Virus record (IMG/VR): IMGVR_UViG_3300028284_000023
Span: 1 to 29,234 of that record
DNA length: 29,234 nt
Source of the DNA: a virus
Reading direction: 5' to 3' (one strand)
This document shows, one piece after another, positions 1 to 29,234 of the stretch. The notes beneath the pieces were generated by a model. It was not told the DNA's origin. It searched no databases and saw only the letters and a list, made by a program, of their open reading frames with translations. Numbering within the stretch: position 1 is the stretch's first letter; each line of letters starts with the position of its first letter. The position numbers were made by a program, and so were the translations under genes.

Positions 1-127
1 TTTCTAAAAACAGAAAAAGCACAACTATTGATAGAGTAATGTCAAGACTAAATAATTAATAACAACTAAAACTAAATAAAATGAGTGTATCATTAACAAC
101 AACTTATGCTGGAGAATTTAGTGGCAA
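1..127. repeat. Terminal overlap copy A. It is identical to 29108-29234. It holds the 3' end of the scaffold gene (stop at 57-59) and the 5' end of the capsid gene.
   Basis: Compared by eye, base for base: tttctaaaaacag...ggagaatttagtggcaa occurs at both window ends. Confidence 0.95.
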
Positions 128-1016
128 GTATATCGCTGCTGCTTTACTATCTGCTGACACTTTGGACAAGGGTTTAATTACTGTAATGCCAAATGTAAAA
201 TTCAAATCTGTAATTCAGAAGGCTTCAACTGATGACATCGTAAAAGATGCAACTTGTGACTTCCAAACTGGACAAGGAACATTAACTTTAACAGAAGCTA
301 TCCTTGAGCCTAAAGAATTTCAAGTAAACCTTGACATCTGTAGAAAAACATTACATTCTTCGTGGGAAGCCGAGCAAATGGGGTACAGTGCTTTTGATAA
401 CTTAGCTCCAAACTTTGCTGATTTCGTACTTGCTCACGTTGCTGCAAAAGTGGCTGACCGAACAGAAAAAAGTATCTGGTCTGGAGATGGCGGAGATAGT
501 GGGCAATTTGACGGTTTCTCAATTAAGTTAGATACAGATGCTAACCTACCAGCTGGGCAAGATTTATCAGGTGCTGCAATTACAGCTGCAAATGTAGTGG
601 CTGAACTAGGTGCTGTAGTAGATGCAATTCCTACCGCTGTTTATGGCTCAGAAGATTTATATCTTTACGCAGCTTCGGACGTTATTCGCGCTTATACTCG
701 TGCTTTAGGAGGATTCCAATCAGGTGGACAAGGTGCTAACGGATACGAAAACAAAGGAAACAACCAATCTTTAGGTTCTTTATTCTTTGACGGTATTCCT
801 GTTGTACCAGCAAGAGGTGCTGCTAACGGAACTATTATCGCTGCTGAAAAATCTAACTTATTCTTTGGAACTGGTCTATTAAATGACTTGAACGAAGTAC
901 GAGTAATTGATATGGCAGAGAATGACGGTTCACAGAATGTTCGTGTAGTAATGAGATTTACTAGTGGCGTGGCTTATGCACAAGTTACTGACATCGTTTA
1001 CAGAAAAACTGTATAA
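81..1016 (+). CDS. Major capsid protein (presumed HK97 fold)
   Basis: 311 aa ORF directly after the E-rich scaffold-like gene. It is followed by a strong rho-independent terminator. The N-terminal pattern resembles phage major capsid families from memory, with no search done. Confidence 0.7.
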   Translation: MSVSLTTTYAGEFSGKYIAAALLSADTLDKGLITVMPNVKFKSVIQKASTDDIVKDATCDFQTGQGTLTLTEAILEPKEFQVNLDICRKTLHSSWEAEQMGYSAFDNLAPNFADFVLAHVAAKVADRTEKSIWSGDGGDSGQFDGFSIKLDTDANLPAGQDLSGAAITAANVVAELGAVVDAIPTAVYGSEDLYLYAASDVIRAYTRALGGFQSGGQGANGYENKGNNQSLGSLFFDGIPVVPARGAANGTIIAAEKSNLFFGTGLLNDLNEVRVIDMAENDGSQNVRVVMRFTSGVAYAQVTDIVYRKTV

Positions 1017-1038
1017 TAATTAACTAATCAAATTTAAA

Positions 1039-1066
1039 GGGGTGGGTTCTGCCTACCCTTTTTTAT
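1039..1066 (+). terminator. Rho-independent terminator after the capsid gene
   Basis: 7-bp stem gggtggg/cctaccc (one G-U pair), 5-nt loop, then TTTTTT. Confidence 0.75.
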
Positions 1067-1084
1067 TTAAAAAACTTTAAAAAT

Positions 1085-1612
1085 ATGGGATGCTTAATAA
1101 CTAGCGGACGTAAAGTACCTTGTAAATCGGCAGTAGGTGGAATTAAAACTATCTACTTTGCAGATTATGGAACTTTAGGAGATGCAACAATCGTAGCGGG
1201 AGAAATTACCGCAGTAGCTGGAAGCCCTGTTTGGTTTCAGTTTGATGTAAAAGGTAACAGTTCAATGGAAACTGCTATTACTTCAAGTCGTGAAAACGGA
1301 ACAACTTTCTACGATACAACACTTAATATGACTTTGACCTTTCAAGACAAAGCTACACAAGAAGAACTTAAATTAATCGCTCACGCACGTCCACACGTAG
1401 CTGTTGAAGATTATAACGGTAATTTCTTTTTAGTAGGTCTTGAAAATGGTGGCGATGTAAACGGTGGGACAATCGTTACAGGTGCTGCAATGGGAGATTT
1501 AACAGGTTACACATTAACGGTAAATGCACAAGAAACTGCACCCCCTTACTTTGTAACATCAACTGTAATTACTGACGATGCTTCAGCGGTTCAAATTGAC
1601 CCAACGGCTTAA
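1085..1612 (+). CDS. Putative major tail (tube) protein
   Basis: 175 aa gene bracketed by terminators, which suggests an abundant structural product. The genome also carries a frameshifted chaperone and a tape-measure-like gene, implying a long tail. The function is an inference. Confidence 0.35.
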   Translation: MGCLITSGRKVPCKSAVGGIKTIYFADYGTLGDATIVAGEITAVAGSPVWFQFDVKGNSSMETAITSSRENGTTFYDTTLNMTLTFQDKATQEELKLIAHARPHVAVEDYNGNFFLVGLENGGDVNGGTIVTGAAMGDLTGYTLTVNAQETAPPYFVTSTVITDDASAVQIDPTA

Positions 1613-1634
1613 TTAGTACTTTTACTTATAAATC

Positions 1635-1665
1635 AGGGTTATCTTAACGGATAGCCCTTTTTTTA
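1635..1665 (+). terminator. Rho-independent terminator
   Basis: Stem agggttatc/gatagccct (one G-U pair), 6-nt loop, then T7. Confidence 0.75.
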
Positions 1666-1696
1666 TACCTACACAATACAAAATATTTGTTTTTTA

Positions 1697-1709
1697 TTTA
1701 TATATTAAT
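1697..1709 (+). promoter_or_regulatory. Conserved ATG-abutting motif TTTATATATTAAT (copy 1 of 5)
   Basis: Identical 13-mer plus ATG at 19358-19373. Close variants lie at 15972, 26886 and 28536, all ending exactly at the start codon. Confidence 0.5.
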
Positions 1710-2060
1710 ATGAAGTTAATTAACACAAGCGGAAACAAAACCTTTAAGATAATTCCAAGAGAATTTACAGTAGGCACATTAAACCTAAAATTGACTAGTG
1801 AAAGTACAAACAAAACTATTACGGTTGATGCTACTTCGGTTATTGATGGGAACTATATTTCTTTTGATGCTGTTTTTGGTGCTTTAACTGAAAGCGATTT
1901 TTATATATTAGACGTTGTTTATTCAAACAATATAATTTATAAGGATAAGATTTTTTGCACAGACCAAGCAATAAACCAAAGTAATGATGAATATTATAGC
2001 GTCAATAAAGATAAGTATATAAGTGAAGAAAGTTCGGATAACGAATTTATAATAATATAA
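1710..2060 (+). CDS. Hypothetical protein (probably structural)
   Basis: 116 aa ORF in the morphogenesis block, preceded by the conserved motif. Confidence 0.6.
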   Translation: MKLINTSGNKTFKIIPREFTVGTLNLKLTSESTNKTITVDATSVIDGNYISFDAVFGALTESDFYILDVVYSNNIIYKDKIFCTDQAINQSNDEYYSVNKDKYISEESSDNEFIII

Positions 2061-2062
2061 AT

Positions 2063-3880
2063 ATGAACGATTTAAGAATAGTAAATTTAAGTACTTACAC
2101 AACTCCAGAAATTGTTGAGAAATCAAACAAAGAATGGGTTAGTTATGGTTCTGATAACAATTATTTTAAGTATTTAATTGACCGCTATAATGGTAGTCCA
2201 ACAAATAACGCTATTATTAACGGTATTAGTGAAATGATTTACGGACGTGGACTAGATGCATTAAACTCAAATAAGAAGCCAGAGCAGTACGCTAAAATGA
2301 TTTCTTTGTTTCATAAAGATATGGTTCGTAAATTATGCTATGACCTTAAACTTATGGGTCAGTGCGCTATGCAAGTCATTTACTCTAAGGATAAAAAAAC
2401 TATTGCACAAGTTGAGCATATACCTGTTGAAAACTTAAGAGCAGAAAAATGTAATGACAAAGGCGAGATAGAAGCTTATTATTATGCTGATGATTGGAAG
2501 AAGGTTAAAAATGTAGGTCACACAACTAGAATACCATCTTTTGGAAGTAGTTCTGAAAACATAGAGATTATTTATGTAAAGCCGTATCGTGCTGGTTATA
2601 AGTACTATAGCAGTCCAGATTATGCTGGAGGACTTCAATATGCTGAGCTCGAACAGGAAATCTCGAACTATCATTTAAACAATATCCTGAACGGATTAGC
2701 TCCTTCAATGTTAATAAATTTTAACAATGGTACACCAAACGCTGAAGAACGCCAAGCCCTAGAAAACCGTATATATTCTAAATTTTCTGGGAGTAGCAAT
2801 GCTGGTAAGTTCATTTTAGCATTTAATGACAATCCAGAAAGTGCAGCAACGATTGAGCCAATACAATTAAGTGAAGCACATCAACAATATCAATTTTTAA
2901 GTGATGAAAGTTCTAAAAAAGTAATGGTTGCTCATAGGGTTGTTAGTCCTATGCTTTTAGGTATTAAAGATAATAGCGGACTTGGTAATAATGCACAAGA
3001 ATTAATTACAGCTAGCACCTTAATGGATAACACCGTTATAAGACCATTTCAGATGCTCTTAATAGATGCTTTTGATTCTATACTAGCATTTAATCAAATG
3101 AGCCTTAAACTGTACTTTAAAACGCTTCAACCGTTAGAATTTACAGACTTAGAAAACGTTGAGGACGCTGAAACAAGAGAAGAAGAAACAGGGGTTAAAC
3201 TTAGCCAAGAATTACCAGATGAATTGGGAAGTGATATTGCTGATGAATTAATTCACTTAGGAGAGAGCGAAGAAGAACTACTAGCTGAATATGATTTAGT
3301 AGATGAAAGCGAAGTTGATTATGAACTAAATGACGAACTAGATGAGGTTATAACAGACTTAAACACTGAACCAGAAGAAGATGAAACAACGTTGTCTAAA
3401 ATATGGAATTTTGTAAGTACTGGAACGGCTAAACCAAACGCAAAAAGTACACAAGATGGCAAATCAAAACAAGATAGTCAAAAAGGTGTACAGTTCTTAG
3501 TACGTTATTCTTATGCACCTGAAAAAGCTGGGTCAAACAGCAGACAGTTTTGTTCTAAAATGATAGGAGCTAAAAAAGTTTACCGCAAAGAGGATATTGT
3601 ATCAATGGGCAAAAAGTCTGTAAACGCTGGTTTTGGCAAAGGTGGCTCAGATACATACTCTATATGGTTATATAAAGGCGGTGCTAGATGCAATCATAAG
3701 TGGTTCAGAAAGACCTATCAAATTAAAGAAGGTGAAAAAAGCCAAATAACAAGCGGTCAAGCTAAAAGTAAAGGTTTTAAAATGCCTAAGAACGCACAGA
3801 AAGTACCAGTAGCACCAAAGGATATGAAGTATAAAGGTTATACTGCTGAATATTGGAACAAAATGAAATTCAAAAACTAA
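2063..3880 (+). CDS. Portal protein fused to a C-terminal MuF/SPP1-gp7-like minor head domain
   Basis: 605 aa. The N-terminal ~370 aa is portal-like by size and context. An acidic linker (EDAETREEE...EPEEDE) follows, then a basic C-terminus with SRQFC...GGARCNHKW, which resembles the Cys/His motif of Phage_Mu_F. Confidence 0.6.
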   Translation: MNDLRIVNLSTYTTPEIVEKSNKEWVSYGSDNNYFKYLIDRYNGSPTNNAIINGISEMIYGRGLDALNSNKKPEQYAKMISLFHKDMVRKLCYDLKLMGQCAMQVIYSKDKKTIAQVEHIPVENLRAEKCNDKGEIEAYYYADDWKKVKNVGHTTRIPSFGSSSENIEIIYVKPYRAGYKYYSSPDYAGGLQYAELEQEISNYHLNNILNGLAPSMLINFNNGTPNAEERQALENRIYSKFSGSSNAGKFILAFNDNPESAATIEPIQLSEAHQQYQFLSDESSKKVMVAHRVVSPMLLGIKDNSGLGNNAQELITASTLMDNTVIRPFQMLLIDAFDSILAFNQMSLKLYFKTLQPLEFTDLENVEDAETREEETGVKLSQELPDELGSDIADELIHLGESEEELLAEYDLVDESEVDYELNDELDEVITDLNTEPEEDETTLSKIWNFVSTGTAKPNAKSTQDGKSKQDSQKGVQFLVRYSYAPEKAGSNSRQFCSKMIGAKKVYRKEDIVSMGKKSVNAGFGKGGSDTYSIWLYKGGARCNHKWFRKTYQIKEGEKSQITSGQAKSKGFKMPKNAQKVPVAPKDMKYKGYTAEYWNKMKFKN

Positions 3881-4381
3881 ATGGCAACAGCATTATTTAT
3901 ATCAAGAACTGACTTAGTAAGAAATTCTATCTTAGATGGGAATGTTGATACTGATAAGTTTATACAGTTTATAAAACTAGGTCAAGAAATTGACATACAA
4001 AACTTACTAGGAACTGATTTATACAACCGAATAAGTACGGATATTGAAAACAGTACTTTATCTGGGGACTATTTAGCACTTGTAAGTGATTATATACAGC
4101 CAACCCTTATATGGTTCGCTCAGGTTAATTATATTCCATTTGCGGCATATCAAATTAAGAATGGCGGAGTGTTTAAGCATTCAAGCGAAACCGCTGAAAA
4201 CGTTAATAAAAATGAAGTTGATTATTTAGTCGGTAAAGCTAGAGAATACGCTCGTTATTATTCGACTAGATTAGTTGATTACCTTTGCGATAATAGTTCA
4301 AAATTTCCTGAATATACAAGCAACTCAGGTTCGGATATAAGTCCAGACTCAGACACAGTTTATAACAGCTGGGTTTTATGA
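3881..4381 (+). CDS. Putative head-tail connector/adaptor protein
   Basis: 166 aa ORF immediately after the portal gene. The function comes from position only. Confidence 0.3.
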   Translation: MATALFISRTDLVRNSILDGNVDTDKFIQFIKLGQEIDIQNLLGTDLYNRISTDIENSTLSGDYLALVSDYIQPTLIWFAQVNYIPFAAYQIKNGGVFKHSSETAENVNKNEVDYLVGKAREYARYYSTRLVDYLCDNSSKFPEYTSNSGSDISPDSDTVYNSWVL

Positions 4382-4500
4382 AGTACAAAGTCAAAGAAAT
4401 AAACGTTAAGCGTTTAAAAAAATATATAGGACTTAAAGCAAACGAAGAATACGCTAAACAGTTTTATAATGAAATGAAATTGAAATACAAAAATAAATGA
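4378..4500 (+). CDS. Small basic hypothetical protein (40 aa), not in the ORF track
   Basis: Hand translation: MKYKVKEINVKRLKKYIGLKANEEYAKQFYNEMKLKYKNK. It has ATGA overlaps with both neighbours (4378-4381 and 4497-4500). Confidence 0.5.
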   Translation: MKYKVKEINVKRLKKYIGLKANEEYAKQFYNEMKLKYKNK

Positions 4501-4949
4501 TTTCTACAAATAACCTTATAAGAGCGAAGTCAGTAGAATACACAAGCAGAGGTTTAACGACTGAAAAAATAAGCGTTACTTGGCGGCATTATATCAGTGG
4601 TGTTAATACCTACACGCTTTTTGATACTGGTTCTAGTACAACGTTTCCATTTGCTTATGGTGGTATTCCAGTTCCCTTTAATGGTTATTTTAGTCAATTT
4701 CAAATATCGTCAATGCCTTACAGTTCTAGGCAGTTTCCTAGTGGAAGCTCTTTGACTTTAAGTGTTTATGTAGATGGTGTTTTAAAAGGTAGTGAAACAG
4801 GTACTTATGGAAACAACGTAAGGGAATCAGTTGTTTTAGATTTTGGAAGGTCAATAGAAATAAATAGAGGCGAAACAGTAACGTTAAGGCTACAAGTGAA
4901 CGGTCAATGGTGGTACTGTGGTACTACTTCAATAATAATAGAAAGATAA
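4497..4949 (+). CDS. Hypothetical virion protein
   Basis: 150 aa ORF, translationally coupled on both sides. Confidence 0.6.
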   Translation: MISTNNLIRAKSVEYTSRGLTTEKISVTWRHYISGVNTYTLFDTGSSTTFPFAYGGIPVPFNGYFSQFQISSMPYSSRQFPSGSSLTLSVYVDGVLKGSETGTYGNNVRESVVLDFGRSIEINRGETVTLRLQVNGQWWYCGTTSIIIER

Positions 4950-6193
4950 TGGAAAACCCAATACTAGCATTAATACCTAGCGGATATAAAAACGGCAAAG
5001 TTTACTCTGTTTTACCAGTTGATGGTGATGGAGATTTTGATTTTTTTAGGTTTGGCGATGCAACTAGAGTAAAAGAAAACGGTTTAATTGAAACAATTGT
5101 AGGCTCAAATAACCCTCGCTTGAATTGGAGTGGTGATTGCCCTAGCCTTTTAATGGAAGGAAGTAGAACAAACAGGCAATTAAGAAGCGAAGAATTTAAC
5201 AATGCTTTATGGCTAAAAACAAGAACAACTGTAACGGCACAAGAAGCCCTTTCACCAGAAGGAACTGAAACCGCTGACAAATTAGAATGTAATTCGTCTA
5301 GCGTTCTTGGAATGAGAGTTAGGGGGTCTGCTTCAATTACAAGCGGTTCAACTATTGTTTTATCAGTTTTTGCTAAAAGAGGAAATGCTACATATTGCAA
5401 CTTAGCTTTGTTTAATGACGCTACCACAGATTATTCAAGTATATTTTTTGATTTAGGAAAAGGAGAATCTTTCACCCCTCAAACAACTGGAAGCGAAATA
5501 ACGTTAATAGATAACAGTATTGAATCTTTTACAAATGGGTGGTATAGAATATCCATCACTTGTGAAACTTCTGGAAACACAACTGTAAGACCTTATATTT
5601 ACGGAACAACATCAAATGGAAATCTTACTGTCACTAAAGGCGATTATAATTATTTCTGGGGAGCACAACTTGAAGAAGGTAACTATTTAAGCAGCTACAT
5701 TAAAACGGAAGGAAGTACCGTTACAAGAGCGTTGGAGCGTAAGGTTAAAGCTGAAACAGATTTTAACAAAAATAAAGGAGTAGTTTTTTTAGACGTTAAA
5801 CCTTTTGCGGTTGCTTCTAGTGATACACTTGGTAACGTAATAAATTTACGAGGTGGTACATTTAATTTAATACAATTCGCGTTTAAAACCTCAAACGTTT
5901 TACAGTTTTTTATAAATGAGTTTCCTAGTTCTCCAATAGTTAATTATAATTTTACGCACAATGGCGGAAGGCTTAAAGTAGCGGTTAAATGGGATAGTGG
6001 AAGCTATAAGCTTTTTGCGAACGGACAACTTTTAAATAGTTATTTAGACACAAATAGATTATTTAGTTCATTAAACATATTTCAATTTCAAGGGAATGAT
6101 GACTACTTAAATTTTGAAGGAGAGATTTACAATTCACAAGTTTTTGGGAACGCATTAACAGATGCGGAAATTATAACACTAACAACATTATGA
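4949..6193 (+). CDS. Putative tail fibre / receptor-binding protein with lectin (LamG/concanavalin-like) domains
   Basis: The C-terminus GEIYNSQVFGNALTDAEIITL looks like a LamG-type ending. The internal motif WGAQLEEGNYLSSYIKTEGSTVTR is common in phage fibre proteins. I placed the start at the TAATG-coupled ATG 4949 rather than 4907. Confidence 0.45.
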   Translation: MENPILALIPSGYKNGKVYSVLPVDGDGDFDFFRFGDATRVKENGLIETIVGSNNPRLNWSGDCPSLLMEGSRTNRQLRSEEFNNALWLKTRTTVTAQEALSPEGTETADKLECNSSSVLGMRVRGSASITSGSTIVLSVFAKRGNATYCNLALFNDATTDYSSIFFDLGKGESFTPQTTGSEITLIDNSIESFTNGWYRISITCETSGNTTVRPYIYGTTSNGNLTVTKGDYNYFWGAQLEEGNYLSSYIKTEGSTVTRALERKVKAETDFNKNKGVVFLDVKPFAVASSDTLGNVINLRGGTFNLIQFAFKTSNVLQFFINEFPSSPIVNYNFTHNGGRLKVAVKWDSGSYKLFANGQLLNSYLDTNRLFSSLNIFQFQGNDDYLNFEGEIYNSQVFGNALTDAEIITLTTL

Positions 6194-6498
6194 GAATAGG
6201 CAAATACGAGTTTAAAAGTAAAGAGCAAGTTCAAGATAAGATTGAAGATTTACCAGAAGGTAGTTTTTTAATAGTTGAACTAGGGCATATAGTTTTAAAG
6301 GAAGGCGAATACGAATTAAACGAAGATGAAGAAATGCAGTTAATTAAAGAACCTGTATTTAGTGACAAGTATCACGTTGATGTTATCTGGTACGATATAG
6401 AAAGTCACCCATACGGTTGGAAAACTTACAGTTGTGACTTGGATAGCGAAGGAATGCACAAATTTTCTGGCATTCCGTATTTAGAAAACAAAATATAA
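6190..6498 (+). CDS. Hypothetical protein
   Basis: 102 aa ORF with an ATGA overlap upstream and a TAATG overlap downstream. Confidence 0.6.
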   Translation: MRIGKYEFKSKEQVQDKIEDLPEGSFLIVELGHIVLKEGEYELNEDEEMQLIKEPVFSDKYHVDVIWYDIESHPYGWKTYSCDLDSEGMHKFSGIPYLENKI

Positions 6499-6656
6499 TG
6501 ACATTACAAGATTTGAAAATAGGCTTTTTAAACGCTATCACTTTAGGGGTTAGCTTTACACATATAGAAAATAGTTTAAAGGTTATATTGCTATTATTGT
6601 CAATAGGATATACAGCACAAAAGATATACGAAACGCATAAGAAAAAGAATGACTAA
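6498..6656 (+). CDS. Putative holin (52 aa), not in the ORF track
   Basis: Hand translation: MTLQDLKIGFLNAITLGVSFTHIENSLKVILLLLSIGYTAQKIYETHKKKND. It has two hydrophobic segments and a charged C-terminal tail. It overlaps the start of the endolysin gene. Confidence 0.55.
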   Translation: MTLQDLKIGFLNAITLGVSFTHIENSLKVILLLLSIGYTAQKIYETHKKKND

Positions 6657-7032
6657 AAACTTTAAAAAAAGTGAGTTTGATTGCAAATGTGGTTGTGAAA
6701 TGCCTAGCGATGTTTTGGTTAATATTACCAAACTAGCAAATCAATTACAGTATGTTAGGGACAACGTAGCAATGCCTATAACGATTAATAGTGCTTATAG
6801 ATGTGAAGCACATAATAGTTCAGATGCAGTTAAAGGGTCAAAAAACTCTCAACACTTACTAGGTAAAGCTGCTGATATAGTTATTCAAGGACTTGACCCA
6901 GTTTTAGATACTTACGACTATTTAGAAGAACTGATTTTATCTGGGGAAATACTTCAAGGCGGCTTAGGTATGTACCAAACCTTTACACATTACGATATTA
7001 GAAAAACTAAAGCACGTTGGAACAATGCCTAA
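6649..7032 (+). CDS. Endolysin, peptidase M15A-like (zinc D-Ala-D-Ala carboxypeptidase fold)
   Basis: Motifs SAYRCEAHN, SQHLLGKAADI and FTHYD match the M15 H-x6-D...H zinc site. Confidence 0.8.
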   Translation: MTKNFKKSEFDCKCGCEMPSDVLVNITKLANQLQYVRDNVAMPITINSAYRCEAHNSSDAVKGSKNSQHLLGKAADIVIQGLDPVLDTYDYLEELILSGEILQGGLGMYQTFTHYDIRKTKARWNNA

Positions 7033-7504
7033 ATACAAAGAACAAAACGGAACTACAAGAGTAGGCGATGCACTACGTTGGTTATTAAAACAAGGTAAAG
7101 AAGTAGCACCAGAACTTTTAAAAATAGCGTCTAACGTCACAGGGATTGAAGCCTTAGAATTATTAGCAAATAAAATCGGAGCTGATACCGTTTTAAGTGA
7201 AACAGATAAACAACTTTTATTAGAAGAACTAAACTTTGATAAAATAGAAATGCAAGAAACCACAAAACGATGGGTTTCAGATAACAATACAGACAGTTAT
7301 TTAACACGCAATATAAGACCTTTAACACTAGCTTTTTTAACCGCTACGCTATTTATATACATAATATTAGATAGTTCTTTAGATGGCTTTAAAATATCTT
7401 CTGATTGGATTGATTTACTTAGTTCTTTATTGCTTTTGGTTTATGGCGGTTATTTTGGTATGCGTTCAGCAGAGAAAATAACAAAGCATTGGAAAAATAA
7501 ATAA
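7025..7504 (+). CDS. Membrane protein of the lysis cassette (possible second holin or lysis accessory)
   Basis: 159 aa. The C-terminal half has two hydrophobic helices (LTLAFLTATLFIYIIL and LLSSLLLLVYGGYFGM). It overlaps the endolysin stop. Confidence 0.35.
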   Translation: MPKYKEQNGTTRVGDALRWLLKQGKEVAPELLKIASNVTGIEALELLANKIGADTVLSETDKQLLLEELNFDKIEMQETTKRWVSDNNTDSYLTRNIRPLTLAFLTATLFIYIILDSSLDGFKISSDWIDLLSSLLLLVYGGYFGMRSAEKITKHWKNK

Positions 7505-7602
7505 CTTTTTTCTTTTTTAATTAAAATAAAAGATATAACTTTGAATTTTTTGTTAAGCTCATTAATTAGCTAAACGTTTTTGTTGCCCTTAAAGGCATAA
7601 AA

Positions 7603-7652
7603 AAACAAATACCAAAACAAATAGATAAATATAAATCTAAACAAATAGATAA
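7603..7652 (+). repeat. Iterated AAACAAATAGATAA boxes in the 170-bp late/early intergenic region
   Basis: Exact 14-mers at 7615-7628 and 7639-7652, plus a 9-nt partial copy at 7603-7611. The start-to-start spacings are 12 and 24 nt. Confidence 0.6.
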
Positions 7653-7674
7653 GATATCTGGGAACTATTCAAAA

Positions 7675-8070
7675 ATGGCAAAAAGAACACAACGCAAAAA
7701 ACTAGTAGATAAGTTAGATAAGGTTTTTAGTATATATATAAGGCGAAGGTATGCCGATAATGATGTAGCTGAGTGCTTCACTTGTGGTAAACAAGACCAT
7801 TGGAAGAAACTACAAAACGGACACTTTCAAAGCCGTAAACACTATTCTACTAGGTGGCACGAACAGAATTGCCAAGTTCAGTGTGCTGGTTGTAATGTGT
7901 TCAGATACGGAGAACAATATAAATTTTCTAAGAATTTAGATAACACTTATTATAGTGGTTTAGCAGAAGAACTACATATAGAAGCAAATAAAACAGTTAA
8001 ACTAGATAACACAGATTTAGAAATGTTAATAGAAAAATATGAATTGTTAATTAAACAACTAGATACTTAA
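7675..8070 (+). CDS. ninG: NinG-like recombination protein
   Basis: FSIYIRRR...CFTCGK...NGHFQSRKHYSTRW...QCAGCNVFRYG matches the lambda NinG Cys/His pattern. Confidence 0.75.
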   Translation: MAKRTQRKKLVDKLDKVFSIYIRRRYADNDVAECFTCGKQDHWKKLQNGHFQSRKHYSTRWHEQNCQVQCAGCNVFRYGEQYKFSKNLDNTYYSGLAEELHIEANKTVKLDNTDLEMLIEKYELLIKQLDT

Positions 8071-8125
8071 TGTATCTTTGTCAAGTATTGTTTTTGTTTT
8101 AATATCGGCTAACCGCCAAACTAAG

Positions 8126-8155
8126 ACCACTCTCTAAAAAGGGTGGTTTTTTTTG
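8126..8155 (+). terminator. Rho-independent terminator
   Basis: Stem accactc/gggtggt (one G-U pair), 8-nt loop, then T8. Confidence 0.7.
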
Positions 8156-8179
8156 TTTAAAACTATTTTTTTTATTTTT

Positions 8180-8213
8180 TTTGTTATTTATTGAATTATT
8201 TTTTTTATATTTG
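8180..8213 (+). promoter_or_regulatory. Bacteroidota-type promoter (TTTG ... TATATTTG)
   Basis: TTTG at 8180-8183 and TAnnTTTG at 8206-8213. The gap is 22 nt, slightly long. The -7 box ends 25 nt before ATG 8239. Confidence 0.5.
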
Positions 8214-8238
8214 CATATAACAATTAAAACAAAACATT

Positions 8239-8439
8239 ATGAATTTATTTGAAAGATTAAAACCAGAGTACAAAGACAACCTAGAAACAGGAAATGTTAA
8301 GCATCCAGCTTTAGTTGGATATGCAGTTGACCAATTAGAGCTTTACGAATTTGTTAGAGATATGCCTTATGGTTTGGTAACAGACTTAAGATTTTTATTA
8401 GACGTAGATAGTCCTTACGAATTATTTAAAGAGATTTAA
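8239..8439 (+). CDS. Hypothetical protein
   Basis: 66 aa ORF, first gene after the promoter. Confidence 0.6.
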   Translation: MNLFERLKPEYKDNLETGNVKHPALVGYAVDQLELYEFVRDMPYGLVTDLRFLLDVDSPYELFKEI

Positions 8440-8440
8440 T

Positions 8441-8575
8441 ATGACTTATTCAGAAGATGTAAACAGAGCAGCCTCAACCGATACAATAGACTTTTTAAAT
8501 GCACGTGTAGATGCTTTACAGAAGCGAGTGGAATTTTTAGAAGCACAAATAGAAATTAATAACAAAAACAAATAA
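8441..8575 (+). CDS. Small hypothetical coiled-coil protein (44 aa), not in the ORF track
   Basis: Hand translation: MTYSEDVNRAASTDTIDFLNARVDALQKRVEFLEAQIEINNKNK. It exactly fills the gap between flanking genes. Confidence 0.5.
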   Translation: MTYSEDVNRAASTDTIDFLNARVDALQKRVEFLEAQIEINNKNK

Positions 8576-8576
8576 T

Positions 8577-8960
8577 ATGAACAAGGAAAAATTAACAGAG
8601 TTATACAAAGAGTATAAACTTGAAAAAGAAGATGTATTTAAACATCAACATTATTTAATCATAACCAGAAGCGGAATCGACAAGATTCAAGCCGTAGCCA
8701 AAATTCAAATAAGTTATGAAGTAGTAAGGTGCGAACCAAACTTTGCGGTATTTAAAGCCGTAGCACATAAAGGAGCTGCAACGATTGAAACCTTTGGCAG
8801 TGCCTTAAAAGGTGATAGCTATAAAGACAGTTCAACAAATAGTTGGTACGTTGCTGAGATGGCAGAGAAGCGAGCAATGTCAAGAGCCGTTTTAAAATTA
8901 ACCGGTTTTTACGAATTGGGAGTGTTCGGAGAGGACGAATCAGAATCATTTAAAAAATAA
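8577..8960 (+). CDS. Hypothetical protein; possible single-strand annealing / recombination mediator
   Basis: 127 aa. The helix AEMAEKRAMSRAVLKLTG loosely recalls the KRA-containing helix of Rad52-like SSAPs. It sits directly upstream of the SSB-like gene. This is a weak call. Confidence 0.25.
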   Translation: MNKEKLTELYKEYKLEKEDVFKHQHYLIITRSGIDKIQAVAKIQISYEVVRCEPNFAVFKAVAHKGAATIETFGSALKGDSYKDSSTNSWYVAEMAEKRAMSRAVLKLTGFYELGVFGEDESESFKK

Positions 8961-8984
8961 ATAACAATTAAATTAAATTAAATT

Positions 8985-9284
8985 ATGGGAGCAATTATCA
9001 ACTATTCACTAAGAGTGGACAAATTACCAAAGGAGAAATTCATCGCTGGAAAAGATGGAGCGGTTTATGTAAACCTTACAATGTCAGTAAATGACGAAAC
9101 ACGTTACGGAAATAACGCATCAATTATGATTAGCCAAACACAAGAAGAACGGGAAGCTAAGAAACCAAGAACTTATATTGGGAACGGTCAAGTTGTTTGG
9201 ACTGATGGAAACATCGTAAAGGCTGAACGTGAAGAAGCCAAAGAAGTGGTACAAGAAGCTGAAACAAGCGACTTACCATTTTAA
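8985..9284 (+). CDS. Small SSB-like protein with an acidic C-terminal tip
   Basis: 99 aa ending ...EAETSDLPF. Bacterial and phage SSBs end in an acidic D-(I/L)-P-F protein-interaction tip. Confidence 0.45.
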   Translation: MGAIINYSLRVDKLPKEKFIAGKDGAVYVNLTMSVNDETRYGNNASIMISQTQEEREAKKPRTYIGNGQVVWTDGNIVKAEREEAKEVVQEAETSDLPF

Positions 9285-9292
9285 CAAACTAG

Positions 9293-9317
9293 GGCGGTGT
9301 AATAACCGCCTTTTTTA
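9293..9317 (+). terminator. Rho-independent terminator
   Basis: Stem ggcggt/accgcc, 6-nt loop, then T6. Confidence 0.8.
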
Positions 9318-9343
9318 TTACCTTTACAAAACAATACAAAACA

Positions 9344-10252
9344 ATGAAAGAGATAACAGAAGAACAAACCACACATAATATGTTGATGGAGTTGATAGCA
9401 GAAGAATGTGCTATTGATACATCAGAGGTTATGGAGTACCCACCAACGGCTTTAAGTCTGGGTGAAAAAACCATACAAGCGAAAGGTGGTGATATTACAA
9501 TGCCCATCCCTATTGGAACGTATGGGAATTTTAGCTTCGTACAAGCACCCCCAAAGAGCAAGAAAACCTTCTTTGTATCTTTACTAGCTTCTGTTTATTT
9601 AAGCGGTGGCAATAACTTTGGTGGTAAAATTAAAGGACATCGTGAAGGTAGGTGCTTAATGCACTTTGATACAGAACAAGGACACTGGCACGCTCAACGA
9701 GTTTTTAAGCGTGTTCAGGATATGTCAAACACTAAAGAGATAGGTTGTTATCATACGTATGCACTTAGAACAATAGGATACAAGGAACGGATACAATTTA
9801 TAGAACACTGTTTAGAGCAAAACAAAGGTAAAAATGGTTTAGTTATTATTGATGGTATTGCTGATTTAGTTAGTGACGTTAATAATTTAGAAGAATCAAA
9901 TTTATGTGTTCAGAAAATAATGCAGCTATCTGCAAAATACGATTGCCATATAGTAACGGTTATACATAGTAATTACGGAAGCGACAAACCAACAGGACAT
10001 TTAGGCTCGTTCCTTGAAAAAAAGACAGAAAACCAAATACAACTTGAAATAAACACAGTAAATAAAGAATGGATAACAGTAAGCTGCAAACGTTCTAGGG
10101 GTTACGCTTTTGATACGTTTAGCTTTAGTATTAATGAGTTTGGATTGCCTTTTGTGGTTGGCGAAATATACGACCCATTAGAATACTTTGTACCTAGAAC
10201 ATTAACGCCTAATAAACCAAACGAACAAGTTAGGGCGAATTTTAATAATTAA
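9344..10252 (+). CDS. RecA-like/AAA_25 NTPase, putative replicative helicase
   Basis: Walker A-like APPKSKKT and Walker B-like LVIIDGIADL. The size and context fit a DnaB-C-terminal or RepA-like helicase. Confidence 0.5.
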   Translation: MKEITEEQTTHNMLMELIAEECAIDTSEVMEYPPTALSLGEKTIQAKGGDITMPIPIGTYGNFSFVQAPPKSKKTFFVSLLASVYLSGGNNFGGKIKGHREGRCLMHFDTEQGHWHAQRVFKRVQDMSNTKEIGCYHTYALRTIGYKERIQFIEHCLEQNKGKNGLVIIDGIADLVSDVNNLEESNLCVQKIMQLSAKYDCHIVTVIHSNYGSDKPTGHLGSFLEKKTENQIQLEINTVNKEWITVSCKRSRGYAFDTFSFSINEFGLPFVVGEIYDPLEYFVPRTLTPNKPNEQVRANFNN

Positions 10253-10256
10253 ATAA

Positions 10257-10748
10257 ATGAAATCAATTTTAGAACTAGCTTACAAAAAGCATAGTGATTG
10301 GAATAACATAGTAAAAAGTTTCGGCTGCAACCCATCAATGAGCGAGGACGTAGTTATGGAAATGTATATACAGCTTGATGCTGATGTAAAAAAAGGTTTA
10401 GACCTTTACTATAAAGACCAGATAAATCATTACTACTGCTATAAAGTTCTAAGAGGTATTTACACAAATTTATATAAGTCAAGCCTAAGACAAAAGAAAG
10501 TTTATTTAGAAGATATAAACGAACTTAAAGAAATACAAGAAAGTGGTATTGATGAAAAAGAATGGGCGAAGCAGCGTAACCATATCGATAGCATATTAAA
10601 CGAAATGTATTGGTACGATAAAAAAATATTTGAGATAGTCGCAAAGGGTGTAAGCGTTGCAGAGTTAAGCAGAAACACTAAAATAAGTTATTATTCACTT
10701 TACAATACATATACAAACGCAAAGAAACATATAAAAAACAAGTTATGA
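10257..10748 (+). CDS. ECF-like sigma factor / HTH transcription regulator
   Basis: Region-2-like SEDVVMEMYIQL...YKVLRGIYTNLYKSSLRQKK. Region-4-like YDKKIFEIVAKGVSVAELSRNTKISYYSLYNTYTNAKKHI. Confidence 0.4.
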   Translation: MKSILELAYKKHSDWNNIVKSFGCNPSMSEDVVMEMYIQLDADVKKGLDLYYKDQINHYYCYKVLRGIYTNLYKSSLRQKKVYLEDINELKEIQESGIDEKEWAKQRNHIDSILNEMYWYDKKIFEIVAKGVSVAELSRNTKISYYSLYNTYTNAKKHIKNKL

Positions 10749-10879
10749 GATTGGGAGATTTATTTTATTACATTACTTATTACACTGGCATTCATTGGCT
10801 AGTTAAAAAAATATGGGGTGACGATTGCGGTTGCGACCAAAGGCGTGATGATTGGAACGATATAAATATAGACTTATGA
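10745..10879 (+). CDS. Small hypothetical protein (44 aa), not in the ORF track
   Basis: Hand translation: MRLGDLFYYITYYTGIHWLVKKIWGDDCGCDQRRDDWNDINIDL. It has ATGA overlaps at both ends. Confidence 0.5.
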   Translation: MRLGDLFYYITYYTGIHWLVKKIWGDDCGCDQRRDDWNDINIDL

Positions 10880-11076
10880 GAATAGAAGACCAAGACGCTT
10901 GGGTGGACTTTAAAGCAAATGTAACCACAAAGCTATCAAAAGAACAGTACAGGCTACTCTGTACGCTCCACGCTCGTTACTTAAACCACACCTACTATGA
11001 GCCTTGCAGTTGTAAACCTAAAATTCTAGTAATGTGGATAAAAGATTTAGATAACATATATAACAAAATTAAATGA
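10876..11076 (+). CDS. Hypothetical protein
   Basis: In frame with track ORF 10852-11076. I chose the ATGA-coupled ATG at 10876 over the TTG at 10852. Confidence 0.6.
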   Translation: MRIEDQDAWVDFKANVTTKLSKEQYRLLCTLHARYLNHTYYEPCSCKPKILVMWIKDLDNIYNKIK

Positions 11077-11543
11077 TTGAGAAAATACATAACTGGGAAA
11101 AAGCCGTTGTAACGCTTTTAAATTTAGATGGGTGGAACTTAACCCATACAGGGAAAGGGAATGAAAGCTGGGACGCCACAGGCACAACGCCAAAGGGTCA
11201 AGAATGTGTTATAGAAATGAAGTTTAGAAATAAATACTATGACACGAAAATACTTGAGAAGTTTAAACACGACAAACTGATTGAAACAGGCAAGGTTGCT
11301 TTATACCTAGTGAACGACCCTAAAGGCAATTATATGTTCTGGCTTAATAATTTAGAGGGTTTAAAGACTAAAGATATATACTGTCCTGATACAACGCTTT
11401 GGACTAAGAAAAAGGTTTTAAAGCCTTGTTATCTGTTGGAAGAACAAGACGCTGCAATAATTAACTTAAATGAAGAACTAGAAATTGGTATATGGGATAG
11501 CTATTTCCAGATAAAAGAAAAAATAAATAAAAAAAATAGTTAA
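11073..11543 (+). CDS. Putative PD-(D/E)xK-fold nuclease
   Basis: WDATG...VIEMKFR gives a D...E-x-K arrangement typical of restriction-endonuclease-like or resolvase folds. This is a weak call. Confidence 0.3.
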   Translation: MIEKIHNWEKAVVTLLNLDGWNLTHTGKGNESWDATGTTPKGQECVIEMKFRNKYYDTKILEKFKHDKLIETGKVALYLVNDPKGNYMFWLNNLEGLKTKDIYCPDTTLWTKKKVLKPCYLLEEQDAAIINLNEELEIGIWDSYFQIKEKINKKNS

Positions 11544-11546
11544 TTA

Positions 11547-11578
11547 TTTGTTTATAACTAAATAAAGTTTTATATTTG
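11547..11578 (+). promoter_or_regulatory. Bacteroidota-type promoter (TTTG, 20-nt gap, TATATTTG)
   Basis: TTTG at 11547-11550 and TAnnTTTG at 11571-11578. The -7 box ends 24 nt before ATG 11603. Confidence 0.6.
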
Positions 11579-11602
11579 TACCAACAATAACAAATAAACA
11601 AT

Positions 11603-11848
11603 ATGAAGCCATCAGAAATAAATATTAACCTAATAGGGAAAAAAGTAAGTTGTGTTAATTTAGGTGAAACAGTAACTGGAGTTATAACAGATATTTATGA
11701 AGATGCTGAGCATATAGGTGTAAGAATTAAACACGAACCTATCCAATGGGGTGCAGATGTATTTACTAATTTATTATCTACTGCTTGTAAAGGTACTGAT
11801 TTAATGCCACCTACTGAGGGTAATTTAAAGTTAACAAAATTAATATAA
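11603..11848 (+). CDS. Hypothetical protein
   Basis: 81 aa ORF after the promoter. Confidence 0.6.
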   Translation: MKPSEININLIGKKVSCVNLGETVTGVITDIYEDAEHIGVRIKHEPIQWGADVFTNLLSTACKGTDLMPPTEGNLKLTKLI

Positions 11849-11859
11849 AAACAAACATT

Positions 11860-12051
11860 ATGAAAACGAAATACAGTAACTTACACGACATTAACACATT
11901 TATGAGTACAAAAGATAACGAAACTTATTTTAGTGGAATGGACGAATATGGTGAACCTAAAACAATAGTATTTAACACTATTGAATTATTAGAATGGTTA
12001 GATATTGACCATATGAAAAACCAAACAATTGAATATATTAAAAGCATATAA
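11860..12051 (+). CDS. Hypothetical protein
   Basis: 63 aa ORF in a tightly spaced array. Confidence 0.55.
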   Translation: MKTKYSNLHDINTFMSTKDNETYFSGMDEYGEPKTIVFNTIELLEWLDIDHMKNQTIEYIKSI

Positions 12052-12053
12052 TT

Positions 12054-12242
12054 ATGAAAAAGACAAAAACAGGACTACACATTGAAACTAGAAAGAACCG
12101 CATAGAGGTTTACACTAAAAAGGATTTACAGCAAAGAGATGAAGAACTAAACGAACAGCGTGAGTTGATTATAATGGCTTCTGCTGTAGCTTCAGCGATT
12201 TTATTAGTTACTTTAGGGTTTATCTTTGGTTTATCAGTGTAA
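12054..12242 (+). CDS. Hypothetical tail-anchored membrane protein
   Basis: 62 aa with the C-terminal hydrophobic helix IIMASAVASAILLVTLGFIFGL. Confidence 0.55.
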   Translation: MKKTKTGLHIETRKNRIEVYTKKDLQQRDEELNEQRELIIMASAVASAILLVTLGFIFGLSV

Positions 12243-12517
12243 TGACGCTACTACAAAAACAGTCATATAATCTTTGGTTTAATCACATAGCGGATAAGGT
12301 TATGGAATGGAGCAAACAAAAACCAGCCAATAAAGAGCTAAGAAACTTTATAAAGGGAATGACCGAGATAGGTCAATACGTAAACGCTTTAAACGTAGAA
12401 AACAGCGTACTAACAAAACGCATAGGAATTATACGAGAAGAAAAAAACAAGCAGCTTATAGGCTTGAATAAGCAAATAGAAGATTTAGAAAACAAATTAA
12501 AACAATACGAAATATGA
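12242..12517 (+). CDS. Hypothetical protein
   Basis: 91 aa ORF with a TAATG overlap upstream and an ATGA overlap downstream. Confidence 0.6.
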   Translation: MTLLQKQSYNLWFNHIADKVMEWSKQKPANKELRNFIKGMTEIGQYVNALNVENSVLTKRIGIIREEKNKQLIGLNKQIEDLENKLKQYEI

Positions 12518-12636
12518 ATTACTTTGACAGTTATATAGATGAACCAGACGCAAAGACAGAATGTGCTTGTTGTGGTTCTGAAACAAATGGCGATTATTAT
12601 TGCTCAGTTCAATGCTTTAATTTAGATATAGAATGA
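12514..12636 (+). CDS. Small Cys-rich (zinc-ribbon-like) protein (40 aa), not in the ORF track
   Basis: Hand translation: MNYFDSYIDEPDAKTECACCGSETNGDYYCSVQCFNLDIE. It has ATGA overlaps at both ends. Confidence 0.5.
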   Translation: MNYFDSYIDEPDAKTECACCGSETNGDYYCSVQCFNLDIE

Positions 12637-13349
12637 TACTACTAGTAGATGCAGATAGTTTAATCTTCGCTTCTTGTTATAAGAAACGAGAGAACCCAGA
12701 AGATGACAAATACTATCGAGATATAGAAGATGCCCAAGCTAAGTTTGATGAGCAATTTATGAGCATAGTAAACAAGCTTGAAGATATGTATCCGATAGAA
12801 GAAGTACTAACGTTTAGCGGTAGTAAGGGAAATTTTAGAAAGCTCATTACAAGCGACTACAAAGCCAATAGAAAAAAGCAAGAGTTACCGCCTTTATTAA
12901 ATGAAATGCACCAATTCGTTAAAGACCAATACGACAGCATCTGGGGTTATGGAATTGAAACTGATGATATGGTGGCTAGATATTGGCACGAACTGTCTAA
13001 CGACTTAGGACGTGATAATGTTATGATAGTAAGTATTGACAAGGACTATAAGCAATTTCCTTGCCTTATGTACAACTATCACTATAAACACAAAGAAGTT
13101 TTAGATATAAGCGAGGACGAAGCCTTATACAACTTTTATGAGCAAATGATAATTGGTGACACAGCTGATAACGTAAACTATTTTAAAGGTAAAGGAAAAA
13201 AGTTTGCAGAAAAATATTTAGCTGAATGCGATACAAAATATCAATACACAAAAAAGATGTACGAATTATTTAAACAAGAATACAAAGGCAAAGCACGTCA
13301 GAAGTATGCAGAGTGCTATCACTTATTAAAACTTAGAACAAATGATTAG
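12633..13349 (+). CDS. 5'-3' exonuclease / flap endonuclease (PIN-like FEN family)
   Basis: Motifs LLVDADSLIF, IETDDMVA, VSIDKDYKQ and GDTADNV parallel the conserved acidic FEN motifs DGxxL, EADD, GDKDxxQ and GDxSDNI. Confidence 0.7.
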   Translation: MILLVDADSLIFASCYKKRENPEDDKYYRDIEDAQAKFDEQFMSIVNKLEDMYPIEEVLTFSGSKGNFRKLITSDYKANRKKQELPPLLNEMHQFVKDQYDSIWGYGIETDDMVARYWHELSNDLGRDNVMIVSIDKDYKQFPCLMYNYHYKHKEVLDISEDEALYNFYEQMIIGDTADNVNYFKGKGKKFAEKYLAECDTKYQYTKKMYELFKQEYKGKARQKYAECYHLLKLRTND

Positions 13350-13464
13350 ATTTGTATATGACCTAGATATAGTTATTGAAGCAATGGAGAACCAAGACTA
13401 TGAAGATGCTTTAAAAATGATTAAAGACATACAAGAAGATTTAAGAATATTAGCATTATTATAA
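13342..13464 (+). CDS. Small hypothetical protein (40 aa), not in the ORF track
   Basis: Hand translation: MIRFVYDLDIVIEAMENQDYEDALKMIKDIQEDLRILALL. It overlaps the FEN gene stop by 8 nt. Confidence 0.4.
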   Translation: MIRFVYDLDIVIEAMENQDYEDALKMIKDIQEDLRILALL

Positions 13465-13476
13465 AACAAAAACAAA

Positions 13477-13992
13477 ATGACAGCAAAAACATTAAGTAGA
13501 TTAGGAATAGAAGTATGGAAGGACATACCTACATTTAAAAGTTATGAAGTTAGTAATTTAGGGAATGTTAGAAGTTTAAAGTTTAACAAGTTTAAAGTTT
13601 TAAAAAAAAGCATAAATAAAAGAGGTAGGTATAGAGTTAATCTTTGTGAAAATGGAAGAAAATTTACAAATTGTAAAATAAGTCAATTATCTGCAATGGC
13701 TTTTTTAAATCATAAACCTTGTGGACATAAAATAGTTGTTGACCACATAAACAACGACAAAGAAAATGATAAGTTATATAATTTACAATTAATTTCAAAC
13801 AGAGAAAACACTGTAAAAGACACAAAGCGAGGTTCGTCAAAATACGTGGGAGTTTCTTGGCATAAAAATCAAAGTAAGTGGAGAACCAATATATACATAA
13901 ATGGTAAAATAAAACATCTCGGATATTTCACAGACGAAAAAGAAGCAGCACAAGCATATCAAAACGAATTAAATAAAATAAAAACAAAATGA
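13477..13992 (+). CDS. HNH homing endonuclease (NUMOD4 + HNH_3 + AP2 DNA-binding domain)
   Basis: EVWKDIPTFKSYEVSNLGNVRS (NUMOD4), VVDHINNDKENDKLYNLQLISNRENT (HNH) and YVGVSWHKNQSKWRTNIYINGKIKHLGYFTDEKEAAQAY (AP2). Confidence 0.75.
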   Translation: MTAKTLSRLGIEVWKDIPTFKSYEVSNLGNVRSLKFNKFKVLKKSINKRGRYRVNLCENGRKFTNCKISQLSAMAFLNHKPCGHKIVVDHINNDKENDKLYNLQLISNRENTVKDTKRGSSKYVGVSWHKNQSKWRTNIYINGKIKHLGYFTDEKEAAQAYQNELNKIKTK

Positions 13993-14462
13993 GTAATTTT
14001 AACAGAAACGAAGTAACAGCATATAACTTAGGTTATAGAGTAAAAGAGAACGGTCAATTAATAGGTTTAAAGGGTAAACCAATAGGATGTGTGTCTAATG
14101 GTTATTATAAGATTAAAATAAGAAATAATGGCGGTTGGATAAACTGCTTAACCCACAGGCTTCAAGCATATCAAAAATACGGAAATGATATATATAAAAC
14201 TGGGATTGTATGCAGACACTTGAACGGCAACAGCTTAGACAATTCTAGGGATAACATAGCAATAGGCACTCAATCTGATAATATGATGGATATGAAGCCA
14301 GAAGTAAGAAAAGCAAAGGGTAGATATGCTTCTTCTTTTGCACAAATACACGACCACGACAAAATAATATTATTTTACAAACAGAGAAAATCATATAAAA
14401 AAACAATGGAAAAATTTAACATTTCAAGCAAAGGAACGTTACATTACATATTAAATAAATAA
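13989..14462 (+). CDS. Second HNH endonuclease (HNH_3-like) with a C-terminal HTH
   Basis: THRLQAYQKYG...VCRHLNGNSLDNSRDNIAIGTQSDN. It has an ATGA overlap with the preceding HNH gene. Confidence 0.6.
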   Translation: MSNFNRNEVTAYNLGYRVKENGQLIGLKGKPIGCVSNGYYKIKIRNNGGWINCLTHRLQAYQKYGNDIYKTGIVCRHLNGNSLDNSRDNIAIGTQSDNMMDMKPEVRKAKGRYASSFAQIHDHDKIILFYKQRKSYKKTMEKFNISSKGTLHYILNK

Positions 14463-14466
14463 AACT

Positions 14467-14694
14467 ATGAGAGCAACTTATTTACATTACGAGAACGGAA
14501 AAGGCTATGACGTTATAGACTTTATAAAAGATTATGAGCTAAACTTCAATAGGGGAAATATAATTAAGTATATTTGCAGAAGCGGAAAAAAAGACGATGA
14601 GTTAAAAGACTTAGAAAAAGCAGCAGATTATTTAAGACGTGAAATAGAATACCTAAGAGAGCAGCAACAACAATGGATAGAAAAAAACAAATGA
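14467..14694 (+). CDS. DUF3310-family protein
   Basis: YDVIDFIKDYELNFNRGNIIKYICRSGKK...DLEKAADYL matches the DUF3310 pattern from memory. Confidence 0.55.
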   Translation: MRATYLHYENGKGYDVIDFIKDYELNFNRGNIIKYICRSGKKDDELKDLEKAADYLRREIEYLREQQQQWIEKNK

Positions 14695-15131
14695 GAAAAG
14701 AACAAAAAGAATACTACGAAAGAATGGAACAAAAAGAACTAGAACACCAAGAACAAGTTAGAGGGGTACAAGATGACCCAATAACACACAGGCACCTAAG
14801 CTATTTAAAATGCGTATTGATAAGTCAATTACTACTAGAAGCAAACGATGACTTAAAAGGAAGCGTAGGGTTTAAGCAGAACGTAAAGCTGCAAGTAAAT
14901 AAGACATCAAAACTACTGGAAGGAATATATCAAGAAGGGTTTAATAATGTGTACAATAACAACCCTGAAATGTGTACCAATGTACTAAACAAAATAGACA
15001 GCTTAATGCATAAAATAAAAGTAGCCACTATTGATGAACTAGTAATGATTGACGCACTAGTTGATAACTACTTCCAAAACAAAGAAGAACACAATAAAAA
15101 CCAAACAGCAGAATTCACTAAACTAGATTAA
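14691..15131 (+). CDS. Hypothetical protein
   Basis: Same frame as the track ORF from 14673. I preferred the ATGA-coupled ATG at 14691. Confidence 0.6.
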   Translation: MRKEQKEYYERMEQKELEHQEQVRGVQDDPITHRHLSYLKCVLISQLLLEANDDLKGSVGFKQNVKLQVNKTSKLLEGIYQEGFNNVYNNNPEMCTNVLNKIDSLMHKIKVATIDELVMIDALVDNYFQNKEEHNKNQTAEFTKLD

Positions 15132-15132
15132 T

Positions 15133-15267
15133 ATGTATATAAATATAGAAATAAAAGACACAGACCGTAAAGACTATTATAAATTCCTTATAAACGGATT
15201 AGACTTAGGAACTTGGGAACGCTCAGACCTTAGACACTTAATAGAAACAATAGACAATAAAATATAG
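15133..15267 (+). CDS. Small hypothetical protein (44 aa), not in the ORF track
   Basis: Hand translation: MYINIEIKDTDRKDYYKFLINGLDLGTWERSDLRHLIETIDNKI. It starts 2 nt after the upstream stop. Confidence 0.45.
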   Translation: MYINIEIKDTDRKDYYKFLINGLDLGTWERSDLRHLIETIDNKI

Positions 15268-15272
15268 ACAAA

Positions 15273-15419
15273 ATGAAAACACCAAAACAAATAGTACAAT
15301 ACGCAATAGACAACCCACATACAGAAGAACACATAGGTTCAGACTGCTGTAATGCAGAACCAAGTCAAATAAGCGAAAGCCTTTGTAGTGAGTGTTTAGA
15401 ACACGCAGAATTCAACTAA
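15273..15419 (+). CDS. Small Cys-rich protein (48 aa), not in the ORF track
   Basis: Hand translation: MKTPKQIVQYAIDNPHTEEHIGSDCCNAEPSQISESLCSECLEHAEFN. The CC...CxxC arrangement suggests a zinc ribbon. Confidence 0.45.
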   Translation: MKTPKQIVQYAIDNPHTEEHIGSDCCNAEPSQISESLCSECLEHAEFN

Positions 15420-15428
15420 AATAAAACA

Positions 15429-15950
15429 ATGAGATTAGATATATTAAAAAAAGCAGTAAGCGAAAAATTTGAAGTTGATATTTCAATAAAATCAAGAAAA
15501 AGAAAATATGTATATGCTAGAAAGGTATTCTGTAAACTCGCAAGAGAAACAGGAGCAACTTTTAAAGCAATAGGGAAAGAGATAGGCAACCAGCACGACC
15601 TTGTATTATTCCACTGCAATACAATAGACGTCATAGAATATAAAGATAAAGACAAGCACGATGAACTGATAGACGAGCTGGGGTTAGTGCTATGCAAACC
15701 TTTTGGAAATATAGAAAAAGCCAAAATAAAAAAAGAAATACAACAAACAACCAACAACGAAACACTAAAGCGTATTAAGAGCGTTACAGACGTTATAAGC
15801 GAATGGGATATAGAAACACTACAAGAGTTTAAACAAACACGCCTAGACCCCTTTAACACATTAATAAAGACTAGAGTAAAGCGTAAGACAATACCAGAAA
15901 TAAAAGGTGCTACACTAAACAAGAAAGTAAAAAACCCTGTATTGTGCTAG
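15429..15950 (+). CDS. DnaA-domain-IV-like HTH DNA-binding protein
   Basis: KRKYVYARKVFCKLARETGATFKAIGKEIGNQHDLVLFHCNTI parallels the DnaA C-terminal DNA-binding helix pattern. Confidence 0.4.
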   Translation: MRLDILKKAVSEKFEVDISIKSRKRKYVYARKVFCKLARETGATFKAIGKEIGNQHDLVLFHCNTIDVIEYKDKDKHDELIDELGLVLCKPFGNIEKAKIKKEIQQTTNNETLKRIKSVTDVISEWDIETLQEFKQTRLDPFNTLIKTRVKRKTIPEIKGATLNKKVKNPVLC

Positions 15951-15971
15951 TAGCAAAATAATCTATAAAAA

Positions 15972-15984
15972 TTTATATATAAGT
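15972..15984 (+). promoter_or_regulatory. Conserved ATG-abutting motif TTTATATATAAGT (copy 2 of 5)
   Basis: It ends exactly at ATG 15985. See the other copies at 1697, 19358, 26886 and 28536. Confidence 0.5.
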
Positions 15985-16551
15985 ATGGAATTAGTAAAAA
16001 TAAGTAAAGTAAAACCAAACGAGAATAACCCTCGTTTTATTAAAGACTACAAATTTAAGAAACTGGTAAATTCAATTAAAGAGTTCCCAGAAATGTTAAA
16101 GCTACGACCGATTGTAGTTAACGCTGATATGGTTGTACTAGGTGGGAATATGCGACTTAGAGCTTGTAAAGATGCTGGACTAAGAGAAGTTTGGGTACTG
16201 AAAGCAGACGAACTAACAGAAGCACAACAAAGAGAATTCATAGTAAAAGATAATATAGGATTTGGAGAGTGGGATTGGGATATACTGGCTAATGAGTGGA
16301 ATAATGTACAAATGGAAGAATGGGGTTTAGACGTTTGGACACCAGAAGAAGATGTAGATTATTCGATATTAGATGATGATGATTTATCAGTTGATTTAGA
16401 AGATATGAAGAGTGGTGTAAAAAAAGCTATACAAATCCCTTTTGAATTAGAACATTATGAACAGGCTTTTGAGTTAGTTAAATATTGGAGAGAAAAAGGA
16501 GCTTATGTAGGTATGATGCTTATTGAAAAATTAAAACAGGAAAAAAAATGA
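15985..16551 (+). CDS. ParB-like nuclease (ParB/Srx N-terminal) domain protein
   Basis: KPNENNPRFI...LRPIVVNADMVVLGGNMRLRACKDAG is the ParB N-terminal box. The C-terminal half is acidic. Confidence 0.65.
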   Translation: MELVKISKVKPNENNPRFIKDYKFKKLVNSIKEFPEMLKLRPIVVNADMVVLGGNMRLRACKDAGLREVWVLKADELTEAQQREFIVKDNIGFGEWDWDILANEWNNVQMEEWGLDVWTPEEDVDYSILDDDDLSVDLEDMKSGVKKAIQIPFELEHYEQAFELVKYWREKGAYVGMMLIEKLKQEKK

Positions 16552-17327
16552 AACACATCGAACTTAAACAAATAGAGCATAACACAAAAATTGGAGATGT
16601 ATGCGGACATATTGAGCCTAATATTACAGAAGATACATTATTTTTGCACAACGGAGAACCAATTGGGTTTTATATAAAAGATATATCTAAATATTCACAA
16701 AAAGCGTCTAAATTAGCAGCTCTTGCGAACCAAGAGTTAAGAAGTAAAAAAGTACCTAAAAGCGTAATGAAAAGGTCAAGCGGTTTTACTAATTCAGAAA
16801 ATGAAGTATTACAGTATAGCACAATTATTGGAAGTGTACCACCAAAACCTCATATGCGAAGACCATACCCTACTATAAGTAGTGTGCATAATGTTGATAG
16901 TGCAAAAACTTTTATTAAATGTATGATGTTATTATGTAAAGAGAGTGAAGAAATAATAAAAAAACTAACGCCGAATATATACGAAAACCAAAAAAAACTT
17001 ATAGAAGAAAATGTACCTAAAAAATGGCGTTTCGGTAAATTATTTACGAGTAGTATCTCAAACTATAATATACCTGCACCGTTTCATAGGGATAATGGTA
17101 ATATAAAAGGTTGTGTTAATGTTATTATAGCTAAAAAGAATAATGCCACAGGGGGTAATACTACTGTACCAGATTATGATGCAACTATGGATAGTTGTGA
17201 TAATTCAATGTTAGTTTACCCAGCTTGGCGTAATGTTCACGGAGTTACACCTATTGTACCAACAAATAAAGATGGATATAGAAATAGTTTAGTATTTTAT
17301 CCACTAAAAGCATTTAAAGGATTATGA
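16548..17327 (+). CDS. Putative TET/JBP-family 2OG/Fe(II) dioxygenase (nucleic-acid base hydroxylase)
   Basis: H180-R-D182 (FHRDNGN), distal H231 (VHGVTP) and R245 (YRNSLVFYPLK). The last two strands closely parallel the animal TET pattern H-x-T-T-P ... T-R-I-S-L-V-F-Y-Q-H-K as I recall it. Confidence 0.45.
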   Translation: MKHIELKQIEHNTKIGDVCGHIEPNITEDTLFLHNGEPIGFYIKDISKYSQKASKLAALANQELRSKKVPKSVMKRSSGFTNSENEVLQYSTIIGSVPPKPHMRRPYPTISSVHNVDSAKTFIKCMMLLCKESEEIIKKLTPNIYENQKKLIEENVPKKWRFGKLFTSSISNYNIPAPFHRDNGNIKGCVNVIIAKKNNATGGNTTVPDYDATMDSCDNSMLVYPAWRNVHGVTPIVPTNKDGYRNSLVFYPLKAFKGL

Positions 17328-17680
17328 ACAAAACCGAACAGCATAAAAAAGCGATTATAGAAGCCCTAGAAATGTCTTTAGGTGTTGTTACGACAGCCTG
17401 TAAAAAAGTTGGTGTAGGCAGAACTACATTTTACGGTTGGTTGAAAGATGATGATATATTTGCACAAGAAGTAGAGGATATACAAAATATAGCACTGGAT
17501 TTTGTTGAGAGTAAATTGTTTGAAAACATAAAGCAAGGTAAAACTGCTGAAATGATTTTTTATCTAAAAAGTAAAGGCAAGAAACGAGGTTATGTAGAAA
17601 GGCAAGAAATAACAGGAGCTGATGGAATGCCTACTAATTTTCAAATTGAAATAATTGACAATATCAAAGATAAAGACTAA
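17324..17680 (+). CDS. terS: Terminase small subunit (HTH)
   Basis: 118 aa with the HTH ACKKVGVGRTTFYGWLK, immediately upstream of and overlapping TerL. Confidence 0.55.
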   Translation: MNKTEQHKKAIIEALEMSLGVVTTACKKVGVGRTTFYGWLKDDDIFAQEVEDIQNIALDFVESKLFENIKQGKTAEMIFYLKSKGKKRGYVERQEITGADGMPTNFQIEIIDNIKDKD

Positions 17681-18818
17681 TATTGTTTATAGACACTTAT
17701 TAAAGAGCCGAAACAAAATAATAGTTGAGCAAGGTGGAACGAGGTCTGGAAAGACTTTTAATATATTGCTTTACATTATATTTGAATATTGCTTAAAGAA
17801 TAATAACAAGACTATAACAATAGCTCGTAAAACGTTCCCCAGCGTTAGAGCGACTGTAATGCGTGACTTCATAGATATATTAAAACAGTATGGTCTATAT
17901 AGAGAGGAACACCACAATAAGTCATCAAGTGAATACAAGCTAAACAACAACCTTGTTGAATTTATAAGCGTTGACCAGCCACAAAAGATAAGAGGGCGTA
18001 AAAGGGATATTCTTTTTATTAACGAAGCGAATGAGTTAGATTTTGAGGATTGGCAACAATTAGTGTTTAGAACCACAGAAAAAATAATAATCGATTACAA
18101 TCCCTCTGATGAATACCATTGGATATATGACAAGGTATTAAATAGAGATGATGTAGATTTTTACAAAACAACTTATTTAGATAATCCTTTTTTAGATAAA
18201 TCCATAATAAAAGAAATAGAACGACTAAAACAAACAGACGAACAGTATTGGCAAATTTACGGTCTAGGGGAAAAAGGTATAAGTAAAGCGACTATATTTA
18301 ACTATTATGAAGTCCCACATATACCACACGATGCAGAGCTTGTTAGTTATGGTGCAGATGCTGGATATACGAATGACCCAAGCACATTGGTTAGTGTTTA
18401 CAAGAAAGACCATAACCTATACATCAAAGAACATCTATATAGGACAATGATGACTACAAAAGATTTAAGCGACCATTTCAAAAGAGAAAGTGTTGGACGT
18501 AATACAATATATTTTGATGCAGCAGAACCACGATTAATAGACGAGCTTAGACGAATGGGTCATAACATACAACCATCATTAAAAGGTAGAGATAGTGTAA
18601 ACGCTGGTATTGATTTGTTAAAGCGTTTTAAAATACATTTAGTTACTTCGGATGATAACCTTATAATGGAGTTCAGAAATTATAAATGGGTTACTGATAA
18701 ATCTGGGAAGCTAACAAACACGCCAGTTGATAAAAATAATCATTTAATAGATGCTGTTCGTTATGCAACTTACTCAATAATGAGCAGACCAAACTTCGGT
18801 AAATATGCAGTGTCTTAA
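17655..18818 (+). CDS. terL: Terminase large subunit (PBSX/Terminase_3-like)
   Basis: Walker A GGTRSGKTF. Its length and the C-terminal nuclease-like region (DKNNHLIDAVRYA) fit TerL. The codon at 17655 is TTG and there is no upstream in-frame ATG, so the exact start is uncertain. Confidence 0.85.
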   Translation: MTISKIKTNIVYRHLLKSRNKIIVEQGGTRSGKTFNILLYIIFEYCLKNNNKTITIARKTFPSVRATVMRDFIDILKQYGLYREEHHNKSSSEYKLNNNLVEFISVDQPQKIRGRKRDILFINEANELDFEDWQQLVFRTTEKIIIDYNPSDEYHWIYDKVLNRDDVDFYKTTYLDNPFLDKSIIKEIERLKQTDEQYWQIYGLGEKGISKATIFNYYEVPHIPHDAELVSYGADAGYTNDPSTLVSVYKKDHNLYIKEHLYRTMMTTKDLSDHFKRESVGRNTIYFDAAEPRLIDELRRMGHNIQPSLKGRDSVNAGIDLLKRFKIHLVTSDDNLIMEFRNYKWVTDKSGKLTNTPVDKNNHLIDAVRYATYSIMSRPNFGKYAVS

Positions 18819-18857
18819 TCTGTTGGAAAAAAAATCAAAAAAAAAGTTAATAAAATG

Positions 18858-18887
18858 TTTGTTAATACAAAAAAATTCTTATCTTTG
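18858..18887 (+). promoter_or_regulatory. Bacteroidota-type promoter (TTTG, 18-nt gap, TATCTTTG)
   Basis: TTTG at 18858-18861 and TAnnTTTG at 18880-18887. The -7 box ends 23 nt before ATG 18911. Confidence 0.55.
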
Positions 18888-18910
18888 CTTTAAACAAAAA
18901 TAAATATATT

Positions 18911-19276
18911 ATGACAATTAAAAGACAAATTTTAGAGTTTATCAGTGAAGAGTTAGAACTTGATGTTAACAGAGATGAGGTTAATGAGCTTGAAGACTTA
19001 TTAAATTCAGAAAATGATTTCCATATAGAAATTGATGGGAATGAGTATAGAATAATTAACTCTGATTGTATATGGGATATATATGTAGAAACAATAAAGG
19101 AGATAACAGAGGATTGTTACGATGTTAAAGCACCTAGTTGGTTAGCTATTGATTGGGAGCAAACTGCAGAGAATTGTTCTGTGGACGGCTATGGACATAC
19201 ATTTAGTTCTTATGACGGTAGTGAGTTGGAGTGTGAGTTTGGGGAAGAGGATTATTATATATTTAGAACTAACTAA
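18911..19276 (+). CDS. Highly acidic small protein; candidate anti-restriction / DNA-mimic protein (ArdA-like flavour)
   Basis: 121 aa with roughly 33 D/E against 7 K/R by hand count. It has its own promoter and terminator. A segment RIINSDCIWDIY...WLAIDWEQ vaguely recalls the ArdA C-terminal region from memory. Confidence 0.3.
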   Translation: MTIKRQILEFISEELELDVNRDEVNELEDLLNSENDFHIEIDGNEYRIINSDCIWDIYVETIKEITEDCYDVKAPSWLAIDWEQTAENCSVDGYGHTFSSYDGSELECEFGEEDYYIFRTN

Positions 19277-19297
19277 TAAAATAAACCATCAATATAG

Positions 19298-19324
19298 CCC
19301 TTACAGAAATGTAGGGGTTTTTTT
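19298..19324 (+). terminator. Rho-independent terminator
   Basis: 8-bp stem cccttaca/tgtagggg (one G-U pair), GAAA tetraloop, then T7. Confidence 0.8.
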
Positions 19325-19357
19325 GTATCTTATAGTTACTAAAATAAATTAAAAAAG

Positions 19358-19370
19358 TTTATATATTAAT
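19358..19370 (+). promoter_or_regulatory. Conserved ATG-abutting motif TTTATATATTAAT (copy 3 of 5)
   Basis: Identical to 1697-1709 and ends exactly at ATG 19371. Confidence 0.5.
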
Positions 19371-20015
19371 ATGGAAGTAAAGTTAAGCATACCAACAACG
19401 TTAAATGAAATAACTCTAGGACAGTATCAGGAGTTTTCAAAATTAGATATTACAAAGGAATCAGAGGTGCAATCTAAAATGATTGAGATATTCTGTAAAG
19501 TGCCTGTTGAGGTTGTACGTTCAATGAAAGCAAAAGATATAACAGATATTTGTGTTATCATCAATAATATGTTTGACGTAGAACACCAGCTTATAAATAG
19601 GTTTCAAATGAATGGTAAAGACTACGGTTTTATTCCAGACTTGGAAAATATGAGTTTTGGTGAGTATGTGGACTTAGATACCTTTATGGGTGATAACGAT
19701 AACTTGCATAGGGCTATGAATGTTTTATACAGACCTATTGACTTAAAGAAAAACACAAGGTACACTTTAAAAGAATACGACCCAGACACAAACGAAGAAG
19801 CTAAGAACTATCCTTTAGATGCGTGTTTCGGTGCAATGGTTTTTTTTTACGATTTAGGGAAAGACTTATCGACAGTTATCCTGAACTCTTCGAGCAAACA
19901 GAACGAGGAGAGCTTAGTGCAATTTCTGGCTTCACAACCAAATGGGGATGGTACAATTCAATCTATGCAATCGCTAACGGAGATATTACAAGGTTTGAAG
20001 ATATCACTAAACTAA
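19371..20015 (+). CDS. Tail assembly chaperone, short (G-like) product
   Basis: 214 aa. It contains the T9 slippery tract, and a -1 frame ORF overlaps its 3' third. Confidence 0.5.
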   Translation: MEVKLSIPTTLNEITLGQYQEFSKLDITKESEVQSKMIEIFCKVPVEVVRSMKAKDITDICVIINNMFDVEHQLINRFQMNGKDYGFIPDLENMSFGEYVDLDTFMGDNDNLHRAMNVLYRPIDLKKNTRYTLKEYDPDTNEEAKNYPLDACFGAMVFFYDLGKDLSTVILNSSSKQNEESLVQFLASQPNGDGTIQSMQSLTEILQGLKISLN

Positions 20016-20101
20016 ATGTCCACGAGTGTTTGACATACTTAACATACACAAAAGAAAAAAACGAAATAGAAGCAAGGAATATTAAAAGCAAATTCAAATG
20101 A
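19371..20101 (+). CDS. Tail assembly chaperone, long (GT-like) product made by a -1 frameshift at 19841-19847 (about 243 aa)
   Basis: The -1 frame stays open from the slip site to TGA 20099-20101. That stop forms an ATGA overlap with the next gene (20098), which argues the -1 frame is really translated. Confidence 0.45.
19840..19848 (+). promoter_or_regulatory. -1 programmed ribosomal frameshift site (T9; U UUU UUU in frame 0)
   Basis: Frame-0 codons are gtt ttt ttt tac. Slipping back one base gives ttt ttt tta cga, which continues into the 19823-20101 frame. Confidence 0.5.
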
Positions 20102-20568
20102 GCCAAACAGGAATAAGGGGTTACTACTTATTGACCCAAACTATTAAAGACGCTTTACTAGGCGATATAAATGTTAATACCGTTACAGAGGGTGATTTGT
20201 TTGATGTTGATTTGTCTAAGCAAACTATATTTCCTTTATCGCATTTAATAGTTAATACTGTCACAGCACAAGAGAGCGTTTTAAGGTTTAACATTTCTAT
20301 CCTTGCAATGGATATAGTGGACGAAAGCAAAGAACCAACTTCAGATATATTTATAGGAAACAATAATGAGCAAGACGTTTTAAATACACAACTAGCAGTT
20401 TTAAATAAGTTAGTGCAAGTTTTAAGACGTGGCGATTTATACAACGACAAATATCAATTAGATGGTGACGCAAGTCTTGAGCCGTTTGTGGATAGGTTTG
20501 AAAACAAAGTAGCTGGTTGGACTGCAACGTTTGACGTGTTCGTAAATAACGACATCGAAATATGTTAG
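20098..20568 (+). CDS. Putative neck / tail-completion protein
   Basis: 156 aa in the head-tail joining position. The function comes from position only. Confidence 0.3.
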   Translation: MSQTGIRGYYLLTQTIKDALLGDINVNTVTEGDLFDVDLSKQTIFPLSHLIVNTVTAQESVLRFNISILAMDIVDESKEPTSDIFIGNNNEQDVLNTQLAVLNKLVQVLRRGDLYNDKYQLDGDASLEPFVDRFENKVAGWTATFDVFVNNDIEIC

Positions 20569-21092
20569 CAGATAAAGCCCTACAAGAAGAATTAAACAAG
20601 TTCGCTAAGTACGTTATACAACAGAGCCGAAGCAATCTATCTAAAAGCGATAAGAACGACACTAAGGGACTTTATAACAGTTTAGGTTATAATGTAGAGC
20701 TAACAACAAAAGGAGCTGAACTAGGCTTTAGTATGGAGCAGTACGGAGAGTTTCAAGACAAAGGAGTTCGTGGTAAATCTTCAAGTGCAAAAGCACCAAA
20801 TAGTCCGTTTAGGTTTGGGACTGGTACTGGAAGGAAGGGCGGTTTAACTGAAGCGATGGAAGGCTATGTTAAAAGACGTAAAATACAATTCAGGGATAAA
20901 AAGACAGGGCGGTTTTTAAGCTACCAAAGTACAGCTTATTTAATTGCTAGGAGTATATACCAAAAAGGAATTAAACCTAGTTTGTTTTTTACTAAGCCAT
21001 TTGTAGCTGCATTTAAAAGGCTTCCAGATGAATTAATAAAAGCCTATTCAATAGGACTAGAAAAAGATTTAATAAAATTAACAGAACGATAA
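20562..21092 (+). CDS. HK97-gp10-like head-tail joining / virion morphogenesis protein
   Basis: 176 aa. The C-terminal ...IYQKGIKPSLFFTKPF resembles the G-x-x-P-x-P-F-(L/F) ending of the gp10 family. Confidence 0.4.
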   Translation: MLADKALQEELNKFAKYVIQQSRSNLSKSDKNDTKGLYNSLGYNVELTTKGAELGFSMEQYGEFQDKGVRGKSSSAKAPNSPFRFGTGTGRKGGLTEAMEGYVKRRKIQFRDKKTGRFLSYQSTAYLIARSIYQKGIKPSLFFTKPFVAAFKRLPDELIKAYSIGLEKDLIKLTER

Positions 21093-21093
21093 A

Positions 21094-22206
21094 ATGGCAA
21101 AAATTAACGTAAGAAGTCCATACTATGTATATTCTAATTTAAACAATTTAGAAAGTGCAACTTTAAGTCTTTGGATATATACAGGAGCGCAAGGCTCAAG
21201 ACCAGTAACCCCAACGTATGTATTAAGCGCATCAGCGGTAAACTTTACTGTAAATTTTGAAATAGCAGAACTTGTGAGAGATTATATGACTTACAATGCT
21301 GAAGATTATGAAACAGAAATTTTGTGGGTTGATTATCGTATATCTAAAGTAGTAAGTGGTAACGGTATTGTAATGCCTATCGTTGAAAACAAAGCGTTTT
21401 ACGGTTACGGATATTTTCAAGATGGTGTTAATCCTCAAAACGATAGTGGACTATTACAGTCTAATTTAACAATAGTAAAGCTAGACGATGCTCCTATCTA
21501 TTTGCCTGTTGATACTAGCAAAGTATCTAACGTTTATTTTTACTCAAATGGTCAGCAACTATATGAAAAAAACTTTAGTGTAACAACTGGGTCATCAACT
21601 CAAATACAATATGTAACCAATACAATAAACCCAGCAGATGAATTTGAAGAAAGGGTTTTAAATGATGGTGGAACTTTTGAAGGTAATCTATGCTTAAACC
21701 AGTTCTTAGATAGTACGGCTTTATTTCCTGTTGATACTATATACATAAACTCAATAGACGGAAGCGTTGATTTAATCAAAGTAGATAATATTGAAGAATG
21801 CAAATACCAGCCTTACAAATTAAGTTTTATAAACAAGTTTGGAGCATTGCAAAATATATGGTTTTTTAAACGAAGCAATAAACAACTATCAACTAAAGCA
21901 GAAGATTTCAAAAGGAATACACTTGTATCAAATAGCTATGCAGTAGATAAGCATCAGACAAAAAACCTATATAAAATGGGTACTGAAAAAATGGACTTAA
22001 ATACAGGGTTTTATCCAGAAGCATACAACGAAGTATTCAGGCAAATGCAGTTGAGTGAGGATTGTTGGATTGAAATAGATGGGAATGTTTTACCAGTAAA
22101 TGTAACAGATTCTAGCTTCAGTTATAAAACTAGTCTTAACGACAAGCTAATTAACTACACAATAAAAATAGACTTTGCTTTTGATACTATAAACAATATT
22201 CGATAA
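21094..22206 (+). CDS. Tail / baseplate structural protein
   Basis: 370 aa immediately upstream of the 881-aa tail protein. No specific family recognised. Confidence 0.4.
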   Translation: MAKINVRSPYYVYSNLNNLESATLSLWIYTGAQGSRPVTPTYVLSASAVNFTVNFEIAELVRDYMTYNAEDYETEILWVDYRISKVVSGNGIVMPIVENKAFYGYGYFQDGVNPQNDSGLLQSNLTIVKLDDAPIYLPVDTSKVSNVYFYSNGQQLYEKNFSVTTGSSTQIQYVTNTINPADEFEERVLNDGGTFEGNLCLNQFLDSTALFPVDTIYINSIDGSVDLIKVDNIEECKYQPYKLSFINKFGALQNIWFFKRSNKQLSTKAEDFKRNTLVSNSYAVDKHQTKNLYKMGTEKMDLNTGFYPEAYNEVFRQMQLSEDCWIEIDGNVLPVNVTDSSFSYKTSLNDKLINYTIKIDFAFDTINNIR

Positions 22207-24852
22207 ATGCAGATAATAGACTTATATATTAGAGAGGGTAAAAAACACACTAGCGAGGGGAATTTTCCTACAAATACTAGTCTTGTAGATACTTCAACAG
22301 ATTTTACAACAGGTAATTTTAGAGTAGGTCAATTAATTAAAAACTTAAACTCTGGCACTATTGGTTCTATAACTGCAATTGCACCCGGCGGAAACGCTAA
22401 CGCCTTAGATATTGACGGTGGAGCTTTCCCAAACCTAGCTGGACAACCTTACCAAATTTACGATGATTATACAAAGCTAGAATTATTTAAAGATGAGAGC
22501 GTATCAATTACAGATACTATCCAGAATGTAAAAGACCCAGCTAAAATATTTGCACCGTTTAGCCAACAGTTTAGCGTCCCAGCATCTAAGCATAATAATA
22601 AATTTTTTAGACATTATCACAATAGTGAAATAGCAAATAGTTTTGATGCTAGATTTCAAGGGGACGGACTTATTCAATTAAATGGCGTAACATATAAAGT
22701 AGGTAAGTTGCGTTTAAATTCGGTTGAGTTAAAAAACAATGTAGCTTATTCTTATAAATTAGTATTCACAGGAGAAACGATAGAGTTTAAAGAAATACTT
22801 GCTGAAAATGAATTAAGCTCTTTAATATATCCAGAAGCGTTAAATTTTAATTATACAAACGATTTTGTTAAAAGTAAATTACAAGGAAGTGCAGAGGGTG
22901 ACGATTTAATATTTCCACTTATAACGCATAGTAAAAATATGCGATATAATTATAATAACAACCCTGGGTATAGGGACGCTATAACAGGCACACACTTAAC
23001 TTTTACAGATTTAAAACCAGCCATTAAAGCTAAGATTATACTTAACGCAATACAAACTACATATCCGCAAATTGTATTTAGCCAAGAGTTTTTTAACAGT
23101 TCGGCTTTTAATAGATTGTATATGTGGCTTCATAGGGAAGAGGGTTATATGAGTAACGCTATTGAGGGCGGAGATGTTCAAACTATAAGTACTAGATTTA
23201 GGTCACCTGGACTAAATGGAGATGGCGCAAACGGAGAGGGTTATTCTTTTGTGAGTGGCGCTGAATTAAGACCAGCAGTAGTAAGCAGAGAAAATGACAT
23301 TTCAATTTCAGAAGATACTTGGTACGGTATTTTTTATAGATATAAATTTTTCTTAACCGTTAATGCTCCAGACACAACAAGTTATACGATTGAGTGTAGA
23401 AAATCTTCAAATAACAGTCTTATGTGGAGTAATGATAGGACAGGGTCTGCAAACTTTGATTGGTTGTTTCAGCTTTCAGACTTTTCAAGCTCCTCGTGGG
23501 GGAGTGCTTTAGTAGATTTTACTATAAATATAATTACAGAAAATACCTTAGGTATATCGCAAGATTTAACAGTTGAATACAATAGACGATATATAGGTAC
23601 TGGTAATAATGGGGAGTTAATTGCTACTGGAGTATATGAAAAATTAGGTGTGGCATCACAAAATATAATTTCAATTAATAGGCAAATTCCTAAAATTAAA
23701 ACATTTGATTTTCTTAAAAATATCTTTACTATGTTTAATTTGACTGCATATAAAGAGGACGGAGTTATAACGGTATTACCTTTAGATGATTATTATAATG
23801 CTGGGAAAACTTATGACATAACGGAATATGTAGATACTAGCAAGAAAACTGTATCTAAGTTATTACAGTTTAAAAATATGAGATTTAACTTCAAAAGCAA
23901 AAAATCGTATTTAGTACAATATTCAGAAGAATTACAAGGTAATATATTTTCTGAGGAGAGCTATGGGAACGATGAGTTTGACGGAAAAGATTATAAGGTT
24001 GAAGTTGATTTTGAGAAAATGATGTACGAAAGATTAACAGACGAGGACTCAAGTCAATTAACAACAATTGTTCAAGGTGCTATGTTAGATAAAAAGTTTG
24101 AGCCAACAATAGGTTCGCCTTTATTATTTTATTCTTATAGCACAGCTACAAATGATGCGCTTTTATTTCAAAACGACGACAACACTTTAACTAACATAAA
24201 CCCTTATTTAAGACCGTCTAATTCTATATCAAATATTTCAACAGGCTTTATAAGTTTACAATTAAATTTTGGTATTGAGAACGATGAATATACTTTAGCT
24301 AGTGGAAGCACAACGCAAGAAATTTCTAATGATTTATTCACAAAATATTACAGGAACTATGTAGCCAATATATTTGCTAAAAATGCCAGAAAAACAAATG
24401 TATCAGCTTACTTGCCATTGAGTATTATTTTAAAATATAGACTAAACGATATATTTATTATAGGCACAACACAATACAGAATAAATTCTATAAAGACAAA
24501 TCTACTAACAAATAAAAGCGATTTAGAACTTTATAATTTAACAGAGAATGTAAGTCAATTATTAAATGGTCAATTAGGAAACTTAGGAAGAGTTGGGAAT
24601 TTACAGACAACAAGCAAAACAAGTAGTACAATAAGCGTAGAGTGGGATGAAATAACAGAACCTAACATTTTAGGTTATGAAATTCTATTAGACGATGTAT
24701 TTTGGGATTTTAATTCTCCTGGTGATTTAACGGCTGGGATTGGTAGTTTAGAAAGTGGAACTACTTACAAAATTTCATTAAGAGCAAGATACGATATTGA
24801 CGGTGAAGAAGCCGGAGCATTTGATACAGATTTATTTGAAACAACATTATGA
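22207..24852 (+). CDS. Large tail / baseplate protein with a C-terminal fibronectin-type-III-like domain
   Basis: 881 aa. The C-terminus SSTISVEWDEITEPNILGYEILLDD...LESGTTYKISLRARY is FN3-like. Confidence 0.5.
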   Translation: MQIIDLYIREGKKHTSEGNFPTNTSLVDTSTDFTTGNFRVGQLIKNLNSGTIGSITAIAPGGNANALDIDGGAFPNLAGQPYQIYDDYTKLELFKDESVSITDTIQNVKDPAKIFAPFSQQFSVPASKHNNKFFRHYHNSEIANSFDARFQGDGLIQLNGVTYKVGKLRLNSVELKNNVAYSYKLVFTGETIEFKEILAENELSSLIYPEALNFNYTNDFVKSKLQGSAEGDDLIFPLITHSKNMRYNYNNNPGYRDAITGTHLTFTDLKPAIKAKIILNAIQTTYPQIVFSQEFFNSSAFNRLYMWLHREEGYMSNAIEGGDVQTISTRFRSPGLNGDGANGEGYSFVSGAELRPAVVSRENDISISEDTWYGIFYRYKFFLTVNAPDTTSYTIECRKSSNNSLMWSNDRTGSANFDWLFQLSDFSSSSWGSALVDFTINIITENTLGISQDLTVEYNRRYIGTGNNGELIATGVYEKLGVASQNIISINRQIPKIKTFDFLKNIFTMFNLTAYKEDGVITVLPLDDYYNAGKTYDITEYVDTSKKTVSKLLQFKNMRFNFKSKKSYLVQYSEELQGNIFSEESYGNDEFDGKDYKVEVDFEKMMYERLTDEDSSQLTTIVQGAMLDKKFEPTIGSPLLFYSYSTATNDALLFQNDDNTLTNINPYLRPSNSISNISTGFISLQLNFGIENDEYTLASGSTTQEISNDLFTKYYRNYVANIFAKNARKTNVSAYLPLSIILKYRLNDIFIIGTTQYRINSIKTNLLTNKSDLELYNLTENVSQLLNGQLGNLGRVGNLQTTSKTSSTISVEWDEITEPNILGYEILLDDVFWDFNSPGDLTAGIGSLESGTTYKISLRARYDIDGEEAGAFDTDLFETTL

Positions 24853-24989
24853 TAAAATTAATAATAGAAAGTTTAAAATACGCTAACGGAGAAACCGAAA
24901 ACTTGCGAATAGCACAAGGCAAATACAAACTACCTACAACAATTAAAGAAGGTTACAAAACTTTAAAACAAGAGTTACAATGGCAATAG
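24849..24989 (+). CDS. Small hypothetical protein (46 aa), not in the ORF track
   Basis: Hand translation: MIKLIIESLKYANGETENLRIAQGKYKLPTTIKEGYKTLKQELQWQ. It has an ATGA overlap upstream and a 10-nt overlap with the next gene. Confidence 0.45.
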   Translation: MIKLIIESLKYANGETENLRIAQGKYKLPTTIKEGYKTLKQELQWQ

Positions 24990-26863
24990 AAAAAACAGTT
25001 ATTTTAAAAGCTGATACAAAAGGAGCGGTTAAAGGTGTTAATGACTTAGAAAAAAGTATTGACGGTGTTAACAAAGAAATAAAAGAAACAGGAGCTAGTA
25101 CCGATGCGATGACTGGTCAGTTAGATAAATTTACTGGGGGTGCGGTTAGTGGTTTCAAGAATATGCTTGGCGGTGTAATCGATTTGACTTCTGGGTTTAA
25201 AAGTATGCGAGTGGCTATTATATCCACTGGTATTGGTGCATTAATAATTGGAATCGTAGCCTTAACCGCAGCGTTTAAAGGAAGCGAAGAAGGACAAAAT
25301 AAATTCAATAAAATAATGTCTGTTATTGGTGCTTTAACTGGTAACCTAGTTGATTTACTAGCAGACTTAGGAGAGGGGATTATTAATGCTTTTGAAAATC
25401 CAATAGAAACAATAAAAGAGTTTGCAAATACTATTACAACTTATGTTGATGATAAAATTAAAGGGAGTATTGATGGTATCGTTTTGTTGGGTAGTGCTAT
25501 AAATAAAGTGTTTAGCGGTGATTTTAAAGGTGCTTTAGAGGACACTAAAGAGGGTTTTAAAACCTTAGCTGATAACTCACCTTATGGAATAATAAGGGAC
25601 GGTATAACTAGTGCAACTAATTCAGTCAAAGAATTTGTTAAAGAACAAGTTAGAGAGGGAGAGGCTGCTGCTGCAGTTGCTGATATGAGAGCAAAGGCTG
25701 ATAAAATAGAACGTGATTTAATTGTTGAACGTTCAAAGTTAGAAAGCGAAATTGCATTATTGAGGTTAAAATCAAGGCAAGAAGACCAATTCTCAGCTGA
25801 AGAAAGGAAACAAGCACTGTTAGACGCTCAGAAACTTGAAGATGGATTGCTTGACAAGGAAACGCAATATTTAAAACTTAGAAGGGACGCACAAATACAG
25901 GAAAATACTTTTAGCCGAAGCAACAAGGAAAACCTAACAAAAGAAGCTGAAGCAATAGCGGCTGTTAATAGGCAAGTTTCGTCTAGAGCGAATACAGCAA
26001 GGCAAGTCCAAAGAGAGGTTAACACTATAAGTAAGCAGATTCAAGCAGAAGAAAAAGCTGGTTTAAAAGAATTATCTGATTTAAAGAAAACATTAAGGGA
26101 TGCGGAAGCGGTTTCTGAACAAGAAAAAAGAGAACTAGAGCTAATTAAAATACAAGAACACTACGATAATTTAATTGCCAAAGCTAACGAAAACAATATA
26201 AAAACTGATGAATTAGAAACAGCAAGAGATGAGGCTAAATTATTAAAACAAGAAGAATTTGACGCAAAAGATTTAGCAGCTAAAACAAAAAAACAAGAAG
26301 ATGAACAAGCGTTAAGACAAAAAACAATAAATGAGTTGTTAGCAGAAAAAGAAGCAAAGGCGGGAATACAACTGGCAACCATTGGAGTTGCAGAAAAAGG
26401 TATTGCTATTGGCAAACAATTAGCTGGTAAAAATAAAGCTGTTCAAAAAGCTCTTTTAATAGCTGAAAATGCTGCTGGTATAGCTAAAATATTAATAAAT
26501 ACAGGGGTTGCAAATGCTAAAGCAGTAGCAACTTCTCCTATAACAGGTGGGCAACCTTGGGTTGCGATTAACTCAATAAGTGCTGGATTGGGAATTGCTG
26601 GTAGTATAGCTGCAACCGCTAAAGGTTTAAGTGCTTTAGGTGGTGGAAGTGCTGGAAGCAAACCAAATATGCCCTCTGGTGGTTCTGGGGGTACAGCTCC
26701 AGCTCCCCCAAGTTTTAATGTAGTTGGTGCAAGTGAAACAAGCGTTTTAGCTGACACAGTTGCAGAGCAAACAAACGAACCAGTACAGGCTTATGTAGTG
26801 TCGAATGATATAACAACAGCACAAAGTTTAGAAAACAATATAGTTGAGGGAGCAACTTTATAA
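24980..26863 (+). CDS. Tape measure protein (putative)
   Basis: 627 aa with an N-terminal hydrophobic helix (VAIISTGIGALIIGIVALTAAF), a long charged coiled-coil centre and Gly/Ala-rich hydrophobic C-terminal segments. Confidence 0.5.
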   Translation: MAIEKTVILKADTKGAVKGVNDLEKSIDGVNKEIKETGASTDAMTGQLDKFTGGAVSGFKNMLGGVIDLTSGFKSMRVAIISTGIGALIIGIVALTAAFKGSEEGQNKFNKIMSVIGALTGNLVDLLADLGEGIINAFENPIETIKEFANTITTYVDDKIKGSIDGIVLLGSAINKVFSGDFKGALEDTKEGFKTLADNSPYGIIRDGITSATNSVKEFVKEQVREGEAAAAVADMRAKADKIERDLIVERSKLESEIALLRLKSRQEDQFSAEERKQALLDAQKLEDGLLDKETQYLKLRRDAQIQENTFSRSNKENLTKEAEAIAAVNRQVSSRANTARQVQREVNTISKQIQAEEKAGLKELSDLKKTLRDAEAVSEQEKRELELIKIQEHYDNLIAKANENNIKTDELETARDEAKLLKQEEFDAKDLAAKTKKQEDEQALRQKTINELLAEKEAKAGIQLATIGVAEKGIAIGKQLAGKNKAVQKALLIAENAAGIAKILINTGVANAKAVATSPITGGQPWVAINSISAGLGIAGSIAATAKGLSALGGGSAGSKPNMPSGGSGGTAPAPPSFNVVGASETSVLADTVAEQTNEPVQAYVVSNDITTAQSLENNIVEGATL

Positions 26864-26885
26864 AAAACAAAAATAAATAAATTTA

Positions 26886-26898
26886 ATTATATATTATT
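26886..26898 (+). promoter_or_regulatory. Conserved ATG-abutting motif ATTATATATTATT (copy 4 of 5)
   Basis: Ends exactly at ATG 26899. Confidence 0.45.
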
Positions 26899-27843
26899 AT
26901 GAGAATAGTCGAATTGATATTAGACGAAGAAAGCGAACTAGGGATAGAAGCTATAAGCGTAGTTGAAAACCCAGCTATTGAAGAAGATTTTGTAGCTTTA
27001 AAAAGCCAAGAGTTTAAACTTGCAGAAATAGATGGTGAGCGTAGAATATTAATGGGTGCTTTATTAATACCAAACAAGCCTATTTATAGACGTAACGGAG
27101 AAGATGAATACTATATATATTTCTCAAAAGATACTGTCTTAAAAGCTAGTCAAATGTATTTAATGAATAGCAAACAAAACAACTCAACACTAGAACACCA
27201 ATACGAATTGGAAGGTTTAAGTTTAGTTGAAAGTTGGATAGTTGAAGATAAGGTACACGATAAGAGCGTTAAGTTTGGAATGGATTTGCCGTTGGGTTCT
27301 TGGGTTGGTTCTGTTAAAGTAAACAACGATAAAATCTGGAATGAGTTCGTAAAAACTGGTAAAGTAAAAGGTTTTAGTATTGAGGGATATTTTGCAGATA
27401 AAATGGAACGTCCAAACGACCAAACAATAAAAGACGAACTAGCACAAATAGAAGAAGAAGAAGCTGAATACCTACTATCCGAAATAAAAGCTATTATTAA
27501 AAACGATAAGCGTGTTAAGGGTGGTAAAAAGATGGTTTTAGAAAGTTACTCAGACTATCCTAGTTCAGTAAGTAACAACGCTAAAAGAGGTTTAAAACTT
27601 AACGAAGATGTAAACAATAAATGCGCTACACAAGTCGGTAAAGTAAGGGCACAACAATTAGCACAAGGCAAACCAATCAGCAAAGAAACGATAAAAAGAA
27701 TGTATTCTTATTTGTCAAGAGCTGAAGCATATTATAAGCCAGAAGATACAGAAGCTTGTGGAACTATCTCTTTTTTATTATGGGGTGGCAAATCGGCTAA
27801 AACGTGGGCAGAAGCTAAACTTAAACAACTAGAAAATGATTAA
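26899..27843 (+). CDS. Prohead protease, XkdF-like (Peptidase_S78_2), with a conserved C-terminal domain
   Basis: The N-terminus ...GIEAISVVENPAIEEDFVALK is typical of XkdF-like proteins. It lies upstream of the scaffold and capsid genes. Confidence 0.5.
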   Translation: MRIVELILDEESELGIEAISVVENPAIEEDFVALKSQEFKLAEIDGERRILMGALLIPNKPIYRRNGEDEYYIYFSKDTVLKASQMYLMNSKQNNSTLEHQYELEGLSLVESWIVEDKVHDKSVKFGMDLPLGSWVGSVKVNNDKIWNEFVKTGKVKGFSIEGYFADKMERPNDQTIKDELAQIEEEEAEYLLSEIKAIIKNDKRVKGGKKMVLESYSDYPSSVSNNAKRGLKLNEDVNNKCATQVGKVRAQQLAQGKPISKETIKRMYSYLSRAEAYYKPEDTEACGTISFLLWGGKSAKTWAEAKLKQLEND

Positions 27844-28060
27844 GTGGTCTAAGTATTTTACACCAAGCAAAACAAGTCCTAGGAGCGGTCGTAGGGGTTG
27901 CTTATGTAGGGATAGGGACGCTTATTCTATTGAGTGTTGTAATGGTGATATTATAGCTCAAGGAATAGGAAGTACTTCAGCAACTATACAAGAAGATTTT
28001 TTAGCACAAGAAAACGGAGATTTAATACTTCAAGAAGATAACTATAATATTATACCATAA
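27836..28060 (+). CDS. Small Cys-rich hypothetical protein
   Basis: 74 aa containing RRGCLCRDRDAYSIECCNG. Confidence 0.5.
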   Translation: MIKWSKYFTPSKTSPRSGRRGCLCRDRDAYSIECCNGDIIAQGIGSTSATIQEDFLAQENGDLILQEDNYNIIP

Positions 28061-28509
28061 TGGCAAATTCAAAAATAAGTGCTTTACCAATAGCGACACC
28101 TTTACAAGGTGCTGAAAAAACAGTAGTTGTTCAGGGTGGGGTTACCAAACAAAGTACCATTGAAAACATAGTCAACTATATAGTACCTGTTACTCTAGTT
28201 GTTTCTAGTGGTCAAACAGTAAATTTACAGGATGTAGCTTATGAGAAAGCAGAGTTAATCCGAATGACGTGGGACGGTGCAAATGGTACGATGACTTTAA
28301 ACCTACCAACGGCAGCACAACACCCAAACAGAGTGATGCGATTTATTTCAAATGGTGGATTTGCGGCTGCAACTAGGGTTGAGCTAACACCAACAGGAAC
28401 GGAAACTTTAGACGGCTTAAACGCTCCTTATGTAATAAATAAATCTTATGAAGGTATCCAAGTTTGGAGCGATGGAATCGAATGGTTTATAATTCAGAAA
28501 AAAGGATAA
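28060..28509 (+). CDS. Hypothetical virion protein
   Basis: 149 aa with a TAATG overlap upstream. Confidence 0.6.
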   Translation: MANSKISALPIATPLQGAEKTVVVQGGVTKQSTIENIVNYIVPVTLVVSSGQTVNLQDVAYEKAELIRMTWDGANGTMTLNLPTAAQHPNRVMRFISNGGFAAATRVELTPTGTETLDGLNAPYVINKSYEGIQVWSDGIEWFIIQKKG

Positions 28510-28535
28510 CGAAAATACAAATTAAATTAATCTAA

Positions 28536-28548
28536 ATTATATATAAGT
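28536..28548 (+). promoter_or_regulatory. Conserved ATG-abutting motif ATTATATATAAGT (copy 5 of 5)
   Basis: Ends exactly at ATG 28549. Confidence 0.45.
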
Positions 28549-29166
28549 ATGAAATCAAACAATGTGATTGAAAAAATCAAAGACGTTCTAAACCTTAACG
28601 AGGAAGTTAAGCTAGAACAAGCTAAACTAGATAACGGCACAGTCATCGAAGCTGATTCGTTTGAAAGTGGCGTGGAAGTGTTTATCGTTACAGAAGATGA
28701 AAAAGTAGCTTTGCCTGTTGGTGACTACATTCTTGAAGATGGTAAAATATTAGTAGTAGCAGAAGAAGGCTTAATTGCTGAAATTAAAGATGCTGAAGCC
28801 GAAGAAGAAACCGAAGAAGAAGAAGTTGAGGTTGAAGCAGCGGAAGAAGAAGAAGAATCTTTAGGCTATGCTACTAAAGAAGAACTAGCAGAAGTTAAAG
28901 ATATGATTGAAGAAATCAAAGCAATGCTAGAACCAAAAGAAGATTTGAGCGAGGATTTAGGAAACCTTTTAACAGAAGAATTAGCTAAACACGAAAAAGT
29001 TGAGTTAAACGAAGTGCCTGTTGAAGTACAAGCTGAACTAAACGAGCCAAGTGCCGAGCCTATCGTATCAAATCCAGAAGTAAACAAAGCTATATCAAAA
29101 TTTAGTGTTTCTAAAAACAGAAAAAGCACAACTATTGATAGAGTAATGTCAAGACTAAATAATTAA
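28549..29166 (+). CDS. Scaffolding protein
   Basis: 205 aa, helical and very Glu-rich (EAEEETEEEEVEVEAAEEEEES), immediately upstream of the capsid gene across the circular junction. Confidence 0.6.
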   Translation: MKSNNVIEKIKDVLNLNEEVKLEQAKLDNGTVIEADSFESGVEVFIVTEDEKVALPVGDYILEDGKILVVAEEGLIAEIKDAEAEEETEEEEVEVEAAEEEEESLGYATKEELAEVKDMIEEIKAMLEPKEDLSEDLGNLLTEELAKHEKVELNEVPVEVQAELNEPSAEPIVSNPEVNKAISKFSVSKNRKSTTIDRVMSRLNN

Positions 29167-29234
29167 TAACAACTAAAACTAAATAAAATGAGTGTATCAT
29201 TAACAACAACTTATGCTGGAGAATTTAGTGGCAA
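29108..29234. repeat. Terminal overlap copy B. It is identical to 1-127, and the capsid gene restarts at 29188.
   Basis: Direct comparison with the first 127 bases. Confidence 0.95.

Follow-up and report, generated by a model that had tools for sequence, protein, structure and literature searches.

A start-codon-abutting bipartite element heads the late units of an uncultured marine phage and is a candidate promoter for a phage-encoded ECF-like sigma factor

Results

Genome layout and late units

The window (the whole stretch of 29,234 nt that was analyzed, IMG/VR record IMGVR_UViG_3300028284_000023) is a circular assembly with a 127-bp terminal overlap, and the unit genome is therefore 29,107 bp. 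All genes lie on one strand. A megablast search of the window against cultured phages gave no match; the nearest cultured phages are the Nonlabens (Persicivirga) phages P12024S/L, with a portal identity of 37%, and IMG/VR holds hundreds of related contigs. The genes referred to below are:

81-1016, capsid-like gene
1710, gene for a 116-aa product
2063, portal gene
4907, tail-fibre-like gene
8239 to 15950, early/replication region, which includes the next five entries
9344, AAA ATPase gene
10257..10748, + strand, gene in the early/middle region for a predicted 163-aa ECF-like (sigma2 + sigma4) sigma, the proposed reader of the five promoters
12633, 5′-3′ exonuclease gene
13477 and 13989, HNH endonuclease genes
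15429-15950, DnaA C-terminal-like HTH gene, just upstream of late promoter 2
15985, ParB-like gene
16548, DpdA/queuine-transferase-like gene
17655, TerL gene
22207 and 24980, large tail protein genes
26899, S78-type prohead protease gene
28549-29166, scaffold-like gene

Within the apparent 297-nt gap at 15132-15428 there are two small ORFs, and repeats of note are absent.

A preliminary description of this DNA had reported a short motif fused to the ATG of five genes, all of them at the head of late or packaging operons. This placement was borne out: each site stands at the head of a unit, and the five units between them contain every structural and packaging gene.

1710-8070, late unit headed by late promoter 1: 116-aa protein, portal, tail-fibre-like and following genes
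15985-18818, packaging unit headed by late promoter 2: ParB-like, DpdA/queuine-transferase-like and TerL genes
19371-26863, tail unit headed by late promoter 3
26899-28509, unit headed by late promoter 4: S78-type protease and two small genes
28549 across the circular junction to 1016/1612, unit headed by late promoter 5: scaffold-like and capsid-like genes

All five sites lie in true intergenic gaps, as had been stated (97, 34, 94, 35 and 39 nt). Three of these gaps (34-39 nt) scarcely exceed the 32-nt promoter; late promoter 4 almost fills its 35-nt gap, and the upstream box of late promoter 2 begins directly 3′ of the stop codon of gene 15429-15950. The terminators near the sites and at the end of the capsid gene are:

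1036-1062, terminator at the end of the capsid-like gene 81-1016
1635-1658, + strand, intrinsic-terminator-like hairpin and T-run at the end of the capsid unit, shortly before late promoter 1
19296-19319, + strand, intrinsic-terminator-like hairpin and T-run, just upstream of late promoter 3

Late promoters 1 and 3 are each found 38 nt past the hairpins at 1635-1658 and 19296-19319, in agreement with the earlier remark that two copies come right after rho-independent terminators, and the hairpin at 1635-1658 is kept in relatives, where compensatory variants are present. The remaining sites (3 of 5) have no upstream terminator, and read-through, leadered transcripts must therefore co-exist there. 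For the scaffold-capsid unit, a promoter of its own and a terminator directly downstream of the capsid gene fit the high copy demand for those proteins. Rfam and tRNA scans returned nothing at or near the five sites.

A bipartite element with the motif as its downstream half

The motif is 13 nt long, WTTATATATWADT, and has five + strand copies, each of which ends directly at an ATG. Inspection of the window located all five previously listed strings with the ATG directly after each, and the 14-letter IUPAC string given in the heading of the preliminary description, WTTATATATWAWKT, had 0 matches in the window and is a misprint of the 13-nt motif. When the five sites were aligned on the ATG, a second conserved box, similar to CAAAATAA, was seen at −31 to −24 relative to the A of the ATG. 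This upstream box is absent from the preliminary description. The complete elements are:

1678..1709, + strand, late promoter 1: box CAAAATAT at 1679-1686, motif TTTATATATTAAT at 1697-1709, gene start 1710, the A at 1710 being the predicted +1
15953..15984, + strand, late promoter 2: box CAAAATAA at 15954-15961, motif TTTATATATAAGT at 15972-15984, gene start 15985
19339..19370, + strand, late promoter 3: box TAAAATAA at 19340-19347, motif TTTATATATTAAT at 19358-19370, gene start 19371
26867..26898, + strand, late promoter 4: box CAAAAATA at 26868-26875, motif ATTATATATTATT at 26886-26898, gene start 26899
28517..28548, + strand, late promoter 5: box CAAATTAA at 28518-28525, motif ATTATATATAAGT at 28536-28548, gene start 28549

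Across the whole window the regular expression [AT]TTATATAT[AT]A[ATG]T has 5 matches on the + strand and 0 on the − strand. A comparison with shuffled sequence had been proposed earlier; in dinucleotide shuffles TTATATATNNNNATG is expected 0.11 +/- 0.35 times, as against the 5 matches found, and none of the 100 shuffles reached 5. With a 33-nt position weight matrix (PWM; −33 to −1) the five sites score 24-29 bits and the next best position on either strand 11.5-13 bits. In leave-one-out tests every held-out site ranked 5th of 58,404 positions, right behind the four training sites. The core TTATATAT is found elsewhere in the window at three more + strand positions (1901, 19255 and 22222) and at five on the − strand, and none of these copies has a matching upstream box or an ATG next to it (PWM score ≤13 bits on both strands). 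The five-site observation is confirmed as real, with chance excluded by the shuffles.

At all five sites TTATATAT occupies −12 to −5 and is followed by WADT up to the ATG. The motif is rich in T (at −12, −11, −9, −7, −5 and −1), and its box begins at −12 in every one of the five sites; a hexamer read as TTATAT (−12 to −7) would leave 6 bp before the ATG. All five genes, and all relatives in which the motif abuts the start codon, begin with ATG. A pyrimidine at −1 and a purine at +1 flank the junction, as would fit a TSS on the A. The upstream box has the consensus C-A-A-A-a-t-a-a, and the spacer between the boxes is fixed in length and variable in sequence, in the five sites and in relatives alike. 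We conclude that the 13-nt motif is the downstream half of a bipartite element, probably its −10 plus discriminator part, with the CAAAATAA-like box as a putative −35-type box. With two boxes, a fixed spacer, strand specificity and a location upstream of transcription units, the element has the sequence features expected of a sigma-dependent promoter. The upstream A-rich box could also be an UP-like or activator site.

Host-type promoters and the start context of the other genes

In Bacteroidota, the sigmaA promoter consists of TTTG at −33 and TAnnTTTG at −7, 4-5 nt before the transcription start site (TSS) (PMC6847099). Elements of this host type (Bacteroidota sigmaA-like) had been ascribed to the early genes and the acidic moron, and they were indeed seen before genes 8239, 11603 and 18911:

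8180..8213, + strand, TTTG-N22-TATATTTG, before early gene 8239, leader of ~20 nt
11547..11578, + strand, TTTG-N20-TATATTTG, before gene 11603
18858..18887, + strand, TTTG-N18-TATCTTTG, before the moron-like gene 18911-19276

Leaders from these three promoters would be ~20-25 nt, with the spacing of PMC6847099. On the + strand TAnnTTTG is absent from all five late sites, which do not have the form of Bacteroidota sigmaA promoters. A scan for the generic sigma70 elements TTGACA/TATAAT showed no enrichment (69 against 85 expected), a consensus that is irrelevant to this type of host.

Bacteroidota make no use of Shine-Dalgarno sequences and rely on AU-rich upstream sequence, and in Flavobacterium johnsoniae most mRNAs are leadered, 87% with more than 10 nt (PMC6847099). 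In the window, a Shine-Dalgarno-like 4-mer precedes only 1 of 44 genes. The 39 genes without the motif are A-rich upstream of the start (A at −13 in 29, at −3 in 29 and at −1 in 26 of the 39), and the T-rich motif is the opposite of this context.

Conservation and distance to the start codon in relatives

Conservation in related genomes had been named as a check on the motif, and it held: both boxes and their spacing are kept while the flanks diverge. This was seen at sites orthologous to those of genes 1710, 26899, 28549 and 19371, where the downstream protein is down to 40-60% identical and both the upstream coding sequence and the spacer sequence diverge. Late promoter 1 is kept in ~70 related loci (downstream protein down to 40-54% identity), late promoter 4 is conserved in relatives, and late promoter 5 is conserved there despite a differing upstream coding sequence. 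Late promoter 3 lies 0, 7 or 12 nt from the ATG in relatives; in homologues of gene 19371 that are 66-76% identical, TTTATATATTAAT is followed by AAGTACAACAAT and then by the ATG.

For a wider count, bipartite instances scoring at least 15 bits were collected from 241 related loci and the window, counting distinct contexts, and the gap was measured between the motif end and the next ATG that opens an ORF of 50 codons or more. All 163 distinct instances share the strand of the gene, and the opposite strand has 0. They are distributed as follows:

Gap of 0 nt: 108 distinct contexts
Gap of 1-6 nt: 0 distinct contexts
Gap of 7 nt: 1 distinct context
Gap of 12 nt: 8 distinct contexts
Gap of 14 nt: 2 distinct contexts
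Gap of 20-29 nt: 34 distinct contexts
Gap of 35-41 nt: 7 distinct contexts
No ORF of at least 50 codons downstream: 3 distinct contexts

Because the intact element stands 7-41 nt from the ATG in some relatives (52 of 163 instances overall), it behaves as an autonomous promoter and not as start-codon context or a ribosome binding site (RBS). The gap is strictly 0 or at least 7 nt, and the position after the motif thus appears to have a function of its own, as it would if it were +1. In the leadered copies a purine comes right after the motif in every listed example, and the conserved TTATATATtA.t persists, which marks the A at motif position −3 as belonging to the promoter, as opposed to a Kozak-like −3. 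Contigs that start at an ATG were sought as a proxy for assemblies derived from RNA. One borderline case was found (contig L045, which starts 2 nt before a scaffold ATG), and it is uninformative because the contig runs through terminators.

A predicted ECF-type sigma factor and its co-variation with the −10-like box

The preliminary description had pointed to a sigma-like protein, encoded at 10257-10748, as the candidate reader of the motif. The sequence of this 163-aa protein has no significant Pfam or PHROG match, and so does not place it in Sigma70_r2 or Sigma70_r4; a profile search of the PDB gave 1h3l as the best sigma match with a non-significant E of 0.16, and tblastn with the window sigma against cultured phages gave no match. 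AlphaFold2, run with 22 homologues, gave a model of pLDDT 81. This model was compared with the PDB using Foldseek, and nearly all of the top ~45 matches were ECF sigmas, among them sigmaH, sigmaE, sigmaL, AlgU, SigW, CnrH, SigK and BldN, at a modest best E-value of 8e-4. Region 2 matched 4lup (sigmaE region 2 on −10 DNA; 75 aligned columns, rmsd 3.0 Å) and region 4 matched 2h27 (sigmaE region 4 on −35 DNA; 61 aligned columns, rmsd 1.9 Å). The protein also aligns end to end with P12024S gp33, a weak link at 26% identity; gp33 passes Pfam Sigma70_r2 (25.2 bits against a cutoff of 24), and a tblastn search of cultured phages with gp33 found only the two Nonlabens phages. Several homologues that are 60-67% identical to the window protein are named "sigma24 family" by JGI. 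On the basis of the predicted structure and the link to P12024S gp33, the 163-aa protein is predicted to be an ECF-type sigma factor with sigma2 and sigma4 domains only.

Comparison of relatives at increasing distance showed that divergence of the sigma tracks the −10-like box at one register:

Sigma identity at least 60%: TTATATAT, as TTATATATwAxT directly before ATG
Sigma identity 49% (L216): TTGATATATTAAT directly before the ATG of the ParB-like gene
Sigma identity 44-48% (L198, L185, L225): CTATATAC, as CTATATACwwAT directly before ATG
Sigma identity ~41% (L173, L177, L192, L175, L215, L217; clade C): CGTTATAT, as CGTTATATArrT directly before ATG
Sigma identity 26% (P12024S): CGTTAATA

In each clade the distance from the first base of the box to the ATG of homologous late genes (ParB-like and 19371-like) is 12 nt, with the exception of a few clade-C copies in which it is 10 nt. 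In P12024S, AAAC-N17-CGTTAATATAnn directly precedes the ATG of six late genes, including the protease gene and the gene before the portal gene, and the pattern reads AAAC-N17-CGTTAAT abutting the ATG. A seventh P12024S site (21280; gp35, which heads a packaging-region block with TerL) has a gap that is 1 nt shorter. CGTTAMT-N5-ATG is found at 6 late genes of P12024S, where 0.18 are expected. ECF promoters carry AAC at −35 and often CGT at −10, with a spacer of 14-17 bp (PMC5758882). The P12024S sites have the AAC and CGT elements and a spacer in this range; the boxes of the window, (A/G)CAAAAT and TTATATAT, contain no CGT, and AC is present in only 4 of the 5 sites. The co-variation of sigma and box could, at least in part, be mere shared phylogeny. 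Taken with the predicted ECF-sigma fold, the variation of the box with the sigma clade makes the protein singled out earlier a reasonable candidate reader, and we infer that the 163-aa sigma reads the five promoters.

Discussion

A putative late promoter with a predicted start site on the A of the ATG

In ECF promoters the −10 element occupies −12 to −7 relative to the TSS (PMC6372665), and a −10-like box 6-7 bp before the ORF is an accepted signature of leaderless genes (PMC12340547, PMC3160421). Taken as TTATAT, the −10-like hexamer of the late sites leaves 6 bp before the start codon, and clades B and C and P12024S share its register. With a box that starts 12 nt before the A, a pyrimidine at −1 and a purine at +1, the most likely TSS is that A, and the late mRNAs would then be leaderless.

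The mechanism that we propose would begin with the host-type TTTG/TAnnTTTG promoters, which may drive the early and middle genes, the sigma gene among them. Host core RNA polymerase carrying the phage ECF-like sigma would then recognize the bipartite late promoter, and the five copies would switch on the five units that hold every structural and packaging gene. Transcription would start on the A of the ATG, so that the first gene of each late unit would be read from a 5′-terminal AUG, and the downstream cistrons of these units would use the usual A-rich contexts. We regard this full reading, a late promoter for a phage ECF sigma with its TSS on the A of the ATG and leaderless first cistrons, as probable. 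It agrees with the phage-specific promoter, leaderless mRNA and sigma-like reader of the preliminary description, a reading that is the best supported one in view of a bipartite, strand-specific, operon-heading and conserved element, the predicted ECF fold and the change of the −10-like box with the sigma clade, with leaderlessness and sigma dependence as its inferred parts.

The same late promoter might instead start transcription a few bases upstream or at variable positions, giving a very short leader. ECF holoenzymes accept discriminators of 4-7 nt when they select the TSS (PMC6372665), some clade-C variants have the box 10 and not 12 nt from the ATG, and an A at −3 is also favored in the start context of other genes. 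However, a gap of 0 or at least 7 nt, with none of 1-6 nt in 163 contexts, is hard to explain unless +1 matters, and the pyrimidine (−1)/purine (+1) step falls exactly at the motif/ATG junction and, in leadered copies, at the motif/leader junction. We consider a short leader unlikely, though a real enough prospect. It is rather less probable that a host sigma (sigmaA or an alternative one) reads the promoter together with a phage activator bound to the A-rich upstream box, the 163-aa protein having some other role. The lack of the canonical ECF AAC/CGT in the window boxes, the lack of a significant sequence match of the 163-aa protein to sigma families, and the gene for a DNA-binding protein (the DnaA C-terminal-like HTH gene 15429-15950) just upstream of late promoter 2 would all suit such an arrangement. 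Against it, the Bacteroidota TAnnTTTG −7 element is missing from the sites, the predicted fold matches ECF sigmas in both domains, the box varies with the sigma clade while its register is fixed, and P12024S has an ECF-like promoter together with a homologue that passes Pfam Sigma70_r2.

The other interpretations do not involve transcription initiation. The preliminary description had offered, as its alternative, a translation-initiation element. Such an element would act as an RBS or a Kozak-like enhancer in mRNA that is leadered or arises by read-through. The position next to the start codon is suggestive, Bacteroidota depend on AU-rich upstream sequence in place of Shine-Dalgarno sequences (PMC6847099), and at the three sites without an upstream terminator the motif is sometimes within an mRNA. 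This alternative did not survive the comparison with relatives, in which the whole element is found 7-41 nt from the ATG; in addition, the T-rich motif is confined to operon heads and never occurs at the other 39 genes, internal or early ones with an A-rich context, it needs a further box at fixed spacing 20 nt upstream, and its clade specificity is unlike what ribosome signals should show. We hold a translation element to be very improbable. Least probable in our estimate, and barely credible, is a site for a phage DNA-binding protein with no part in initiation (ParB-like, packaging or replication), or an AT-rich repeat arisen by chance. The former is suggested by the presence of a ParB-like gene and by TTATATATAA, a 10-bp palindrome with two copies (15973-15982 and 28537-28546). 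Yet the instances are strand-specific (163 against 0), with asymmetric flanks and a fixed relation to gene starts, and the versions in clade B, clade C and P12024S are not palindromic; the palindrome or ParB-site idea is ruled out by the strand specificity and the non-palindromic clade variants. The shuffles exclude a chance repeat.

Comparison with known systems

A close parallel in layout is found in the leaderless middle/late transcripts of the Thermus phages YS40 and Lalka27a, in which a class-specific late −10 element places the TSS 6 bp downstream on the A/G of the start codon and most phage mRNAs are leaderless (bioRxiv 10.64898/2026.04.20.719267). The likeness lies in a class-specific late −10 element set so that the TSS meets the start codon. 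The hosts differ: Deinococcus-Thermus bacteria are widely leaderless (PMC12340547), whereas the presumed Flavobacteriia hosts here have mostly leadered, A-rich mRNAs (PMC6847099). Specificity in the Thermus phages is believed to derive from a factor modifying the host holoenzyme, as opposed to a phage ECF-like sigma and a −35-type box here, and the Thermus data are experimental where ours are predictions. Leaderless bacterial genes led by a TA-rich element likewise have a −10-like hexamer ~6-7 bp before the AUG (Zheng et al. 2011, PMC3160421; Zhong et al. 2025, PMC12340547), but theirs is the TANNNT of the housekeeping sigma at cellular genes, in contrast to a phage-specific box of 8-13 nt with an upstream box at five late operon heads only.

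Among phages with their own sigma factors, phiEco32 (gp36) and phage 7-11 resemble the window in having a small sigma gene in the early/middle region, a short phage consensus before structural clusters and host-type promoters before early genes (PMC4331800). Their consensus is a different sequence, and no fixed promoter-start codon fusion is described there. No anti-sigma or inhibitor of the host RNA polymerase was identified in the window phage. SPO1 gp28 and gp33/34 are further phage-encoded sigmas with their own middle and late promoters. The predicted two-domain sigma, bipartite promoter and rigid spacer recall ECF (group 4) systems (PMC5758882, PMC6372665). Unlike those, the window clade has AAAAT and TTATATAT instead of AAC and CGT, the sigma gene has no autoregulatory promoter, and no anti-sigma partner was identified. 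The late promoters of T4 share a TA-rich 8-mer (TATAAATA at −10) and a very small divergent phage sigma (gp55/gp33/gp45; PMC2988020). The T4 promoters have no −35 element and gp55 has no sigma4, whereas here there is a conserved upstream box and the sigma has a predicted sigma4-like domain, so that the sites are not of T4 type. The late mRNAs of T4 are leadered and carry Shine-Dalgarno sequences.

Late promoters for phage sigmas were already known, as were the leaderless late mRNAs of Thermus phages. What is new is the combination of an ECF-like phage sigma, a bipartite start-codon-locked promoter and a large marine group of Flavobacteriia phages with hosts from a phylum that is not prone to leaderless mRNAs. 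No earlier description in flavobacterial or Bacteroidota phages was found in the literature searched, which is not proof of absence.

Significance

The architecture suggests a broader proposal, namely that throughout this large, worldwide and uncultured group of marine Flavobacteriia siphophages (hundreds of IMG/VR contigs) and in P12024S/L the first gene of nearly every late unit is leaderless, by way of a private, fast-evolving ECF-like sigma with a start-codon-locked register, and that this is a phage-specific mode of translation initiation distinct from that of the Bacteroidota hosts, which depends on leaders, is A-rich and lacks Shine-Dalgarno sequences. We advance this tentatively, seeing nearly as much for it as against it. 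Efficient leaderless translation is putative in the Flavobacteriia host group, in which mRNAs are mostly leadered. Experiments are feasible because this architecture is also seen in P12024S, a relative cultured on Persicivirga sp. IMCC12024.

The results provide a regulatory map for an abundant, uncultured group of marine phages, with early host-type promoters, a predicted sigma gene and five late promoters, and the rule of a clade-specific box at −12 from the ATG improves the annotation of gene starts and operons in such contigs. The graded clades, with TTATATAT, CTATATAC, CGTTATAT and CGTTAATA, are a natural data set on change in ECF-type sigma2 specificity, and the sigma/box clades might yield orthogonal sigma/promoter pairs for Bacteroidota genetics. 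Should the late mRNAs prove leaderless, they would be the first case found for Bacteroidota phages, and 70S/leaderless initiation would become directly testable in Bacteroidota, where the choice of start codons without Shine-Dalgarno sequences is still being worked out. If the broader proposal is true, late protein synthesis could continue independently of the host's control of initiation.

Genome ends and gene content

The terminal 127 bases are identical (1-127 and 29108-29234), and therefore the window is a complete 29,107-bp phage genome in a circular (or terminally redundant) assembly. Across the junction, the capsid-like gene (81-1016) comes after the scaffold-like gene. Features discussed here are as follows.

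Selected genes of the window
15985-16551, ParB-N-like gene in the late packaging unit
16548-17327, DpdA-like gene, matching a PHROG annotated 'queuine tRNA-ribosyltransferase' (E = 2e-57)
18911-19276, gene lying between TerL and the tail unit, preceded by a host-type promoter (Bacteroidota sigmaA-like)
26899-27843, protease gene
28549-29166, scaffold-like gene

The protease and scaffold-like genes match different parts of the same family, PHROG 24921 (349 positions), its N-terminal part being matched by the N-terminal half of the protease and its C-terminal part by the scaffold-like protein. Judged from these matches, the window appears to carry in two pieces a gene that other phages have as a protease-scaffold fusion, with two small genes (27836 and 28060) and one late promoter between the pieces.

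Gene 19371-20015 has only a weak PHROG match, to 'tail protein'. A 92-aa ORF with a GTG start (19823-20101) overlaps its 3′ end in another frame and reaches gene 20098; the two could form a programmed-frameshift arrangement like that of tail-assembly chaperones, or the GTG ORF could be merely spurious.

The replication module contains two neighbouring HNH-type homing-endonuclease-like genes (13477-14462), the first with NUMOD4, HNH_3 and AP2 domains and the second with HNH_3 and an HTH.

Variation around the late promoter among relatives

The interval between TerL and the tail unit (18819-19370) differs among relatives. In many (L082, L085, L086, L100 and others), other small genes fill this slot, ∼1.5 kb 5′ of the 19371 homologue, and follow the same late promoter with A/T-rich leaders of 20-29 nt. 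Some relatives carry a terminator-like hairpin and T-run (aagggataactatctagctatccttttttaat) inside a 40-41-nt leader 3′ of the late promoter (L092:4385-4425, L135:3897-3938 and L136:3891-3932), which could act as an attenuator between promoter and gene.

In some relatives of clade C (sigma ∼41% identical to that of the window), the CGTTATA box and the ATG are 10 nt apart instead of 12 nt (L210:2279, L233:1762 and L239:5991; for example CGTTATATAT and CGTTATACAT, each followed directly by ATG). A model that places transcription start strictly on the A of the ATG does not account for this 2-nt register shift.

A possible DNA modification module

The DpdA-like gene lies directly 3′ of the ParB-N-like gene (15985-17327), a pairing that suggests a 7-deazaguanine-type DNA modification module within the late packaging unit.

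Follow-up and report, generated by a model that had tools for sequence, protein, structure and literature searches.

A ParB-coupled TET/JBP dioxygenase without a partner methyltransferase in a 29-kb phage genome

Phage TET/JBP dioxygenases (5mYOXs) have been described in several genomic settings. The Clade A/B enzymes oxidise 5-methylcytosine (5mC) post-replicatively in DNA and lie adjacent to a C5-cytosine methyltransferase (C5-MT), often with glycosyltransferases, yielding 5-hydroxymethylcytosine (5hmC) at GpC (Burke et al., PNAS 2021, PMC8256090). An original prediction for the locus studied here took such a neighbouring C5-MT to be the norm for phage TETs, which is true only for Clades A/B: a C5-MT accompanies just 6% of phage TET/JBP loci, a ParB gene 27% and a terminase gene 19% (O'Toole et al., PNAS 2026, PMC13229309). 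The same study reports that ParB-associated phage 5mYOXs convert thymine (T) to 5-hydroxymethyluracil (5hmU) in vivo and in vitro, that the cognate ParB activates these T-dioxygenases, and that GATase, kinase and amino-acid:DNA transferase genes are linked to thymidine hypermodification. It further describes comparable oxidation of T and 5mC by 5mYOX97 and 5mYOX176 in vitro, little or no 5hmU from several ParB-associated pairs in E. coli, inactivity of the characterised phage 5mYOXs on free nucleosides and nucleotides, and MxParB and CcParB as the best structural matches of 5mYOX-associated ParBs. The ParB-terminase (ParB-Tls) locus was described earlier by Aravind's group and predicted to carry out phage DNA modification during packaging.

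We analysed a window of 29,234 nucleotides, the whole stretch of viral DNA under study, whose ends overlap by exactly 127 bp; the closed genome is 29,107 bp long, with an A+T content of 67%. It belongs to a small (29-kb), marine, abundant and recurrent phage lineage whose host is possibly a member of the Bacteroidota. No near-identical DNA was present in the cultured-phage collection (megablast, 24 kb query). The window carries the gene order ParB-TET-TerS-TerL, and several described systems resemble it in part. Like Clade C1 (5mYOX176/ParB176, 5mYOX185, 5mYOX177), it has a TET/JBP gene beside a ParB that consists of a nucleotide-binding domain (NBD) and a C-terminal domain (CTD) and lacks a DNA-binding domain; both have no adjacent C5-MT, frequent terminase linkage, relatives with GATase, kinase and amino-acid:DNA transferase genes, and structural matches to TET2 and to MxParB/CcParB, and the ParB residue spacing is that of the positions mutated in ParB176. 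They differ in that the clade of the window enzyme has no C-terminal extension and the window genome has no tailoring enzyme of any kind. The window pair is known here from sequence and predicted structure, and its likeness to the assayed 5mYOX enzymes (clades C1, C2 and D) is drawn from their published descriptions.

Clade C2 (5mYOX89/97) likewise comprises small phage TET/JBP enzymes that oxidise T in DNA and have no C-terminal extension. However, these enzymes have no co-occurring ParB and show frequent linkage to glycosyltransferases, methyltransferases and endonucleases, whereas ParB is nearly always present in the clade of the window enzyme. The Clade A/B dioxygenases share the phage TET/JBP fold, but their adjacent C5-MT has no counterpart here or in related loci. 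The trypanosomatid proteins JBP1 and JBP2 belong to the same superfamily and share the predicted reaction, from thymine in DNA to 5hmU. They are large multidomain eukaryotic proteins (with a J-binding domain or an SNF2 ATPase) that work without ParB and whose product is glucosylated to base J, whereas the window enzyme is a single domain of 259 aa, has a predicted ParB partner and is accompanied by no glycosyltransferase. The ParB-terminase locus matches the window in having a ParB-like gene, then a DNA-modifying enzyme, directly upstream of the terminase genes. The concept was derived by comparative genomics and is a prediction that spans many enzyme types.

A TET/JBP dioxygenase next to the terminase genes

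The features of the locus are collected in Table 1. The dioxygenase reading frame and its length and start codon are as originally predicted, and the ATGA overlaps on both of its sides are real; the one shared with the ParB gene implies translational coupling.

Table 1 Position and supporting evidence for features of the ParB-TET-terminase locus in the window
Feature	Position	Strand	Evidence
DnaA C-terminal-type HTH protein, 173 aa	15429..15950	+	Pfam Bac_DnaA_C E=1.8e-8; directly 5' of ParB gene
ParB-like protein, 188 aa	15985..16551	+	Pfam ParB_N, PHROG ParB families, AF2, Foldseek
TET/JBP Fe(II)/2-oxoglutarate dioxygenase (5mYOX), 259 aa, ATG start	16548..17327	+	Pfam, AF2, Foldseek, alignments
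ATGA overlap, ParB stop/TET start	16548..16551	+	Sequence read
H180-R181-D182 codons, HxD part of the facial triad that binds Fe(II)	17085..17093	+	Invariant; aligned with TET2 HRD
H231 codon, distal Fe(II)-binding His	17238..17240	+	Invariant; aligned with His of TET2 'HATTP'
Last beta-strand, R245-N-S247-L-V-F-Y251-P-L253	17280..17306	+	Invariant residues; aligned with TET2 'TRISLVFYQHK'
ATGA overlap, TET stop/TerS start	17324..17327	+	Sequence read
Small terminase subunit TerS, 118 aa, with HTH	17324..17680	+	PHROG terminase-small families, Pfam HTH matches
Large terminase subunit TerL	17655..18818	+	Pfam Terminase_3 E=3.9e-25, Terminase_3C E=2.4e-20

The DnaA-type HTH gene is found in contigs of the same phage, is generally missing from related loci, and may open the ParB-TET transcription unit. 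At the other end, TerS forms the downstream boundary of the modification slot, a placement kept in relatives. The true start of TerL is uncertain, because in tblastn the match to a Flavobacterium phage TerL begins only at residue 24 of the TTG-started ORF. A scan of 14.6-19.4 kb for promoters and terminators gave no excess over shuffled controls, and its sole terminator-like site on the + strand lies at 19296-19319.

Using Pfam, we found that the dioxygenase matches Tet_JBP (PF12851) over residues 112-251 (E=3.8e-9; 36.4 bits against a curated cutoff of 34.9), its only significant Pfam match, in agreement with its original assignment to the TET/JBP branch. No NCBIfam model matches the protein. 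It has 3,764 homologues at E<=1e-5, pre-annotated with PF12851. A single-sequence search of the PDB gave no match, and a profile search reached only E~1, to TET2 and CMD1, so that a fold search was needed to place the protein. When the AF2 model (pLDDT 94.3, pTM 0.91) was compared with the PDB by Foldseek, as the original prediction had proposed, the top 25 matches were all TET-family proteins (CcTet, TET2, NgTET1 and CMD1; E 3e-10 to 2e-7), with TM-scores up to 0.68 and with FTO and AlkB ranking below. The product is a genuine TET/JBP-type DNA dioxygenase and stands outside the non-nucleic-acid dioxygenase families.

The catalytic residues H180 and D182 (in PAPFHRDNGN), H231 (in NVHGVTP) and R245 (in GYRNSLVFYPLK) sit exactly where they had been placed, and they are invariant in an alignment of 115 sequences of 44-96% identity, as are S247, Y251 and L253. 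A profile-versus-PDB alignment pairs the family motifs with HRD, HATTP and TRISLVFY of TET2, the correspondence that had originally been drawn. R245 is the predicted 2-oxoglutarate-binding Arg. Where the window enzyme has L253, TET2 has the His of its 'YQH'. In TET2 structures this His contacts the cytosine base, and we treat its replacement by Leu in the family of the window enzyme as a lead, not a test.

The ParB-like protein and the dioxygenase C-terminus

The gene upstream of the dioxygenase had been regarded as a mere neighbour encoding a ParB-like "nuclease-domain protein". The evidence points instead to a CTPase-fold ParB without a DNA-binding domain that serves as a functional partner. 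Its match to Pfam ParB_N (E=3.9e-5) falls under the curated cutoff, and matches to PHROG ParB families reach 1e-27. Residues 2-92 align with MxParB (7bnk) and BsSpo0J (6sdk) in phmmer, and the top Foldseek matches are MxParB (7bnr/7bnk), CcParB (7bm8/6t1f) and Spo0J (6sdk), with Noc and KorB also found. In the AF2 model, a ParB/Srx nucleotide-binding domain (residues 1-92) is followed by two short helices in a Trp-rich segment (94-118; helices 98-112), an acidic low-confidence linker (~119-150) and a helical C-terminal domain (~150-188; helices 155-187; pLDDT 55-68). No HTH DNA-binding domain is found in the 188 residues.

The residues N15, P16, R17, S30, G53-G54-N55-M56-R57, A60 and K88-D89-N90 are invariant in this ParB, and N15, R17, S30 and R57 are spaced (2, 13, 27) as are N14, R16, S29 and R56 of ParB176. 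The MxParB hydrolysis residues Q52 and E93 are both Asn in the window ParB, which makes any CTPase cycle uncertain. As modelled, the protein adopts the CTPase fold of ParBs, comprises an NBD and a CTD and resembles the ParB176 activator; it is probably the functional partner or activator of the dioxygenase.

The two systems diverge at the end of the dioxygenase. In the AF2 model, the window TET protein stops 8 residues past its last strand, and 45-60 further residues follow '...KDC' in Tonitrus and Terij, ParB-linked homologues from actinophages. The tail is also missing from the MED4-184 homologue, the marine relatives and the library matches of at least 38% identity. This tail-less clade, which comprises marine phages and Prochlorococcus siphophages, ends at the equivalent of 5mYOX176 C280. 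A C-terminal extension is exclusive to ParB-dependent 5mYOXs and needed for 5mYOX176 activity (O'Toole et al. 2026, PMC13229309). Without it, the ParB dependence of the clade may differ from that of 5mYOX176, or the enzyme may act alone.

Tailoring genes and the variable slot in related loci

We searched the genome for enzymes that could supply the substrate of the dioxygenase or elaborate its product. The Pfam search covered the 44 chosen ORFs and the 10 longest alternative-frame ORFs, and the PHROGs search the ORFs around the locus and ten ORFs without a Pfam match. No methyltransferase, glycosyltransferase, kinase or amino-acid:DNA transferase was detectable in the complete 29,107-bp genome at the sensitivity used, and the original observation that neither of the first two is encoded there holds. 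A six-frame scan of the genome for the FxGxG...PCQ...ENV motif found nothing; from this result and the alternative-frame Pfam search we reject a methyltransferase concealed in a different frame or on the minus strand. Among 13 Pfam-annotated related neighbourhoods, none contains a C5-MT (PF00145). The MED4-184 "DNA methylase", considered as a candidate partner methyltransferase, is actually a ParB_N protein.

To compare related loci, gene order was counted with aligned ORF starts and gap contents. ParB lies upstream of TET in ~90 of the 93 related loci, and the exact pair of a 188-aa ParB and a 259-aa TET recurs on contigs from several independent samples. The contig of the window itself occurs in metagenomes such as JGI 3300035232 and 3300022913. 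In relatives that are 66-85% identical, the interval between ParB and TET holds an amino-acid:DNA transferase (PF18724, E=8e-13), a GATase (PF13522), a P-loop kinase-like protein and a TET-associated glycosyltransferase (PF20691). Counting genes between or after ParB and TET, PF18724 occurs in at least 10 loci, GATase in at least 7 and the kinase-like gene in 9. The slot of close relatives also holds FkbM-type and N6/N4-type methyltransferases. GATase, P-loop kinase and amino-acid:DNA transferase genes are thus present in relatives and absent from the window genome. Since this slot in relatives can hold methyltransferases, a glycosyltransferase or enzymes of thymidine hypermodification, the window locus is a stripped-down form of a variable cassette and no orphan. 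The absence of a methyltransferase is normal for this enzyme class, described in 2025-26.

Substrate, partner and product

Our preferred explanation, to which we give slightly better than an even chance, is that a ParB-partnered TET/JBP enzyme oxidises thymine in phage DNA, with 5hmU as the end product, and that the pair marks progeny DNA. The dioxygenase would act post-replicatively on thymine in the phage's own double-stranded DNA as its main substrate. The coupled upstream ParB, with its nucleotide-binding N-domain, its partner-specific C-domain and no DNA-binding domain of its own, would switch the enzyme on or keep it bound to duplex DNA, in the way that ParB176 acts on 5mYOX176. Since no kinase, amino-acid:DNA transferase, glycosyltransferase or methyltransferase is encoded, the oxidised base, 5hmU with perhaps a little 5fU or 5caU, would be the final product rather than an intermediate. 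From its place at the head of the TerS-TerL genes, the pair is probably produced late; gene order makes expression at packaging time a reasonable inference, one that agrees with the ParB-Tls idea. A likely role would be to mark progeny DNA as protection from host restriction or from other defences that target DNA. The thymine substrate, the dependence on ParB, the timing of expression and the biological role are what we infer, and of the three substrates originally put forward, a JBP-like thymine hydroxylase is the best supported, a TET acting on host-methylated cytosines and a different substrate less so.

The same slot suggests a more specific arrangement. In relatives, the order ParB-occupant-terminase is kept with TET, Mom, ABC-GNAT, TAGT or PAPS-reductase as the occupant, and ParBs paired with Mom or ABC-GNAT share 79-86% identity in the N-domain and only 7-22% in the CTD. 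Across 97 unique pairs, the identity of the ParB CTD tracks that of TET (Spearman rho 0.66) and that of the NBD does not (rho -0.11), a correlation that may partly reflect physical linkage and that comes from phylogenetically non-independent pairs, so that its p-value is too favourable. A joint swap of the ParB C-domain and the enzyme is seen even within one phage lineage. From these alignments, ParB looks modular, with a constant N-domain and a C-domain that changes with the partner (TET, Mom or ABC-GNAT). A constant N-domain, and a C-domain exchanged together with the enzyme, also within one lineage, are what we add to the ParB-terminase concept. It is possible, at well under an even chance, that ParB is a modular adaptor, whose N-domain would handle DNA engagement and timing and whose exchangeable C-domain would recruit the adjacent enzyme (TET/JBP, Mom, ABC-GNAT acyltransferase or others). 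Under this arrangement, the tail-less TETs would use a ParB-enzyme interface unlike that of 5mYOX176, and the bare pair would itself place 5hmU within particular sequence contexts as a protective mark, the last that the DNA receives before packaging.

The constancy of the N-domain can also be read the other way. The same ParB N-domain heads loci with Mom, ABC-GNAT, PAPS-reductase or TAGT and is thus not TET-specific, variable genes may separate ParB from TET, and the extension restricted to ParB-dependent 5mYOXs is missing from the clade. The dioxygenase might accordingly convert T to 5hmU without ParB, as a member of a tail-less clade like Clade C2, with ParB serving as a packaging module or a general DNA-loading factor. 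We consider this unlikely. ParB is found in nearly all TET loci and is directly ATGA-coupled to TET in the window, its C-domain changes with the enzyme and co-varies with TET, which is hard to square with a packaging-only ParB, and the ParB-independent enzymes of Clade C2 have no co-occurring ParB genes (O'Toole et al.).

A further alternative is that the substrate is 5mC. The fold and active-site motifs of the protein are nearest those of 5mC-oxidising TETs, 5mYOX97 and 5mYOX176 take both bases comparably in vitro, and the host, possibly one of the Bacteroidota, could methylate cytosines; the enzyme could then turn host-methylated 5mC in phage DNA into 5hmC, or be a general 5-methylpyrimidine oxidase for which 5mC is physiologically relevant. 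Several observations make this improbable, however. The genome and the annotated related loci contain no C5-MT, thymidine-hypermodification enzymes accompany the orthologues, at this A+T content T is far more plentiful as a substrate, and an invariant Leu replaces the 'YQH' His of TET2, the last of these being a lead only.

Lastly, it is very improbable that the protein oxidises no DNA base in vivo, being inactive or acting on RNA, protein or a small molecule: the inactivity of several ParB-associated 5mYOXs in E. coli and the queuine tRNA-ribosyltransferase label of phrog_6059 and RefSeq homologues might hint in that direction, but Pfam and NCBIfam find no tRNA-guanine transglycosylase (TGT) domain and the label is a propagated mis-annotation, Tet_JBP is the sole significant Pfam match, the invariance of the catalytic residues throughout a large family argues for a maintained enzymatic function, the top structural matches all act on nucleic-acid bases, the genomic partners are DNA-modification enzymes, and the characterised phage 5mYOXs are inactive on free nucleosides and nucleotides.

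The locus is no new kind of system, and the missing methyltransferase is the rule for its class; the window pair represents the ParB-plus-dioxygenase system in its simplest natural form. If our preferred explanation of a ParB-partnered thymine dioxygenase is true, a small marine phage lineage, probably on Bacteroidota, carries 5hmU that is made by two genes and left undecorated. Because 5hmU influences nanopore signal, restriction digestion and perhaps library preparation, it could have an effect on viromes in which such phages abound. Since the tail is essential in one well-studied example, a natural tail-less variant is a useful test of ParB activation, and the exchange of the ParB C-domain with the enzyme provides a testable hypothesis on the seat of partner specificity.

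Fold, family and catalytic residues of TET

The ATG-initiated open reading frame (ORF) of the TET/JBP-family dioxygenase (TET) lies where the original prediction placed it and encodes a product of the predicted length. Both ATGA overlaps with its neighbours exist in the sequence, and the catalytic residues H180 and D182 (PAPFHRDNGN), H231 (NVHGVTP) and R245 (GYRNSLVFYPLK) stand at the places named. A Pfam search matched TET to Tet_JBP (PF12851; E=3.8e-9, 36.4 bits), narrowly exceeding the curated cutoff of 34.9. The database holds 3,764 homologues at E<=1e-5, and an exhaustive search gave 772 homologue clusters at the 50% identity level. H180, D182, H231, R245, S247, Y251 and L253 are invariant in a 115-sequence alignment (44-96% identity), which also served as input for a very confident AlphaFold2 model (pLDDT 94.3, pTM 0.91). 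When this model was searched against the PDB, the best 25 matches were exclusively TET-family DNA dioxygenases (CcTet, human TET2, NgTET1 and CMD1; E 3e-10 to 2e-7), directly followed by FTO and AlkB. Profile-to-PDB sequence alignment pairs the HxD block with TET2 "HRD", and "HGVTP...YRNS.V.Y" with "HATTP...TRISLVFYQHK", which confirms the TET2 motifs given in the original prediction. Taken together, these results go far beyond a chance motif match.

Absence of tailoring genes and the ParB-TET cassette

The window ends overlap by exactly 127 bp, so that the genome closes at 29,107 bp; the assembly is circularly closed or terminally redundant. Its G+C content is 33%, and 44 of 44 chosen ORFs lie on the plus strand. 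Apart from the ParB-TET-TerS-TerL block and two HNH homing endonucleases, the genes that were identified have structural, lysis or replication roles. No methyltransferase, glycosyltransferase, kinase, amino-acid:DNA transferase or amidotransferase was found by Pfam in the 44 plus-strand ORFs or the ten longest alternative-frame ORFs, nor by PHROGs in the ORFs around the locus and ten ORFs without a Pfam match, and the FxGxG...PCQ...ENV pattern is absent from a six-frame scan of the window. At this sensitivity, the predicted absence of methyltransferase and glycosyltransferase genes holds. Since no tailoring enzyme was found anywhere in the genome, modification probably goes no further than the oxidised base.

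Table. Features of the window and of related loci (L-numbers; L001 is NC_020847.1, Prochlorococcus phage MED4-184)
Feature	Locus	Position (strand)	Remarks
Identical ends	window	1-127; 29108-29234	127 bp
Portal ORF	window	2063-3880	605 aa
Adjacent HNH genes	window	13477-13992; 13989-14462	one NUMOD4 + HNH_3 + AP2, the other HNH_3; just upstream of DUF3310 gene
ParB	window	15985..16551 (+)	188 aa
TET	window	16548..17327 (+)	259 aa
TerS	window	17324..17680 (+)	
TerL	window	17655..18818 (+)	start ambiguous (17655-17723); longest ORF from TTG 17655, inside TerS
Mis-annotated genes	L001	4641-5282; 5980-6765	
ParB-TET insert: FkbM-type methyltransferase	L001	5282-5983	Methyltransf_21 (PF05050), ~230 aa; 23 loci: L001, L004-L009, L014, L015, L021-L023, L025-L028, L036, L039, L046, L048, L052, L069, L081
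ParB-TET insert: amino-acid:DNA transferase			PF18724, E=8e-13; 10 loci
ParB-TET insert: P-loop kinase-like protein			weak AAA matches only; 9 loci
ParB-TET insert: glutamine amidotransferase			PF13522; 7 loci
ParB-TET insert: TET-associated glycosyltransferase (TAGT)			PF20691, E=1e-10; 6 loci
ParB-TET insert: 301-306-aa protein	L080	922-1842	no Pfam match; also L092, L093
ParB-TET gap, no gene labelled by ORF caller	L053-L056, L058, L101, L102, L104, L105, L107		~667-725 nt
N6_N4-type DNA methyltransferase	L004; L007; L012	3042-4052; 7727-8404; 12486-13289	also L047; few genes from ParB-TET block
Pre-TerS slot: Mom	L143, L145, L147, L153, L154, L156, L158-L160, L164, L165, L168-L170		PF25680, E=3e-50; sometimes two tandem copies
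Pre-TerS slot: ABC-ATPase-GNAT fusion	L144, L149, L151, L162		
Pre-TerS slot: two PAPS-reductase proteins + DUF3440 + second ParB-like protein	L163		
Pre-TerS slot: formyltransferase	L140		
Pre-TerS slot: TAGT alone	L148		

TerL homology to cultured phages starts at residue 24 of the TTG-started ORF, and in one public annotation of the same phage (L172) the gene begins later, giving 319 aa. The portal ORF matches Phage_portal below the curated cutoff and only over residues ~86-320; its long C-terminal region (roughly 280 aa), first acidic and then basic, is unassigned.

The nearest cultured relatives are the Prochlorococcus siphophages MED4-184, P-HS2 and MED4-117 (53% identity), followed by ~100 actinophages (~25%) in which the gene sits next to ParB and terminase at the genome's left end. 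"Queuine tRNA-ribosyltransferase", attached to TET/JBP homologues in PHROGs (phrog_6059) and in RefSeq, including many actinophage records there, is a propagated mis-annotation with no detectable TGT domain, and the MED4-184 "DNA methylase" (213 aa) is a misnamed ParB_N protein. We compared 80 metavirome loci retrieved with TET, 80 retrieved with ParB, and the contigs of six database proteins. Of 93 loci, ~90 have ParB upstream of TET, and the remaining three offer <700 bp of upstream sequence. The two genes are directly adjacent in 38 loci, including relatives at 91-97% identity; elsewhere a variable cassette separates them, of which the window genome is a stripped-down form. The FkbM-type methyltransferase might O-methylate 5hmU, one possibility raised by the O-methyltransferases among the co-occurring domains of O'Toole et al. 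(PMC13229309), and the 301-306-aa protein could be an uncharacterised tailoring enzyme. The N6_N4-type enzymes of several relatives are absent from the window genome. Two loci with a ParB-TET gap, L101 and L102, have the backbone nearest to the window (TerL 90% identical), but their TET is only 59% and their ParB C-terminal domain (C-domain) 44% identical.

The putative ParB partner and its apparent modularity

With only 188 aa, ParB is too short for the canonical helix-turn-helix domain. Residues 2-92 align with M. xanthus ParB (MxParB) and B. subtilis Spo0J, and the AlphaFold2 model shows a confident nucleotide-binding domain (1-92), then a pair of short helices (98-112), an acidic linker modelled at low confidence and, towards the C terminus, further helices (155-187), matching the layout described for ParB176 (PMC13229309). 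Foldseek ranks MxParB, CcParB and Spo0J on top, then Noc and KorB, as reported for the ParBs of O'Toole et al. (PMC13229309). Invariant R17, S30, R57 and N90 correspond to the phosphate- and base-contacting MxParB residues R54, S68, R95 and N127; where MxParB has its hydrolysis residues Q52 and E93, the window ParB has Asn (N15, N55). The residues mutated in ParB176 (N14, R16, S29, R56) are spaced identically to N15, R17, S30 and R57, whereas MxParB is one residue off.

A C-terminal extension is reported as exclusive to the ParB-dependent subclass, and 5mYOX176 cut off at C280 is almost inactive (PMC13229309). The ParB-linked actinophage homologues Tonitrus and Terij have a 45-60-aa tail past "...KDC". 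In contrast to that subclass, the window TET ends exactly there, as do the proteins of the cyanophages and of every close marine relative, so its clade is a naturally tail-less, ParB-linked form. We group it provisionally with the ParB-dependent enzymes, like which it may work. Four loci (L122, L150, L166, L171) have another order, ParB-TET-GATase-AADT-AADT-TerS, and their tailed TETs (~280-307 aa) share only 22-25% identity with that of the window. Tailed and tail-less TETs both accompany a ParB N-domain that hardly differs (81-86% identical), indicating that both subtypes circulate in such phages.

A reverse search showed that this ParB subfamily also heads TET-less loci, where other enzymes occupy the pre-TerS slot. 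Compared with the window's, their ParBs share 79-86% identity across residues 1-118 but just 7-22% across the C-domain. Across 97 unique ParB-TET pairs, C-domain identity follows TET identity (Spearman rho 0.66), although non-independent loci inflate the p-value and linkage could by itself account for part, the C-domain lying physically nearer the gene of the enzyme; N-domain identity does not track (rho -0.11). Where these phages carry a tailed TET, as a few do, the ParB C-domain is different again. TerL of Mom or ABC-GNAT phages is 68-76% identical to the window's, against 48% for the average TET-bearing phage, so enzyme and C-domain are swapped together within a lineage. This pattern fits the published need for both ParB domains and the cognate specificity of pairs (PMC13229309), and suggests that the C-domain carries partner specificity.

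Proposed chemistry and place in the class

A C5-methyltransferase as the usual neighbour of a phage TET, which the original prediction took as the norm, is a trait of Clades A/B of Burke et al. 2021 (PMC8256090) only. O'Toole et al. (PNAS 2026, PMC13229309; preprint 2025) distinguished two subclasses among the phage thymine dioxygenases (5mYOX), one acting alone and one requiring a ParB homologue encoded next door, which has the nucleotide-binding and C-terminal domains of chromosome-segregation ParB with no evident DNA-binding domain. In E. coli, 5mYOX176 alone yields ~1% 5hmU and with ParB176 ~35%, the requirement being specific to canonical dsDNA; mined contigs contain ParB (27%), terminase (19%) and only rarely a C5-methyltransferase (6%) (PMC13229309). 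Earlier work from Aravind's group describes a phage "ParB-Terminase large subunit locus" with predicted DNA modification during packaging. A methyltransferase-less TET placed between ParB and the genes for terminase is therefore what this class would lead one to expect.

On balance, we lean towards a ParB-assisted thymine dioxygenase that would oxidise phage DNA post-replicatively to 5hmU, made together with the packaging genes, the base probably staying as a protective mark. The analysis establishes fold, family, catalytic residues, the architecture of the partner, the coupling of the genes and the lack of tailoring genes, whereas we infer substrate, ParB dependence, timing and role; for ParB dependence the ground is gene coupling. 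The strongest available evidence for 5hmU in this orthologous group is that transferase, kinase and amidotransferase genes, encoding thymidine-hypermodification enzymes tied to the ParB-dependent subclass (PMC13229309), adjoin TETs 66-76% identical to the window's. An enzyme with the same chemistry working independently of the coupled ParB is distinctly less likely. Somewhat less probable again is a true substrate of 5mC from host methylation, which is favoured by the characterised enzymes accepting both T and 5mC in vitro (PMC13229309) and has to be set against those hypermodification neighbours. That the protein is no DNA oxidase at all is very improbable beside its fold matches.

The original prediction thus stands as an observation and only partly as an interpretation: the missing methyltransferase that made TET surprising is ordinary for the class described in 2025-26. 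Against that class the window TET adds two modest twists, being tail-less and free of tailoring genes, and the apparent modularity of ParB merits a direct test.
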